Shown: piece by piece, positions 1 to 64,000 of the stretch
Numbering within the stretch: the stretch's first letter is position 1
Layout: every line of letters begins with the position of its first letter
Origin: a candidate division WOR-3 bacterium
GTDB taxonomy: Bacteria; Hydrothermota; UBA3072
DNA length: 64,000 nt
Assembly: GCA_039804165.1 (NCBI GenBank)
Contig: JBDRZZ010000001.1
Coordinates: 28,962 to 92,961 of the forward strand
Direction: 5' to 3'
Notes under the pieces: generated by a model
The model's input: the letters and a program-made list of their open reading frames with translations, nothing else
What the model was told of the DNA's origin: nothing
Database searches by the model: none
Program-made: the position numbers and the translations under genes

Positions 1-801
1 CCATCCATAATTTGGGATCTCGCTGAAGAAAATACACCATCTCTTGTGGAAGTTCCCGATGTTGAAACAATGAAGAAGAAGGCCGTCGAATACGCTATCA
101 AAGCCCTCGAACAATACAAATCTGAACTCCTTGCAGAGCGCAAACGGCAAGCTGAAATAAAACAGAAATACGGAGTTAAGTCACTTGAACACCTTGTTTT
201 AAAATTAGATGAGGAACTAATTGATCTCGAAGCTCGTAAAGCCAGAGGTGAAAATGTGGACCTTGTTATAAGAAACAAGCAGGAACGAAAATTAGAGTAC
301 GAACAAGCTTTAAAAGAGCTTCAAAGCCTCATAGAAAAGGAACAAAGCTTGACAATGACGATGCCACGATTCCTTGGAATGATTCAGGTAAAACCGCATC
401 CTCAGAAAAGTGCGGCAATGGTAAGCGATGCAGAAATTGAAGAAATCGGAATGCGCGTGGCAATGGAATACGAACAAACACAAGGTCGCATACCCGAAGA
501 TGTCTCATCACAAAACCTCGGTTTCGATATCCGCTCTACAGATAGCAGTAACAACACACGGTACATCGAAGTAAAAGCCCGTGCTCAAACCGGTCCTGTT
601 GCTCTCACACAAAACGAATGGTTTAAGGCACAACGGTTTGGTAACGATTACTATCTTTATGTTGTTTTTAACGCAGATTCAAAACCAGAGCTACGTATTA
701 TCGCAAACCCTGCCTCTATCTTAAAACCAGAAGAGAAAATAGAGATTGTTCGCTATTTTGTGGAGAGCAATGAAATTTTAAATAAAGGAATAAAAGTATG
801 A
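1..801 (+). CDS. C-terminal part (5' end outside window) of a putative SF2 helicase carrying a DUF3883-like C-terminal domain. Candidate first gene of a three-gene defence operon.
   Basis: Frame 1 is open from nt 1 with no upstream stop, so the GTG at 46 is not the real start. The C-terminal '[19 protein letters not shown]...ELRIIANP' block resembles DUF3883. The stop overlaps the next gene's ATG (ATGA at 798-801). Confidence 0.55.
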
Positions 802-3554
802 ACGACAAGCGCTTTATCGAAGTCTCGTTTCCAGTAAAAGAGGTAGGCGAGATTTCGGCAAAAGAAAAAAACATCCGACACGGACATATTAGCACGTTGC
901 ATATTTGGTGGGCGCGCCGACCTTTAGCTGCAAGTCGCGCGACTGCTTATGCTGCCCTTACTCCAATACCTGAAGATCCGATTGAATGGCAAAAAAAGAG
1001 AGATTTTATTATTAACCTATCCAAGTGGGAAAATTCAAACAACGAACAACTTATCAAACAGGCACAAGAGGAAATTTTAAAAGGAAACGGAGGTAAGCCC
1101 CCAAAGGTTATAGATCCTTTCTCGGGTGGTGGTTCTTATCCTCTCGAAGCGCTTAGACTGGGTTGTGAAGCTTATGCTAATGATTACAATCCTGTGGCTG
1201 TACTTATTGAAAAAGCTACCTTAGAATTTCCACAAAAATTCAGCAAACCTTTTGATGGCATGCCTAATTTGCTCAAACTGCATGCTTCTAATCAATCGAA
1301 AGGCAATTTGTTTACGGATGAGAATAGAACAATCCAAAATCCTTTGCTCTTTGCTGTTGAGTATTGGGGCAATTGGGTTTTAGAAGAAGCAAAAAAAGAA
1401 TTAGCTGAATTTTATACTTCCAATAAGAGTGAAATTCCAGTTGGCTACATTTGGGCAAGAACTGTTCCTTGCCAGAACCCTTCTTGTAGTGTGGAAATCC
1501 CTCTGATGCGTCAATATTGGCTTGCTAAGAAGGATAATAAAAAGGTTGCCTTGCATCCTGTTACAAAAGGAGCTGGTAAGCCAATTGAGTTTGAAATTGT
1601 GGCGCAAGGTATTTCCAACTACAAACCTTGGCCCAAAGATTTTGATCCCGAAGAGGGTACAGTAGCTCGTGCCAAAGTGCGGTGTCCAGCCTGTGGCTCA
1701 ATGATTGATGACAAAACCACACGTAAACTATTCCAAACCGGAAAAGCTGGGGAAAGAATGATTGCTGTGGTTTATACAAAACCCAAAACCGAAGGCAAAT
1801 ACTACCGCTTAGCCACAGAAGAAGATATAAAAACCTTCGAAAAAGCTAAAAAAGCACTTAACAAAAAAATCGAAGAACTCCGCGAAAAATGGATTTTGGA
1901 ACCTGTGCCAGATGAGGAATTGCCACCAAGAGGAACTTTAGGTTTTAGGATCCAAGGTTATGGAATGAACACTTGGGGTGATCTTTTCAATCCTCGACAG
2001 AAGCTCTCTCTTTTAGTTTTTGCCGATGCTGTGCGCAGAGCGTATGAGAAGATGAGGGAATTGGGCTATCCCGAAGATTTTGCCAAGGCTGTGACAGTAT
2101 ATTTGGGGATGGGATTAAGTAGACAAGCAGATTATAACTCAACTTTATGCGTTTGGGCAGTGGCAGGAGAATTTATAGCACATACTTTTGGTAGACAAGC
2201 TCTACCTATGATTTGGGACTACTTTGAATTGTATCCCGATAGTAATGCTACTGGTGATTGGAATTCTGGGTTAAATTGGATTCTTTCAGTTCTTCACCAC
2301 CTCTCCCAACTCCCCAACTCCCAATCTCCAATCCCCACTGTCACCCATTCCTCAGCCACACAGCTACCGTATCCCGACAACTACTTTGATGCAGTTCTTA
2401 CTGATCCGCCATATTACGACAATGTCCCCTACTCATACCTTTCTGATTTTTTTTATGTTTGGCTTAAGCGAACAGTGGGGCATCTTTTTCCAGAGCTTTT
2501 TGCTACTCCTCTTACTCCCAAAAGTGGAGAAATTGTGGCTTACACACAAAAAGAGGGAGGGCTTGAGGCTGGAATGAAGTTCTTTGAAGAACAGTTAGCG
2601 TTATCCTTCAAAGAGATGTATCGTATTTTAAAACCTGGTGGCATTGCTGTGATTGTGTATGCTCATAAGTCAACTGCTGGCTGGGAAACTGTCATTAATG
2701 CACTCCTTGATAGTGGCTTGGTTGTCAATGCTTCTTGGCCAGTGAATACCGAAATGCAATCACGGCTCAATGCTAAAGAAACAGCATCTTTAGCTTCTTC
2801 TATTTACATTGTTGCCCGCAAAATGGAACGAAAAGATATTGGATTTTACCCAGAAGTTAAAAAAGAGCTTGAATCCTATATGAATGAGAAGCTCGAAAGA
2901 CTCTGGCAAGAAGGAATTGGTGGAGCAGACTTTTTTATTTCTGCTATTGGTGCTGGTATTGAGGTCTTTGGCAAATATAAACAAATTATGGACTACAGTG
3001 GCAATATCATTCGCGCAGATATGATGCTCGAAGATATTCGGAAAATTGCAACTGATTATGCAGTGCATAAGATCCTGCATAATGGATTTGCTGGAGAAAT
3101 CAACGAACTTACCCGCTACTACGTGCTCTACCGGTGGGAATATGGCGAAGCAAAAGTTCAATTCGACGAAGCACGCAAGCTGGCAGCAAGCTGTGGCATC
3201 GATTTAGCGAATGAATGGAACAAACATGGGTTTATTAGAAAAGAAAAAGAATTTATTCGCCTACTTGGTCCGGAAGAAAGAACCATAAAAGACTTGGAAA
3301 ATTCCAATGAGCTCATCGATGTGTTGCATCATATGCTCTTGCTATGGGAAAAGAGCAAGCGAGATGACATACTTGAGCGCTTGCAGACAACCGGCTTTGG
3401 CAAGAGCGAAGCATTTTACCGAGTAGCTCAGGCAATTGCAGAAACTTTGCCGAACGAGAGTAAAGAGAAGAAATTACTAGAAGGATTTTTAGCAGGGAGA
3501 GAAAGAATTAGAAGTGAGATAAAACAAAAGAGGCAAAAGGAGTTATTCAAATGA
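798..3554 (+). CDS. DUF1156-family N6-adenine (or N4-cytosine) DNA methyltransferase with Zn-ribbon.
   Basis: The N-terminus '[43 protein letters not shown]' is the DUF1156 signature. SAM-binding motif I 'IDPFSGGGS' lies at about 1113-1133. Cys clusters 'CQNPSCS' and 'CPACGS' form a Zn-ribbon at about 1684-1701. Catalytic motif IV 'DPPY' lies at about 2403-2414. The gene is 918 aa and overlaps both neighbours by 4 nt. Confidence 0.8.
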
Positions 3555-6115
3555 AACCATTTCATACAATAGCAATCCCTCACAAAGACATCCTTGAGGG
3601 TCGTTTCACAATGGATGTTTTTGCAGCGGACCTTTGGGAAGCGTATCACAATCGCGGTCCGGCTGAGTATCGGGATGCGAAAACATTTTTTGAGAAGACG
3701 TACGAAACCCAAGGGTTACAAAATCTGCTTGATGTTATCTACAGGCGAGTAACCGGCAAGGGTGGTGATTCGACCATTCAGATTCAGACACCATTTGGTG
3801 GAGGTAAGACGCATTCGCTTATTGCCATCATGCACAAGGCGCAGGAGTGGAACGCGAAGAGAGTTGTCATTGTGGGTACAAATATTAGCGCAAAGGATAC
3901 GCTCTGGAGTATTCTTGAGCAACAACTTACGGGGAAGAATGAAAAACTCGTTGGATTAACATCGCCGGGTAAAGACAAGATAAAAGCAGTGCTTCAGGCG
4001 CATCAGCCTCTCATCATCCTTATGGATGAAGTGCTTGAGTATGTAACGAAAGCCGCTGGAGTAAAAGTAGAAAGCAGTACACTTGCCGCACAAACTATGG
4101 CGTTTATGCAGGAGCTGACGGAGACGGTCTCGATTTTGGAGAAGGCGTGCCTTGTGGTAACGCTTCCATCAAGTATAATCGAACACTACGATCAGGCAGC
4201 AGAACAATTATTCGCTCAGCTTCAAAAAGTGATGGGACGAGTGGAAAAAATCTATACGCCTGTGCAAGAATCCGAGATTGCCAAGGTCATTCGTCGAAGG
4301 CTTTTTACATCTGTTGATGAGAAAAAGGCATTACAAGTAATTAAGCACTTTCTTGACTATGCTCAGAAGGAAGGGATTCTCCCGCCTGGGATGGAAGTCA
4401 GCGAGTATCGGGATAGATTTTTAGATTCTTATCCTTTTATGCCAGAAGTGATTGATGTTTTATATCACAGGTGGGGAAGTTTCCCTGGTTTTCAACGGAC
4501 TCGAGGTGTTTTAAGGCTTCTTTCATTAGTTATCTCAGAACTCAAAACAAAAAATCTTCCTTATATCAGTCTTGCAGATTTTAATCTTGCCCAACAGGAG
4601 ATACGTCAAGAACTCTTAAAACACATTGGAACAGAATTCAACAGTGTCATTGCACAAGATATTACTGATGCAGATGCGGGAAGTAAGAAAGTGGATATGA
4701 ATCTTGGCGAAGCGTATAAGGGTTTACACCTTGCAACTCGAGCTTCAACGGCAATTTTTATGTATTCATTCTCCGGAGGAACAGAACGGGGGGCAACGCT
4801 AACAGAAATTAAACGGACAGCAACAACGCTCAATAACCCTTCTAGTGTTGTTGCAGAAGCTCTTGAGCAGTTGAAGAGCAAGCTGTTTTATTTCCAACTT
4901 CAAGCAGATAAGTACTTCTTCTCGAACCAGCCAAATATTAATCGTATTATCCTCACTAAAATGGAGAATGTTCACGATGCAGAATTGCTTGAATTAGAGA
5001 AAGACTTACTGAAGCAGAATATCCGTGGAGATCGAATGAAAGTGTTTCTGTGGGAAGAACAATCGTCGTCAATTCCTGATACTGAAGATCTGAAGCTTAT
5101 TATTTTACCAGAAGAGAAGAAAGAGGTGATTGAATCTATTTTGAAAACAAAAGGTGAAAGCCCTCGGGTAAATTGTAACACTTTATTTTTCCTTTTCCCT
5201 ACTGATATTGAGCGAGCAAGCTTTAGAGTTCAATTGAAACGCTACAAAGCTTACCAAGCGCTTGAGAAAGATACAACCGTTTCTCTGGGAGAGGAACAAC
5301 GGAAAGAAATTCGTGCTGAACTCAAGAGATACGAAAGCGACATCAAAGAAGCACTTCGGAAACTGTACCGACAAGTTGCCATTCCTACGAGGGAAGGCTA
5401 CAAGAAAGACGACCTTGGCATCCCAACGTATGGTGAACAGAAACCACTTGATGTTGTGGTGTATGAGAAACTTCTTTCAAATGGTGAAGTTGTTGAGCAG
5501 TTAGTTCCACTCGTCATTAAGGAACGATACCTTAAAAACAATAGGTTTGTATTAACAAAACAGATTGCGCAAGCGGGATACCAGACTCCAGGTGAGCTTC
5601 GAGTTAGAGACAGAACTATCCTTGAAAGAGCAATTTTAGAGGGGATTGAGAAAGGTGTATTTGGTTTGGGGGAACTTGAAAACGACAAGCCGATTTGTAG
5701 ATATTTTCAAGAAACCCCGAGGGTTGGTTTTAGTGATAATGAGATTCTTATAAGTGAGGAGCTCTGTAAAGAGGAAAAAAGAGGTAAGGAAAGGATAACT
5801 TCGGAACATAAGATGGAGTATCCACCGAGCACTTCCGTTGGAACAGGAGCAGCTGTTAATGAATCTTTGGAGGTAGCTGTAGAAGAGAGCGGTTTTAAGG
5901 ATAATGTCCACTTAAGTTTTGATATTCCTAAAGGGAAAGTTTCTGAGGTATTACGCATAATAAACTTTTTACAGCAAAAATTTGAGATTATTAATTTAGA
6001 AATTAAAGCAAGGGATGGAAAAATTTCTGAACAGGATTATGAAAATAAAGTGAAAGAGGCGTTGAGACAATTGGGAATTGAGTTTGGAGAGGAAAATAGA
6101 CCAAACAAATTGTAG
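3551..6115 (+). CDS. DUF499-family P-loop ATPase (COG1483-like).
   Basis: N-terminal '[26 protein letters not shown]' is the DUF499 signature. Walker A '[13 protein letters not shown]' lies at about 3794-3814 and Walker B '[11 protein letters not shown]' at about 4009-4035. It is start/stop-coupled to the methyltransferase (ATGA at 3551-3554). Confidence 0.75.
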
Positions 6116-6255
6116 AAAGAAAATTTGGGGAATTTTATCTGAAGTTATGTAGAAAAGGCTTTATCTTTAAGGTTTTTTTAGATCTCTCTTGAAGTTCTAA
6201 TCTTTATTTAAATATTTTTACTTTAAACCTTAACTGCCGGAGAAAAAGGGGATAC

Positions 6256-6282
6256 TTGACAATTTGGTAAAAATGATAATAT
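6256..6282 (+). promoter_or_regulatory. Putative sigma70 promoter upstream of hppA. TTGACA at about 6256-6261 and TG-extended TAATAT at about 6277-6282, spacer about 15.
   Basis: Hexamers read directly in the AT-rich 286 nt intergenic region. The start codon at 6402 is preceded by AAGGAGGA. Confidence 0.35.
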
Positions 6283-6401
6283 TGATGGGAAAATTTAGAA
6301 AGCAGGTCATATAGAAAAAGCATAGGAAAAATAAAAATTTTGCTTAACTTAAGTTTCAATTGTAAAGGTAAAAATAAAGATAAAATAAAAAAGGAGGATA
6401 G

Positions 6402-8348
6402 ATGATTTACATTATAACCGGGATTGGAGTTGTAGGCATTTTGTTCGCTCTTGGGACGTATCTTTTCTTAAAGAAAAAAGATGCCGGTTCTGAGAGAATG
6501 AAGGAAATTGCTGAAGAAATTCATCTTGGAGCAATGACGTTCTTAAAAAGAGAATATCAAATTATTTTTATATTTGCCTTAATTGTTTTTCTCGTTTTAA
6601 CAAAGTTTTTGAGTTTTGGGACAGGGCTTGCTTATCTTCTTGGGGCTTTTTGTTCTCTTTCTGCAGGGCTTTTAGGGATGGAGGCTGCAACCCGGTCGAG
6701 CGGAAGAGCCTGTGCAGCTGCAATTAAAAGTGGAATATCAGAGGCTTTGAGTGTTGCTTTTAGGGGTGGTTCTGTTATGGGAGTTGCGGTTGCTTCTTTG
6801 GGAGTTTTAGGTTTAAGTATTGTTTATATATTAACAAAAGACACAATGATTATCAATGGTTTTGCTATGGGTGCAAGTTCTGTTGCTCTTTTTGCTCGTG
6901 TTGGTGGAGGAATATATACAAAAGCTGCTGATGTTGGTGCTGATCTTGTCGGTAAGATTGAAGAAAATATTCCTGAAGATGATCCCAGAAATCCCGGGGT
7001 TATTGCTGATAATGTAGGAGATTGCGTTGGAGATACAGCAGGAATGGGTGCAGATCTATTTGAGTCTTATGTTGGATCTGTTGTTGCAACAATGGCTATT
7101 GGAGCAACATTAGCTTCTCCTTTTAAGTGGATGTATTTACCTCTTGTTTTGATCACTTTGGGCCTTATTTCTTCGCTTATTGGGATATCTTCAATAAACT
7201 TTTTGAAAAGGATTGATCCTCAATCTGCTTTACGTTATGCAACTTATGTTAGTGGTTTTATTTTTGTTGCCGCATCTTTTTTTGCTGTAAAAAGCATAAT
7301 TGGGAATTTTAACATTTTCTGGTGCATTGTGGCTGGCTTACTCACAGGGGTTTTAATTGGTCTTGAAAGTGAGTTTTTCACAAGTGGGCCACCGATAAAG
7401 AGAGTTGCTAAAAGCAGCGAATCTGGGGCAGCTCCAACCATAATCACAGGTCTTGCGACAGCTTTTGAAAGCACAATTTTACCCCTTGTCACAATCTGTA
7501 TTTCCACTTATCTTGTTTATCAGTTAAGTGGACTTTATGGAATTGCAATTTCAGCTGTGGGAATGCTTTCAACAATTGGTATTGTTATGTCTACAGATTC
7601 TTATGGACCTATTGCCGATAATGCCGGAGGTATTGCAGAGATGTCAGGGCAGAAACCTGAGGTTAGAAAAATCACGGATAAACTGGATGCTTTAGGAAAT
7701 ACAACTGCTGCAATTGGAAAAGGTTTTGCAATTGGGTCGGCTGCTTTAACTGCTCTTGCTCTTTTCTCTGCATACCAGAAGGTTGCAAATATAGACATTA
7801 TTAATTTGAGTGATGTGAAAACGATTATCGGCTTACTTCTTGGAGGTCTTATGGTTTTTGTTGTTTCAGCACTCACTTTGAAATCTGTTGGACAACTCGC
7901 AAATAAGATGGTTATTGAAATTAGACGTCAGTTTAGAGAAATTGTTGGGTTGAGAGAAGGGAAGGTAAAGCCAGATACGAGAAGATGTGTTGACATTGTA
8001 ACAAAGGGAGCTATAAAAGAAATGGCTCTACCAGGGCTTTTAGCTGTGATTGTTCCGCTTTTAGTTGGTTTCTTTCTTGGTAAACATGCTCTTGGAGGAT
8101 TTTTGGCTGGAGCAACAACTACTGGAGTCTTAATTGGTCTAATGATGACGAATGGAGGAGCAACTTGGGATAATGCAAAGAAATGGATTGAAGAAGGTAA
8201 TCTTGGAGGTAAAGGGACCCCTACTCATGCAGCTGCAGTTGTTGGAGATACAGTCGGAGATCCTTTCAAAGATACAACAGGTCCTTCAATGAATATTCTG
8301 ATTAAACTTATGGCAATTGTTTCTTTGGTTTTTGCTCCTTTACTTTAA
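6402..8348 (+). CDS. hppA: Membrane-bound H+/Na+-translocating pyrophosphatase (V-PPase).
   Basis: 648 aa polytopic protein. It carries the conserved V-PPase blocks '[18 protein letters not shown]', 'DNVGDCVGD' and '[11 protein letters not shown]'. A strong SD precedes the start. Confidence 0.9.
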
Positions 8349-8364
8349 CTTAGGAGGGTTCTAC

Positions 8365-8393
8365 TTGACAAAAATTTTCCCTTACTTTATAAT
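8365..8393 (+). promoter_or_regulatory. Consensus sigma70 promoter, TTGACA-17-TATAAT, ending 6 nt before the ATG at 8400. Probable leaderless transcript.
   Basis: TTGACA at 8365-8370, 17 nt spacer, TATAAT at 8388-8393. There is no usable SD between the -10 and the ATG. Confidence 0.5.
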
Positions 8394-8399
8394 AGAAAG

Positions 8400-8951
8400 A
8401 TGAAAAAAGAAGAGCTTTATTATTTTCTTAATCTTATGTTTAACCTTCCTTATGAGGATGAATTTCGAAAGGTAAAGGTTAAGACTAAAAAGCTGGATGA
8501 GTTTTTAGAAGAAGTTAGAGATGGTAAGATAAAAGATCCTAAAGAATTTCTTAGGGAAGGGCTAAGAAGAACTATAACCCCTGCTCTTCTTTCAATAATT
8601 AGGGAAAAACTTAGGATATTCGCAGAAAAGAATAAAGATAACGATAAAGGAAAAGCAGCCGGGTTAATTCTTGGTTTTTTATCTACTGGAATGCCTTTAG
8701 ATCAAAATGGTTTTTTTGTGACTATCTTTATAAGAAGTGCGCTTAATCGTCCACTTGCAGATGATAGAAAAGTTTGGGAGTTTATATATGTTTTTCTACC
8801 AAAGAAAGTTGAGACAGGAGAAGTAGAAACAATTAAAAAGGCTTCCTTTAATTTTGGAGAGGGTTTTGAAGAAAGAGAATCAGGATTACTAACTCCAAAA
8901 GAAGAAAGGATAAAGGAAAAGAGCGAGAGAAAGTTGATAATTCCAAAATGA
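8400..8951 (+). CDS. Hypothetical protein (183 aa, Lys/Glu-rich).
   Basis: Intact ORF directly downstream of a consensus promoter. No family recognised. Confidence 0.45.
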   Translation: MKKEELYYFLNLMFNLPYEDEFRKVKVKTKKLDEFLEEVRDGKIKDPKEFLREGLRRTITPALLSIIREKLRIFAEKNKDNDKGKAAGLILGFLSTGMPLDQNGFFVTIFIRSALNRPLADDRKVWEFIYVFLPKKVETGEVETIKKASFNFGEGFEERESGLLTPKEERIKEKSERKLIIPK

Positions 8952-8960
8952 GGAGTTTGG

Positions 8961-9431
8961 ATGGGAAAATTGGTTATTATTATGGGTTCAGGAAGAGATT
9001 TAAATTATGCAAGGGGAATTGAAAAAATTGTAAAAAAGTTTGGTGTTAATTGTGAATTGAGAGTTGCTTCTGCTCATAAAACTCCTGAGAAGGTTCTAAA
9101 AATAGTAAGAGAAAATGAAAAAGAAGAGGTAGTTTTTATTACAATTGCTGGGAAAAGCAATGCTTTAAGTGGTTTTGTGGATGCAAATACGACTAAACCT
9201 GTAATAGCAGCTCCACCTTATTCAGAGAAATTTTGTGGTGTAGATATTTTTTCGAGTTTAAGAATGCCAAAAGGAGTGGCTCCACTTGTTATTCTTGGAG
9301 AAGAACAGGCCGCTCTTTCTGCTATTAAAATTCTTGCTCTTTCTGATGAAAAACTTCGAGAAAGAATTTATAATTATCAGAAAAGATATAAAGAGGAGAT
9401 TGAAAAGGAGGATAAAAAATTAAATGGGTAG
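8961..9431 (+). CDS. purE: PurE-family AIR carboxylase / N5-CAIR mutase.
   Basis: 'GSGRDLNYA...VASAHKTPEKV...ITIAGKSNALSGFVDANTTKPVIAAPP' matches the PurE core (SAHRTP..., AGxxAHLPG, TxxPVIGVP). Confidence 0.75.
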   Translation: MGKLVIIMGSGRDLNYARGIEKIVKKFGVNCELRVASAHKTPEKVLKIVRENEKEEVVFITIAGKSNALSGFVDANTTKPVIAAPPYSEKFCGVDIFSSLRMPKGVAPLVILGEEQAALSAIKILALSDEKLRERIYNYQKRYKEEIEKEDKKLNG

Positions 9432-10422
9432 TGTAAAAGACCTTTTCGTTATCGAAGAACCGAAAGAAAATAGCCCTGGAATAGGGCTTTTTACTTTTTC
9501 TGATAGGTATTCCGTTTTTGATTGGGGGGAGATGCCAGATTTAATCCCTAATAAAGGTGCTTCTCTTGCAATAATTACAACCCATTTTTTTGAAGTTTTG
9601 AAGAAAAAAGGGATCCCAAGTCATTATCTTGGGGCAGTAATTGATGGAAAGATGGTAAGTTTTGATAAAATAAATAAGCCTTTTAATACAATTAAGGTTA
9701 AGCTTGTTAGAGTGATAAAACCCCAAAGGAAAGATGGTGGATATGATTACTCTGTTTATAAAAACTTATCTGGGAATTATCTTATTCCCTTAGAATTTAT
9801 TTATAGAAATTCGGTTCCTGAAGATTCTTCTTTTTGGGAAAGGTATTATAGAGGAGAAATTAATTATGATGGAGAAGTTATCCCTGATGTTCCTTTAAAA
9901 AGACCAATTCTTGATGTCTCTACAAAGTTAGAAGAGACTGATAGATATTTATCTTGGGAAGAGGCAATGGAGTTGAGTAATCTTGACTTAGATCAAATTG
10001 AAGAGCTGAAAAGTCTTCTTTCAAATATTAACGGGATAATAACAGAAGAAACAGAAAAAGTAGGTATTGTTAATCAGGATGGTAAAATAGAGTTTGCTTT
10101 AGATGAAAGAGGCTTTATTATGGTTGTGGATGCTCTTGGAACTCTTGATGAGTGTAGATTTCTTTTTAATGGGATGACTTTAAGTAAAGAAATTTTGCGT
10201 AAATTCTATAGAAAATCTACTTGGTATAAAGAGGTAAAAAAAGCAAAAGAGAAGGATTCAATTAACTGGAAATCTCTTGTAAAAACCAAACCAGACCCCT
10301 TACCTAAAAAGTTAAAAGAGGGTATTTCTGAGGTTTATCAAGAAGTTGCGAATTTGATTTCTGGAAGAAAGTTTTTTAACGTTCCTCCTTTAGAAAAAAT
10401 ATTAAAAAAGATTTCAGATTGA
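9424..10422 (+). CDS. purC: SAICAR synthetase (long form).
   Basis: N-terminal 'VKDLF...SDRYSVFDW...IPNKGASLAIITTHFFEVLKKKGIPSHYLG' fits the PurC ATP-grasp N-lobe. It lies adjacent to, and overlaps, purE. Confidence 0.6.
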   Translation: MGSVKDLFVIEEPKENSPGIGLFTFSDRYSVFDWGEMPDLIPNKGASLAIITTHFFEVLKKKGIPSHYLGAVIDGKMVSFDKINKPFNTIKVKLVRVIKPQRKDGGYDYSVYKNLSGNYLIPLEFIYRNSVPEDSSFWERYYRGEINYDGEVIPDVPLKRPILDVSTKLEETDRYLSWEEAMELSNLDLDQIEELKSLLSNINGIITEETEKVGIVNQDGKIEFALDERGFIMVVDALGTLDECRFLFNGMTLSKEILRKFYRKSTWYKEVKKAKEKDSINWKSLVKTKPDPLPKKLKEGISEVYQEVANLISGRKFFNVPPLEKILKKISD

Positions 10423-10462
10423 GTTTGGTTGACAACAATCTAATAAATTTGTATAATTTATT

Positions 10463-10690
10463 ATGAAGATGGATACGCCCCTTTTAATGATTGGAACCTT
10501 TCTTGTAATAACCGGAATTTTAATTATTCTATTTGCAAAAATTCCGTTTTTTTCTCGTTTGCCTGGGAATATCTTGATTCAAAAAGAAAACTTTACATTT
10601 TATTTTCCCCTTTCTTCTTGTATATTGATTTCAATAATTTTGACAATCCTTCTCAATTTGATTTTCTTTATATTAAGGAGTAAACCTTGA
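10463..10690 (+). CDS. DUF2905-family small membrane protein.
   Basis: 75 aa with two TM segments around the 'RLPGNILIQKENFTFYFPLSSCILISI' motif typical of DUF2905. Confidence 0.5.
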   Translation: MKMDTPLLMIGTFLVITGILIILFAKIPFFSRLPGNILIQKENFTFYFPLSSCILISIILTILLNLIFFILRSKP

Positions 10691-11415
10691 AGAGAGATTC
10701 TTTGGTTATTATTCCAACTTATAATGAAAAAGAAAATATTTCTTCAATTATAAAGGAAGTTTTGAGGCAAGGAAAGGAGTTTGAAGTTTTAGTTATAGAT
10801 GATGCGTCTCCAGATGGAACTTGGAAGATAGTGGAAGAAATTCAGAAAAAAGAAAAAGATAGGGTTCATTTAATCAAAAGGGAAGGGAAGATGGGATTAG
10901 GGAGTGCATACATTGCGGGTTTTAAGTGGGCTCTTGAGAGGGAATACAAGTTTGTTTTTGAAATGGATGCTGATTTTTCGCATGATCCTTCTAATCTTAA
11001 GATCTTTCGTGAGGTTCTTGAGAAGGAAGATGTGGATCTTGTTATTGGGTCAAGATATAAGGAAGGGGTAAATGTTATCAATTGGCCGATTTCAAGGCTA
11101 ATTTTGAGCTATTTCGCAAATCTTTTTGCGAAGAAAGTGACAGGAGTTCCTCTTTCAGATCTAACTAGTGGTTTTAAAGGAATGAAGAGAACTTTTCTTG
11201 AGACTCTTGATCTAAATAAGGTTAAAGCTGAAGGCTATGGATTTCAGATAGAGATACATTTTTATGGTTATTGGAAAGGATTTAAGATTAAGGAAATGCC
11301 GATTGTTTTTGTAGAGCGGAGAGTTGGGAATTCTAAGATGTCTAAAAAAATTATCTGGGAGGCTTTTTGGTTAGTTTGGAGATTGGGTTTTTTTAGACTT
11401 ATTAAGAAAATATGA
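10687..11415 (+). CDS. GT2 glycosyltransferase, polyprenyl-phosphate mannose/glucose synthase (DPM1-like).
   Basis: 'IIPTYNEKENI' and 'VIDDASPDGT' with DxD-type blocks. 242 aa. Confidence 0.75.
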   Translation: MKRDSLVIIPTYNEKENISSIIKEVLRQGKEFEVLVIDDASPDGTWKIVEEIQKKEKDRVHLIKREGKMGLGSAYIAGFKWALEREYKFVFEMDADFSHDPSNLKIFREVLEKEDVDLVIGSRYKEGVNVINWPISRLILSYFANLFAKKVTGVPLSDLTSGFKGMKRTFLETLDLNKVKAEGYGFQIEIHFYGYWKGFKIKEMPIVFVERRVGNSKMSKKIIWEAFWLVWRLGFFRLIKKI

Positions 11416-12278
11416 CCCTTACGATTGGGATTGTGAATTATAATACGAAAGATGAGTTAAAGAGCTGCATAGATTCAATTTTTAAAAATCCCCCAAATTG
11501 TAACTATCAAATTATTGTCGTTGATAATGACTCAAGAGATGGTAGCAAAGATTTTTTAAAAAATATTAAAAGAAAAAAAATAAAATATATTTTGAATGAA
11601 AAGAATGTAGGATTTGGTTCTGCCTGTAATCAAATAGCAAGGTTAAGTTCCTCTCCCTATATCTTGTTTTTAAATCCTGATGTTAAGATAACTAAAAATG
11701 CTATAGATAAACTGATTAAGTTTTTGAGGAAAAATAAGAAAGTAGGTTTAGTTACAGGAAAACTTATTTATCCTGATGGTTCTATTCAACTCTCCTGCAG
11801 AAAGTTTCCAACAATTTTAAATGTCCTTGGAGGAAGAGAGTCTCTATTGCGAAAGATTTTCCCGAATAATATTATATCAAGGAGATATTTAATGACGGAG
11901 CTTGATTATACCAAGATTCAATTTCCTGATTGTGTGAGAGGAGCTGTGATGCTCTTTAGAAGGGAAATTTTTGAAAAGTTTGGTGGTTTTGATGAGAAAT
12001 TTTTTCTCTATTTTGAGGACACTGATTTTTGCTTCCGGTTGAGAAAGAATGGGTTCGAAATAGCTTATTTACCAGAGGCTATTTTCTATCATAAATTAGG
12101 AGCAAGCACAGATAAAGAAAAATTGAAAGCAAAAATTGCTATTAATATTTCTATGTTTTATTATCTGCGGAAAAATATGGGTTATAATTTTCCTATCCTT
12201 TTCCTTCTATTCTTCTTTCTTTTAACAAGGCTTTTCTTTATTTTCTTTTTCTTCTCTTTAAAGGAGATGAAGGAGTGA
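11412..12278 (+). CDS. GT2 family glycosyltransferase.
   Basis: 'IGIVNYNTKDEL...VVDNDSRDGS' N-terminal GT-A fold motifs. Overlaps both neighbours. Confidence 0.7.
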   Translation: MTLTIGIVNYNTKDELKSCIDSIFKNPPNCNYQIIVVDNDSRDGSKDFLKNIKRKKIKYILNEKNVGFGSACNQIARLSSSPYILFLNPDVKITKNAIDKLIKFLRKNKKVGLVTGKLIYPDGSIQLSCRKFPTILNVLGGRESLLRKIFPNNIISRRYLMTELDYTKIQFPDCVRGAVMLFRREIFEKFGGFDEKFFLYFEDTDFCFRLRKNGFEIAYLPEAIFYHKLGASTDKEKLKAKIAINISMFYYLRKNMGYNFPILFLLFFFLLTRLFFIFFFFSLKEMKE

Positions 12279-13618
12279 TTCAAGAGAGAAAGCATTTTCT
12301 GAGATTCACGATAACCTTTTCTGATATAATAATCTTGATTGTTACTTACTGGATTGCAGTTTTCACAAGAGCTCTTTTCCCTACTTATGGAGAAATTCCA
12401 GAGTGGGAATGGTATTTAAATTATTATTTGAGAATTTTCCCAATATTTCTTTTGACATTTCCTCCAGCGATAGCTTTTAATAATTTAACTTTGGATAGAT
12501 TCCCTTTGGATAAGCATAATTTTTATTTAAAAACTATTTTTAGCTTTTTATTAACAATAGCTGTTTACATAGTTGTTCTTTATTATTTTAAATTGTTCAA
12601 TCAAAGTCGTATTGCTCTTTTGGTCTTTTGTGTTCTGGGGATAACTCTATTAATAATTAATAGAGAGTTAATCTCAAAAGGAAAGAGGAATTCAATAAGA
12701 GCTGTTGTTTTTGGGAAAGAAAAAGAAGCAAAAGAGATAGAAGAGTTATTTTCTCTTCATGATTTTTTTGGGATTAATATAATAAAAATATTTAGTAAAG
12801 TTCCGATTGATTTTTCAGAATTTTTACATAAAGAGGTAATTGAATGGGTGATAATTACTGAAGAAAAATATAAAAAATATATTCCTAAATTAGAAAACCT
12901 TGGCGTAACAGTTAGTTATTATTTAAAAGGAAGTTTTGGTAATCTTAGGAGTTTTGTTTCTGTTGAGAATTTATTTAGATCTCCTCTTATTACTTTTCAT
13001 CCTACTCCTACTTCTTATGCCCAACTTTTTATTAAATATCTACTTGATCGAATAGTCGCTTTTATTGCAATAATGGTCCTTTCTCCTTTATTTCTCGTGA
13101 TTGCGGTTTCGATAAAATTGACTTCAAAAGGTCCTGTAATTTATAAGCAGAAGAGAGTAGGACTAAAGGGCAAAATTTTTACAATGTTTAAGTTCAGGAC
13201 AATGTTTGAGAATGCTGATGAAATGAAGGGAAGTCTTGCTTATTTAAATAAAATGGATAAGGTTGTTTTTAAAATAAAAGATGATCCAAGAGTTACAAAG
13301 GTGGGTAGAGTTTTAAGACGTTTTAGCCTTGATGAGCTACCTCAGTTATTTAATGTGCTAAGGGGTGACTTGTCACTTGTAGGACCAAGACCTCCCATTC
13401 CGGAAGAAGTGAAAGAGTATGAAGATTGGCAGAGAAAAAGACTTGCGATAAAGCCAGGCTTAACATCTCTTTGGTTAATAAAGGGCCGTTCGGACTTATC
13501 TTTTGAAGAATGGATGAGGTTAGATTTAGAATATATAAATAATTGGTCCTTAAGTCTTGACTTTCTTATCCTTTTAAAAACAATTCCAGCGTTAATATCT
13601 GGGAGGGGAGCTTATTGA
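12275..13618 (+). CDS. Polyprenyl-phosphate sugar phosphotransferase (WbaP / bacterial sugar transferase family).
   Basis: Multi-TM N-terminus. The C-terminal block 'KFRTM...DELPQLFNVLRGDLSLVGPRP' is the bacterial sugar-transferase signature. Confidence 0.8.
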   Translation: MIQERKHFLRFTITFSDIIILIVTYWIAVFTRALFPTYGEIPEWEWYLNYYLRIFPIFLLTFPPAIAFNNLTLDRFPLDKHNFYLKTIFSFLLTIAVYIVVLYYFKLFNQSRIALLVFCVLGITLLIINRELISKGKRNSIRAVVFGKEKEAKEIEELFSLHDFFGINIIKIFSKVPIDFSEFLHKEVIEWVIITEEKYKKYIPKLENLGVTVSYYLKGSFGNLRSFVSVENLFRSPLITFHPTPTSYAQLFIKYLLDRIVAFIAIMVLSPLFLVIAVSIKLTSKGPVIYKQKRVGLKGKIFTMFKFRTMFENADEMKGSLAYLNKMDKVVFKIKDDPRVTKVGRVLRRFSLDELPQLFNVLRGDLSLVGPRPPIPEEVKEYEDWQRKRLAIKPGLTSLWLIKGRSDLSFEEWMRLDLEYINNWSLSLDFLILLKTIPALISGRGAY

Positions 13619-15669
13619 TTTTCTTTTTTTTGATCTTAGTTTTTTCTGGTGAAGAGGAAGAATTATATAAATTAAGAAAAGAGTATATTTTACCTCTTTC
13701 TGTGGAGCCTTCTTTTGTAGAAAAGGGAGAAGCTTATTTAAATCTTGCCGTAATTGATATAAAACTTAAAGATTTTGATAGAGCTTCTCGGGAGTTGAAA
13801 AAAGCTTCTTTTTATGGTAGAAAAAAGGAAGCAATTTATCTTGAGGGTGTTATTAATTACCTAAAGGGTGATATTGAGAAAGCAGTTTCAAATTTTAAGA
13901 AGATAGATGAGTGGGAATACATATTTTTTTTAGAAAATTTGTATACTCTTTCTCTTGGAAATCCAATTGAAAAAGAAATTATAAATAAGTTTCCTGATTC
14001 TCTTGGTTTTTATTTTGTCTTTTATGAAGAGGATTCTTTAAAAATTTTGGATTGGCTTGGAAAGGCTTCTATACCTTTATGGCAGAATTTTCTTGGTAGA
14101 GGATATCTTTGTTATGAGGGAGGAAAATATAGAAGAGCTTTAAACTATTTTAGAGAGTCTTATAAAATAAAAGAAACACAACTTACAGGAGTATATATTA
14201 TAGCTACTTTATTTCAACTTTCTGAATTTGATAGTCTTATTTCTTTTCAGGAAAGGGCTTCTATAAATACCCCTCTTACTAATTATCTAAAAGGAGAGGC
14301 TTATTATAAGAAAGGAAAAATGGAGAAAGCCTTAGAAATTTTTCTTTCTGACAGCTTTCCTTTTTATGAAACTCATAAGCTTTTTGGAGCAGGTTGGTGT
14401 ATGTATCAACTTGGAGAGTATTCTCAAAGTGTTTCATTATTTAAAAAATTCCTTGATATCTATAAAGAGGGAGAACTTAAACAATATGCTTTGTATCGGA
14501 TAGGAAGAGCTCTATTAAAACAAGGGAAAGTTGAAAGTATTGACTACTTTAAGGAAATAGTAGAAAAATATCCTTCTTCTCCTCTTAGAGATGATGCTTA
14601 TTTATTACTCGGCAAAATTAATTTTCTTCTTAATAAAGAAGACGAAGCAATTAGATGGTTTGAGTTACTTTTAAAAGAATATCCTTCTTCTTCGTGGTTA
14701 CCAATCGCTTATAAATATCTTGGAGAAATTTTTTTAAATAAGGAAGAATTTGGCAAAGCTTATAGATGTTATAAAGAGATATTGTCGCTAAAAGGAATTT
14801 CTCTGGATTTGTTGGATGAGGCACAATATAAGATTTTGGAAATAAGATGGAGAAGAGGAGAATTCCCTACAAAAATACATATGTATAAGGTTTTTGTGGA
14901 AAAATATCCTAAAAGTCCTAGAACACCTTCTCTTCTTCTTAAAATAGCAGAGTATTATGAGGTAGCGAAGAGATACGATCTGGCAATTCAATTTAATAAA
15001 AAAGTGCTTTTTGATTATCCGGGATCCCTTGAGGCTAAAGAAGCTTTGTTTAATGCTGTGAGAGTTTATGAAGAGATGGGTGAATTCCCTAAGGCTATAG
15101 AGCTTCTTGAGAACAATATAGAAGGAGAACCTGATTTGAAAGAAAAGATTTACTTGAAGCTCGGGGAGAATTTTGCAAAAATGAGGGATTTTAAAAAAGC
15201 GATTGAATATTATAAGAAGGTTTCTACAGATAGCCTTAAACCATATTCTTTATATCAAATCGCCTTGCTTTATCAAGAATTAGGTTTTTTAGAAGAGGCT
15301 CGAATTCCTCTTAGGAATATTATAGAGAAATTTCCGGATTCGGATTATATAGGGAAAACTTATCTTCTTCTTGCAAAAACATATTTCCAGGAAGGTGCTT
15401 TGAAAACTGCAATTGAGATTCTAAATAAAGGATTGAAAAATTTGGGAGATAAAGAAACGGGAGAGCTTCTTTCCTTTAAAGCCACTATATATTGCGAATT
15501 AAACGATGAAGAAGCTCTTGAATTGTATTTAGAAAGTGCTAATAAGATTACAGATAGGAAAAGTAAGATTGAGGTTTTAGAAAAAGGGAGAGAATGTGCA
15601 ATAAGACTTAATAAGACTGATAAAGTGGAACTGTTTGAGAATTTGATAAAAGATTTAAAATCTCAGTGA
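13615..15669 (+). CDS. TPR-repeat protein.
   Basis: 684 aa of repeated about 34-aa helical units (A/Y/L-rich). N-terminal hydrophobic segment. Confidence 0.65.
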   Translation: MIFFFLILVFSGEEEELYKLRKEYILPLSVEPSFVEKGEAYLNLAVIDIKLKDFDRASRELKKASFYGRKKEAIYLEGVINYLKGDIEKAVSNFKKIDEWEYIFFLENLYTLSLGNPIEKEIINKFPDSLGFYFVFYEEDSLKILDWLGKASIPLWQNFLGRGYLCYEGGKYRRALNYFRESYKIKETQLTGVYIIATLFQLSEFDSLISFQERASINTPLTNYLKGEAYYKKGKMEKALEIFLSDSFPFYETHKLFGAGWCMYQLGEYSQSVSLFKKFLDIYKEGELKQYALYRIGRALLKQGKVESIDYFKEIVEKYPSSPLRDDAYLLLGKINFLLNKEDEAIRWFELLLKEYPSSSWLPIAYKYLGEIFLNKEEFGKAYRCYKEILSLKGISLDLLDEAQYKILEIRWRRGEFPTKIHMYKVFVEKYPKSPRTPSLLLKIAEYYEVAKRYDLAIQFNKKVLFDYPGSLEAKEALFNAVRVYEEMGEFPKAIELLENNIEGEPDLKEKIYLKLGENFAKMRDFKKAIEYYKKVSTDSLKPYSLYQIALLYQELGFLEEARIPLRNIIEKFPDSDYIGKTYLLLAKTYFQEGALKTAIEILNKGLKNLGDKETGELLSFKATIYCELNDEEALELYLESANKITDRKSKIEVLEKGRECAIRLNKTDKVELFENLIKDLKSQ

Positions 15670-17912
15670 ATTAAAATAAATTTCTGAGAATGCAGAGTTG
15701 TGTTATTTGTTTTTGTTATTAAAAAGTAAACGCCAGAGGGAAGGTTATTTAAGTTTATTTTTGTGGTCTTTGACTCTCCAGAACCATCAAATTCTACTTT
15801 ATGAATAACATTTCTTCCGGTAATATCGTAAATTAAAAAGTCTATCTCCCTCCAGGGCTGAATTCTATATTCTATTTCTAAAATTCCATTTGTGATGGAA
15901 GAGGTAATTTTGGAGGAGAAAATTGGAGTGGAGCCCCAAACTGAATCTAAGTATGGTTTATAATTAAAGTGAGTAATTGTTAAATAAAATTTTTCTGTAA
16001 ATGAAATGCTATCTTTTTGAGAGAATGTAATAATAGCTTTACCTGTTGAATCTGTATAGGTTGATTTTATTAGGTTATCTCTTTTTCTATATAAAGAGAC
16101 CAAAGCTCCTCTAACTGGATTTAATGAGTTTTCTTCATAAACTTTTATATCATGATCTGGAAGACCAAGGTAGATTGTATCTGGAAAGGTTACTTTGAAT
16201 TTCTTTGGAGTATCCGTTCTAAGTTGAAGAGAAGGATCTCCAAAAATGTGCCATGTTTCTGCAATTTCTCCTCCAATGGAATCACCACATTGTTCTATCA
16301 TATAGCATAGACCGTTAAAATAAACTCCTCCTGCTGTATTTGCTTTATAATGAGCAAGGAGATTAATAGCTCCTTCTTGTCCAATGCAAGGTGGAATCCA
16401 TGATTGCTCTATTGTGGGGGCTAAAATAACAATAAAGCCTGTAGGATTTTCTATAGTTCCACTGGTTAGGGCTGCTTCAGAGAAGCAGGTTTTCCCATTG
16501 AAATCTCCTGTATAACAGGCTACAGAAATCACATGTGGAAGTTTCCAATAATTTCTAAGAGAATTTATATTACTGATAGAAAACCCTCCTCCACTTGCCC
16601 AGCCATTAACTGAACCGTGTCCAATGTAATTTATTATTGATACACCAGAATTTATAACACTTGCAATCTTGGAGCTTGTCCCCCAAGGATCGTAACTTGA
16701 GTCAATAGATGTGTAAGTAAAATAAGGAGGGATGTTATAAAGTAAGGTATCTTTTAACCAATTACATCTTTTTTTATCCAATATGGAGTCAACAGGATCG
16801 TAATCATTACTCGCAATTCCTAATCCTTTATGATACCAATCTGCTCCTTCCTCAGGGTTTCTTTCATATTTAATACTCCGCATTACCTGTTTCCTTATAT
16901 TTAGGTTTGATCCTCCATTTGAAGAGAATCTTCCTACAAAAAACTCAGGATAGTAGTCATTTCCTTTAACATAAGCATAAGTTGGATCTGCATCTTTATT
17001 TTCGGAAAGACCAATCGTTCCTTTTGGAGGAGGAAGTTCGTCTCCATCTCCAACAAGAAGGCAAAAAGTGATCCCTAAGCTATCATATTGTTTTTTAATG
17101 AAATTTTTTATTGAAGAGACATCATTCCCAATCTCTTCTAAGAGATAAACTTCTGTGGGTATACCTTTTCTTCTTTTCCAAGTAACAAAAGAATCAAGCT
17201 CAGATAGATATTTTTGTGGGGTAAGGATAATCATTCTGCCAGGAGCTTCTTCAATAATTTTGTATCTCAATTTTTTCTCACTGAAATTTATAAAGAAATT
17301 TTTATATATATTTTCCATCGTTTTTAAGAATATTTTCTCTTCTGAAAATCTTGAAACTTCTATCTCACCCTCAAAATATAGCTCTATAGTTATTTTTTTA
17401 AGAGCGAGAATTTCTTCTTTTTCTCTATTGTACCGGATTGGATTAATGTAAACCGTTATTCCTTTGAAATCTCTCATAAAGAAAGGTTTTGAAAGATATA
17501 CCCAAGAAGATGGGAAAGTATCTTTTGAGGAATAAAAATCACTGAAATAATATGGGATTGAGGAAGGGGAAATACTTCGATATATATTTCCTTTAGAAGG
17601 AATAATTGGAGGTGCTTTAATATTAATGAAGTCCTTATCAATAATCCTAAAATTTATCTCTTTTTTATCAGTAGGAACTATAAAACTTTTAGCAATTCTT
17701 GGAGTTGAAGGATATCCTTTTTGTAAATAATTGAAAGCCCCAGGCATTATAATTTTACTATAAGATTTTCCATTTATTACAATTGTATCTAAAAAAAATC
17801 CTGAAAAAGAAACTTCAACTTTTATCCTTTCAGAATTATCTTCAATTATAGAATGCTGAAATTCTCCGTTTAGAGTTAACCATTTTCCTATTAGAAGAAT
17901 TATTAAAACCAC
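15663..17912 (-). CDS. Peptidase C25 (gingipain-like) with a T9SS C-terminal sorting domain.
   Basis: Catalytic His context 'NYIGHGSVNGWASGG' and Cys context 'VISVACYTGDF'. N-terminal signal peptide. The C-terminal about 80 aa beta-sandwich ('GVYFLITKTNNTTLHSQKFILIH') is typical of T9SS CTDs. Confidence 0.7.
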   Translation of the reverse strand: MVLIILLIGKWLTLNGEFQHSIIEDNSERIKVEVSFSGFFLDTIVINGKSYSKIIMPGAFNYLQKGYPSTPRIAKSFIVPTDKKEINFRIIDKDFINIKAPPIIPSKGNIYRSISPSSIPYYFSDFYSSKDTFPSSWVYLSKPFFMRDFKGITVYINPIRYNREKEEILALKKITIELYFEGEIEVSRFSEEKIFLKTMENIYKNFFINFSEKKLRYKIIEEAPGRMIILTPQKYLSELDSFVTWKRRKGIPTEVYLLEEIGNDVSSIKNFIKKQYDSLGITFCLLVGDGDELPPPKGTIGLSENKDADPTYAYVKGNDYYPEFFVGRFSSNGGSNLNIRKQVMRSIKYERNPEEGADWYHKGLGIASNDYDPVDSILDKKRCNWLKDTLLYNIPPYFTYTSIDSSYDPWGTSSKIASVINSGVSIINYIGHGSVNGWASGGGFSISNINSLRNYWKLPHVISVACYTGDFNGKTCFSEAALTSGTIENPTGFIVILAPTIEQSWIPPCIGQEGAINLLAHYKANTAGGVYFNGLCYMIEQCGDSIGGEIAETWHIFGDPSLQLRTDTPKKFKVTFPDTIYLGLPDHDIKVYEENSLNPVRGALVSLYRKRDNLIKSTYTDSTGKAIITFSQKDSISFTEKFYLTITHFNYKPYLDSVWGSTPIFSSKITSSITNGILEIEYRIQPWREIDFLIYDITGRNVIHKVEFDGSGESKTTKINLNNLPSGVYFLITKTNNTTLHSQKFILIH

Positions 17913-17913
17913 T

Positions 17914-19473
17914 TTAAAGCTCCTCGGCCCACATATGGAAAAATGTTTTTAGTTTTTTTCTGTTTGGTCCCATTCTTAATTTGCGAAGAGCGTTTTCTTC
18001 TATTTGTCTTACTCTTTCTCTTGAAATATTAAACATTGAAGCGATTCTTTCAAGGGTTTTGCTTTCCCCATCTAAAAGACCATATCTTAGTTCTAAGACT
18101 TTTCTTTCACGAGGAGAGAGGATTTTTAGCTCTTCAAGAAGATTTTCGCTTAATAACTTTAATAGTGCTTTCTTCTCTGGAGAAGGGACACTTTCTTCTG
18201 AAATTGTGTCTCCAAATAGGAGTTTTCCATCTTCCATAATGGGGTCATCTAAAGATTTCGTTGCCCCTTTTAAGTTTTCTGCGAATTTTATCTTTTCTCC
18301 TGAGACTCCAATATCTTCCGATATTTCTTCTATGGAAGGGAGAATGCCACTCTTTTTTAAAAATTTCTTTTTTGAATTCTTTATTTTGTTAAGAAGAGTC
18401 AATGCGTGGATAGGTAGGGAAAAAGATTCAAGTTGCTCCGCAATAGTTTTTATTATAGATTGTCGGATCCACCAAATACAGTAGGTTGAGAATTTATAAC
18501 CTTTCTTATAATCAAATCTATCTGCCGCTTTTACAAGACCTGTATTTGCAGCCTGGATAAGATCCATAAAACTAAGACTCAATCTTTTATATTTTTTCGC
18601 TATTGAAAAAGCTAACCGAAGATTTCCTTCAATCAATCTTTTCTTTATATAAGAGAAGAAATTTTCCCACTTCTCAATATTTTTTCTTGTATTGGAAACT
18701 TCTTCCCAACTCGCAAGGATTTCAAATTGAAATTTCTCCAATTCATTTTTTAACTCTTCTTTTTTATGGATTATTTTTTCTCTCTCTTCCTGAGATAGTT
18801 CTATTTTTAGGTCTTCTTCTATTTTTTTGTTTTGTAGGATTAGATTTTCAAACTTATTGTATATTTCTTTTTCTAAATTTATAAATTTTTTTAAATAAAC
18901 TGGTTGGATTCTGATTTTTAGGATTTGTTTTATTATTGCATCCTCATATCTTTTATATTTAAATTTGTAAATATTTTTTTGAGTTCTTAGATAAGCTTCT
19001 TTATATTTTTCCAGTTTTATTTTATATCTTCCAATATTCTTCATTAATCTCAATAAATTTTTTCTTTCTTTATCTAATTTGTGTTTTTTAATTCTATTTT
19101 TATCTAAATATAAAAACTGTTTAATAAAAGATGGCTTTCTTTTAATTTTTTTCTCAAAAGACAAAAATTCATTTATTACAGGGATAACCCTACTCAAATG
19201 TTGAGTGAGCATTACACAAGCTTTTTCTAATTTTTCTTTCAGTTCAAGTTCTTCTTCCTCTGTAAGAAGGGAAAGTTTTTCTATCTCTTTTAGATAAAGC
19301 TTAAAAGGTTCACTATCACTTGTTAAGGAAGCCTTTTTTTCTTTCTTTGAGGTAAAGGTTTCTTCGTTTGGTTCATCTTCAAATGTTTCTATTCTTTCTA
19401 TTAATTCATTCAAAGGAATCTCTTCTTCCATTAGATTTAAAAATTTTGATAAGATTATTTCTTTCTCTCTCAA
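17914..19473 (-). CDS. rpoD: RNA polymerase sigma-70 factor.
   Basis: Region 2 'LIQAANTGLVKAADRFDYKKGYKFSTYCIWWIRQSI' and region 4 HTH are present. It lies downstream of dnaG. Confidence 0.85.
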   Translation of the reverse strand: MREKEIILSKFLNLMEEEIPLNELIERIETFEDEPNEETFTSKKEKKASLTSDSEPFKLYLKEIEKLSLLTEEEELELKEKLEKACVMLTQHLSRVIPVINEFLSFEKKIKRKPSFIKQFLYLDKNRIKKHKLDKERKNLLRLMKNIGRYKIKLEKYKEAYLRTQKNIYKFKYKRYEDAIIKQILKIRIQPVYLKKFINLEKEIYNKFENLILQNKKIEEDLKIELSQEEREKIIHKKEELKNELEKFQFEILASWEEVSNTRKNIEKWENFFSYIKKRLIEGNLRLAFSIAKKYKRLSLSFMDLIQAANTGLVKAADRFDYKKGYKFSTYCIWWIRQSIIKTIAEQLESFSLPIHALTLLNKIKNSKKKFLKKSGILPSIEEISEDIGVSGEKIKFAENLKGATKSLDDPIMEDGKLLFGDTISEESVPSPEKKALLKLLSENLLEELKILSPRERKVLELRYGLLDGESKTLERIASMFNISRERVRQIEENALRKLRMGPNRKKLKTFFHMWAEEL

Positions 19474-19474
19474 T

Positions 19475-21190
19475 TTACCCCTCCTTTTTAATAGCTTCTC
19501 TTTCCTCTGTAAGTTTAGCTATTTCTTCACATAATAATGTTTCTTTTTCGTCTCCTTCTTTAAGCTTCTGGAGTTCTAATAATTTTTGTTCTATTAATTC
19601 CTCTAAATGATATTTTTTTAACCCCAAAGCCTGAGAAATTGGAGAAGGAGAAGGGAATTCGCTTTTTTTTATAAGGTAATCTATAAAAGGCTGGGGCAAT
19701 GATTCTATTGTATCTTTTATCTTTACTTCTATCCCTTCTTTTATTAACCTAAAGTATTTCTTTAAATGGGGATTTTTGATGTATTCTTCATCTATTATAG
19801 AAAGAACTTTATCTTTCTCTTTTGGATTCTCTAAAAGTGAATAAATAAGTAATAGTTCAAGTTCTTCTCTTTCACTAATATTAATTTTTTTAATTGAAGT
19901 GGATTTTCTACTTACTTCCTTATTTATACCAAACATTTCTTTACTTATTGCAAGTTTCTTTGATAAAAAATCTTTATATATTTCCTGTTTTGTTCTATCT
20001 CTTATAGATTGAAGAAAATTATTAATTTCTTCAATGGCTTTTGAGAGTTCAAAGGGAGAAGTTAATTGATATTTGGTTCGCACCTTTTCCAGAAGCCATT
20101 CTATAAAATCGGTTGATTCTTTTATTGCTTTTTCGAAAGCTTCTTTGCCTTCTTTTACTATTAATTCTGCAGGATCTTTTTTCTCGATTTTACCTATTCT
20201 TACATTGCATCCTTCTCCTAAAAGCATCCCAAGAGACCTAAGTGTAGCTGCTTCACCTGCTATATCTTCATCGAAAAAAAGGAAGATCTCTTTAGCATAT
20301 CTTGAAAGTAATTCTGCTTGATCCATTGTTAAAGATGTTCCTAAGCAGGCAACAGTATTTTTAAATCCTGATTGATAAAGAGAAAGAAAATCAAAATATC
20401 CTTCGACAAGAATAACCTTTTCTAATTTTCTTATTTCCTCTTTTGTGTGCCACAAACTATAAAGATTTTTACCTTTTTTATGAATTGGTGTGTCTGGAGA
20501 ATTAAGATACTTAGGACCGTTTTTGCTTAACCTTCTACCTCCAAATCCAATAATTCTACCGGAGGAAGAGAAAATAGGGAATAGGAGTCTTAGAAAGAAT
20601 GTGTCTTTGATTTCTTCTAAGCTTTTTTTTATAAGCCCACTCTTTAATAGATCTTGAATTTTGAATTCTTTTTTTGCATTAGATAGAAAGAAATTACCTG
20701 GTGGGGCAAAACCTAATTTGAATTCTTCTATTATGTCTTCTTTTATTCCTCTTTTTTTTAAGTATTCAAGAACAGGTTTGGATTTTAAAAGTTCTTTATG
20801 GTAAAGATTCGCTGCAAACTCGTGGATTGAATATAGGATTTCATTCTCTCCTTCAAATTTCTCAATCTTAATTCCAGTTTTCTCCCCTAAAATTTTTAAT
20901 GCTTCTACAAAAGGAACTTTTTCAAATTCCATTATAAATGAGATTACATCTCCGCTTTTTCCACATCCAAAACAGTGAAATACGTTTAGGTGAGGAGAAA
21001 CATAAAAAGAAGGGGTATCGTCTTTATGGAAAGGGCAATTGGTCACATAATTTTTGCCTACTTTTTTTAAAGTTAGATAGTCTCCAATAAGGTCCACAAT
21101 TTCTATACTTTCTTTTATTCTGGTTACAACTTCATTAGAAAAGGACATAATGATAAATTTTATCTTTTTTGATGACTTCCGCAAGCCCAT
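19475..21190 (-). CDS. dnaG: DNA primase.
   Basis: Zn-ribbon 'CPFHKDDTPSFYV...FHCFGCGKSGD' and TOPRIM 'VILVEGYFDFLSL'. Confidence 0.85.
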   Translation of the reverse strand: MGLRKSSKKIKFIIMSFSNEVVTRIKESIEIVDLIGDYLTLKKVGKNYVTNCPFHKDDTPSFYVSPHLNVFHCFGCGKSGDVISFIMEFEKVPFVEALKILGEKTGIKIEKFEGENEILYSIHEFAANLYHKELLKSKPVLEYLKKRGIKEDIIEEFKLGFAPPGNFFLSNAKKEFKIQDLLKSGLIKKSLEEIKDTFFLRLLFPIFSSSGRIIGFGGRRLSKNGPKYLNSPDTPIHKKGKNLYSLWHTKEEIRKLEKVILVEGYFDFLSLYQSGFKNTVACLGTSLTMDQAELLSRYAKEIFLFFDEDIAGEAATLRSLGMLLGEGCNVRIGKIEKKDPAELIVKEGKEAFEKAIKESTDFIEWLLEKVRTKYQLTSPFELSKAIEEINNFLQSIRDRTKQEIYKDFLSKKLAISKEMFGINKEVSRKSTSIKKINISEREELELLLIYSLLENPKEKDKVLSIIDEEYIKNPHLKKYFRLIKEGIEVKIKDTIESLPQPFIDYLIKKSEFPSPSPISQALGLKKYHLEELIEQKLLELQKLKEGDEKETLLCEEIAKLTEEREAIKKEG

Positions 21191-21278
21191 TTTTATGAAA
21201 TTAATAGATTTTCATTTAATCAGATAATGAATAATTCCCTTGACTTACAAACGATAATTATTAAATTCAGAAAAACTT

Positions 21279-22289
21279 ATGAAATATTCAAATGTAGGAA
21301 TTATTGGAGCTGGAAATTGGGGAACAACCCTTGCCTTAATTCTTGATTCTCAAGGTAAAAAAGTTAAGCTTTTCGAGCCTATAAGGGAAAGATTTAATAA
21401 TCTTAAAAAATGGAGAGAGAATAAGGAGTTTCTGCCTGGATATAAGATTCCTGAAAGTGTATTCATTACTAATGAGCCAAAAGAACTTTCAGAAAATTGT
21501 GATTTTATTTTCTTTGTTCTACCTAGTAAATTTGTAGGAGAAATTGCTTCTCTTTTTAAAAGTTATATTGATAAAGATAAGATTGTCGCAAGTTTTATAA
21601 AAGGAGTAGACCCAGATTCTTTAAAAAGAATTTCGGAGATAATAGAGGCAGAAATTCCCTCTCAGAAAAGAGAAGTTGTTGTTGTTTCTGGTCCTTCAAT
21701 TGCGAGGGAGGTTGTGATGGGAGTTCCTACTTCTCTTGTTGCGGCTTCTTTTAATTTAGAAAAAGCCAAAAAAATTCAGAGATTTCTTTCTTCTGATAAG
21801 TTAAGAGTTTATACATCTTCAGATGTTATTGGAGTGGAACTTGGTGGAGCTTTTAAGAATGTATATGCTATAGCTTCGGGAATATGCGATGGGATGAGTC
21901 TTGGTATGAATGCAAAAGCAGCTCTTATAACAAGAGGAATGGCTGAGCTTTCTTTACTTGGAGAAAAAATGGGAGGGAGGAAGGAAACTTTTGCTGGTCT
22001 TTCTGGATTTGGGGACCTTATAGTTACTTCTTTTTCTCCTTATTCAAGGAATAGGACTTTTGGAGAGAGACTGGGGAGAGGAGAATCTGTTGAAAAGATT
22101 CTTTCTGAAATGGTGGAGGTTGTGGAAGGGATTAGAACCACAAAATCAATTGTTGCCCTTTCTAATAAATATAAGGTAGAAATGCCTATTGCAAAAGAAG
22201 TTTATTCTGTTTTATATGAGGGGAAAAGTCCTTTTGATTCAATGAGAGATTTAATGAAAAGAGAATTAAAGGAGGAGTGGAAAAAATGA
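21279..22289 (+). CDS. gpsA: NAD(P)H-dependent glycerol-3-phosphate dehydrogenase.
   Basis: 'VGIIGAGNWGTTLALIL' Rossmann fold and the GpsA C-terminal domain. Confidence 0.85.
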   Translation: MKYSNVGIIGAGNWGTTLALILDSQGKKVKLFEPIRERFNNLKKWRENKEFLPGYKIPESVFITNEPKELSENCDFIFFVLPSKFVGEIASLFKSYIDKDKIVASFIKGVDPDSLKRISEIIEAEIPSQKREVVVVSGPSIAREVVMGVPTSLVAASFNLEKAKKIQRFLSSDKLRVYTSSDVIGVELGGAFKNVYAIASGICDGMSLGMNAKAALITRGMAELSLLGEKMGGRKETFAGLSGFGDLIVTSFSPYSRNRTFGERLGRGESVEKILSEMVEVVEGIRTTKSIVALSNKYKVEMPIAKEVYSVLYEGKSPFDSMRDLMKRELKEEWKK

Positions 22290-22570
22290 AAAAATTATTT
22301 TATACAATTAAAGAAGTTTCTAATCTTTTAGGCGAGAGCGAGTCTACTTTAAGATTTTGGGAAGGAGAGTTTAAGGAACTTAAACCAAGGAGAGGAAGTG
22401 GAGGGAAAAGACTCTATTCCGAAAAAGATATTGAATTGCTGAAGAAGATTAAATATCTATTGAGAGAAAAAAAACTTTCCTTAGATGGTGCTAAAAAACA
22501 TCTTTCAGGTAAAGTGGGAGAACTGGATCTTATTAGGAAATTAGAAGAATTAAAGAGGATTTTACAATGA
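22277..22570 (+). CDS. MerR-family HTH transcriptional regulator (small).
   Basis: 'YTIKEVSNLLGESESTLRFWE' HTH followed by a coiled coil. Overlaps gpsA and purH. Confidence 0.5.
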   Translation: MEKMKKLFYTIKEVSNLLGESESTLRFWEGEFKELKPRRGSGGKRLYSEKDIELLKKIKYLLREKKLSLDGAKKHLSGKVGELDLIRKLEELKRILQ

Positions 22571-24129
22571 ATGAGTTAAAAATTAAAAATGCTCTTATTT
22601 CTGTTTATGATAAAAAGGGAATTGTTGAACTCTCTCGGGAATTAGAAAAAGCAGGTGTTGAGATTATTTCTACCTCTGGAACTTATAAAGTTCTCTCTGA
22701 GGCTGGAATTAGAGTGAAAAAGGTGGAAGAGATTGCCAGGACTCCTGAATTACTTGGAGGTAGAGTAAAAACACTACAACCGGAAATATTTGCTTCTATC
22801 CTTGTGAATAGAGAAAATAATAAGCACATTGAAGAATTAGAAACTCTTGGTCTTGAGCCCATAGATCTTGTTGTGGTTAATCTTTATCCTTTTGAAAAAG
22901 GATTAGAAAATGGGCTTTCTGAAGAAGAAATGATAGAATTGATTGATATTGGAGGGGCTTCCTTACTTCGAGCTGGAGCTAAAAATTATAAATTTTGTCT
23001 TGTTCTTACTTCTCCAGAGGATTATGAAATTTTTCTTCAAGAGTTTAAAAAGAGAGAAGGTTTTATATCCATTGAGTATAGAAAAAGACAGGCTGAGAAA
23101 GCTTTTAGGCTTTTAGCCTCTTATAACAGAGTTATAGCTGATTATTATGCAAAATTGCTTGGAGAAGGTTCCGAATTTCCTAATAGATTACTCCTTGAGG
23201 GTGAGAAACTAATAGATTTACGTTATGGAGAAAATCCTCACCAAAAGAGTTCTCTATACCGCATTATTCATAGTGATATTAGTCTTGTTGATGCGAAACA
23301 GCTTGGCGGTAAAGAGATGTCTTACAATAATTGGATGGATACTGATGCGGCTGTTGGAGTTGTATCTGAATTTACAGAACCCTGTGTTGCTATTATAAAG
23401 CATTCTTCACCCTGTGGTGTTGGAATTGGAGAGTCAATTCTTGAAGCGTTTAAAAAGGCTAAAATATCAGATCCGGTTTCTGCTTTTGGAGGGATTATTG
23501 CTTCAAATAGAGAAGTTGACTTTGAGCTTGCTTTGGCGATAATTGAGTCCTTCTTTGAGGTTTTAATAGCTCCTGGTTATTCGGAAGAGGCTCTCTCTAA
23601 GCTTAAGGAAAAGAAAAATTTGCGAATTTTAGAGGCTAGTAAAAAGCTATTTTCAAGATTTTCTTATAAAAAGGTTTTTTCTTTAGTTGGTTCTCTCCTT
23701 GTTCAAGAAAATGATTCATCTATAGAGCCTTATACCGAATGGAAGGTAGTTAGTAAGAGAGAACCGACAAAAGAGGAATTACAGGAACTTGATTTTGCGT
23801 GGAAGGTTGTAAAATGGGTTAAGTCAAATGCAATTGTTCTTGCTAAAGATCTTAAAACAATTGGAATTGGAGGAGGGCACACTTCAAGAGTTGATGCGGT
23901 TGAATTTGCAATTCTTAAAGCGAAAAAGCATGGACATAATCCAAAAGGTTCTGTTATGGCTTCCGATGCATTTTTCCCTTTTAGAGATTCAATTGATCTT
24001 GCAAAAGAGGCGGGAATTACAGCTATTGTTGAACCTGGTGGCTCTGTGCGAGATGAAGAGGTTATTAAAGCTGCGAATGAGCATAACATTGCTCTTCTAT
24101 TTACAGGGAGAAGACACTTTAGACATTGA
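22567..24129 (+). CDS. purH: Bifunctional AICAR transformylase / IMP cyclohydrolase.
   Basis: N-terminal MGS-like 'ALISVYDKKGIVELSREL' and 'ISTSGT'. C-terminal AICARFT domain. 520 aa. Confidence 0.9.
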   Translation: MNELKIKNALISVYDKKGIVELSRELEKAGVEIISTSGTYKVLSEAGIRVKKVEEIARTPELLGGRVKTLQPEIFASILVNRENNKHIEELETLGLEPIDLVVVNLYPFEKGLENGLSEEEMIELIDIGGASLLRAGAKNYKFCLVLTSPEDYEIFLQEFKKREGFISIEYRKRQAEKAFRLLASYNRVIADYYAKLLGEGSEFPNRLLLEGEKLIDLRYGENPHQKSSLYRIIHSDISLVDAKQLGGKEMSYNNWMDTDAAVGVVSEFTEPCVAIIKHSSPCGVGIGESILEAFKKAKISDPVSAFGGIIASNREVDFELALAIIESFFEVLIAPGYSEEALSKLKEKKNLRILEASKKLFSRFSYKKVFSLVGSLLVQENDSSIEPYTEWKVVSKREPTKEELQELDFAWKVVKWVKSNAIVLAKDLKTIGIGGGHTSRVDAVEFAILKAKKHGHNPKGSVMASDAFFPFRDSIDLAKEAGITAIVEPGGSVRDEEVIKAANEHNIALLFTGRRHFRH

Positions 24130-24142
24130 GAAAGGAGGTTAT

Positions 24143-25402
24143 ATGGAGATTAAATTAATATTCTGGATTATTTTCTTTGTGATGGTTTTCCCACTTTGCT
24201 CTTTTTCTGAAGATGATATTAAGGCAAAGATTACTCCAGAAGCTATAGATGCCAGGATAAGGGAAATTAGAATGGGAGAGATAATAGTAAAGACAACCCC
24301 CCATACAGAGGTTAAAGTTCAGCAATTGCGGCATGAATTTTTATTTGGAACTGCAATTACAGATAATCTTGCAGAAAAATCAGAAAATGCAATGTCCGAA
24401 AAAGATAGGAAGATGTTTCTAAAGATTCTTAAAGAGAACTTTAATTATGCAGTCCATGAAAATGCTTTGAAATGGTATGACTGTGAAAGAGAGAAAGGGG
24501 TTGTAGATTATTATCTTGCAGATAGAATATGGGAGCTGTGCAATGAACTTGGGATTCCTATGCGAGGTCACTGTATTTTCTGGGAGAAAGACAAATATAT
24601 TATGCCATGGCTTAAGGAATTGAATAATGATGAACTTCGGAGAGCTGTGATTAGAAGAGCAATTAGTGTGGTAGAACATTTTAAAGGCAGAATAGAAGAA
24701 TTTGATTTGAATAATGAGATGATACATGGAGATTTCTTTCGTAGGCGTTTAGGTTATGGAATTATTAATGAAATGGCTTATGCGGCAAAATCTGCAAATC
24801 CAAATGTGATTCTGTATGTTAATGATTATGGAATTCTTGTGGAGGGAGGTTATAATACGGATGCTTATATAACGCAGATAGAAAATCTTCTTGCAAATGG
24901 AGTTCCTATAGGTGGGATTGGTTGTCAGGGTCATTTTATTACATCTAATCCAAATAATTCAAAAGGAAAGGCAATTACAACTCCAGAGCATGTTCAGAAA
25001 ACCCTTGATAGACTTGCTAAATTTAATCTACCAATAAAAATAACAGAATGTCTCTTTATAGGTAACACAGAAGAAGATAAGGCTTCTGAGCTAAGAAAGT
25101 TTTTCCCAATTTTCTTTGCTCATCCAAGTGTTGAGGCGATTATTATGTGGGGATTTTGGGAAGTAGGTCATTGGGTTCCTGAAACTGCTATGTGGAAGAA
25201 AGATTGGTCTCCAACGCCATTAGCTTTGGCTTATAGAGACCTTGTTTTTAATAAATGGTGGACTAATGTTGTTGGAAAATCGGATGATAAAGGGATTTTT
25301 AAAACCCGTGCTTTTTTTGGAGATTATTTAATTACTTCAGGAGGAGAAGCAAAGAAGGTAACTCTAAGCAAAAAAGATAAATTTATAGAAGTGAATTTTT
25401 AA
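24143..25402 (+). CDS. Glycoside hydrolase family 10 (endo-1,4-beta-xylanase-like), secreted.
   Basis: Start reassigned to the ATG at 24143 (RBS GAAAGGAGG), because the track ORF 23828.. overlaps purH. GH10 blocks 'RGHCIFWE', 'NNEMIHG', 'VNDYGIL', 'GIGCQGHF' and 'ITEC' (ITELD-like) are present, plus a signal peptide. Confidence 0.7.
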   Translation: MEIKLIFWIIFFVMVFPLCSFSEDDIKAKITPEAIDARIREIRMGEIIVKTTPHTEVKVQQLRHEFLFGTAITDNLAEKSENAMSEKDRKMFLKILKENFNYAVHENALKWYDCEREKGVVDYYLADRIWELCNELGIPMRGHCIFWEKDKYIMPWLKELNNDELRRAVIRRAISVVEHFKGRIEEFDLNNEMIHGDFFRRRLGYGIINEMAYAAKSANPNVILYVNDYGILVEGGYNTDAYITQIENLLANGVPIGGIGCQGHFITSNPNNSKGKAITTPEHVQKTLDRLAKFNLPIKITECLFIGNTEEDKASELRKFFPIFFAHPSVEAIIMWGFWEVGHWVPETAMWKKDWSPTPLALAYRDLVFNKWWTNVVGKSDDKGIFKTRAFFGDYLITSGGEAKKVTLSKKDKFIEVNF

Positions 25403-25408
25403 TACAAT

Positions 25409-26431
25409 ATGTTTAATTGGAGGTTTTTACTTCTTCTTTTTTCTTTTCCTCTTTTGCCCCGTTCAATTTCAATTATAGCTACCGGTGATATTATGATGGG
25501 TTCTGATTATCCTTATAGAAAATTGCCGCCTGAAAATGGTAAGGATTTATTTAAGAATGTTGATTCTATTTTAAAGAAAGGGGATATAACCTTAGGAAAT
25601 CTTGAGGGTCCTCTTCTTAAAGGAGGAACTTGCAAAAAGAAAATAGAAAGAGGGAAAGTTTATGCGTTTAGAACTCCTCCAGAGTGGGCGGAAAATCTTG
25701 CTCTTTCTGGTTTTGATTTCTTAAATCTTGCAAATAATCATATGAATGATTTTGGTTATACGGGAATTCAAGAGACCATAAAAGCATTAAATTCTTTCGG
25801 TCTTCAATATGGAGGTCCTTACGGAAAAGTTGGAAATTTTAATGTAAAAGATTTAAAAATAGCAATTATTTGTTTTTCTACTTCACCTAATTCAAATTCT
25901 ATTTTTGATATTAAAAAGGCTCAGAAAATTGTCGCGGAATACTCAAGAACTAACGATATTGTTGTAGTTTCTTTTCATGGAGGTGGAGAAGGCACTAAGT
26001 TTTTACATACTTATGATACTTTTGAATATTTTATGGGTTCACCAAGAGGAAATGTTGTTAAGTTTGCTAGGGCGGTTGTTGATAGTGGAGCAGATTTCGT
26101 TTGGGGGCATGGGCCACATGTTCCGAGAGCAATTGAGATATATAAGGAACGTCTTATTGCCTATAGCCTTGGGAATTTCTGTACTTGGGGATTTAATGTG
26201 GTGGGTGAGCTTGGCTATGCTCCAATTTTAAAGGTAGAACTGGATTCGGTTGGTGCTTTTAAGAAGGGAAAGATTTATTCTGCAGTTCAGAAGCCTTATA
26301 ATTATCCTAAACTTGATTCTTCTTTTAAAGCAGCAAAACTAATAAGAAAACTTTCAGAAGAAGATTTTCCAGAGAGTTGTCCAACCATTCTTGAAGACGG
26401 TGAGATTTATCCAAGAATGGAAAGGAGGTAA
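25409..26431 (+). CDS. CapA/PgsA-family metallophosphatase-fold protein.
   Basis: 'IIATGDIMMG...LGNLEGPL...FDFLNLANNHMNDFGY' matches the CapA family. Confidence 0.7.
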   Translation: MFNWRFLLLLFSFPLLPRSISIIATGDIMMGSDYPYRKLPPENGKDLFKNVDSILKKGDITLGNLEGPLLKGGTCKKKIERGKVYAFRTPPEWAENLALSGFDFLNLANNHMNDFGYTGIQETIKALNSFGLQYGGPYGKVGNFNVKDLKIAIICFSTSPNSNSIFDIKKAQKIVAEYSRTNDIVVVSFHGGGEGTKFLHTYDTFEYFMGSPRGNVVKFARAVVDSGADFVWGHGPHVPRAIEIYKERLIAYSLGNFCTWGFNVVGELGYAPILKVELDSVGAFKKGKIYSAVQKPYNYPKLDSSFKAAKLIRKLSEEDFPESCPTILEDGEIYPRMERR

Positions 26432-26433
26432 TT

Positions 26434-28287
26434 TTGTTTTTTCTTGAATTACTTCTTATCGTTTCTTCTCCAAAAAATGGAGCTCTTGTTCATTTATGGG
26501 AGGTTCAAGAACTTATTTTTAATGCAGAAAAAGACTATGAAAATCCTTATGTAGAGGTGGAGTTCTGGATAGACCTAAAGGGACCTAATTTTTCAAAGAG
26601 GATTTATGGTTTTTGGAATGGAGGGGATACTTTCGTTGTTCGTTTTGTCGCAACAGAGCCTGGGAAATGGAAGTGGAAAAGCGGTTCAAATCAGCTTAGC
26701 GATAGAGGGCTTAATAACCATAAAGGTGAATTTTATGCTGTAGATTGGAGTTTGGAAGAGAAAATACAAAATCCTAACAGACGGGGGTTTATTCGTACTA
26801 GTTCAGGTGGACATGCTCTCCAATATGCTGATGGGACTCCTTTCTTCTTGATTGGGGATACTTGGCTTGCAGGAGCTACTTGGAGGCTCCCTTTTAGAGG
26901 ATGTGCTCCTCAAGAGAATTATATTCCTGGACCTGGAATTGGTTTTGAAGATGCCGTTTCTTATCGGAAGAAGCAGGGATACAATTCTATTAGTATGATT
27001 GCTTGCTTTCCAAATTGGGAAGCAGATTGTAATCCCCACACTTATGCAGATGAAAATGGGATATATACAAGAAATGCGTGGGAGAAATTCGATTATTACA
27101 CACCTAATGGAGAACTAACGGCTAAAAATATGAGAGATGAATATGGAAATCTCCCTTTCTTTCTTTCAAGAGAACACAAAGGAGTTGCAGATTTTGATAG
27201 GATAAATCCCGAATATTTTAAAAGCCTTGATAAAAAAATACAATATCTCTCCATGCAGGGTTTTGTTCCTGTTTTGGAAACTGTCCGGAGAGATAATTGT
27301 CCCAGTTGGAAAGCTTATTTTAATTTTAAAGAATCTTTCTCTCGGTATGTTCAATATTTAATCTCAAGATATGGAGCTTATAATATAATATTTAGTGGGA
27401 TACATCTTGATTGGATTCCAAAAGAATATAGTCTTACAGCTAAAGAGTTTAATGAAGCTTTAACATATCATTTTAAAAGATATGGTTCTCTTCCTTTTGG
27501 ACAACCGTATACAACACTAATTAATAATTCTACTTACACTCAGTTTGGTCATGGAAAAAGTTGCCCTTGGCTTAATATGCATAGTGTAGGAAATAAACCT
27601 CGAGATCATCGTGTTTCCGATTCAATAAAAGTTTTATTTAATTTGAAACCTCCGTATCCAGCTATAAATCTTGAGCCTTACTATGCAGGCTGGAATCACG
27701 AAATAAATAGACCGGGTGGGGAGAGTCCTTATCCAAACTCTTTTAGAGATAATTATTTTGCTCGAGCTCAAATGTATGGCTCGGTTCTCTCTGGAGCTCT
27801 TGCAGGACACGTTTATGGAACAGGTGCTTATGATATTACAACAATAGGAGAACCAAAAGGGATTAGACCACATTTTTGGGAGGCTTTGAAGTTTGAATCG
27901 GGAACTTATATGAAGTATTTAAGTTCTTTTATCTTGTCCGAGGGAAGTAAATATCAGAAACTTGAACCTTGTAGCGAAGATATTCATCCAAGGAAGGCTA
28001 AAGAGAGTCTTGAAGAAGGTCTTGATGGATGGTCTTATATGATGCGAACCCCAGAGAAAGATGTTGCTTTTCTTTATTTTGAAATTGGAGCTGAGCTTCC
28101 TAAATTGAGTGGTTTTAAGAAGAATAGTTGGTATCTATTCTATTGGTTTAATCCTCGAAATGGAGAATGGAAGGAAGGAATAAAGATTAAAACGGATGAG
28201 AACGGAATATTGGAAGTTCCACTTTTTCCGGATGGAGAAAATCCTCTAACGATAGACTGGGCGGCAAAAATTGTGAGTTGTTTTTGA
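26434..28287 (+). CDS. DUF5060 + DUF4038 glycoside hydrolase (GH140-like).
   Basis: N-terminal 'FWNGGDTFVVRFVATEPGKWKWKSGSN' is DUF5060-like, followed by a TIM-barrel-like DUF4038 region ('YADGTPFFLIGDTWLAGATW'). Confidence 0.55.
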   Translation: MFFLELLLIVSSPKNGALVHLWEVQELIFNAEKDYENPYVEVEFWIDLKGPNFSKRIYGFWNGGDTFVVRFVATEPGKWKWKSGSNQLSDRGLNNHKGEFYAVDWSLEEKIQNPNRRGFIRTSSGGHALQYADGTPFFLIGDTWLAGATWRLPFRGCAPQENYIPGPGIGFEDAVSYRKKQGYNSISMIACFPNWEADCNPHTYADENGIYTRNAWEKFDYYTPNGELTAKNMRDEYGNLPFFLSREHKGVADFDRINPEYFKSLDKKIQYLSMQGFVPVLETVRRDNCPSWKAYFNFKESFSRYVQYLISRYGAYNIIFSGIHLDWIPKEYSLTAKEFNEALTYHFKRYGSLPFGQPYTTLINNSTYTQFGHGKSCPWLNMHSVGNKPRDHRVSDSIKVLFNLKPPYPAINLEPYYAGWNHEINRPGGESPYPNSFRDNYFARAQMYGSVLSGALAGHVYGTGAYDITTIGEPKGIRPHFWEALKFESGTYMKYLSSFILSEGSKYQKLEPCSEDIHPRKAKESLEEGLDGWSYMMRTPEKDVAFLYFEIGAELPKLSGFKKNSWYLFYWFNPRNGEWKEGIKIKTDENGILEVPLFPDGENPLTIDWAAKIVSCF

Positions 28288-28293
28288 AAGATT

Positions 28294-28995
28294 ATGATGA
28301 TAATTGGCCATAAGGGTGCAGCAGGTTATGCGCCAGAAAATACAATACTTTCTTTTCAAAAAGCTATTGAAATTGGTTGTAAGGTGGTTGAACTGGATGT
28401 GAGATTGTCTAAGGACGGAGAAGTTGTTGTGTTTCATGATGAAGAAGTTTCTCGGGTTACTGACGGGGAAGGATTTGTTAGAGAGATGAGTTTAATTGAA
28501 TTAAAAAAATTGAATTGTGGAGAAGGTCAAAAAATTCCAACCTTACAGGATGTTATTGATTTTTGTAAAGGGAGGATGGATCTTCTTATAGAGTTAAAAG
28601 CTCCAGGTACTCCAAAGAAGGTGAATCAAATAATCGTTAAAAATAATTTTGAAAAAAATGTAACTATAATTTCCTTTTATCCTGAGTTGTTAATGGAAAT
28701 AAAGGAACTGAATCCCTCTTTAAAGCTTGGTCTACTACTTGAAGAATATTTAGAGAAATTATGGATTTTGACAGAGGAAATACCTGTTGATTTTATTCTT
28801 CCTGAGGAAAGAATTGTAACAAAAGAAATTGTTGAAAAAGCTCATATTTTGAAAAAAAAGGTTTTTGCTTTTACTGTTAATAGGGAAGATCTCGCTAATA
28901 AGCTTTTTTCTTTAGGAGTTGATGGAATTATAACGGATTTTCCAGGTTTATTTCTTCTGAAAACTAAGGCGGTGAACCATAATGACAATTTTTGA
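28294..28995 (+). CDS. ugpQ: Glycerophosphodiester phosphodiesterase.
   Basis: 'IIGHKGAAGYAPENTILSF...ELDVRLSKDGEVVVFHD' GDPD signature. Confidence 0.8.
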   Translation: MMIIGHKGAAGYAPENTILSFQKAIEIGCKVVELDVRLSKDGEVVVFHDEEVSRVTDGEGFVREMSLIELKKLNCGEGQKIPTLQDVIDFCKGRMDLLIELKAPGTPKKVNQIIVKNNFEKNVTIISFYPELLMEIKELNPSLKLGLLLEEYLEKLWILTEEIPVDFILPEERIVTKEIVEKAHILKKKVFAFTVNREDLANKLFSLGVDGIITDFPGLFLLKTKAVNHNDNF

Positions 28996-29761
28996 AGCGG
29001 TTATTGTTGCAATTGTTGAAGGACTTACAGAATTTTTGCCCATCTCCTCTACAGGCCATATGATATTAACTTCCGCAGCATTAGGGATAAAAAATAATGA
29101 ATTTTTAAAGACCTTTGGGATATTCATTCAGATAGGAGCAATAATGGCGATTGTTTTGATATATGCAAAGCGATTTTTAAAAAGTTTAGAGATATATAAA
29201 AAACTTTTTATTGCATTTATTCCAACAATAATTGGGGGTTTTCTGAGTTATAAATTCATAAAATCATATCTTTTTAACCCTCTTGTTGTCTCTATCTCGT
29301 TGATTTTAGGGGGAATTATTTTGATTGTTGTAGATAAGAAAGTAGAAGGCAAAGTTTCTAAATACGATGAACTTGAGAATATTCCTTTGAAAAACTCTTT
29401 TTTCATTGGACTTATTCAATGTATTTCAATGGTTCCGGGAGTTTCAAGAGCAGGTGCAACGATTGTAGGAGGTGTTTTTAATGGTTTTGATAAAAAACAG
29501 GCTACAGAATTTTCTTTTTTGCTTGCAGTGCCAACAATGTTTGCCGCAGCAGGTTATGATCTATTGAGGACCCCCTTAGAATTTAATGTTGAAGAAATAT
29601 TACTTCTTGGAATTGGTCTTGGAACTGCTTTTATTTTCGCTTGGATTGCGGTGAAAGGTTTTCTTGCTTTTGTAAAGAGATATGGGTTCGCCTATTTTGG
29701 CTGGTATCGCATATTAATTGGAGCTTTATTTTTAATTCTTATCCTAAAAAAAGTTATCTAA
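28982..29761 (+). CDS. uppP: Undecaprenyl-diphosphatase.
   Basis: 'LTEFLPISSTGHMIL' and 'SRAGATI' BacA motifs. 8 TM segments. Confidence 0.85.
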   Translation: MTIFEAVIVAIVEGLTEFLPISSTGHMILTSAALGIKNNEFLKTFGIFIQIGAIMAIVLIYAKRFLKSLEIYKKLFIAFIPTIIGGFLSYKFIKSYLFNPLVVSISLILGGIILIVVDKKVEGKVSKYDELENIPLKNSFFIGLIQCISMVPGVSRAGATIVGGVFNGFDKKQATEFSFLLAVPTMFAAAGYDLLRTPLEFNVEEILLLGIGLGTAFIFAWIAVKGFLAFVKRYGFAYFGWYRILIGALFLILILKKVI

Positions 29762-30637
29762 CTATATTATCCCTAAATTTATCAAAACTTCCTTGAGTTT
29801 ACTTTTGTTTGCCGCCGACATTTCACAAAGTGGGAGCCTAAAGACCTCTTTTATCATTCCTTTCATAGCCAGAGCTGTTTTTATCGGAATTGGATTTGTT
29901 TCTATAAATTCTGCCTTGAAAAGTGGTAAGAGTTCGTAATGGAGTTTCCTCATTTCCTCAAAATTTCCTTCCAGTCCAGCTTTTACCATTTTACTCATTT
30001 TATCAGGCACAATATTACTTGCAACACTGATTACCCCTTTTCCACCCACAGCCATTAAAGGAAGAGTTAAATTATCATCCCCTGAAAGAACAATAAATTC
30101 GGGAGGTGTGTTTTTTATAATGTCCATCATCTGAGGAAGACTTCCCGAGGCTTCTTTTACTCCTATTATGTTTGGATGCTCTGCCAATTTAGCTATTGTG
30201 TTAGGTTCAATATTCACCCCTGTTCTTCCAGGGATATTGTATATAAACATTGGGAGATCAACTTCATCAGCAATTGTCTTAAAGTGACGATAAAGCCCTT
30301 CTTGGGTGGGTTTGTTGTAGTAAGGGGCTACTTGAAGACTTGCATTTGCTCCTAATTCTTTAGCCTTTGAGGTCATATAAAGAGCTTCTTTTGTAGAGTT
30401 TGAACCTGTTCCCGCTATAATTGGAACTCTTCCATTTACATGTTCACAAACAACTTCTATTACCCTTAAGTGTTCTTCATGACTAAGGGTTGGAGATTCT
30501 CCCGTTGTTCCCATAGGAACTATACCGGTGACTCCATTTTCTATATTAAAATCCACCAATCTCTTAAGATCTTCTTCGCAAACACTTCCATCTTCATTAA
30601 ATGGTGTAACTATTGCAGTGAAAACACCTTGAAACAT
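29762..30637 (-). CDS. dapA: 4-hydroxy-tetrahydrodipicolinate synthase.
   Basis: 'TAIVTPFNEDGSV...GIVPMGTTGESPTLS' DapA signature. 291 aa. Confidence 0.85.
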   Translation of the reverse strand: MFQGVFTAIVTPFNEDGSVCEEDLKRLVDFNIENGVTGIVPMGTTGESPTLSHEEHLRVIEVVCEHVNGRVPIIAGTGSNSTKEALYMTSKAKELGANASLQVAPYYNKPTQEGLYRHFKTIADEVDLPMFIYNIPGRTGVNIEPNTIAKLAEHPNIIGVKEASGSLPQMMDIIKNTPPEFIVLSGDDNLTLPLMAVGGKGVISVASNIVPDKMSKMVKAGLEGNFEEMRKLHYELLPLFKAEFIETNPIPIKTALAMKGMIKEVFRLPLCEMSAANKSKLKEVLINLGII

Positions 30638-30638
30638 T

Positions 30639-31388
30639 TTAACCTCCTATTATCTCATTCATCATATCATCAATACTAAAAAATCCCCTTTTGCCGTTTA
30701 TCCATTCTGCTGCTTTTAAAGCACCCACTGCGAACCCTTCTCTGCTTCTCGCAATATGTTTTAATTCAATTGTATCCACATCACTATCAAAAATAATCAC
30801 ATGGGTGCCAGGAATACTTCCACCTCTAACTGAAGCGAGATGAATTTCTTCTTCCGAGATTTTTCTATCAAGTTTTTCTGTAACTATTTTTTTCTTTCTT
30901 TTAACAGAATCTAAAAGGATTTCCCCAATCATATTCATAGTTCCAGAAGGACTGTCCTTTTTTCTTTTATGATGGAGCTCAAATCCCATTATATCATAAA
31001 TAGGGAATTTATCCATTAATTCTGCAGCTGATCTTATCATTCTAAAGAATATATTAACTCCAAGGGAAAAATTTCCTGACCATATTACTCCAATTTTACT
31101 TTTTTCTACTTTTTCTTGAATTTCCTTTAGATGCTCATACCAACCAGTCGTTCCTACTACAGCATTAATCTCATAAGTAATATACTTTTCAATGTTATAT
31201 GGGACTGCTTCTGGAACTGAAAAGTCTATAGCAACATTGGCTCCAAATAGGGATTCTTTATTTAATTCTTTAAATTTAGCAGAGCTAACAAAGGGATCTA
31301 TGGTTGAAGTTACTTCAAAATTTTGCTCTTTTGCAAGTTTCTCTATTAGTTCACCCATCTTGCCATATCCAACTATTGCAATTTTCAT
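30639..31388 (-). CDS. dapB: 4-hydroxy-tetrahydrodipicolinate reductase.
   Basis: 'MKIAIVGYGKMG' Rossmann fold and 'ELHHKRKKDSPSGT' DapB active-site block. Confidence 0.85.
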   Translation of the reverse strand: MKIAIVGYGKMGELIEKLAKEQNFEVTSTIDPFVSSAKFKELNKESLFGANVAIDFSVPEAVPYNIEKYITYEINAVVGTTGWYEHLKEIQEKVEKSKIGVIWSGNFSLGVNIFFRMIRSAAELMDKFPIYDIMGFELHHKRKKDSPSGTMNMIGEILLDSVKRKKKIVTEKLDRKISEEEIHLASVRGGSIPGTHVIIFDSDVDTIELKHIARSREGFAVGALKAAEWINGKRGFFSIDDMMNEIIGG

Positions 31389-31437
31389 CTTATTCTCCTT
31401 TTAATCTTAATATACAAAAATTATTTTAAAGTCAAGG

Positions 31438-32742
31438 TTATAAAGATATATACTTTTCAAGCTCGTAATCTGTTACCTGGATTCTATAGTTTTCCCATTC
31501 TGCCTTTTTGTTTCTTATATATTTATCGAAAAAAATTTCTCCAAAAATTTCCTTAACTAAATCGCTTTTCTCTGTAATTTGGATTGCAGAATAAAGAGAG
31601 TCAGGTAAAACATCAATTTTAAGTTGTTCCCTTCTTTCCCAGGAAAGAGTATAAATGTCCTCTTCTACAGGATCTGGTAAGAGAATTTTTTCCTTAATTC
31701 CTCTTAGACCCGCTCCAAGCATAACCGCAAAAGAAAGATAAGGATTTGTCGCAGGATCTGGAGCTCTATATTCTATTCTACAAGAAGAAGGCCTTTTAAA
31801 AGACGGGACTCTTATAAGTGCAGAGCGATTTTGCCTACCCCAAGATACATAGACTGGAGCTTCGTATCCTGGGACTAGTCTCTTATATGAATTTACCCAT
31901 TGATTTGTCACAGCAGTTATTTCTTTAGCATATTTTAAAAGCCCAGCTGTGTAATGCTTGGCGATGTCCGAAAGCCGATAAGCGTCTTTTTCATCATAAA
32001 AAATATTCTTGCCATTAGAGAAAAAAGACTGATGGAGATGAAGTCCTGAACCGTTAAATCCGAAAATAGGTTTTGGCATAAATGTTGCATAGACTCCTTT
32101 CTCTCTTGCTGTTTCCTTTATGACGTATTTTGCCACCTGAATGTGGTCTGCCATCTTTAGAGCTTCTTCATATCTAAGATCTATTTCGTGTTGATTTTCT
32201 GCAACTTCATGATGAGTTACCTCAACTTCTATTCCTACATTATTTAAAATTTTCACAATCTTTTCTGAAACTTCGTCATATTTATCGTAAGGAAGAACAT
32301 CAAAATAGCCTTTTGTGTCCCGAGTTTGAAGGATTTTATCTGAAAAATAGAAAAACTCAAGTTCTGAGCCTACAAAAAAATCCCAGCTCTTTTTTTTGAC
32401 TTTCTCTATAATTTTTTTAAGAATGTATCTTGGAGAAGATTCTACTGGTGTCCCATCTGGATAATATATATCGCAGATAAATATTATGGTTTTTGCTCCG
32501 TTTTCATCTAAGAAGATATAAGAAGAGGAGAGATCTGGTTTTGCGGTAAGATCTGATTCTTCAATTCTCACAAGACCTTCAATTGAAGAACCATCAAAGT
32601 TTATCCCTTCCTCAATTGCCCTCTTTGCTTCTTTATAGCTGATTGAAAATCCTTTTACCCTTCCTAAAATGTCAGTAAACCACAAACGAATTGCTTTTAC
32701 TTCTCCAGATTCCAATAAAGATAGAGCTTCTTTTTCCTTCAT
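31438..32742 (-). CDS. glnA: Glutamine synthetase (type I-like).
   Basis: Beta-grasp signature 'FDGSSIEG' and ATP-binding 'KPIFGFNGSGLHLHQS'. Confidence 0.8.
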   Translation of the reverse strand: MKEKEALSLLESGEVKAIRLWFTDILGRVKGFSISYKEAKRAIEEGINFDGSSIEGLVRIEESDLTAKPDLSSSYIFLDENGAKTIIFICDIYYPDGTPVESSPRYILKKIIEKVKKKSWDFFVGSELEFFYFSDKILQTRDTKGYFDVLPYDKYDEVSEKIVKILNNVGIEVEVTHHEVAENQHEIDLRYEEALKMADHIQVAKYVIKETAREKGVYATFMPKPIFGFNGSGLHLHQSFFSNGKNIFYDEKDAYRLSDIAKHYTAGLLKYAKEITAVTNQWVNSYKRLVPGYEAPVYVSWGRQNRSALIRVPSFKRPSSCRIEYRAPDPATNPYLSFAVMLGAGLRGIKEKILLPDPVEEDIYTLSWERREQLKIDVLPDSLYSAIQITEKSDLVKEIFGEIFFDKYIRNKKAEWENYRIQVTDYELEKYISL

Positions 32743-32764
32743 CTTCCCTCCAAAATCAAAGATA

Positions 32765-33151
32765 TTATTTTGCCTTTACAACTCTTATAATCTCTCCCTG
32801 CCTAACAGCTTTGAAAACTTCAGGATCCCCTTCGATTTTCCCAATGATATTCACTTCGCTATAAGCACGAATTTCATTTTCACCACTTACAGGAGTTTTC
32901 CCGAAGAATATGCAAAAAGAAGGGCTTTCAACCCAAATACCTATTTCTCCTTTTTCTACAACCTCTCTTCCGTTTTCTTTTGTTACAGGGACAGGAATTC
33001 TAAAGTATATTTCTTCTCCCCATAAATTTGCTCTTCCTTCAATAGGCAAAGAGAGACAAAAGGCTCTGACTGTATTTGGATTTTCGTCTGTTAAGGTAGC
33101 GTAAACCTCTCCTATACTTTCAGAAGTTATTTTAATCCTTTTTGTTTCCAT
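32765..33151 (-). CDS. Hypothetical protein, possibly cyclophilin-like fold (PF04126-like).
   Basis: 128 aa. Weak resemblance only. Confidence 0.3.
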   Translation of the reverse strand: METKRIKITSESIGEVYATLTDENPNTVRAFCLSLPIEGRANLWGEEIYFRIPVPVTKENGREVVEKGEIGIWVESPSFCIFFGKTPVSGENEIRAYSEVNIIGKIEGDPEVFKAVRQGEIIRVVKAK

Positions 33152-33192
33152 AATTATATTATAATATATTCTTTTTCACTTCAGTCAATACT

Positions 33193-33465
33193 TCAAAAAT
33201 TAATTTGTAATATTTTCTTCGCTTCTTTTAACCTACTTTTAGGGACAAAGACCCTTGTTTCTCCAAGTCCGTTTAAAGTAAACCCAGAAATTTTACCAAT
33301 GGCTTCCTGTTCTAATCTAACTTTTATACCGGAGCTTTCTAATTTTCCCCTTATTATTTCTCCTTCCTGAGGATTTGTTCTTAGAAGGAGACTCCAGATA
33401 TATCTAAGGGTAGGTCTTCTTTTTTGATTTTTATTAAGCTTCTTTTTAGAGTTTTTTGGTTTCAT
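33193..33465 (-). CDS. DUF2007-like small protein.
   Basis: 90 aa. 'RVFVPKSRLKEAKKIL' resembles the DUF2007 motif. Basic N-terminal tail. Confidence 0.35.
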   Translation of the reverse strand: MKPKNSKKKLNKNQKRRPTLRYIWSLLLRTNPQEGEIIRGKLESSGIKVRLEQEAIGKISGFTLNGLGETRVFVPKSRLKEAKKILQINF

Positions 33466-33739
33466 TTTTTCACTCTAATTTTTTATTTATAACTATTTTT
33501 ATTGTTATCTTCTTAAAAGTCAATAGGGAGAGAAAAGGTGTTTTTATAAAAGGAGGTAAATATGAGAAAAATTAATGAAATAGGTGTTTGGTTTGTTTTT
33601 CTTTTTTCCTTCGAGTTTCAACCTCCAAGGGAATAGGAATCTTCCTCTTAAGCAAATAGGAATAAATATATTATTCTCACCGATAGTTGTCAAATCACAA
33701 AGAAGAGATAAATTAACTTTACCTTTAAAGAAAATCTTT

Positions 33740-35263
33740 CTATTTTATAATACACAATTTCTTAGAGTCTATTAGATCCCCAGCTTTTAATGTATAGAAA
33801 TAGAGTCCGTTTGTAAGAGACGAAGCGTCAAAATTTACTGAATGTATACCGCTTTCAAACTCTCTTTCTGCAATCACAGCTACTTCTTCCCCAAGAAGGT
33901 TGTAAACTTTTAAAGAAACAAAAGAACTTTTTGGGATTTCGAATTTGATTTCTGTTAAATGACTAAATGGATTTGGACAATTTTGGAATAACTTGAAAGA
34001 TGGCGTAGTTACAATTTCTTCTATACCTGAATCCGAGGAGACGAAAGTTGTTATACTCCCTTCTGGTAAGGTAATATTTAAACTGTCATTTTTTACTACT
34101 ATATGGTTCTTAGGGGAGCAGTTTTCCGTTTTAGAAGTGACATAAGGTATAAATGCCTTTACAGCGCCATTTTTAAAAACAAATGTTAGATTTTTTGTAT
34201 ATATGGAAAGATTTATTGCAACAATAACTATAGTTGAAGAGGTGCTGTCCTTATAAGCAGAAACATAAATACCATTTTGGGGGTTATCATTGCATTTGAT
34301 TCTCAGATATCCTGGGCGAATGAATCTGGAGAATTGCGACATAACGAATCCACGCTTTGTAACCTCTCCCTTGTTTCCGCTATTTCTTTCTCCATCGCTA
34401 ATTGGACCATAAAATCGCACAATATACCACCAAAGATAAGCACTCATTCCAGAAACTAAGCAATCATGAATTTCTTTTCCTGTTAGAAGAGCGGCTTTCC
34501 AGGTGAAAATCGTATCAAGATGTTCTGTCATCCATACTTCCTTTCCCTTTTGTTCGGCAAGAGGATATGGTTCAAGACCACCCCCATAGATATGCCCTGC
34601 TACAATATCTAAGTTTGCACAAGCATCTGGATCATTTAAGATAGGATCAGAAAATGCTTTATTGAAATGATAGGATTCTGGGGCCATTACTTTGACTCCA
34701 ATTGAAGAAGCATTTTCTTTAATAAATTTCACCATTTGTGAAGCATTCCAACTGCATGACTCATAAGGAACATTAATATCTGGTTCATTTTGAACTGATA
34801 TAGCGTATATTGGAGCTTCATTTGCTGCCATATAAGTAGCAAATGAATCCAAATGAGCTGCAAAATCGTCATAATAATCTTCTAAAAGTTCACCACCAAC
34901 TGGACTTTTGTTTGTTTTAAACTCTGGAGGTGGTGTCCAGGGGGATGCGATAATATTTACACCAAAAGAATGTGCCAATTTGGCGGTAGGAACGTTGAGG
35001 TTGAATTCGCTCTCTCTATATGGAATCCGAATTCGAAGGATTGAAAATCCGAGTTGGCCATCTCCTGTTCCAAAAGCTGTTTCGATTTCAGATGGAGTCA
35101 TATCTGGTCTCCAGGGAAGGATATTTGCGGCACCAAAACCTCTTATTATTTGGTGTGTGCTGTCTAGGTTTATTACAACCGCATTCTGTCCGTTGAGATT
35201 TTTAGAGAATATGAATAAAAATAAATAAATAACCCCAACCCTTAATTTTAATAAACTTCTCAT
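33740..35263 (-). CDS. Glycoside hydrolase family 30 with a T9SS C-terminal sorting domain.
   Basis: Signal peptide, then a GH30 TIM-barrel region ('GFGAANILPWRPDM', 'EVWMTEH'). The C-terminal 'CPNPFSHLTEIKF...GLYFYTLKAGDLIDSKKLCIIK' is a T9SS CTD. Confidence 0.65.
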   Translation of the reverse strand: MRSLLKLRVGVIYLFLFIFSKNLNGQNAVVINLDSTHQIIRGFGAANILPWRPDMTPSEIETAFGTGDGQLGFSILRIRIPYRESEFNLNVPTAKLAHSFGVNIIASPWTPPPEFKTNKSPVGGELLEDYYDDFAAHLDSFATYMAANEAPIYAISVQNEPDINVPYESCSWNASQMVKFIKENASSIGVKVMAPESYHFNKAFSDPILNDPDACANLDIVAGHIYGGGLEPYPLAEQKGKEVWMTEHLDTIFTWKAALLTGKEIHDCLVSGMSAYLWWYIVRFYGPISDGERNSGNKGEVTKRGFVMSQFSRFIRPGYLRIKCNDNPQNGIYVSAYKDSTSSTIVIVAINLSIYTKNLTFVFKNGAVKAFIPYVTSKTENCSPKNHIVVKNDSLNITLPEGSITTFVSSDSGIEEIVTTPSFKLFQNCPNPFSHLTEIKFEIPKSSFVSLKVYNLLGEEVAVIAEREFESGIHSVNFDASSLTNGLYFYTLKAGDLIDSKKLCIIK

Positions 35264-35334
35264 TTTTTAAAATATTATATTGATTTTTAGTTTTGTCAAT
35301 TGATCTTGAGAGATGAGAATTTTTATATGGGGGC

Positions 35335-35362
35335 TTGACTATCTTGCCAATGTGTGTAAATT
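35335..35362 (+). promoter_or_regulatory. Putative sigma70 promoter of the rpsR operon. TTGACT at about 35335-35340 and TG-TAAATT at about 35355-35362.
   Basis: Hexamers in the 142 nt AT-rich gap. AAAAGGAGGAG RBS sits before the TTG start. Confidence 0.35.
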
Positions 35363-35405
35363 AAAAAAGAGACATTTGGTTTTATTAAAATAGAAAAGGA
35401 GGAGA

Positions 35406-35636
35406 TTGGTGTCAAGCAAGAAAGTAAAAAATAATTGTTGTTTTTGTAAGGATGGGGCAGAAGTGATTGATTACAAGAATGTAGAATTATTAAATAAGTT
35501 TGTTAGCCCTAGTGGTAAAATACTTTCTTCCAGGGTGACGAGGGTTTGTCCAAAGCATCAAAGAAAGCTAAGAAGGGAAATAATGAGGGCAAGAGAAATC
35601 GCTTTAATGCCTTATGTTAGATCTTTAGAGTGGTAG
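35406..35636 (+). CDS. rpsR: 30S ribosomal protein S18.
   Basis: 'CCFCKDGAEVIDYKNVELLNKFVSPSGKILSSRVTRVCPKHQRKL'. TTG start. Confidence 0.85.
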   Translation: MVSSKKVKNNCCFCKDGAEVIDYKNVELLNKFVSPSGKILSSRVTRVCPKHQRKLRREIMRAREIALMPYVRSLEW

Positions 35637-35643
35637 GTGCATT

Positions 35644-36120
35644 ATGGAAGTTATTCTTATAGAAGATCATCCACATTTAGGTGAAAGAGGAAAGATTGTG
35701 AAAGTAGCTAATGGGTATGCAAGAAATTACTTAATACCCAAAAATATTGCTATTCCTAATACTCCTGCTAATAGAGCTCGGATTGAAGCAGAGAGAAAGT
35801 TTGAGGAAGTTAAATATAAGAAGATGGTAACATTGGCTAGTGAGATAAAGGAAAAGATTGAAGGGAAAGAGTTCAAGATTAAAGTGAAAGCAGGAAAGGA
35901 TGGTAAATTATATGGTTCTGTGACGAAGCAGGATATTGTAGAGCTCTTAAGAAAAGAAGGTTACGAGATAGATAAGAAGGTTATAGAATTAGATGAGGCT
36001 ATAAAAGAAACAGGTTCTTATCAAATACAACTCAATCTTTTAAAAGATGTAAAAACAAGTATTAACTTAATTGTAGAAGAAGATAACTCTTCTAAGGAGG
36101 AGGGAGATGATAGAAGTTAA
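35644..36120 (+). CDS. rplI: 50S ribosomal protein L9.
   Basis: 'MEVILIEDHPHLGERGKIVKVANGYARNYLIPKNIA'. Confidence 0.85.
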   Translation: MEVILIEDHPHLGERGKIVKVANGYARNYLIPKNIAIPNTPANRARIEAERKFEEVKYKKMVTLASEIKEKIEGKEFKIKVKAGKDGKLYGSVTKQDIVELLRKEGYEIDKKVIELDEAIKETGSYQIQLNLLKDVKTSINLIVEEDNSSKEEGDDRS

Positions 36121-36592
36121 AATTGCAGGTATTGCAATTGATAGAACTTCGAACACTCCTGTAGTTCTTTTAAGGGACGTGACAGAGAAGAAGAGAGTTC
36201 TCCCAATTTGGATAGGACCTTTTGAAGCAGAAGCAATATCCCAAGGGTTAAAAAATGAGAAATTTAAAAGACCTTTAACCCATGATTTGATTTTAAATGT
36301 TTTAAAGGGTTTGAAGGTGGAAATTTCGAAGGTTGTAGTTTCCGGCTTGAAAGATGACACTTATTTTGCAGAAATTTATCTTAAAAAAGATAATGAAATT
36401 TTCAAGATAGATTCGCGGCCAAGCGATTCACTTGCTTTAGCTTCTAAGAATAAAGTCCCGATTTACGTCAAGGATGAAGTTATGGAAAAAGGGGGTATCA
36501 GACTGGATCTTGACGAAAGTAAAAAGTTCCAGGATATTAGAAAGTATATGGAGGATATTAAGCCAGAGGATTTTGGAAAATTCAGGATGTAG
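36107..36592 (+). CDS. Bifunctional nuclease (BFN/DUF151) domain protein.
   Basis: 'DRTSNTPVVLLRD...RVLPIWIGPFEAEAI...RPLTHDL' matches PF02577. Confidence 0.65.
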   Translation: MIEVKIAGIAIDRTSNTPVVLLRDVTEKKRVLPIWIGPFEAEAISQGLKNEKFKRPLTHDLILNVLKGLKVEISKVVVSGLKDDTYFAEIYLKKDNEIFKIDSRPSDSLALASKNKVPIYVKDEVMEKGGIRLDLDESKKFQDIRKYMEDIKPEDFGKFRM

Positions 36593-36595
36593 TAA

Positions 36596-37039
36596 TTGAA
36601 AGTTCTTATCCAGAGAGTTCTTTCTTCTTCGGTTCGCCTAATTAAAGATGGAAAAATAAAAGAGGAAGTTTCTATTGGAAAGGGGCTTTTACTTTTTGTT
36701 GGAATAGGGAAAAATGATGATGAAGATAAAGCTTCCTTTCTGGCTCAGAAAATTTTTACTCTTAGAATTTTTGAAAATAAAGGGAAATTTGATTTATCGC
36801 TTAGAGATATAAAAGGAGAGGTTTTGGTAGTTCCGCAGTTTACCTTGTATGGAGATGCAGAAAAGGGAAGGAGGCCTGATTTTACTTCTGCAGAAAGACC
36901 AGAGAGAGCGAAGAAATTGTTTGATTTTTTTTGTGAAGAGATGAGTAAATATGTGTTGTGCAAAAAAGGATTTTTTGGAGAAAAGATGGAGGTAGAATTA
37001 ATAAACGATGGGCCTGTTACTTTAATGGTGGAAAAATGA
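36596..37039 (+). CDS. dtd: D-aminoacyl-tRNA deacylase.
   Basis: 'MKVLIQRV' N-terminus and 'PQFTLYGD' motif. 147 aa. Confidence 0.85.
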   Translation: MKVLIQRVLSSSVRLIKDGKIKEEVSIGKGLLLFVGIGKNDDEDKASFLAQKIFTLRIFENKGKFDLSLRDIKGEVLVVPQFTLYGDAEKGRRPDFTSAERPERAKKLFDFFCEEMSKYVLCKKGFFGEKMEVELINDGPVTLMVEK

Positions 37040-37884
37040 AGTCAATGACAGCTTTTGTTTCTGGAGTAAAAGAATTTTTTGGAGTTAATGTAAGATTTGA
37101 GCTTGCTTCATATAATAGTAGATTTATAGATATTAATCTCGATTTGCCGGAATTTTTGCTACCTTATAGGGTGAATATATATAACGCAGTTAAAAGTAAG
37201 CTTTCTAGGGGGAGAATAGAACTTCAAGCTTATATTGAGGATGGTAATTTCACGGATACTATTTTTTATCAAAAAATTATGGAAGAAGATTTGGAGAGAC
37301 TTAGAAAAATAAAAGATAAATTCAATTTGAAGGGAGATATTGATATTTCTCTTTTGATGAGGTTTGCTAATGAATGGGGAAGTTTTTTTAGATTTAATAT
37401 AAAATGGGAAGAAATAGCACCATTTTTAGATAATCTTTTGTTGGAGCTTAATGAGGTTAAAGAAAGAGAAGGCGAGTTTATAAAAAGAGACCTTGAGAAC
37501 AAAATAAAAAAATTTAAAGAAATCCTCGATTTTATATTGAGTCAGTCTGGGGTAGAGATGGAAGAGAAGAAGGAAAAAATTATGAAGGCAATCAAGAGAT
37601 TAAACGAACTTGATATTCAAATTTCATATGATGATATTAATTTCTTTGCCTTTAAAGATATTGACGAGGAATTGGTTCGGTTGGAAAGTCATGTTGATTA
37701 TTTTATGGAATTATTAAAGTCAAATGGGGCAGTGGGGAAAAAATTGAAATTTTTGTTGCAGGAAATGGCGAGGGAAGTGAATACCATAGGTTCTAAGGCT
37801 TATACAGCTAATATTGTCCATAAGGTTATTGATTTAAAAGAAATACTTGATGAGTTGCGAGAGCAGGTAGAGAATATAGAATAA
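37036..37884 (+). CDS. yicC: YicC-family protein (stress-induced, endoribonuclease family).
   Basis: Start reassigned to the ATG at 37036 (ATGA overlap with the dtd stop), because track ORF 36958.. overlaps dtd. 'MKSMTAFVSG' N-terminus and a C-terminal DUF1732-like helical region. Confidence 0.7.
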   Translation: MKSMTAFVSGVKEFFGVNVRFELASYNSRFIDINLDLPEFLLPYRVNIYNAVKSKLSRGRIELQAYIEDGNFTDTIFYQKIMEEDLERLRKIKDKFNLKGDIDISLLMRFANEWGSFFRFNIKWEEIAPFLDNLLLELNEVKEREGEFIKRDLENKIKKFKEILDFILSQSGVEMEEKKEKIMKAIKRLNELDIQISYDDINFFAFKDIDEELVRLESHVDYFMELLKSNGAVGKKLKFLLQEMAREVNTIGSKAYTANIVHKVIDLKEILDELREQVENIE

Positions 37885-38456
37885 TGGTTATAATAATTTC
37901 TGGTCCATCAGGAGCTGGTAAAACCACTGTTTGTAAAGAGTTACTTAAGGAGGACGAGAAACTTCTCTATTCTGTTTCGGCAACTACAAGAGGGAAAAGA
38001 AAAGGTGAGAAGGAAGGTGTTGATTATTATTTTATTAGTGAGGAAGAATTTAAAAAATGGAAAAAGGAAGGAAGATTTTTAGAAACGGCGAAAGTCCATA
38101 ATTATTATTATGGAACCTTAAAAGATTTTATAATAAAAGGAGAGAAAGAAAAAAAAGATATTTTGCTTGACATAGATGTAAAAGGTAAAATAAATGTTTC
38201 TAAGAAAATTAAAAATACTGTTTCAATTTTTCTCCTTCCTCCTACAATGGAAGAAGCGGTTAAAAGAATAAAAAAAAGAAACAAGGAGAAAGAAGAAGAA
38301 ATAAAAAAGAGATTAGAAACGGCTTTATATGAGATAAAAGAAATAAAAAAATTTGATTATTTGGTTATGAATATAGATTTAAAAGAAACAGTAAATATTG
38401 TTAAGGCTATAATATTAGCGGAAAGACATAAAGTGAAAAACTTAAAAGGAGGTTAA
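37884..38456 (+). CDS. gmk: Guanylate kinase.
   Basis: 'IIISGPSGAGKTT' P-loop and 'SATTRGKRKGEKEGVDYYF'. Confidence 0.85.
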   Translation: MVIIISGPSGAGKTTVCKELLKEDEKLLYSVSATTRGKRKGEKEGVDYYFISEEEFKKWKKEGRFLETAKVHNYYYGTLKDFIIKGEKEKKDILLDIDVKGKINVSKKIKNTVSIFLLPPTMEEAVKRIKKRNKEKEEEIKKRLETALYEIKEIKKFDYLVMNIDLKETVNIVKAIILAERHKVKNLKGG

Positions 38457-38459
38457 GGG

Positions 38460-38648
38460 ATGATTTATTCTCTTAGTGATATAAAGAAAAGGTCTAATAA
38501 CATTTATAAAGCTGTGGTGGTTATGGGTAAAGCTGCACATTGGTTTACAGCTTTTAAAAGGACAACCATAAAAAATCCTGTTTACAAAGCTATTGAGGAG
38601 TTTATTGATGGTAATATAGAGTATGAATTAATTGAGGAAGAGGATTAA
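38460..38648 (+). CDS. rpoZ: Probable RNA polymerase omega subunit.
   Basis: 62 aa. 'NIYKAVVVMGKAAHW' resembles the RpoZ core. It occupies the conserved position after gmk. Confidence 0.5.
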   Translation: MIYSLSDIKKRSNNIYKAVVVMGKAAHWFTAFKRTTIKNPVYKAIEEFIDGNIEYELIEEED

Positions 38649-38651
38649 ATT

Positions 38652-39803
38652 TTGAATCTTCTTTTTGAAAAGGTTATTCTTATTGGAGTTACAGGAGGTG
38701 TTGCTGCTTATAAAGTTCCTCTTCTTGTAAGGGAACTCAAAGGAAGAGGAGCTAAAGTGAAGGTTATTTTAACCGAAAATGCAAAAAGGTTCGTTTCTTC
38801 TCAGGTTTTATCTATCTTTAGTGATGGGGTTTTTGATTCCCTTTGGGAGGATGATATCCCTCATATAACTTTATCTTCTGAATCAGACTTTTTTTTAATC
38901 TTACCCGCAGATTACAATATTATTGGGAAAGCCGCTTCTGGAGTGGCGGATGACCTTCTTTCTACAACTATTGCAGCCTATAATAAGAAAATATTGTTTT
39001 GTCCTTCTATGAATCCAAGGATGCTTGAAAACCCAGTTCTTATCAAGAATATTGAATATCTTAAAAGTTGTGGACATTATTTTTTAGAGCCTTCTAAGGG
39101 TCCTCTTGCCTGTGGGGTGGAAGGGAAAGGTAGGCTTCCTTCAATTTCTCGGATTGTTTTGGAAATTGAGAAGGCTCTTTCCCCAAAAACTTTGGAAGGG
39201 GATCTTTGTCTTATAACTGGAGGGGGAACGGTAGAAAAAATTGATCCTGTGAGATGTTTAACAAATGAATCTTCAGGAAAAATGGCTTATTATCTTGCGA
39301 AGTATTGCTACCTTTCTGGGGGAGAAGTAGAATTGATTTTGGGTAAGAATACCTTAAACCTTGATCCTGATCTTCCCTATAAAATTACCTTAGTAAATTC
39401 TGCAGAAGAAATGTTTAATAAAATTTTAGATAGATGGGATGAGGTTGATTATCTTTTTATGAGTGCAGCTGTTTCTGATTTTACCGTTAATCCAAAAGAG
39501 GAGAAAATAAAGAGAAAAGAGGAACTTGTTCTTGAGTTAAAAAGTAATATTGACATTCTTAAAGAGTTGAAGAAAAGGAAAAAACATCAATTTATAGTAG
39601 GTTTTTCTTTAGAAAAAGAGAATCTTAGAGCTTCAACCTTAGAAAAAATGAAAGAGAAAGGTTGTGATATAATGGTTGGAAATTTTGTTTCTTCGATTGG
39701 GAGTGAAGAGAGTGCAGGGATAATTATTTCCAAGAAAGGAGAAGAAGAATTTAATTGTTCTAAAGAAGAATTGGCATGGAAAATTATTCAAAAAATAAAA
39801 TAA
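38652..39803 (+). CDS. coaBC: Bifunctional phosphopantothenoylcysteine decarboxylase / synthetase.
   Basis: Flavoprotein N-domain 'ILIGVTGGVAAYKVPLLVREL' and CoaB C-domain 'ITGGGTVEKIDPVRCLTNESSG'. Confidence 0.85.
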   Translation: MNLLFEKVILIGVTGGVAAYKVPLLVRELKGRGAKVKVILTENAKRFVSSQVLSIFSDGVFDSLWEDDIPHITLSSESDFFLILPADYNIIGKAASGVADDLLSTTIAAYNKKILFCPSMNPRMLENPVLIKNIEYLKSCGHYFLEPSKGPLACGVEGKGRLPSISRIVLEIEKALSPKTLEGDLCLITGGGTVEKIDPVRCLTNESSGKMAYYLAKYCYLSGGEVELILGKNTLNLDPDLPYKITLVNSAEEMFNKILDRWDEVDYLFMSAAVSDFTVNPKEEKIKRKEELVLELKSNIDILKELKKRKKHQFIVGFSLEKENLRASTLEKMKEKGCDIMVGNFVSSIGSEESAGIIISKKGEEEFNCSKEELAWKIIQKIK

Positions 39804-40402
39804 TAGAAATTTTAAAACTATTTAAGTATATGGGCTTTGAAAAAATTTATATAAAAAAGTCGCCTTTCCATGAACTCAAAAAAGAGATTGAGAATTGCAA
39901 AAAATGTGAGCTTTGGAAAAATAGGAATAATACTGTCTTTGGTAAGGGACCTTTTAACGCAAAGATTTTCTTTATTGGGGAAGCCCCTGGTAGGGAAGAA
40001 GACCTACAAGGAGAACCTTTTGTTGGAATGGCCGGTAAGAAACTGGATGAGATGTTTGAGAAAGCAGGAATTAACCCTAAAGAGGTTTTTATAACAAATG
40101 TTGTAAAGTGCCGTCCGCCAGGGAATAGAGCTCCAACTCCCTATGAAATAATGAAGTGCAATTCTTATTTAGTAAGGCAAATTAAATTAATAAATCCTTC
40201 TATAATTGTATTGCTTGGTAATATTCCTCTTTCTCTTGTAAGTGGAGATTTCGAAGGAATCTCAAAGGTGCGGGGTAAAAGATTAGAGTATTTATCTTAT
40301 CCAGCTATTCCTACTTTTCATCCTGCTTATGTTGTTAGGAATCCTGAAAGCGAAGAGATTGTAATTGAAGATTTTAAAAGAGTTTTAAGGAGTGTCTCTT
40401 GA
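39776..40402 (+). CDS. Uracil-DNA glycosylase, family 4 (4Fe-4S).
   Basis: 'CKKCELWKNRNNTVFGKGP...IFFIGEAPGREED...GEPFVGMAGKKLD' and 'HPAYVVRNP'. Confidence 0.75.
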   Translation: MENYSKNKIIEILKLFKYMGFEKIYIKKSPFHELKKEIENCKKCELWKNRNNTVFGKGPFNAKIFFIGEAPGREEDLQGEPFVGMAGKKLDEMFEKAGINPKEVFITNVVKCRPPGNRAPTPYEIMKCNSYLVRQIKLINPSIIVLLGNIPLSLVSGDFEGISKVRGKRLEYLSYPAIPTFHPAYVVRNPESEEIVIEDFKRVLRSVS

Positions 40403-41733
40403 TTGAGAAAGTTGGAATTCCTTATTCTGAAGAAGCAGAAATTGCTGTGATCTCAAGTATGTTGGTTGATATGGGGGCTGTGGCAGAGGTGAGTACCGTT
40501 TTAGTTCCTGAAGATTTTTACTATCCTAGTCATAGCATTATATATAATGCAATTCTCGATGTTTATAATAAAGGGCAGAAGGTTGATGTAGTTACTGTTG
40601 TTGAGCGACTGAAAAAAGATAGGGCACTTGAGAAAGTTGGAGGTTCAAGTTATGTGGCTTCTTTTGTTAAAGGGACAATCTCTCCAGAAAATGTGATATA
40701 TTACGCTGAAATTGTGAGAGAAAAGGCAATTCTTAGGGAGTTAATAGAGAAAAGTAGATTGATAATTGATAGGGCAAGTGCTGCAAGAGAAGATGTGGAC
40801 TTAATTCTTGATGAGGCTGAAAATTTGATCTTTGATGTGAGAAAAAAAAGAGGTTATGAGAGAGTTATGCCAATTACTCCTTTGCTTAAGGAAGTTATGA
40901 AAATAATAGAAGAAAGAGCAGAAAAAAAAGATTTAATTACAGGAATTTCAACAGGGCTTTTGGAGCTTGATCATTTGAGTAGCGGTTTTCAGAAAGGAGA
41001 ATTAATAATAATAGCTGCAAGACCTTCTGTTGGGAAAACCGCTTTGGCTTTAAATTTTGCTGCTCATATTGCAATTAAAGAAAATATTCCTGTGCTCTTT
41101 TTTTCTCTTGAGATGCACTGGGAAAGCCTCATTTTTAGATTACTTGCTGCCGAAGCTCGGATTGATGGAAATAGAATAAGAAGAGGTTATATAAGGGAGG
41201 ATGAATGGGTTGCTTTAACGTCCGCAGTTTCAAGGTTAACAGAAGCACCTTTTTATATAGATGCCTCTCCTTCTATGACAATATTTGAACTTAGGGCAAA
41301 AGCAAGGAGGATGAAGAAGAAATACAATATAGGTATATTATTTGCAGACTATCTTCAGTTGATTAAAGGACCTCAGATTCAAACAAGAGAGCAAGAGGTT
41401 GCCGCTATAAGTAGAGCTTTAAAATCACTTGCAATGGAGTTGAACATTCCTGTTGTTGCTCTATCTCAGCTTTCGAGACAGCCTGAGAGAAGAGGGAGAG
41501 ATTCTAAACCAATTCTTTCTGATCTTAGGGAATCGGGAGCCATTGAACAGGACGCAGATTTTGTTTTATTTATTCATAGACCCGATCAATTTAAAAAGAG
41601 TGTAGAGGTCCCTGAGGAAAAAGCCGAATTAATTATAGCGAAGCAACGTAATGGACCAATTGGAAGCTTTGAAGTTGCTTTTAGTAGAAAATACGCTCGT
41701 TTTGATAACTTACAGAAGGTAGAAGTAGAATGA
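40399..41733 (+). CDS. dnaB: Replicative DNA helicase.
   Basis: Walker A 'GELIIIAARPSVGKTALALN', Walker B 'IGILFADYLQLI', and the DnaB N-terminal domain. Confidence 0.9.
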   Translation: MIEKVGIPYSEEAEIAVISSMLVDMGAVAEVSTVLVPEDFYYPSHSIIYNAILDVYNKGQKVDVVTVVERLKKDRALEKVGGSSYVASFVKGTISPENVIYYAEIVREKAILRELIEKSRLIIDRASAAREDVDLILDEAENLIFDVRKKRGYERVMPITPLLKEVMKIIEERAEKKDLITGISTGLLELDHLSSGFQKGELIIIAARPSVGKTALALNFAAHIAIKENIPVLFFSLEMHWESLIFRLLAAEARIDGNRIRRGYIREDEWVALTSAVSRLTEAPFYIDASPSMTIFELRAKARRMKKKYNIGILFADYLQLIKGPQIQTREQEVAAISRALKSLAMELNIPVVALSQLSRQPERRGRDSKPILSDLRESGAIEQDADFVLFIHRPDQFKKSVEVPEEKAELIIAKQRNGPIGSFEVAFSRKYARFDNLQKVEVE

Positions 41734-42470
41734 TTGAAGTGAAGAATGTATGGAAAAGTTTTGAGAGGAATGAAGTTCTCCGAGGAGTTAGTATTAATAT
41801 TGATAAAGGAGAAACTGTTGCGATTGTTGGCTCAAGTGGTTGTGGAAAAACCGTTCTTCTAAAGCATATTCTTGGCCTCCTTCAACCTGATAAGGGAGAA
41901 GTTTGGGTTGATGGGATTAATATAAATGAAAATTTATCTCATCTTTTTGAAATCAGGAAAAAATTTGGAATGGTTTTTCAGAGTTCTGCGCTTTTTGATT
42001 CTTTAACAGTTCTTGAGAATGTGATTATTGGAATAAGAGAACATTTCCCTAAAATGGATATAAAGAAAATGGAAGAGATTGGAAGGGAGAAATTAGCTCT
42101 TGTTGGGCTAACTGAGGAATCTTTTGATAAGAAACCCCAGGAACTTTCTGGAGGAATGAAAAAAAGAGTAGCGATTGCAAGAGCAATAAGTCTTGATCCG
42201 GATTACATTATATATGATGAGCCTACAACAGGGCTTGACCCTATAATGTGCGATAAAATGAATAATTTGATGATTCATCTTAAGGAGCAACTTGGAAAAA
42301 CAACAATTATGGTAACTCATGACCTACATTCCGCTTTTAAAGTGGCTGATAGAATAGCAATGCTTTCGGAAGGTAAGATCGTCTTTGATGGAACTCCAGG
42401 GGAAGCTCTAAAGACAAAAAATATTAGTATGAAAATGTTTATAAAGAGTAGTTCTTTATCTCTTGATTAA
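41730..42470 (+). CDS. ABC transporter ATP-binding protein (MlaF/MetN-like ATPase). No cognate permease in the window.
   Basis: 'GSSGCGKT' Walker A, 'LSGGMKKRVAIARA' signature, 'IIYDEPTTGLD' Walker B. Confidence 0.75.
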   Translation: MIEVKNVWKSFERNEVLRGVSINIDKGETVAIVGSSGCGKTVLLKHILGLLQPDKGEVWVDGININENLSHLFEIRKKFGMVFQSSALFDSLTVLENVIIGIREHFPKMDIKKMEEIGREKLALVGLTEESFDKKPQELSGGMKKRVAIARAISLDPDYIIYDEPTTGLDPIMCDKMNNLMIHLKEQLGKTTIMVTHDLHSAFKVADRIAMLSEGKIVFDGTPGEALKTKNISMKMFIKSSSLSLD

Positions 42471-43795
42471 TGTTTATATGCAGTGAATGCGGATTTAAAT
42501 CTTTAAAGTGGTTTGGAAGGTGCCCCCAGTGTAAGAATTGGGAGACCTTTCTAGAGGTTGAAGAGAAAAAAGAAGAAAAGGTAAAATCAATTAAGGCCTT
42601 AACCCCTAAATTTTTGGGAGAAATTTCTATTAGAGAAGAAGAAAGAATTAAAACAGGAATTTCGGAATTTGATAGGGTGGTTGGCGGAGGGATTGTCTTG
42701 GGCTCTTTAATTCTTCTTTCTGGAGATCCTGGAATTGGGAAGTCCACTTTACTTCTTATGATTTGTGGTGCTCTTTCCAAGATTTGGAAAGTTTTATATG
42801 TTTCTGGAGAAGAATCTTTAGGACAAGTGAAAATGAGGGCAGAGCGGTTGGGTTTAGGGAAAGAAAAAATTTTAATGGTTTCAGAAACAGACATTGAGAG
42901 TATTTTCTCTTTAATAAATAAAGAGCGTCCAAACCTTGTTGTAATTGATTCTATTCAAGTTATGTCTTTTCAGGATGGAAGAGGAATCCCAGGCTCGGTT
43001 TCACTTGTTAGGGAAATTACCTCTGGGCTAGTAGAAATTGCAAAGAAAAATAATATCACAATTTTTATTGTTGGACATATCACAAAGTCAGGAAATATTG
43101 CTGGTCCAATGACATTAGAGCATATGGTAGATACAGTTCTTTTTATGGAAGGCGAAAGCACTCATTCCTTCCGATTATTACGTTCACGAAAAAATCGTTT
43201 TGGCCCAACCAATGAAATTGGAATATTTGATATGGATGAAAAAGGATTGAAAGAAGTTCCAAATCCTTCCTTATATCTTATTTCTGGGAAAGAAGAAAAA
43301 GCTTCAGGTTCGGTAATTACTCCTACTGTAGAAGGGACAAGGCCTCTTTTAGTAGAAATTCAAGCTCTTGTTATACCAACGCGCTTTTCTTATCCTCAAA
43401 GAATTGCAAGGGGTTTTAATGAAAGGAAACTTGACCTTTTATTAGCTGTCTTACAGAAGAGACTTATGATAGAGATGGGAGGATATGATGTTTACTGTAA
43501 CATAGCAGGAGGTATAAATATTTTTGAACCTTCTATTGACCTTGGAATTATTATTTCTATTTTATCCAGCTTATTAGATAAGCCTATTAGCTCTAGTCTT
43601 TGTGTGGTGGGAGAAGTGGGTCTTGCTGGAGAAGTAAGAGCAGTTCCATTTATACCAAGCAGAATTCAAGAAGCGAAAAGAATTGGTTTTAAAAAGATGA
43701 TTATTCCCTCAAAAGCAGGGGATTTGAAGTCTGAAGAGATTGAGCTTCTGAAAGTTAATAATATTAATGAAGCAAAGGAGTTTTGTGGTTTATGA
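42470..43795 (+). CDS. radA: DNA repair protein RadA/Sms.
   Basis: N-terminal Zn-finger 'CSECGFKSLKWFGRCPQC', RecA-like 'GDPGIGKST', and a Lon-like C-domain. Confidence 0.9.
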   Translation: MFICSECGFKSLKWFGRCPQCKNWETFLEVEEKKEEKVKSIKALTPKFLGEISIREEERIKTGISEFDRVVGGGIVLGSLILLSGDPGIGKSTLLLMICGALSKIWKVLYVSGEESLGQVKMRAERLGLGKEKILMVSETDIESIFSLINKERPNLVVIDSIQVMSFQDGRGIPGSVSLVREITSGLVEIAKKNNITIFIVGHITKSGNIAGPMTLEHMVDTVLFMEGESTHSFRLLRSRKNRFGPTNEIGIFDMDEKGLKEVPNPSLYLISGKEEKASGSVITPTVEGTRPLLVEIQALVIPTRFSYPQRIARGFNERKLDLLLAVLQKRLMIEMGGYDVYCNIAGGINIFEPSIDLGIIISILSSLLDKPISSSLCVVGEVGLAGEVRAVPFIPSRIQEAKRIGFKKMIIPSKAGDLKSEEIELLKVNNINEAKEFCGL

Positions 43796-44418
43796 TTCTC
43801 TCTACAATTATTCTTGGATTTTTGGGATGGGTTATTGCACTTTTGCTTTTGTATAGGAATATTAAAATTGAAGGAGGGAAAAGTTATAAGGCTGTGCATT
43901 TATCAGCCATTAAGGATGGAAGAGTTGGAGAGTTGTTCAAATTTGGTATTCTTGAAGGAATTCCGGTTATATCGGAAAAGGATATAAAAAAGATTGATGA
44001 GTTTTTAGAAAGTAATGAATTGCCTGAAGGTTTTAAGGATAGATTGAGAATTTTCAAGGGTCTTAAACCAAAAGTTATTAAGGAAGAGTTACCTCTTTTT
44101 TGCAGGAAATTAGGTTGTCCAGCGGTTGTTTCAGGAGAAGTAAAAGATGAGCTTGAAATTCAAGGGATTAAATGTATTGACATAAAAGTCCTTGATAAAA
44201 TTGGGAGGCCTAACTTATTAAGGGGCGAGAAGATTAGAGTTAATTATGTGGATTATGGTTATGACAAAGCAGAGGGTTTTTTAGAAGATGGGACAATTGT
44301 GGAGATAAAAGGGAATTTTCCAGAAGAGCGTCCCGTTTCTATTGAGTGTATTGTGGAAGGGGTAATAGAAAGTAAGTTTAAAAGAAAGGTTTTTGCGAGA
44401 TTTAAAGGAAATGATTGA
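43783..44418 (+). CDS. Membrane-anchored TRAM-domain protein (YacL-like, lacking an obvious PIN domain).
   Basis: N-terminal TM segment, then a C-terminal beta-barrel-like 'GEKIRVNYVDYGYDKAEGFLEDGTIVEIKG'. It sits at the position YacL occupies after radA. Confidence 0.35.
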   Translation: MWFMILSTIILGFLGWVIALLLLYRNIKIEGGKSYKAVHLSAIKDGRVGELFKFGILEGIPVISEKDIKKIDEFLESNELPEGFKDRLRIFKGLKPKVIKEELPLFCRKLGCPAVVSGEVKDELEIQGIKCIDIKVLDKIGRPNLLRGEKIRVNYVDYGYDKAEGFLEDGTIVEIKGNFPEERPVSIECIVEGVIESKFKRKVFARFKGND

Positions 44419-45085
44419 AGCTATAATTGTGGCTGGAGGAAGAGGGGAGAGAATGGGCGGTGTCTATAAACAGTTTTCTTTATTGGGTAATAAGCCAGTA
44501 TTTCTTTATTCCTTAGAAAGATTTATTGAGTATGGAGTAAACAGCGTTATTCTTGTAGTTCCTAAAGAAAAGGTTTCATTTGTTAAAGAGTTAGTTGAGG
44601 AATTTAGAGAGAAAGTTAAAGTTGTAGTGGGTGGAGAAAGGAGACAAGATTCGGTTTATAGTGGGTTTAAAGAGAGTTCTGGAGAATTAATTTTAATTCA
44701 TGATGCAGTTCGTCCTTTTGTTAGTGTTGATATAATTCGGGAAGTGGTAGAGGGGGTAAAAAAGGTAGGAATTTGTGCTCCGGGAATTCCGGTTAAAGAC
44801 ACTTTAAAGCTATACAAGAAGGATGAAATTTTATGGACATTAGAAAGGAGGAACTTGCTTCAAGTTCAGACTCCACAAGGTTTCAGAAGAGAAATTTTAA
44901 AGGAGATTGTAGATTTATACTCAAAGTATTCTTTTACAGATGAACTGGCTTTTGCCGAGAGGCTAAATTACAAAATTTGCTGGGTAAAAGGTGATCCTAT
45001 GAACATAAAAATTACTTACCAAGATGATATGGAACTTGCCAAAGCGATTTTAGAATACAGGAAAAATTATGGGAATAAGTTTTAG
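44393..45085 (+). CDS. ispD: 2-C-methyl-D-erythritol 4-phosphate cytidylyltransferase.
   Basis: 'AIIVAGGRGERMG...KQF' N-terminal motif. 230 aa. Confidence 0.8.
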   Translation: MRDLKEMIEAIIVAGGRGERMGGVYKQFSLLGNKPVFLYSLERFIEYGVNSVILVVPKEKVSFVKELVEEFREKVKVVVGGERRQDSVYSGFKESSGELILIHDAVRPFVSVDIIREVVEGVKKVGICAPGIPVKDTLKLYKKDEILWTLERRNLLQVQTPQGFRREILKEIVDLYSKYSFTDELAFAERLNYKICWVKGDPMNIKITYQDDMELAKAILEYRKNYGNKF

Positions 45086-45108
45086 TTTTATGAACCAAGG
45101 AGATGTAA

Positions 45109-46425
45109 ATGAGAATTGCTGGAGTTCATATTGAAAGAGCAATTTTAGTAATAAGAGAGAAAGAAAGAGGAAAAATATCTTTTTTGAGGTTTCAGTCTCT
45201 AAATGAGTTATTTAAGTCAAGAGAAATAAAAAGATGTAATGAGATATATGTAAATGCTGGAGAAAATAATTTTCTCGTAAAAATAAAAAATTTTTCAAAT
45301 AGAGATCCTGAAGAAGCTAAAAATTTTGTAATAAAAAACTTGAGTGAATTTACAATTGGGAGAGGAAAAGATTATATAACCAAAGTTTTTGCAATTCCTA
45401 AAGGAGATGGTTCTATTATCTATGTTGTTGAGGGTAAAGAGGAAGAGATAAGAAAAAGAATTACCACCTTACCAATAGAAAATTACTTAATTTCCGGGAT
45501 TATTCCAGATAATTTTGCAATTGCCTATCCTTTTATGGAAGAAGAAAAAATAGAGAATATAGTTTTAGTTGTTGAAATTGGAAGAGGAGAGTTTATTTTT
45601 ACATACCTTGAAGATAGGAAAATTACATTCACGAGAAGTGTTTTTTATGAAGAAAAAGAAAAGATAAGTTCTCTAAAGAAAGAATTAGATATTTTATTAA
45701 ATAAAGTAGGCTCGGTAAAGAAAATCTACTTTACTGGTGATATTAGTGATAAAGAGATAAAGGAATTGAAGAAAGATTTCTATTCTTATAAAACCAAAAT
45801 TAAAGGGATTTATACTACAAAAGGTCTCCCCCCTGAAGCGATTCTTGCATATGGGCTCTCACTTGCTCCAATTATGAAGTTTGAAAACGATCTCACGCCA
45901 AAGTTTCTTATCGGAATAAAGGAAGAACGGAGAAGAGAGTTAAGAATAAAGAAATTCTTAATAAGTGTAGTTTATTTTTTTAGTATTTTAATATCTATCC
46001 CTATATTTTTATTAATTACGGGGAAGATTTGGATTTTTGTTTTTAATCAGCGAATTGATAGATTAAATACTTCATATGAAAGGGCAAGGAAGATGGAAAT
46101 TAAAGTTATGAAGTTGAAGGAGAAGCTAAGGCTGAATGAAGAAATAAGGAGAGGAGTTTCTTGGGGTAAGTTTCTTTTTGAAATATCTAGGTGTATTCCA
46201 GATGATGTTTGTTTGCTTGGGCTTGAGAGTGAACCAAAAATTGAAGAGAGAAAGAAAGGATTTGTTGTGAATCTAATTGGGATAGGAAAAACCCATGAAG
46301 CTATTATGGAGTTTTGTTCTAAAATTCAAGATATTGGGATGGTAAGCGAGATAAATATCAAAAAGATAAAAACGGAAAAAGGTGTAATAAATTTTGATTT
46401 TGCTATAACCTTATATTCCGAATAA
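45109..46425 (+). CDS. Putative type IV pilus assembly PilM-PilN fusion protein.
   Basis: N-terminal actin-like ATPase-fold region starting 'IAGVHIERAILVI'. A mid-protein Arg-rich stretch 'KEERRRELRIKK' is followed by a single TM helix and a coiled coil, as in PilN. It is convergent with the pilin/secretin operon. Confidence 0.4.
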   Translation: MRIAGVHIERAILVIREKERGKISFLRFQSLNELFKSREIKRCNEIYVNAGENNFLVKIKNFSNRDPEEAKNFVIKNLSEFTIGRGKDYITKVFAIPKGDGSIIYVVEGKEEEIRKRITTLPIENYLISGIIPDNFAIAYPFMEEEKIENIVLVVEIGRGEFIFTYLEDRKITFTRSVFYEEKEKISSLKKELDILLNKVGSVKKIYFTGDISDKEIKELKKDFYSYKTKIKGIYTTKGLPPEAILAYGLSLAPIMKFENDLTPKFLIGIKEERRRELRIKKFLISVVYFFSILISIPIFLLITGKIWIFVFNQRIDRLNTSYERARKMEIKVMKLKEKLRLNEEIRRGVSWGKFLFEISRCIPDDVCLLGLESEPKIEERKKGFVVNLIGIGKTHEAIMEFCSKIQDIGMVSEINIKKIKTEKGVINFDFAITLYSE

Positions 46426-46966
46426 AAACACCACTTTTTAAATGGATTGTGGTTCTTCCTTTTTTAAGTTTTATTTCCCAATCTATAACTTTTATTTTTT
46501 TAAGACTCAATAAATCAAGAGGTAGATAGTAAACCGGGGGAGAACTTTCATTAAGAAAATTAGGTGAAAGATAATATATAAATTTAAAAGAGATAACCTT
46601 TATTTCTTTTGAAACTATTTTTTCCTTCGATTTAAATAAAAGAGAATCTCTCCAAGAAAAAGAAGAAATTTTACCTTCTTCATTTAAAAAAGTAAGACTA
46701 TCTTCGTCCGCGAATATAATTTCACATGCATTTATTAAGTTCCTTTGGATTATGTTAGATATTTTTACCCCCTCTTCTGTTAATTCATCTTTCCATCTAT
46801 TTTCATTTGTTCTTCTATATATCTGAAAGAGGGTAGTGAAAAGAACCGTGCTTAGAATACTGAAAATAAAAAGGGCAAATATTAACTCTATTAAAGTAAA
46901 AGCTTTATTTTTAACGAGACGTTGAGTAAAAATACTTGGAGTATTCCTGGATTTCTTTATTTTCAT
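46403..46966 (-). CDS. Prepilin-type N-terminal cleavage/methylation domain protein (pseudopilin).
   Basis: 'KAFTLIELIFALFIFSIL' class-III signal motif. Confidence 0.6.
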   Translation of the reverse strand: MKIKKSRNTPSIFTQRLVKNKAFTLIELIFALFIFSILSTVLFTTLFQIYRRTNENRWKDELTEEGVKISNIIQRNLINACEIIFADEDSLTFLNEEGKISSFSWRDSLLFKSKEKIVSKEIKVISFKFIYYLSPNFLNESSPPVYYLPLDLLSLKKIKVIDWEIKLKKGRTTIHLKSGVFIRNIRL

Positions 46967-46989
46967 CCTAAACCCTAATTTATATCATC

Positions 46990-47322
46990 CTATAGTTCCT
47001 TCAGGAATTGAATTGCCAAAATTCTTTTCTTGTTTACATAAACTTTAACACTACATAAAGGTGGAAGTTCTTTATTCATTTTTAGAATCGTCTCATAAAT
47101 TATTTTATCTAACGTATCTACGCTAACAGTGTCCTTCTGAGAATCTATTCCTCCAAGAGTATGCTCAGCTTTTTTTCTTGCAAGAAGTAAAGCAACTTCT
47201 TTCTTTCTTATATTCTCTGAAAAGGAGAGACTTTTTATAAGGAATTGATAAAGAGAAAGAAAAGCAATCGCGATAATTGTTATTGAAATAATAATTTCTA
47301 TAAGAGTGAACCCTTTTTTCAC
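46990..47322 (-). CDS. Type IV pilin / pseudopilin (110 aa).
   Basis: Start reassigned to the GTG at 47322-47320, which overlaps the upstream stop (GTGA). Product begins 'MKKGFTLIEIIISITIIAIAF', a canonical prepilin leader plus GFTLIE motif. The track ORF extending to 47469 overlaps the upstream gene. Confidence 0.6.
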   Translation of the reverse strand: MKKGFTLIEIIISITIIAIAFLSLYQFLIKSLSFSENIRKKEVALLLARKKAEHTLGGIDSQKDTVSVDTLDKIIYETILKMNKELPPLCSVKVYVNKKRILAIQFLKEL

Positions 47323-48542
47323 ATTAATTTCCAGCTTTTTCTTTTTATCTTCTGTGTGTTTAAATAGTAGGATAGACAAATTGATTCCGGAATTTCTCCT
47401 ATGATTTCTCCCTCGAGCACATTTCCATAATGTCCATTTGAGCTTCTTCCATAAAGAGAATGGGCACATAAAAGGCCTTCCAGTTTACCTTGAATATTAA
47501 TTTTACCTGTTGAATATAATAATCCTTTACATTTAGCATATTTTTCTACTAAGATTATATTTTGATAACCGCCTGCAATAGTTTTCTCTGCTATAGATAT
47601 TGCACTCCCACAAAAGGAGGCTGATTCGGTGAATTTTATTTGATTTGTCTCTCCATAAGCAATCAAAACCGACGAGTTTTCCACCTGAGAGAATTCCGCA
47701 ACTCTAATTTCGTTTTCTGAGATAATCTCTCCTGAAAAATAACTGTATCCACTTAAAATAACTGAATTTGCAGAAAAAATAGAGACATTATACAACTTTG
47801 AATCATTTTGTATTCTCACCTCTCCATAAGCAATAAGAGTAAGATTCTTAAGAATTCCATTTTCTATTATTATGTCTGAAGAGCTTATAATTGTTTTTTT
47901 GTAGTCAAAAGTATCACTCTGAAAGAATACAACATCATTAACGAAAATAATTTCTTTCTCTGGAACTTTCTTTTTGTCGTTAAAAATCTGAGGGGAGAAT
48001 AGCTCAGTATCTGCCTTAAAGGGAGATTGAATGTATGCGGTAAATAAACTAATTTTCTCTTTTATTGCAGTTATATTTAAAGAAGGTAGCTTCTCTCCAA
48101 CCATAATGTTACCATTTATATATCCATATATTTCTGGTTTTTGAGTTGTTTCTAAGATTATCCTAACATCAGCAATACTTGAGTCTAATTTTGACCCATA
48201 TTCTGAGAGAACAGTGACTTTTTCCTTTTTAAATTTTCCCGTGGATTCTATTTCCATAAAACCCTTTTCTATTTTTGCTTTAATTGTTAATTCTCCTCCA
48301 AAGAGTGTGTCTGTTTCTTTGTGTTCCGAAGAAGGTAAAATCTTTGAGATTTTTGCCGATCCCGAAGAGGCAATATAAAAAGCTTGCTCCCAATCAACAT
48401 ATTTATTCAATCTCCAAAATTGGTGATTGGTTATTAGTAAGAAAGAGCCTAATAATGAAGAAATTACGAAAATAATATTTAAAGTAAGAACAAGAGAAAA
48501 ACCTCTATTTAAAATTAATTGTCTTTTTGCCATATTCATCAA
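47319..48542 (-). CDS. PilX-like minor pilin / pilus-associated protein.
   Basis: N-terminus 'KRQLILNRGFSLVLTLNIIFVISSLLGSFLL' resembles the PilX_N domain. Large beta-rich C-terminal region. Confidence 0.4.
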   Translation of the reverse strand: MMNMAKRQLILNRGFSLVLTLNIIFVISSLLGSFLLITNHQFWRLNKYVDWEQAFYIASSGSAKISKILPSSEHKETDTLFGGELTIKAKIEKGFMEIESTGKFKKEKVTVLSEYGSKLDSSIADVRIILETTQKPEIYGYINGNIMVGEKLPSLNITAIKEKISLFTAYIQSPFKADTELFSPQIFNDKKKVPEKEIIFVNDVVFFQSDTFDYKKTIISSSDIIIENGILKNLTLIAYGEVRIQNDSKLYNVSIFSANSVILSGYSYFSGEIISENEIRVAEFSQVENSSVLIAYGETNQIKFTESASFCGSAISIAEKTIAGGYQNIILVEKYAKCKGLLYSTGKINIQGKLEGLLCAHSLYGRSSNGHYGNVLEGEIIGEIPESICLSYYLNTQKIKRKSWKLM

Positions 48543-48900
48543 CTATAATTTTATCTGGATAGATTTTTAGAATCTTTATATTGTTTATTTTATCTCCTTC
48601 TTTTACGAAAATTGTCTTTTCTCCATTTATACTAATTGCAGCAGAAGGTTTTTTAGGATCCCATAAGATTGCTTTAATAGTAATAGAAGAAGTTTTCTTA
48701 AATTTTGAGATTTCTCCTGAAAAATTTGTTTTATATCTAAAAGGATCTCTTTCTATTTTTGGGATTTCTACATTTTTTTTCTTTTTAAAATTTATTTCAA
48801 TTTTAGGGAAAGAGGAACTTGGTTCTTTTGGTAAGGTAACATAAAATGCAATTATAAAAATTAAGAATAATAAATATCCTACTATTTTATTTGTCGACAT
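48505..48900 (-). CDS. Hypothetical single-pass membrane protein in the pilus cluster.
   Basis: N-terminal TM 'IVGYLLFLIFIIAFYV'. Operon context only. Confidence 0.3.
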   Translation of the reverse strand: MSTNKIVGYLLFLIFIIAFYVTLPKEPSSSFPKIEINFKKKKNVEIPKIERDPFRYKTNFSGEISKFKKTSSITIKAILWDPKKPSAAISINGEKTIFVKEGDKINNIKILKIYPDKIIVDEYGKKTINFK

Positions 48901-49387
48901 TATCTAAAAGAAAAAGTCTTAAACGAAGTTGAAGAGTTATTCCTTCTTGACCTCTTGATAGTTTTATTTTCTCTATCCGAGTTTCTTCTAATTTCAGTTG
49001 ATATAAGAATGAACAAATTTCAGAATATTTTCCTAAGAGTTCCAAATCCACAGTAACATAAGAAAAGGGATTTGTTTTTATAACTGGAGAGTGAAGGATT
49101 GATATTATGGTGAGTCCTGAAGATTTAGCTAATGATAATAAGTGGGTTATGCCTTCTGATGGTGTTTTAAATTCTATATATTCTTTAAGTCTTTTTGATA
49201 AATACTTTTCTAAAGAAAAATAGTAACTATAAAGCGCCTCTCCGTGGGAGTACGAAAGAAACTTTTTTTCTGTGGCAAGGAGTATTTTATTATTTTCTTT
49301 TACTTTTTTCACTAAATTGCTGAATAGAAAAAAATAAATTATAAGGATTACTATCCCTGCGGAAATGACTCTACGATATTTACTCAT
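48887..49387 (-). CDS. PilO-like pilus assembly protein (tentative).
   Basis: 166 aa, N-terminal TM then a periplasmic domain. Assigned by position between the PilP-like gene and the pilin genes. Confidence 0.3.
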   Translation of the reverse strand: MSKYRRVISAGIVILIIYFFLFSNLVKKVKENNKILLATEKKFLSYSHGEALYSYYFSLEKYLSKRLKEYIEFKTPSEGITHLLSLAKSSGLTIISILHSPVIKTNPFSYVTVDLELLGKYSEICSFLYQLKLEETRIEKIKLSRGQEGITLQLRLRLFLLDNVDK

Positions 49388-49859
49388 TTTCTGAGTCTTC
49401 TACCTCTTCAGGTTCAGATGGAAGGGGTGGTTTTTCAGTTTTAGTGACTCTTTTTAAAATAGAAACCAAATTCCTTCCTGTGTTTTGAGAGAGAAAAGAA
49501 ACCACATCCTCCCATTTGCCTTTATATTTCGCTTCCGTTATTCCAACTATTGAAGAGCTCTCTTTTGCTTTTACTTTCGCAATAACTTCGTATATTTTAT
49601 AATCAGGGTTCTTAAGACCAGAAAGAGAAGAAGTTATGTGAAATTTAACAAAATATTTGGCCTTTAAGGAATCTTCCACAGGGATAAATTTGCCTTTTGA
49701 ATTCTTTAACACATAAAGTTGTGTTTTATCCCCTAAGATACCATATCTCCCAGAAATTTTTTCGAAATATATAGGTATTGTATCTGTCTTTTGGGAAGTT
49801 GCAAAATTAGATATGCAATTTATTACAAGTAAAATTACTAAAAAAAATAATTTTCTCAT
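49380..49859 (-). CDS. PilP-like lipoprotein (tentative).
   Basis: Signal peptide ending '...LLVINC'. About 160 aa with an acidic C-terminal tail. Immediately downstream of the secretin. Confidence 0.3.
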   Translation of the reverse strand: MRKLFFLVILLVINCISNFATSQKTDTIPIYFEKISGRYGILGDKTQLYVLKNSKGKFIPVEDSLKAKYFVKFHITSSLSGLKNPDYKIYEVIAKVKAKESSSIVGITEAKYKGKWEDVVSFLSQNTGRNLVSILKRVTKTEKPPLPSEPEEVEDSENE

Positions 49860-51622
49860 TCTGTCTTATTCCAAGGAATAACTTCAGGTGTTAAGTATAC
49901 AATTAACTCGGATTCATCTGTGTTAACGGATTGACTAGAAAAGAGAAAATCGCCAATAAGGGGAATATCTCCGAGGATTGGAATTTTATTTTTGGTGACA
50001 GTTTCCGTTTTATGAATTAGACCTCCTATTATTGCTGTTTCACCTTCTTGGAGTTTCAAGGTGGTTTTAACGGAACGTTTTGAGAGCTCTGGTAATCCTT
50101 CTGCACTAATTCCGGATATTGCTGAGACCTCTATTTCTACATCGGCAGTTACATCATTGTTTTTCCCCACCCAAGGAGTTATAAGTAGTTTAACACCCGC
50201 GTCTACTGAATGGACTTCAATTATTGGATTTTCTGGGGTGCCCACTCTTGTCCGATAAAATCCTTGCCATCCCACATTGATACTTGCTTTTTGTCCACTT
50301 ATTGTTACAATACTTGGTTCTGCATGCACCTTTGCTATCCCTTTTTGTTCAAGAGCATTTATCATTATCCTGAAATCTGCGGGAATTTTTATAGAGGTTC
50401 CAATATTGAGAGAGGAGGAAATATAATCCAATATTTCATCTATATCTTTTTTTGTAAATGTCAATTTGACCTCACCAGGAGCTAATTTTAAAGAGTCAAC
50501 GAGTTTTTCGCCTGCTTTTATTCCCAATTCTGATAATTTTTTTCTTGAAACTGAAAGAATAATAGCTCTCATTCTGACCCTTTTTGTAGGAATGTCAACT
50601 TCTTTTAAGAATTCTTCCACTTCTTGAAGCTGAGAAGGAGCCATTGAACAAAGTAGAGAGTTATGTTCTTCAACAACTTTTATATTAGAAGAGGGGATAG
50701 AAGGTGGCAATAGCTTGTATGCGTCTTCCGCTTTAAGGTATTTAAGCGGAACAAGAGTAACAGAAGATATTATTCCTTCCCCTGGAATTTTTCCTTCTAT
50801 TTTTCCTATTATATAAACATTTCCAGTCTTCTTATACCCATAACCTGTCCCTTTTAAAACAAGATTGAGGGTTTTACCAATAGGTTGGTCTTTTATATTT
50901 GCTGAAACCATTCCTGTAATTTCTCCATAAGTTACAATATTTATCCCAGTTTGCTGAGATAGCTCATCTATAAAATTTTGTAAATCCAGGTCTTTAACAT
51001 CTATAGTAATTAAAGTGTCTTGGCTTATTCTTATTCCACCGGTTGTCCTTCTCCTTATAGTTTTTCCTCGTTCTCTCTCTCTTCCTTCTGCTCTTATGAC
51101 TTCTATAATTTCATCTCTTTCTATAATTTCAAAGCCTTTTGAAGTGAGAAAGGCTTCTAATCCTTTTTTTATAGGGACTTCCTTAAGATAACCTGAAATT
51201 CTCATTTCTCTCACATTCTCTCCAGCTACTATTGTTAATCCACTTTTTTTTGAGATTTCTTTTAATAGACGCTCAATTTCTACATCTTCACAGTCAAGGG
51301 AGAGGAGACCATTTTCTACAATCACATCCATTTTTGGCGCTTTGCCTCTGATTAAATAATAAACATTTTCTTCTTTGGTAACAGAGCATCCAAGAGTTTG
51401 GGCTAACGTAGATAGAAGTTGATCCACTGTTACATCTGAGAGATAAAGCGTTACAGTCCCTTGGACATCCGCTTGTAGAACAACGTTCAATCCATATTGT
51501 TGGTTCAATAATTGAATAGCCTCTTGAGCCGGGAGATTCTCAAACGAAACAGAAATTTTTCTTTCATCCTCTGCCTTCAAGATTAGGAAAGCGAATATTA
51601 GAAAAGTAAATAATCGTTTCAT
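49856..51622 (-). CDS. pilQ: Type IV pilus / T2SS secretin (PilQ/GspD family).
   Basis: N-terminal STN domain 'QEAIQLLNQQYGLNVVLQADVQGTVTLY'. C-terminal secretin domain 'GETAIIGGLIHKTETVTKNKIPILGDIPLIGDFLF'. Confidence 0.8.
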   Translation of the reverse strand: MKRLFTFLIFAFLILKAEDERKISVSFENLPAQEAIQLLNQQYGLNVVLQADVQGTVTLYLSDVTVDQLLSTLAQTLGCSVTKEENVYYLIRGKAPKMDVIVENGLLSLDCEDVEIERLLKEISKKSGLTIVAGENVREMRISGYLKEVPIKKGLEAFLTSKGFEIIERDEIIEVIRAEGRERERGKTIRRRTTGGIRISQDTLITIDVKDLDLQNFIDELSQQTGINIVTYGEITGMVSANIKDQPIGKTLNLVLKGTGYGYKKTGNVYIIGKIEGKIPGEGIISSVTLVPLKYLKAEDAYKLLPPSIPSSNIKVVEEHNSLLCSMAPSQLQEVEEFLKEVDIPTKRVRMRAIILSVSRKKLSELGIKAGEKLVDSLKLAPGEVKLTFTKKDIDEILDYISSSLNIGTSIKIPADFRIMINALEQKGIAKVHAEPSIVTISGQKASINVGWQGFYRTRVGTPENPIIEVHSVDAGVKLLITPWVGKNNDVTADVEIEVSAISGISAEGLPELSKRSVKTTLKLQEGETAIIGGLIHKTETVTKNKIPILGDIPLIGDFLFSSQSVNTDESELIVYLTPEVIPWNKTE

Positions 51623-51828
51623 AACAAAAATATGATAGTATTTTTTTGTGAATTTGTCAAGTCTACTAATTTCTTATAAGATGCACATTTATTTATATAT
51701 ATTTAAGGAATAAGACTTATTTTTTCAATAGTTCTTTATGGGAAATTGAAGTTTCTATTTTTAGTTTTTAGTTTTAAAACCCAGGTTTCCTTATCCTTAA
51801 TAAAAAGTATTTTTAGAAATTTTTCATC

Positions 51829-51854
51829 TTGACAAATTTTTATTTTTGTATAAT
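51829..51854 (+). promoter_or_regulatory. Putative promoter upstream of the RHS locus. TTGACA at about 51829-51834 and TG-TATAAT at about 51847-51854, with a short 14 nt spacer.
   Basis: Read directly from the sequence. An AGGAGG RBS precedes the start at 51955. Coordinates are approximate. Confidence 0.3.
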
Positions 51855-51954
51855 TTTTTAAAAACAAAGATCTTAATCATTGGGCGGGTATGGAAAAGTA
51901 GAGAGAAGGAGAATATATATTAATTTTTAAAATTTTATTTATAGGAGGTATTTT

Positions 51955-52548
51955 ATGGGTTTATTAATAATCATCTTTCTTATGAATGCCGATTCTATTG
52001 ACTCCTTAAAGATTACAACAAGTGCTCAGTCTTCTTCAGGGGGAACCGTTTTAGAATACTCATATGGGTTAGATACTTATCAAGTAGGTTTTAACAAGAA
52101 TAGTATCTCTGCCAATATTCCGGAAGAGAGTATAGATGTTTCAAGTGGACTATTATCCATTAAAATAAAACTTACCAGTTTACCTATTAGAGGTAACAAA
52201 AGTTATGATGTTTATCTTGTTTATCATGGTTCTCCTTTATCTTTGGCTGGGATAGGAGGTTTTAGTGGAACTTGGACTTATGGTTGGAACAATAGTGAAT
52301 TTATAGGGAATGATGAGTTTATAGTTACAGAGGATTTAGGAACTTGTGGTTTAGGTTGGAATATAATGCCTGGGGAGTTTTCTGTTCCCTATAGATGGTG
52401 GGAGAAGAGAGGAGTTGTAGGTGAGATTCGTATTAATGATAGAACTTACAGTTTTTATATGGGAGATTGTGGTGGGGTATTGGCGGAGGATTGTGAAGCG
52501 ATATTACCGAGTGATCCTTGTGCTGAGAGAAATTGGGCTATCTTTTAA
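51955..52548 (+). CDS. N-terminal segment (197 aa) of the RHS protein, separated from the main ORF by one in-frame TAA.
   Basis: Same reading frame as 52582..57984. Only the TAA at 52546-52548 interrupts the frame. Hydrophobic N-terminus 'MGLLIIIFLMNA'. Confidence 0.5.
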   Translation: MGLLIIIFLMNADSIDSLKITTSAQSSSGGTVLEYSYGLDTYQVGFNKNSISANIPEESIDVSSGLLSIKIKLTSLPIRGNKSYDVYLVYHGSPLSLAGIGGFSGTWTYGWNNSEFIGNDEFIVTEDLGTCGLGWNIMPGEFSVPYRWWEKRGVVGEIRINDRTYSFYMGDCGGVLAEDCEAILPSDPCAERNWAIF

Positions 52549-52581
52549 ACACCTGAGTGGAGATATATTTTTGGAGAGGGT

Positions 52582-55500
52582 GTGAATTATCCTCATTACG
52601 ATTTCAATACTGATGAACCTTTAAGGCAGAATTGTATGCTTACTGAGATGGTAGATAAGAATGGTAATTCTGTGCGATTTACATGGCGTGAGTATATTAG
52701 GGAAAAGCTTCGTGAGTCGCGTCCTTATGCATTTAGAATTCCAGAGTCCATTATTACTCCAACCACGTGGTGTAGGTTTGAGCGTAAAGAGATAGATAAT
52801 CCTAATTCTGGTGCATGGGATTTTTTCTTGGTGGACAAGTTGTTTAGATGGGTAGTGAGTGAAAATGTTAGTGTTTATGAAGTTAGGTTTTATTATACAC
52901 AGAGAAATATACCTCAAGCTATAGAATATTGGTATGGACATGAATTAGTTCTTTTAGATTCAGTAGTTTTTTATAGCAACGATTTTTATAGTGGAGTATA
53001 TAAGATAAATCCTTCGTATAAGTTTTTCTATGATAATAATACAGGGGAGCTTGTTAGGTTTATCACTCCTGATGGTGCTGAATACAGGTATGAATATGAG
53101 ACAGTAGAGAGTTCGACTCTGAGTTTAACTAAGTATCGTAGAATTAAAAAGAAGGAGGTAGTGCTTCCTGGAAGTTCGGAGATTTTAAGGTATGAGTATC
53201 ATTATGCAGGTGGTACAGATCTTAAAAAAAGCTCAGTTGGAGAGAGGGAAGACTGGGGAGGAGAGTGGTCGAGAGGGTGTTCAGATGGTTTTTCTTTTTA
53301 TCCTATTTATAGGAAATGTTCTGTAGTTTTACCTGAAGGTGATAGTATAGTTTACTGGAATGTGAATGATAAGTATTTAAGGGAAAATTTTAAATATTAT
53401 AGTTTTGGTAAAGAAAGTAGTATTTTTAAGGAAGTTGAGCCGAAGAGGCTGCAGTTGATGTATGGGAGGCCTTATAAGATAATGAGATTTGACAAAAGCG
53501 GAAGGCCTTTGGAATTAGAGTGGTTATATTGGGTTATAGGTAACAAAGGTAAGAATAGACTTTCTCCGAAGGAAGATGAGACCACTCTTCCTTCGGGTGT
53601 TTTGCGTCCTGTTTTAAAATATAGAGCGATTCAGAAGAATCCATCTGACACGGTAATAGGGGTTGGGGATATTTTTGAGCTATATGAATATGATTACGAC
53701 AATTTTGGTAATGAGAAGAAATGTATGTTTCATGGATATGTTGAGTATTATGGGATGGAGTGGGATACGATTATTTATCCTGAAACCCCTGATAGGTGGT
53801 GGGAGGGATGGTGTAATAAGAGGTTTATTTATGACGACGTTGATTCCTACGATAACTGGAGGGTAGAGAAGGATTTTCAATATGAGAAGGATTATCGATA
53901 TTTTAAGGATTGGAAAGGAGATACTATTTATAGTAGGTTATTAGTTCATCTTCCGGCTTCAATAAGGAAATATAGTAATAATGGGAATTTAATTAATCAC
54001 ACAGAGTTTGAGTATGATGAGAATGAATTAAAGGATATTAGCTGTTTTAATGGTTATCCAGAAATAGTGACTTTTCATAATTCTGAATATTTTAATACAG
54101 GTTATAAGTATCGTGGAAACCTTACCAAAAAGACCGAGTGGATAAATGAGAATGAGACTCGTTCAAAGGAATACTGGTATGACATTTGTGGTAATCTTGT
54201 TGAAATGGAAGATTATATGAATAACACCTATCAATTTGTCTATGATGATGATGCGGTATTCCCGTATCACAAGGTCTATCCAGATGGATCAATTGAGACT
54301 TTAAAATTTGATAAAGAGGGTAATCTTAGGAGCTTTACCGATAAAAATGGAGTAATTAGTGAATTTTATTATGATGTTTATGGAAGATTGGTAAATTATA
54401 GAAAAGGAACTTCTGGGGAATATAAACTTCTTGGGGAATATGAATATAATGATTTTGAGCATTGGGCAAAAGAACGTTCTTCCTTCTCGAGCGCAGATGT
54501 TACCTATTATTATTATGATGGACTGGGAAGACTTAAGAAGACTAAACAACCTTCGCTTTCTGGGAAAGAGATAATTCAGGAGTATTTTTATGACAAGAAT
54601 GGGAATTTGAATAAAGAAACAATTCCGAGATTTAGCACTGCTCTTCAAGCGGATACAGTTAAAAAGAAATTTGATATTCTTAAGAGAGTGAGGGAGATAG
54701 AATATCCAAAGAGTTCGTACGAATCTGGAAGGGAGGTTGTGGAATATGAGTATAAAAGGGATACAACGGATGTTTATGATGAGATGGGTTACCGCACCAG
54801 ATTGGTTAATGATGCATCTGGTAATTTAATAAGTGTTTTGGATGCTCTTGGAAATTGGACTTATTATAGTTATGATGTCAATGGAAACCTTACAAAAATA
54901 AAAGATGCTGAAGGCAAACAAACAACCTTTAAATATGACTGGCTTGGGCGGTTATTAGAGAGTAATGGTCCTGATAGGGGGAAGGATTTATTTGAGTATT
55001 ATCCTGACGGTAAGATAAAGCTTCACGTTCAGAATGGAGGGGAGAATATCTTTTATGAATATGATGAATTAGGTAGGATCAAAAGAAAAGGGAAACCATG
55101 CTTATATACTCCCCCTATAGTTAATGTAACAGACACTCTTTTATATGATTCTGAGATCAAGGAGATTATTCCGGAATATGAGAGTTCAGCGGAGTGGGAG
55201 TTAAATTTAGATATATCTAGCTGGGAAGATGTTCAAATAAGTTTTATGGCGAGATGTGGAGTTGTATATGGTGATGGTTCTCAGTATGTAATAGGGAAGT
55301 GTTCCTTAGAAGTGTATTTTTCAAATCCTATTGATACTTTTATTAAGACAATTGAAATATATGAAGGTTCTTTATCTGCAAACTCTTGGGGTTATGAGCT
55401 TAACAAGTATAATTATCGGTTTAAGCCTAAGAATTACGGGAATATCATTACGCGAATAAAAATTACTCATACAGGCAAAGCTTTAGGTGCTTTTCCGTGC

Positions 55501-57984
55501 GGTTATCCCTGTGGGAATTGGGAGGATGAAATTAAAGATGTTTTAATAATAGGGAGTGGGTATAAATCACCTCCTTACTCTGTTCTTAAAGATACTCTTG
55601 AGGAATATTTCTATGATAACTATACAATAAAAGGTGTAACCTATACTCCTCCTTCAAATTTAAATTATCCTAAGGGAAGGTTGACAGGTTTCCAGAATGC
55701 TAATTTAAGGGAGGTTTATTTTTATGATATGTTTGGGAATCTTGCTCAAAAGAAGGTTATTCCGTTTACTCCTTATGGGAAGGAGTTGGATTTCAAATAT
55801 TCCTACGACTTAAAAGGGAGGGTAACGGAGTTAAGATATCCTGATAATTACCCAGTGGAGTATGGTTATGATCAATTTGGGAATATTTCCTATCTTAAGA
55901 TAGGTGGAAAGACTCAGGTATCTCTTTCCTCCACAGCGGCAGGGCTTTTGAGTCGTATTAATTTTCCTAGTGGGGTTAAGGATACATTTGCATATAAGCC
56001 GAGGAATTGGATGAATTGGATGGAGATTAAAGGTGTTTCTGATCCTTATCAGAGGGAATTTTTGTATAACAAGCGTGGGGAGCTTATAAGTATATATAAA
56101 GGTAATACGAGGACAAGCACGTTTAAATATGATGCTCTTGGGAGACTTACTAGGGAGTGGGTTACTGGGGAGCCTGGGACTTATGAGCATACATATCTTT
56201 ATGATAAAGTAGGGAATAGGCTTGAGGTTGATTATGGGAGCAAGAAGTATACCTATTATTCAGGGACAAATAAGTTAAAGAGTGATGGGGAGAGGACTTA
56301 TTCTTATGATGCGAACGGAAGAGTTGTTGGGATTAGTAGTGTAGTGGATAATATTAGTTATGATGTAGATGGTAATATGACTGTGCTTGTTACTCCTGAT
56401 GAGACTTATAAGTATTATTACAAAGGTAATCAAAGAATAAGGCAAGAGGTAGAGCAGTATGGTTCTGGATCTTTTACAAGTAATTATTTTTACGACAACT
56501 TTGGGAATTTAATTTTTGAGGAAGACGATTCTCCCAACATTCTCAAGAATCCTGGATTTGAGAGTGGTAATACAGATGGTTGGGGTAAGTGGCCAGTGGA
56601 TGTTTACTGGAATGTGACTTCGAGTGAGTCTCAGGAGGGTAAGTACTCTCTTTATTCTCCGAATTTTTCTTCAACGATGCAGAATGTTGAGTGTTGGATG
56701 CAGAATTTTTCTCTTTCAGAGGTGAAGAAGCCTTTCACTGCTTCTTGTTGGGTAAAGGCGGAGAATTTAACTGGTGGAGTGAAGATAATGGTTGAATTTT
56801 GGGATGTGAATTGGTCTACCCAACTTAGTGTTAAGTCTTCATCAGTGGTAACTGGGACTAAAGACTGGACGAAGCTTTCTGTGACTGTTAATAAGAGTGA
56901 TGTGCCTCAGAATGCAATGAATTTTAAGGTTACGGTATTGAGGTTTGAAGGTGGAGGTAGACTTTGGGTTGATAATGTTCGTTGTGAATCGGGTTCTACT
57001 CGGACGCCTCCAACGAGATACATTTATGCAGGTAACCGTCTCCTTGCAAAAGAAGTTGATGGGAGCTTATATTTCTACCATCTTGACCGCTTGGGTTCAC
57101 CCATTATGATTACTGATAAAACCGGAAGCATTCTAAAGAGAAAACAATACGAAGCTTTTGGGAACCTGAAATGGCAATCTGGAAGTCTCTCCGACAATCG
57201 TGAATTCACCTCCAAAGAGAAAGACCCGACAGGACTCCATTACTTTGGTGCGAGGTATTATTCTGGGAATATTGGGAGATTTTTGAGTCCTGATCCGCAT
57301 ACGCTTATGCCGGGAGGTTTAGAGTTAAGCAATCCACAATCTATAAATCCATATGTTTACTGTGTAAACGACCCATTCAGATATAAAGATCCTAATGGTG
57401 AATTTATATTAGCGGTTGAATATGATCAGAGTGCACAATATGGGTCAACACAATATGTTTGGCGTAGTTTCCCAAGAAGCTTCTCCAATGCGATTTCTTA
57501 TGCGGCGATGAATCGTCCAGAATTAGCCGCTATGTCCCTCGCTCCTAATGGAGTGTATTATTCAAAGACCAGAGCAGACGTACCTGGAACAAATGCGGCT
57601 GCGAGAAGCTGGCGTCTATATGATTATAAACTGGATACTAAACCTGCTGGGAAGTCTTTTGCTCCGCATAAAGCATTATTGATTAACAGTGGAGGTAAAG
57701 TCCCCACAGAAGAGATAAATATAAATCCCAGATCTAAATATTATGGTGAAAAAGCAGCCGATAGGTTATGGATCCATGCTGGAAGTAGAAAAAAAGATAT
57801 AGGTGGAACTGGGTCAGAGGGTTGTATCACAGTCCCTACTGTTCTTGGTAATAAAGAATATAGGACTCAGGATCCCGAAACTTGGATCTACTATAATGAT
57901 TGGATATCGAATTTTGAGAATTACCCAGAAGGGAAACTACTAATAATAAGATTTCCTACATGGATGGAAAACTTGTGGAAATGA
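52582..57984 (+). CDS. RHS / YD-repeat protein with RHS core and a C-terminal polymorphic toxin domain.
   Basis: Dozens of YD repeats (e.g. 'DKNGNSVRFTW', 'YDALGRLTREW', 'YSYDANGRVVG'). RHS core 'YHLDRLGSPIMITDKTGS...FTSKEKDPTGLHYFGARYYSGNIGRFLSPDP...NPYVYCVNDPFRYKDPNGEF'. About 190 aa of unique C-terminal sequence follow the DPxGE boundary. A GTG start with a GGAG SD sits at 52573-52576. Confidence 0.85.
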   Translation: MNYPHYDFNTDEPLRQNCMLTEMVDKNGNSVRFTWREYIREKLRESRPYAFRIPESIITPTTWCRFERKEIDNPNSGAWDFFLVDKLFRWVVSENVSVYEVRFYYTQRNIPQAIEYWYGHELVLLDSVVFYSNDFYSGVYKINPSYKFFYDNNTGELVRFITPDGAEYRYEYETVESSTLSLTKYRRIKKKEVVLPGSSEILRYEYHYAGGTDLKKSSVGEREDWGGEWSRGCSDGFSFYPIYRKCSVVLPEGDSIVYWNVNDKYLRENFKYYSFGKESSIFKEVEPKRLQLMYGRPYKIMRFDKSGRPLELEWLYWVIGNKGKNRLSPKEDETTLPSGVLRPVLKYRAIQKNPSDTVIGVGDIFELYEYDYDNFGNEKKCMFHGYVEYYGMEWDTIIYPETPDRWWEGWCNKRFIYDDVDSYDNWRVEKDFQYEKDYRYFKDWKGDTIYSRLLVHLPASIRKYSNNGNLINHTEFEYDENELKDISCFNGYPEIVTFHNSEYFNTGYKYRGNLTKKTEWINENETRSKEYWYDICGNLVEMEDYMNNTYQFVYDDDAVFPYHKVYPDGSIETLKFDKEGNLRSFTDKNGVISEFYYDVYGRLVNYRKGTSGEYKLLGEYEYNDFEHWAKERSSFSSADVTYYYYDGLGRLKKTKQPSLSGKEIIQEYFYDKNGNLNKETIPRFSTALQADTVKKKFDILKRVREIEYPKSSYESGREVVEYEYKRDTTDVYDEMGYRTRLVNDASGNLISVLDALGNWTYYSYDVNGNLTKIKDAEGKQTTFKYDWLGRLLESNGPDRGKDLFEYYPDGKIKLHVQNGGENIFYEYDELGRIKRKGKPCLYTPPIVNVTDTLLYDSEIKEIIPEYESSAEWELNLDISSWEDVQISFMARCGVVYGDGSQYVIGKCSLEVYFSNPIDTFIKTIEIYEGSLSANSWGYELNKYNYRFKPKNYGNIITRIKITHTGKALGAFPCGYPCGNWEDEIKDVLIIGSGYKSPPYSVLKDTLEEYFYDNYTIKGVTYTPPSNLNYPKGRLTGFQNANLREVYFYDMFGNLAQKKVIPFTPYGKELDFKYSYDLKGRVTELRYPDNYPVEYGYDQFGNISYLKIGGKTQVSLSSTAAGLLSRINFPSGVKDTFAYKPRNWMNWMEIKGVSDPYQREFLYNKRGELISIYKGNTRTSTFKYDALGRLTREWVTGEPGTYEHTYLYDKVGNRLEVDYGSKKYTYYSGTNKLKSDGERTYSYDANGRVVGISSVVDNISYDVDGNMTVLVTPDETYKYYYKGNQRIRQEVEQYGSGSFTSNYFYDNFGNLIFEEDDSPNILKNPGFESGNTDGWGKWPVDVYWNVTSSESQEGKYSLYSPNFSSTMQNVECWMQNFSLSEVKKPFTASCWVKAENLTGGVKIMVEFWDVNWSTQLSVKSSSVVTGTKDWTKLSVTVNKSDVPQNAMNFKVTVLRFEGGGRLWVDNVRCESGSTRTPPTRYIYAGNRLLAKEVDGSLYFYHLDRLGSPIMITDKTGSILKRKQYEAFGNLKWQSGSLSDNREFTSKEKDPTGLHYFGARYYSGNIGRFLSPDPHTLMPGGLELSNPQSINPYVYCVNDPFRYKDPNGEFILAVEYDQSAQYGSTQYVWRSFPRSFSNAISYAAMNRPELAAMSLAPNGVYYSKTRADVPGTNAAARSWRLYDYKLDTKPAGKSFAPHKALLINSGGKVPTEEININPRSKYYGEKAADRLWIHAGSRKKDIGGTGSEGCITVPTVLGNKEYRTQDPETWIYYNDWISNFENYPEGKLLIIRFPTWMENLWK

Positions 57985-58001
57985 GATTAGAGGGAGAAAA
58001 A

Positions 58002-58667
58002 ATGAGAAAAAATGGACTTTTTATAATTTCTTTTATTCTTATCTTATTTGCAATGAATTGTAAGGAGACAAAAATAAAACAAAATTTTAAGGAATATAGA
58101 TATAAAGTGATTCCGAACGAAGAGATTGAAATTTATGGAGTGAATGTTAATAAGGCAATAGATGAAAAATTTAGCTTGCTTGAGAAGGAGTTTAACAGTA
58201 AAGCAGAAATTGATGATGAAGTAGCTGTAGTGATACTCCGACGGCTAAAAGATTTCGTAAAAAAGACTAAAGAAACAATACCTAAAGACTGTGTCGATCT
58301 TTTATATGGCCCTATAGATGTTCAAAAAATCTATAATCAGGAAATATATAAGGAATATCAGAATGTGTCTCCAAATACTATCATAGTTAGTGGTAAGCTC
58401 CTATTTTCGGAAGATTCAACTGTTAAAGAGTCAATTATTACTGAGCTGCAGAAAATTTTACCTTCTAATGATACCTGTAAAAAGGTTATTAAAGACCTTC
58501 GGCAGTTTATTCATGGAGACTTTGAAAAGAACACTCAGTTCAAAATTGATTTCGATATACCGAAGTTTCCTTATGCTGAATTTGCTGTATGGTTTCATAA
58601 AGGGGAGGAAGAAAACATATACTATCAGTATATTTTTTCTTTAAGAGAAGACGCTTACCCTTATTGA
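58002..58667 (+). CDS. Candidate cognate immunity protein (secreted protein / lipoprotein, 221 aa).
   Basis: Start reassigned to the ATG at 58002 (GGGAG RBS), the residue M15 of the track ORF. N-terminal signal 'MRKNGLFIISFILILFAMNC'. It lies immediately downstream of the RHS toxin, overlapping its 3' end. Confidence 0.45.
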   Translation: MRKNGLFIISFILILFAMNCKETKIKQNFKEYRYKVIPNEEIEIYGVNVNKAIDEKFSLLEKEFNSKAEIDDEVAVVILRRLKDFVKKTKETIPKDCVDLLYGPIDVQKIYNQEIYKEYQNVSPNTIIVSGKLLFSEDSTVKESIITELQKILPSNDTCKKVIKDLRQFIHGDFEKNTQFKIDFDIPKFPYAEFAVWFHKGEEENIYYQYIFSLREDAYPY

Positions 58668-58708
58668 TTTTTGGAAAGGATGCAAATGAAGATAAAGAGA
58701 GAGTAACA

Positions 58709-58731
58709 GGGTCAGACCTTGAAATGTGAAA
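58709..58731. repeat. Left 23 bp terminal inverted repeat of the RAYT element.
   Basis: Exact reverse-complement match to 59694-59716. Confidence 0.7.
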
Positions 58732-58768
58732 AGATTGACAAAAAGGAATAAGCGAATAATATATCGGT

Positions 58769-59713
58769 ATGGCGAGACCATATCGCTTGCAGGGGGAAGG
58801 TTACTTATATCATATCACGAGCAGGGGAGACGACAGGAAAAGGATATACATCAGCGAATATGATTATGAGAAGTTTTTGGAATATCTTCTAAAGGCGAAA
58901 GAAAAGTATAATTTTTATCTTTACGCTTATTGTTTAATGACGAATCATTATCATTTGTTGATAGAGACCACACAGCCTAACCTTTCAAGGATAATGCAGT
59001 ATATAAACACTGCATATACTGTCTATTACAATAAAAAGAGGAATAGAAGCGGTCATTTGTTTCAAGGGAGGTATAAATCTATAATAGTTGATGGAGATAG
59101 TTATTTTTTAGAATTAACAAGGTATATACACTTAAATCCTGTGAGAGCCGGTGTATCTAAAACTCCTGAAGGTTATAAATGGTCCAGTTTTAATGAATAT
59201 ATCACCGATAGGAGAAAAACAATAATAGATAAAAAAGAAATAAAGAAATATATTAAGATTAATCCTTCGAGATATAAACAATTTGTATTGGATGGGATAG
59301 ATAAAAAACCCGATATTTTGGATAAAGTTTACGCCGGATTTGTCCTTGGAGGGGTAAAATTTATAAAAGATACAATAAAGGACTTAAAACAGCAAAAAGG
59401 AGGAGAAATTTCCTACAAGAAAAAGTTAACCAATTATATATCAGTAGATGAAATAGTCAAAGAAACAGCTGAACTTTTTAAGAGATTGCCAGAAGAGGTA
59501 TACGCTTGGAAGAAAAAGCCCTTGCTTGCGAGAAAAGCAGCGATATATTTATCTAAGAGACTAACAGGGTTAACCAATAAAGAGATAGGGGAGGCATTTA
59601 AAATAACATACTCCGCAGTAAGTAAGTCATACAGAGATATGGAAAAGATAATGGAAGAGAGAAGAAGAATAAGGAGAGATATTGAAACCATCATTTCACA
59701 TTTCAAGGTCTGA
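58769..59713 (+). CDS. Y1 (HUH) tyrosine transposase of the RAYT / TnpA_REP family, fused to a C-terminal DnaA domain-IV-like HTH.
   Basis: HUH motif 'NHYHLLIET'. RAYT blocks 'GHLFQGRYKSI' and 'RYIHLNPVRAGV' (catalytic Tyr). C-terminal 'ARKAAIYLSKRLTGLTNKEIGEAFKITYSAVSKSYR' resembles the DnaA_C HTH. Confidence 0.8.
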   Translation: MARPYRLQGEGYLYHITSRGDDRKRIYISEYDYEKFLEYLLKAKEKYNFYLYAYCLMTNHYHLLIETTQPNLSRIMQYINTAYTVYYNKKRNRSGHLFQGRYKSIIVDGDSYFLELTRYIHLNPVRAGVSKTPEGYKWSSFNEYITDRRKTIIDKKEIKKYIKINPSRYKQFVLDGIDKKPDILDKVYAGFVLGGVKFIKDTIKDLKQQKGGEISYKKKLTNYISVDEIVKETAELFKRLPEEVYAWKKKPLLARKAAIYLSKRLTGLTNKEIGEAFKITYSAVSKSYRDMEKIMEERRRIRRDIETIISHFKV

Positions 59714-59716
59714 CCC
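59694..59716. repeat. Right 23 bp terminal inverted repeat of the RAYT element. It overlaps the transposase stop codon.
   Basis: Exact reverse complement of 58709-58731. Confidence 0.7.
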
Positions 59717-59721
59717 CATAG

Positions 59722-60261
59722 ACACTCATATGGAGTATCGCAGTATTGTATGTAGCGGATGCATTAGGAGGGTCAACTCTTGCGTATGTAGGAACTCAAG
59801 CAGTAGGCACATTTATAGGTTCAGGGTTTGATTATGTTGGTGTAGGTCCTGTAAATATACCTACCAATGGTGATTGGTTGGGAGCAAATATTGGGAATAT
59901 TATTGGTGATCTTGAGTTGATAAGTGAGATAGAAGGGGGAGGTAAAGTATCATGGAACTGGCAAGCGTTAGCATGGGTTTCTGAGGGTGGGCCAATATCT
60001 CGGTCAATGGTGGATACAAAATTTGCGCATGGTATGGCAAATTATAATGTTGTATATAAGGGATACGAGCCAACACTTAGAACTAAGGTACATGAATTTA
60101 CACACATTTGGGAGATGAGATTCGGAGGTAGCTGGATTTATTATTCTACCTATCAACTTTTTTCAGGTTTATACGGTTATTGGGATAATCCTTATGAGGT
60201 ACAATGTTTTAATAGAGCTAAAATAGATATCTACGATGCAATGATGGGAATTGATTGGTAA
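59722..60261 (+). pseudogene. Orphan C-terminal toxin cassette remnant (Gly-zipper hydrophobic segment plus HExxH metallopeptidase-like motif), lacking an N-terminus.
   Basis: The frame opens right after a TAG at 59719-59721 with no credible start. The track starts the ORF at a TTG at 59746. The 'HEFTHIWE' motif is present. The remnant abuts the right IR of the RAYT element. Confidence 0.35.
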
Positions 60262-60379
60262 GGAGTGAATCGTCAGTTTAAATTATGAAAGGGTAGCGTA
60301 GTTAGTTGAAATATTTGAAAAGGCATTTAATTTTATGAGTAAGGTTCTCTAAAAAATGTAAAAAGGAGGAGTAAAATTT

Positions 60380-60520
60380 ATGCATTTAAATCATTATATA
60401 ATGACTAAAGTTTTAGCGACTAAGCATATTTTTTCTGGTAATAAATCTTATTTTATACCAGGCAAGACAATCTTCAAATCTATAAATACTATATCTTTAA
60501 TTCTATTAGCTTTTTTATGA
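60380..60520 (+). CDS. Small ORF (46 aa) with a strong SD, translationally coupled (ATGA) to the downstream gene.
   Basis: AAAGGAGGAG RBS 7 nt upstream of the ATG at 60380. The stop TGA at 60518-60520 overlaps the ATG at 60517. Product is MHLNHYIMTKVLATKHIFSGNKSYFIPGKTIFKSINTISLILLAFL. Confidence 0.3.
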   Translation: MHLNHYIMTKVLATKHIFSGNKSYFIPGKTIFKSINTISLILLAFL

Positions 60521-61173
60521 GTTCTTGCAAGACTGCTGATCCAGGCTGGTTGTATATGTTGGAGCGACCCTCTTTAGATAGAGTTGAGTGTAGATACGGT
60601 TATGGATATGTTTATAAAGACGATTCTTTGGGTATTAAATTGACTGCACAGGACTTTGCATTTGAAACTGATGTTATATTAAGGATAGCTACCCCTTTAG
60701 ATAGCATTATAATCTATCCTAACTTTGCATATATTGAATCTCCTCATTTTGTTAATAAGGTACATGTTCCAAAAATGATTGGTATTAAATGTGTTTCCAA
60801 TGACTCATTAATATTTAAGAAGATGTATGAAATTGATGAGATTAAAGGGAAAATTGACTTAGTTAGTTTGGAAGCGTGGCGAGAAGATAGGATAAATATT
60901 AAAGAGTACTATGGGCTTAAGAAAGCAAAGAAAATAAGTAAAGATGAATTTTTGAGACCATATTGTTTGCAGAAGGGGTATTTATTCTCAGTATATTTTA
61001 GCTATAAAAGTTTTGCCATTTATGACGAAAGAAATAATCAGAGAATCCCATTTGGTAGTCCTAATTTCACCCCTGAAAAAAGCGATTTTATTTTTTATTA
61101 TGATATTTACAACAATAATAAGCCATTAACTTTTTATTTCAAACCGACTACTGGTAAGGTTGATGAAGAGTAA
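60517..61173 (+). CDS. Hypothetical protein (218 aa). Candidate orphan immunity protein.
   Basis: Intact ORF downstream of the orphan toxin remnant. No family recognised. Confidence 0.4.
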   Translation: MSSCKTADPGWLYMLERPSLDRVECRYGYGYVYKDDSLGIKLTAQDFAFETDVILRIATPLDSIIIYPNFAYIESPHFVNKVHVPKMIGIKCVSNDSLIFKKMYEIDEIKGKIDLVSLEAWREDRINIKEYYGLKKAKKISKDEFLRPYCLQKGYLFSVYFSYKSFAIYDERNNQRIPFGSPNFTPEKSDFIFYYDIYNNNKPLTFYFKPTTGKVDEE

Positions 61174-61381
61174 AAGACTTCTATCCAAGTGGCTTCTTTG
61201 GATTAAGGAAAATCAGGGAAGATTATTAAAGAGTTATTAGATTTTTTAAATATTGGGAGAGAAAACGTGAAAGGATTATCCTATTGTAAGGATGGAAGGT
61301 TTGGGGGAAAGATATAATAGTCAATAAGCGTTAATCCAAAACTGAACCCTTGCCAATTTAAGAAAATATATTTATCTTTAA

Positions 61382-62452
61382 TTGAAAAGGAGTGATTTTA
61401 TGAAAACAAAAATCCTTAAAAGGTTTTTTCTTGTTTTAAATGGTTTATTTTTTTCTTTCCTTTATGCTGATACCATTTTCTTTCAGGATGGTTACGAGGC
61501 TGGGCAAGATTTTTCTGGTAATTTTATAAACTGGGATGAGACTGAAACTTATGGAGGTGTAGGGGAAGCATATGCAATTGATGATACGGTTATTACTCAT
61601 ACTGGGAAGCATAGTGGTCGTTTCGAATTGTCAGATGGGACTCAAGGTGGATGTGCTTATACATCGAAGGTTATTTCCTGGCCTACTGGGAAAAAGCTTT
61701 GGTATAGTTGTTGGTTACGGAATGGCTCAAAAGAGAAGTCCAATGTTGTCGTGGGTGGGTTGTATTTTATGGAGGCTTATGTTAAGGAGGGTCCTTGGAG
61801 AGATAGAGCAAACTTAGAGACACACCCCCCTCATATGGAAATACCAGATAGTCTGTTTATGTTGAGAATGGCTTATCGTGGTAGAGATGGAGAGCGACAT
61901 CGTCAAGAAGAGAATCTCCAATATATTAGAAGAGAAAAATGGCATCACATTGTGATGTTGGTAGATTTAAGCGGCGAAAATCCTTTTTATGCTTGGTGGT
62001 TGAATGGAGAACTTATCTGGTCTACATATGATAGTTCACAGGGCCAAGATACTTTTCCTCCAACTGAAATTCATTTTGGCGCAACAAATCTTGATTGGTG
62101 GGAAGGGAATAGGGCAGAGGTTTGGATAGATGATTGCCTTGTTACAGACTATTATCCATCTTCTTCGGTTCTTATTGATTCCCAAAAAATTCCTTTAAGC
62201 TTAAAAGTTATTCCCAATCCTATTTTAAGGGTAAGCGAAATAAGGTTTGTAATTCCAGAGGATGGACTAGTTAGTATGGAAGTTTATGATGTATGTGGAA
62301 GAGAGGTTGAGAGAGTTTTTAATAATGTTTTTTACGCTTCAGGGATTCATCGGATAAGTTTAGATTTAAGCAAGTTTTCTTCTGGAATTTATTTTTTTAA
62401 ATTAAGTGCAGGGAGAAGAGAACTAGTTGAAAAGGTTGTCCTTATAAAATGA
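61382..62452 (+). CDS. Secreted ConA-like lectin/glucanase-fold protein with a T9SS C-terminal sorting domain.
   Basis: Signal peptide. Central beta-sandwich-like region ('WHHIVMLVDLSG...WWLNGELIW'). C-terminal 'LKVIPNPILRVSEIRF...GIYFFKLSAGRRELVEKVVLIK' is a T9SS CTD. Confidence 0.5.
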   Translation: MKRSDFMKTKILKRFFLVLNGLFFSFLYADTIFFQDGYEAGQDFSGNFINWDETETYGGVGEAYAIDDTVITHTGKHSGRFELSDGTQGGCAYTSKVISWPTGKKLWYSCWLRNGSKEKSNVVVGGLYFMEAYVKEGPWRDRANLETHPPHMEIPDSLFMLRMAYRGRDGERHRQEENLQYIRREKWHHIVMLVDLSGENPFYAWWLNGELIWSTYDSSQGQDTFPPTEIHFGATNLDWWEGNRAEVWIDDCLVTDYYPSSSVLIDSQKIPLSLKVIPNPILRVSEIRFVIPEDGLVSMEVYDVCGREVERVFNNVFYASGIHRISLDLSKFSSGIYFFKLSAGRRELVEKVVLIK

Positions 62453-62488
62453 AAACTTCCGAGTAGAAACAACTATAGTTTTTGGATT

Positions 62489-63046
62489 TTAAATAGTTAT
62501 GTGTTCTATAACAATTTTAATTCCAATGATTATTAGGATTAATCCTCCAAAGAGTTCCATATTTGTTTTAATGAAATTCCCAATTTTATCTCCAATGTAA
62601 AATCCAATTAGACAAATTATAAAGGTAATCCCACCGATTGTTAAAGCTGGAATGATTATTTTAACCTGTAAGAAGGAAAAGCTCAATCCAATAGCTAAAG
62701 CATCTATACTTGTCGCAATCGAAAGAATGAATAATTCTATAAATGTAATACAATCTTTTTTAATTTCTTCATTGATTCTCCTCGACTTGTAAATCATTTT
62801 TCCTCCAATAAAAGAAAGTAATAAAAAGGCAAACCAATGGTCAAAATTTTGAATATATTTTATAAATGAAAGACCAATGCACCATCCTATCATAGGCATT
62901 AAAGCTTGGAAAAAACCGAAAGAAAAGGCCATTCTAAATGCATGCCGAATTTTTAATTTTTTGATTATAGAACCATTTATTATTGATACGGAGAAAGCGT
63001 CCATTGATAACCCAAAACCGATTCCAAGGAGATTAAAAAAGTTCAT
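62489..63046 (-). CDS. mntP: Manganese efflux pump MntP.
   Basis: 'GLSMDAFSVSI' DUF204 signature, present twice (the second copy is 'ATSIDALAIGLS'). 6 TM segments. Confidence 0.85.
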   Translation of the reverse strand: MNFFNLLGIGFGLSMDAFSVSIINGSIIKKLKIRHAFRMAFSFGFFQALMPMIGWCIGLSFIKYIQNFDHWFAFLLLSFIGGKMIYKSRRINEEIKKDCITFIELFILSIATSIDALAIGLSFSFLQVKIIIPALTIGGITFIICLIGFYIGDKIGNFIKTNMELFGGLILIIIGIKIVIEHITI

Positions 63047-63081
63047 TTTTTAATCTTTATTTTATTTTTTGTTTTTTATCT

Positions 63082-63100
63082 GTCAAGTTTAAAACTTGAC
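63082..63100. promoter_or_regulatory. 19 bp perfect palindrome (GTCAAGTTT-A-AAACTTGAC) in the mntP / BNR-gene divergent intergenic region. Candidate operator overlapping two divergent -35-like hexamers.
   Basis: 9 bp arms are exact reverse complements. The minus strand reads TTGACA and the plus strand reads TTGACT within the arms. Confidence 0.4.
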
Positions 63101-63139
63101 TTTTAAGAGAATGTATGTAATCTTTAAAAGGAGGTGAAA

Positions 63140-64000
63140 ATGAGAAATTTTTTTAAATTTTTAAGTATGTTCTGTATTGCAGTATTCGCTCAATCTGGTT
63201 GGGAACACCAGACAAATCCTCTTGGATATGGGGAAGAGGCAATGATTGGTAAGGTAGAGGCTGTTAGTTCAGGAGGAGATGTTTATGAGGTTTGGATTTC
63301 AACTAGTAGAGGCGCAGGATTTCTTTATACAAATAGCAGTAGTGGTGGAAATTGGATATTAAGGAACTCCTTCCCGAATGACACTGTTTGGTCGTTGTCA
63401 GATCCCTCTATTACAATGTGTTGGGTTAGTCCACTTAGGGGGTGGAAAATAGGGACTGTTGGGATGGGTTTTGAAGATGCAAAGGGTGCGGTTGTTTACA
63501 AAACCATAGATGGAGGAAGTAACTGGGATAAAGTAGGTCTTTCCAATAATCCGGGTGATATGGGTGTTCAAATTCAATTTGTCAATAATATGGTGGGTTG
63601 GGCTTCTATTTTTAATCCAAATAGTGGGATGGCGACGTTTTTAAAAAGTGTTGATGGAGGAAATAACTGGGTTAATATTACTCAAGCTGGGGGCGGACCA
63701 CCAACAGGAGGTATTTTCTATTTTGTAGATGAAAATAATGGTTGGGGAGTTAATAATGCTCACATGGCTTCTCCTCCATACGGAATTATACGGACAACAG
63801 ATGGAGGTTGGAATTGGACAAATCAATATGCCGATCCAAGTGGAACAGGTTTTTCCGCACTACAGTTTGTTGATTTGAATAACGGTTGGGTTGTGGGGGA
63901 GGGCAAGATTTTAAAAACAACTGATGGTGGAGAAAACTGGACATTAATAACCAATACAGGATTGCCAGAAAATACACAATATAGATGTTTGTTCTTTTTG
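63140..64000 (+). CDS. BNR/Asp-box repeat (sialidase-like / Ycf48-like beta-propeller) secreted protein, 3' end outside the window.
   Basis: ATG at about 63140 after GGAGGTG. Signal peptide. Repeated 'TxDGGxNW' motifs (e.g. 'TIDGGSNW', 'SVDGGNNW', 'TTDGGWNW', 'TTDGGENW'). No stop before 64000. Absent from the ORF track because it runs off the window. Confidence 0.6.
   Translation, partial: MRNFFKFLSMFCIAVFAQSGWEHQTNPLGYGEEAMIGKVEAVSSGGDVYEVWISTSRGAGFLYTNSSSGGNWILRNSFPNDTVWSLSDPSITMCWVSPLRGWKIGTVGMGFEDAKGAVVYKTIDGGSNWDKVGLSNNPGDMGVQIQFVNNMVGWASIFNPNSGMATFLKSVDGGNNWVNITQAGGGPPTGGIFYFVDENNGWGVNNAHMASPPYGIIRTTDGGWNWTNQYADPSGTGFSALQFVDLNNGWVVGEGKILKTTDGGENWTLITNTGLPENTQYRCLFFL

What the first reader, a model, noticed from the sequence alone, without database searches (positions are those of the whole stretch)
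1..6115. Three-gene putative defence operon: DUF3883-type helicase, DUF1156 Zn-ribbon N6-methyltransferase, DUF499 ATPase
Three overlapping, same-strand genes are coupled by ATGA start/stop overlaps at 798 and 3551. They encode a helicase C-terminus (DUF3883-like), a DUF1156 methyltransferase (motif I 'DPFSGGG', Zn-ribbon 'CPACGS', motif IV 'DPPY') and a DUF499 P-loop ATPase (Walker A 'GGGKTH', Walker B 'ILMDE'). From memory, this COG1743/COG1483/helicase trio was predicted by comparative genomics of defence islands (Makarova et al. 2011) as an RM-like module. I am not aware of a mechanistic or phenotypic characterisation. The helicase is cut by the window edge, so the locus extends upstream. 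This is the strongest candidate in the window for an under-described immune system.
Basis: partly seen in the sequence, partly recalled or inferred. Interest (0 to 1): 0.8.

Follow-up and report, generated by a model that had tools for sequence, protein, structure and literature searches.

The report
Hma (BREX-related) anti-phage operon
The three genes are a compact, intact-looking copy of the already named Hma anti-phage system (helicase-nuclease, methyltransferase, ATPase; also called Type-1 BREX-related), so the reading is right but the system type is not new.

Summary
Window 1-6115 carries three same-strand genes joined by ATGA stop/start overlaps at 798 and 3551, and every quoted motif is present. 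HMM searches return NOV_C/DUF3883, DUF1156 and DUF499. PADLOC assigns them to HmaA (C-terminal part only), HmaB (8e-136) and HmaC (2e-116). This trio was named Hma in 2021. HmaA from Halomonas was shown in 2024 to protect E. coli against T4 through a PD-(D/E)XK nickase. In 2026 the trio was re-described as the "Type-1 BREX-related (DUF499-centred)" system. The window holds only the last 266 residues of the first protein: a conserved linker plus the nuclease domain, with no helicase motif. In about 55 related loci the homologous ORF is 1110-1150 aa, and the three I scanned carry SNF2 + Helicase_C + NOV_C. The order A-B-C on one strand is conserved in 67 and 38 gene pairs across bacterial and archaeal phyla. 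The source is a candidate division WOR-3 MAG. The operon has higher GC than its housekeeping neighbours, which suggests horizontal acquisition. How HmaB and HmaC work is untested anywhere; an RM-like mechanism is inferred. Verdict: a new member of a known kind, of low interest as a discovery.

The parts
1..801 (+). 3' end of hmaA: the last 266 codons of a Snf2-family helicase-nuclease. The rest of the gene, about 855 codons, lies upstream of the window.
   Evidence: The frame is open from nt 1. PADLOC HmaA 4.9e-15 matches profile positions 914-1138 of 1176. Homologues at 50-71% identity sit in ORFs of 1110-1150 aa, and the three scanned have ResIII/SNF2 + Helicase_C + NOV_C and two hit HmaA at 1e-204 to 1e-211. 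The first residues, PSIIWDLAE, fall inside a block conserved in full-length homologues.
436..702 (+). NOV_C (DUF3883) PD-(D/E)XK nuclease domain of HmaA, aa 146-234 of the fragment. Putative catalytic residues are D176, E190, K192 and E206.
   Evidence: Pfam NOV_C 4.4e-26. D176, E190, K192 and E206 are invariant in 28 sequences. By motif order and spacing I equate them with D1084/E1104/K1106/E1121, which are required for nickase activity and defence in Halomonas HmaA (PMC11232893); the two proteins were not aligned here.
798..3554 (+). hmaB: DUF1156-type SAM-dependent methyltransferase, 918 aa.
828..977 (+). DUF1156 N-terminal region of HmaB, aa 11-60.
   Evidence: Pfam PF06634. It is the most conserved block in the alignment: 0.96 for aa 21-40.
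1113..1133 (+). Methyltransferase motif I, DPFSGGG (SAM binding).
   Evidence: D106, F108, G110-G112 are invariant.
1470..1694 (+). Beta-rich insert carrying a four-Cys site (C225, C230 ... C296, C299), the putative Zn ribbon or target-recognition module. It lies between motif I and motif IV.
   Evidence: All four Cys are invariant in 57 sequences. The model shows strands over aa 213-338 at pLDDT about 90.
2403..2414 (+). Methyltransferase motif IV, DPPY (catalytic).
   Evidence: D536-Y539 are invariant.
3551..6115 (+). hmaC: DUF499 ORC/Cdc6-like AAA+ ATPase, 854 aa. It has no N-terminal HEPN domain.
   Evidence: PADLOC HmaC 2e-116. Pfam DUF499 1e-31. Model pLDDT 78. Foldseek best hits are ORC/Cdc6 and BrxC chains at E about 3e-5. 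Walker A is already at aa 83, which leaves no room for a HEPN domain. The sequence is identical to NCBI MEO0292626.1.
3797..3814 (+). Walker A, GGGKTH.
   Evidence: invariant.
4016..4030 (+). Walker B, ILMDE.
   Evidence: D159 and E160 are invariant.
5891..6088 (+). Small C-terminal domain of HmaC (aa 781-846), set off by a variable, disordered linker (aa 748-780). It is a candidate for the RRM/ferredoxin-like sensor domain described for DUF499 proteins.
   Evidence: pLDDT is 77-87 with two helices; the linker is below 50. Linker conservation is 0.2-0.33. The RRM fold itself was not demonstrated here.
6116..6401 (.). AT-rich intergenic spacer that ends the operon. It holds a promoter-like site for the downstream pyrophosphatase gene.
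   Evidence: GC falls to 29-33%. TTGACA-16-AATATT lies at 6256-6283. The next gene is an H+/Na+ pyrophosphatase, followed by purE and purC.

Best explanation
Window 1-6115 is the 3' two-thirds of a compact hmaABC operon. This is the Hma anti-phage system, also called the Type-1 BREX-related (DUF499-centred) system. It was horizontally acquired by a candidate division WOR-3 bacterium and sits next to housekeeping genes.

Proposed working model; only the HmaA step has experimental support, and that comes from a homologue:
1. HmaB, a SAM-dependent DPPY methyltransferase with a Zn-ribbon-bearing insert, marks host DNA.
2. HmaC, an ORC/Cdc6- and BrxC-like AAA+ ATPase with winged-helix domains and a small C-terminal domain, recognises DNA or an infection cue and assembles or licenses the complex.
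3. HmaA, a RapA/Snf2-type translocase with a C-terminal PD-(D/E)XK nickase, translocates on unmarked invading DNA and nicks or cleaves it.

The ATGA overlaps point to translational coupling, and so to stoichiometric co-production of the three proteins.
For: Identity:
- PADLOC gives HmaB 8e-136, HmaC 2e-116, and HmaA 4.9e-15 on the C-terminal fragment. Pfam gives NOV_C, DUF1156 and DUF499.
- Full-length homologues of the fragment hit HmaA at 1e-204 to 1e-211 and carry SNF2 + Helicase_C + NOV_C.

Synteny:
- A->B->C on one strand is seen in 67 A-B and 38 B-C pairs from many bacterial and archaeal phyla.
- About 40% of A-B pairs and half of B-C pairs are compact, like this locus.

All catalytic motifs are intact and invariant.

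Folds:
- HmaC resembles ORC/Cdc6 and BrxC.
- The HmaA helicase core is closest to RapA.
- HmaB has a SAM methyltransferase core and hits the PglXI profile of type-3 BREX.

Horizontal origin: GC is 41% and GC3 35-37% in the operon, against 33.8% and 24.4% for 26 other genes of the window.

Literature:
- HmaA alone protects E. coli from T4 and needs Snf2 motif VI and the D/E/K/E nickase residues (PMC11232893).
- An RM-like model has been proposed on comparative grounds (PMC12839542, PMC7641849).
Against: - The helicase core of this particular locus is outside the window and could not be retrieved. Its integrity is therefore unknown; some relatives have split or frameshifted hmaA.
- No methylation or restriction by HmaB or HmaC has been shown in any member.
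- In Halomonas, T4 grown on an HmaB-expressing host was neither more nor less sensitive to HmaA, and HmaA without HmaB was not toxic (PMC11232893). Both results sit badly with a simple RM model. T4's glucosyl-hmC DNA and the heterologous set-up limit that test.
- The nearest solved folds to HmaB are generic SAM methyltransferases and m2G tRNA methyltransferases, not DNA methyltransferases.
- Pfam DNA-methylase hits fall below the gathering cut-offs.
Confidence: 0.6

Rival explanations
1. HmaA is an autonomous effector that gives an Abi- or dormancy-like defence. HmaB and HmaC do not provide methylation-based self/non-self discrimination. Instead they regulate or sense (for example by licensing HmaA on an infection cue), or they form a second, independent defence module.
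For: HmaA alone protected E. coli against T4 without toxicity. Pre-growing T4 on HmaB-expressing cells made no difference. About 15-20% of hmaA loci lack hmaB or hmaC (PMC11232893). In this subclade the HmaB insert region is not hypervariable: conservation is 0.5-0.86 across phyla. That is unlike the diversifying target-recognition domains of classical RM systems.
Against: A-B-C linkage on one strand was seen in every related locus where both genes are on the contig. Translational coupling here argues for a single machine. The methyltransferase catalytic motifs are strictly conserved, so methyl transfer is under selection. The T4 test is weak because T4 DNA is hypermodified.
Confidence: 0.25
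2. The system acts like BREX. Methylation marks self, and HmaC with HmaA blocks phage DNA replication without degrading it. The nuclease plays a minor or back-up role.
For: HmaC resembles BrxC. HmaB hits the PglXI profile and HmaA homologues hit BrxHI/BrxHII. The 2026 analysis places the family next to type-3 BREX (PMC12839542). Bell et al. 2020 suggested that DUF499 might interfere with replication (PMC7641849).
Against: None of the ORFs scanned between 6.4 and 28 kb downstream of the operon, nor the others sampled further along, is a PglZ or BrxA/B/L homologue. The PD-(D/E)XK residues are invariant and are required for defence in the tested homologue (PMC11232893).
Confidence: 0.08
3. The locus is a decaying or non-functional remnant, for example with a disrupted hmaA upstream. 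Alternatively the genes serve a non-defence role such as RNA modification or chromatin remodelling.
For: The upstream 2.6 kb is unseen. Several relatives have split or frameshifted hmaA. HmaB's nearest solved folds include tRNA m2G methyltransferases.
Against: All three visible reading frames are intact with every catalytic motif preserved. The coupled starts are retained. The family's patchy, cross-domain distribution at 50-75% identity and the frequent embedding of toxin-antitoxin and defence genes (bioRxiv 10.1101/2024.01.29.577857) fit a mobile defence module, not housekeeping.
Confidence: 0.05

Closest known systems
Hma system (HmaA/HmaB/HmaC) of PADLOC (Payne et al. 2021, PMC8565338); tested member from Halomonas meridiana SCSIO 43005 (Liu et al. 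2024, PMC11232893)
   Same: It has the same three protein families in the same order on one strand. HmaB and HmaC match the PADLOC profiles over nearly their full length. The HmaA nuclease has the same D...ExK...E catalytic set.
   Different: This copy is compact with no embedded genes, whereas the Halomonas locus has Septu and an ATPase pair inserted; about 63-66% of Hma loci carry inserts. The host is a candidate division WOR-3 MAG. The helicase core is not visible in the window. Nothing has been tested for this copy.
Type-1 BREX-related (DUF499-centred) system (NAR 2026, PMC12839542)
   Same: It has a DUF499 AAA+ ATPase, a DUF1156-headed methyltransferase with an insert between motifs I and IV, and a Snf2 helicase ending in an active PD-(D/E)XK nuclease. 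No DUF3780, HKD or PglZ gene was seen.
   Different: It belongs to the minority (about 44% of taxa) whose DUF499 lacks the N-terminal HEPN RNase. The C-terminal RRM fold was not confirmed here.
Type-3 BREX (BrxC, PglXI, BrxHII, PglZ ...)
   Same: The three core proteins are homologous: a PglXI profile hit for HmaB, BrxHI/BrxHII hits for HmaA homologues, and BrxC structural hits for HmaC.
   Different: There are no PglZ, BrxA or BrxB genes. The helicase carries a nuclease, so DNA cleavage is expected rather than non-degradative exclusion.
Type-2 BR system / NCBIfam 'anti-phage-associated DUF1156, DUF499' equivalogs; PADLOC DUF1156_MTase, DUF499, PLD_Helicase
   Same: It has the same Pfam domains (DUF1156, DUF499).
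   Different: Scores are far below the equivalog cut-offs: 190.6 against 1000 and 161 against 1200. There is no DUF3780 gene. The nuclease is PD-(D/E)XK at the C-terminus, not an N-terminal HKD/PLD.
ATP-dependent restriction-modification enzymes that couple a translocase to a nuclease (Type I, Type III, Type ISP); comparison from general knowledge
   Same: The logic is the same: a methyltransferase plus an SF2 translocase plus a PD-(D/E)XK nuclease.
   Different: There is a separate ORC/Cdc6-like ATPase and no HsdS-type specificity subunit. No recognition sequence, methylation or restriction has been demonstrated.

Membership tests
Hma system (PADLOC definition) | HmaB: DUF1156-type methyltransferase matching the HmaB profile | tested here: met
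   PDLC00661 7.9e-136 and PDLC00660 1.8e-133 over aa 3-847. Pfam DUF1156 9e-21.
Hma system (PADLOC definition) | HmaC: DUF499 AAA+ ATPase matching the HmaC profile | tested here: met
   PDLC00662 2e-116. Pfam DUF499 1e-31. Walker A and B are intact.
Hma system (PADLOC definition) | HmaA: C-terminal NOV_C/DUF3883 nuclease part | tested here: met
   HmaA profile positions 914-1138 match at 4.9e-15 and NOV_C at 4.4e-26. The catalytic D176, E190, K192 and E206 are invariant.
Hma system (PADLOC definition) | HmaA: Snf2/SF2 helicase core in the same polypeptide | not testable with these tools
   The core lies upstream of the window. The source contig could not be fetched. It is inferred from about 55 homologous ORFs of 1110-1150 aa; the three scanned have SNF2 + Helicase_C.
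Hma system (PADLOC definition) | The three genes lie on one strand, in one locus, with at most three embedded genes between them | tested here: met
   The genes are contiguous with 4-nt overlaps.
Hma system (PADLOC definition) | Anti-phage activity | not testable with these tools
   Activity has been shown only for HmaA of Halomonas meridiana against T4 (PMC11232893).
Type-1 BR (DUF499-centred BREX-related) system | DUF499 ATPase with an ORC/Cdc6- and BrxC-like AAA+ core | tested here: met
   Foldseek hits 7tji_D, 1fnn_A (Cdc6/ORC) and 9zn5_A, 9zll_C (BrxC) at E 3e-5 to 8e-5.
Type-1 BR (DUF499-centred BREX-related) system | C-terminal RRM/ferredoxin-like domain on the DUF499 protein | tested here: inconclusive
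   A confident small domain spans aa 781-846 after a disordered linker. DSSP called two helices and no strands. No domain-level fold search was possible.
Type-1 BR (DUF499-centred BREX-related) system | Methyltransferase with an N-terminal DUF1156 domain and a large insert inside the methyltransferase core | tested here: met
   DUF1156 lies at aa 11-60, motif I at 106-112 and motif IV at 536-539, with a beta-rich Zn-Cys4 insert and helical domains between them.
Type-1 BR (DUF499-centred BREX-related) system | Helicase ends in an active PD-(D/E)XK nuclease (Type-2 has an N-terminal HKD; Type-3 has no nuclease but has PglZ and iSTAND) | tested here: met
   NOV_C has an intact D/ExK/E set. No DUF3780, PglZ or HKD gene lies between or downstream of the genes. 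The upstream side is unseen.
NCBIfam anti-phage-associated DUF1156 / DUF499 equivalogs (NF042963, NF042962) | Score at or above the curated equivalog cut-off | tested here: not met
   190.6 bits against a cut-off of 1000, and 161 bits against 1200. These are related proteins, not the same equivalog.
Tiamat (TmtA) | Full-length match to a TmtA profile | tested here: not met
   TmtA is the fragment's top PADLOC hit (1.5e-20), and most TmtA matches cover little beyond the NOV_C domain. Full-length homologues score 1e-204 to HmaA against 1e-19 to TmtA.
BREX | PglZ phosphatase and BrxA/BrxB/BrxC/PglX core | tested here: not met
   The genes downstream of the operon are a pyrophosphatase, purE, purC and glycosyltransferases. 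There were no BREX hits apart from the PglXI similarity of HmaB. The upstream side is unseen.
Restriction-modification system (functional class) | Sequence-specific methylation that protects self DNA from the cognate nuclease | not testable with these tools
   No methylome or restriction data exist. The DPPY motif is shared with m2G RNA methyltransferases, and the top solved folds include Trm11, TrmN and Trm14.

The most novel reading that the evidence does not exclude
HmaB may not be a DNA self-marking enzyme. Three observations leave this open. Its closest solved folds are generic SAM methyltransferases and m2G tRNA methyltransferases. HmaC is reported to end in an RRM-like domain. The one published test found no HmaB-dependent change in phage sensitivity. 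Together they allow an RNA-modifying or RNA-sensing arm, for example marking or reading a host or phage RNA to license the HmaA nickase. That would make Hma a mechanistically new kind of defence rather than an RM variant.
Probability: 0.1. Interest if true: 0.6.

Novelty: new member of a known kind. Interest (0 to 1): 0.2.

Why it matters
As a discovery it matters little. The system type is already in PADLOC, has a name and a re-classification, and has a partial experimental record. This copy adds only another host lineage (candidate division WOR-3).

Its residual value is practical. It is a minimal Hma operon with translationally coupled genes, no embedded cargo, no HEPN fusion and all catalytic motifs intact. 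That makes it, or a close relative with a complete hmaA, a clean construct for the open question in this family: what do the DUF1156 methyltransferase and the DUF499 ATPase do, and is self/non-self discrimination really methylation-based?

Tried and rejected
1. Recovering the missing 5' part of hmaA failed.
- An exact-protein look-up of HmaB found no record.
- The only readable contig carrying HmaC (Logan, L083) breaks inside hmaB.
- An exact 41-mer scan of the metagenome contigs found nothing.
- The 222,642-bp NCBI contig is known only through protein accessions.

2. TmtA (Tiamat) is the top PADLOC hit for the fragment. I rejected it because most of its matches cover little beyond the shared NOV_C domain.

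3. The NCBIfam 'anti-phage-associated' DUF1156/DUF499 equivalogs score far below their cut-offs, so they were rejected.

4. All 120 best protein hits to the fragment are shorter than 470 aa, which first suggested a stand-alone nuclease gene. The genome loci show that this comes from fragmentary contigs and a few frameshifted or split genes.

6. Further defence genes next to the operon were looked for and not found. The downstream genes are housekeeping. The MzaA hit of the rpoD-like gene comes from its sigma-70 domains.

7. No tRNA or Rfam element marks an integration site anywhere in the window.

Full report
**Observation.**
- A frame is open from nt 1 to a TGA at 799-801, giving 266 codons.
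- It is followed by ORFs 798..3554 (918 aa) and 3551..6115 (854 aa) on the same strand.
- Both junctions are ATGA overlaps, and the third gene has an AAGGAG ribosome-binding site.
- Every quoted motif is at its place: DPFSGGG (aa 106-112), CPACGS (296-301) and DPPY (536-539) in the second protein; GGGKTH (83-88) and ILMDE (156-160) in the third.
- These residues are invariant in alignments of 57 and 61 homologues. So is a second cysteine pair, C225/C230, which completes a four-Cys site with C296/C299.

**Family assignment.**
- Pfam gives NOV_C (the former DUF3883) at 4.4e-26, DUF1156 at 9e-21 and DUF499 at 1e-31.
- PADLOC gives HmaB at 7.9e-136 and HmaC at 2e-116, each over nearly the full length.
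- For the fragment, PADLOC gives HmaA at 4.9e-15, aligned to profile positions 914-1138 of 1176.
- The fragment's formally best hit, TmtA, mostly covers only the shared NOV_C domain.
- The NCBIfam 'anti-phage-associated' DUF1156/DUF499 equivalogs are hit far below their cut-offs. They describe a sister group.

**The unseen helicase.** No helicase motif lies in the window. The fragment is a conserved linker region plus a PD-(D/E)XK nuclease domain.

I scanned one genome per species for relatives of the fragment and obtained 80 loci, at 50-71% identity, from many bacterial and archaeal phyla.
- In about 55 of them the ORF holding the match is 1110-1150 aa.
- Three such ORFs have ResIII/SNF2 + Helicase_C + NOV_C.
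- Two of them hit the HmaA profile at 1e-204 and 1e-211, ahead of DrmD and BrxHI/BrxHII.
- The nearest solved helicase is RapA.
- The window's first residues (PSIIWDLAE) fall inside a block conserved in full-length proteins, so the gene almost certainly continues about 2.6 kb upstream.

I could not fetch that DNA. A few relatives have split or frameshifted hmaA, so the integrity of this copy is unproven.

**Synteny.** HmaB homologues follow the helicase on the same strand in 67 loci, and HmaC homologues follow HmaB in 38.
- 28 A-B junctions and 20 B-C junctions are compact (no more than about 110 bp), as in this locus.
- The others hold 0.3-3.9 kb inserts. These encode IS200-like transposases, HepT/MNT and PIN toxin-antitoxin pairs, ABC-ATPase pairs and similar genes.
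- This is the published 'embedding' behaviour of Hma (bioRxiv 10.1101/2024.01.29.577857).

**Source and context.** HmaB and HmaC are identical to MEO0292625.1 and MEO0292626.1 of a candidate division WOR-3 MAG, on a 222,642-bp contig.
- Downstream lie a pyrophosphatase, purE, purC, glycosyltransferases, a T9SS-sorted C25 peptidase, rpoD, dnaG, gpsA and purH.
- No other defence gene, tRNA or Rfam element was found.
- The hma genes have GC 41% and GC3 35-37%. The 26 other genes of the window have 33.8 +/- 2.7% and 24.4 +/- 3.5%.
- This suggests horizontal acquisition. So does the 55-77% identity to proteins from unrelated phyla, archaea included.

**Structure.**
- The HmaC model (pLDDT 78) best matches ORC/Cdc6 AAA+ proteins and the recently solved BrxC of Acinetobacter BREX.
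- Walker A sits at aa 83, so there is no N-terminal HEPN domain.
- A variable, disordered linker (aa 748-780) precedes a confident small C-terminal domain (aa 781-846). This could be the RRM-like module described for DUF499 proteins, but I could not confirm the fold.
- The HmaB model (pLDDT 81, pTM 0.75) contains a class-I SAM methyltransferase core. That core is interrupted, between motif I and motif IV, by a beta-rich Zn-Cys4 module and helical domains.
- Neither HmaB nor HmaC has a sequence-detectable solved relative.

**What is known.**
- The operon was noted as a predicted restriction system, COG1743 -> DUF499 -> SWI2/SNF2 helicase-nuclease (PMC7641849).
- It was named Hma in 2021, with 1,638 instances in 26 phyla, often near Septu (PMC8565338).
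- In 2024, HmaA of Halomonas meridiana alone protected E. coli from T4. Defence needed Snf2 motif VI and the NOV_C residues D1084/E1104/K1106/E1121, and the isolated domain nicked supercoiled plasmid with Mn2+.
- In the same study, T4 grown on HmaB-expressing cells behaved no differently (PMC11232893).
- In 2026 the family was re-described as Type-1 BREX-related systems, homologous in all three components to type-3 BREX. An RM-like model was proposed (PMC12839542).
- The present locus meets the Type-1 features I could test. It belongs to the HEPN-less, insert-free subset.

**Mechanism.**
- Shown, in a homologue: the helicase-nickase is an anti-phage effector. The four residues I equate, by motif order and spacing, with its catalytic set are invariant here (D176, E190, K192, E206).
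- Inferred: HmaB methylates host DNA, HmaC senses or loads on DNA and licenses the complex, and HmaA translocates on and nicks unmarked DNA.
- I put identity as an Hma/Type-1 BR locus at about 0.95 and the RM-like mechanism at about 0.5. The overall confidence given is 0.6.
- The main rival (0.25) is that HmaA acts autonomously and HmaB/HmaC regulate or sense rather than mark self. The Halomonas data support this. So does the absence of a hypervariable specificity region in HmaB across this subclade.

**Verdict.** The system type is already named, catalogued and partly characterised. This is a new member of a known kind, and its interest is low (0.2). Its one practical merit is that it is a minimal, uncluttered operon suited to testing what the DUF1156 and DUF499 proteins do.

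Noticed in passing
window 52582-57984 (+): An 1800-aa RHS-repeat protein (Pfam RHS_repeat 4.6e-32), probably a polymorphic toxin. Small ORFs follow it (57960-58667 and onwards) and could be immunity genes.
   Followed up: partly
window 1-6115 compared with 6402-64000: The hma genes have GC 41% and GC3 35-37%. The 26 other genes average GC 33.8% and GC3 24.4%. The composition step falls at the 6116-6401 spacer, which suggests a horizontally acquired island whose upstream edge lies outside the window.
   Followed up: yes
window 15663-17912 (-) and 33740-35263 (-): Two proteins carry type IX secretion C-terminal sorting domains (Por_Secre_tail). One is a C25 (gingipain-like) peptidase. This fits an FCB-group host (WOR-3).
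   Followed up: partly
window 17914-19473 (-): The RpoD-like sigma factor hits the PADLOC MzaA profile at 7e-45 over the C-terminal stretch that holds its sigma-70 regions 2-4. This is a false friend, not a defence gene.
   Followed up: yes
window 22567-24129 and 23828-25402 (+): The mechanically listed purH and GH10 xylanase ORFs overlap by about 300 nt. The GH10 Pfam match starts at aa 171, so the true start is probably further downstream.
   Followed up: no
L019 and L020 (contig DAINAU010000004.1, 52.9 kb): The same contig carries two hmaA-hmaB loci about 26 kb apart, with identical match statistics. This is a duplicated Hma locus or a repeat in the assembly.
   Followed up: no
P0271 (Roseiflexus castenholzii, 1279 aa) and P0273 (1148 aa): Some HmaB homologues carry an extra DUF559 (Vsr-like endonuclease) domain. 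That would be a methyltransferase-nuclease fusion within the family.
   Followed up: no
L001/L082 (Candidatus Poribacteria chromosome OZ242310.1), L006, L028, L033: In these relatives hmaA is split into a helicase ORF and a separate NOV_C ORF. In L001 the pieces are 607 aa and 403 aa, 1 nt apart. The cause may be frameshifts, assembly errors or genuine split genes. It explains why the 120 best protein hits to the fragment were all shorter than 470 aa.
   Followed up: partly
alignment A3 (HmaB) and alignment A2 (HmaC): Across phyla this subclade is unusually uniform, at about 60-77% identity. In HmaB only two short segments vary (aa 150-180 and 480-520). In HmaC only the linker at 741-780 varies. 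There is no obviously diversifying specificity domain.
   Followed up: partly
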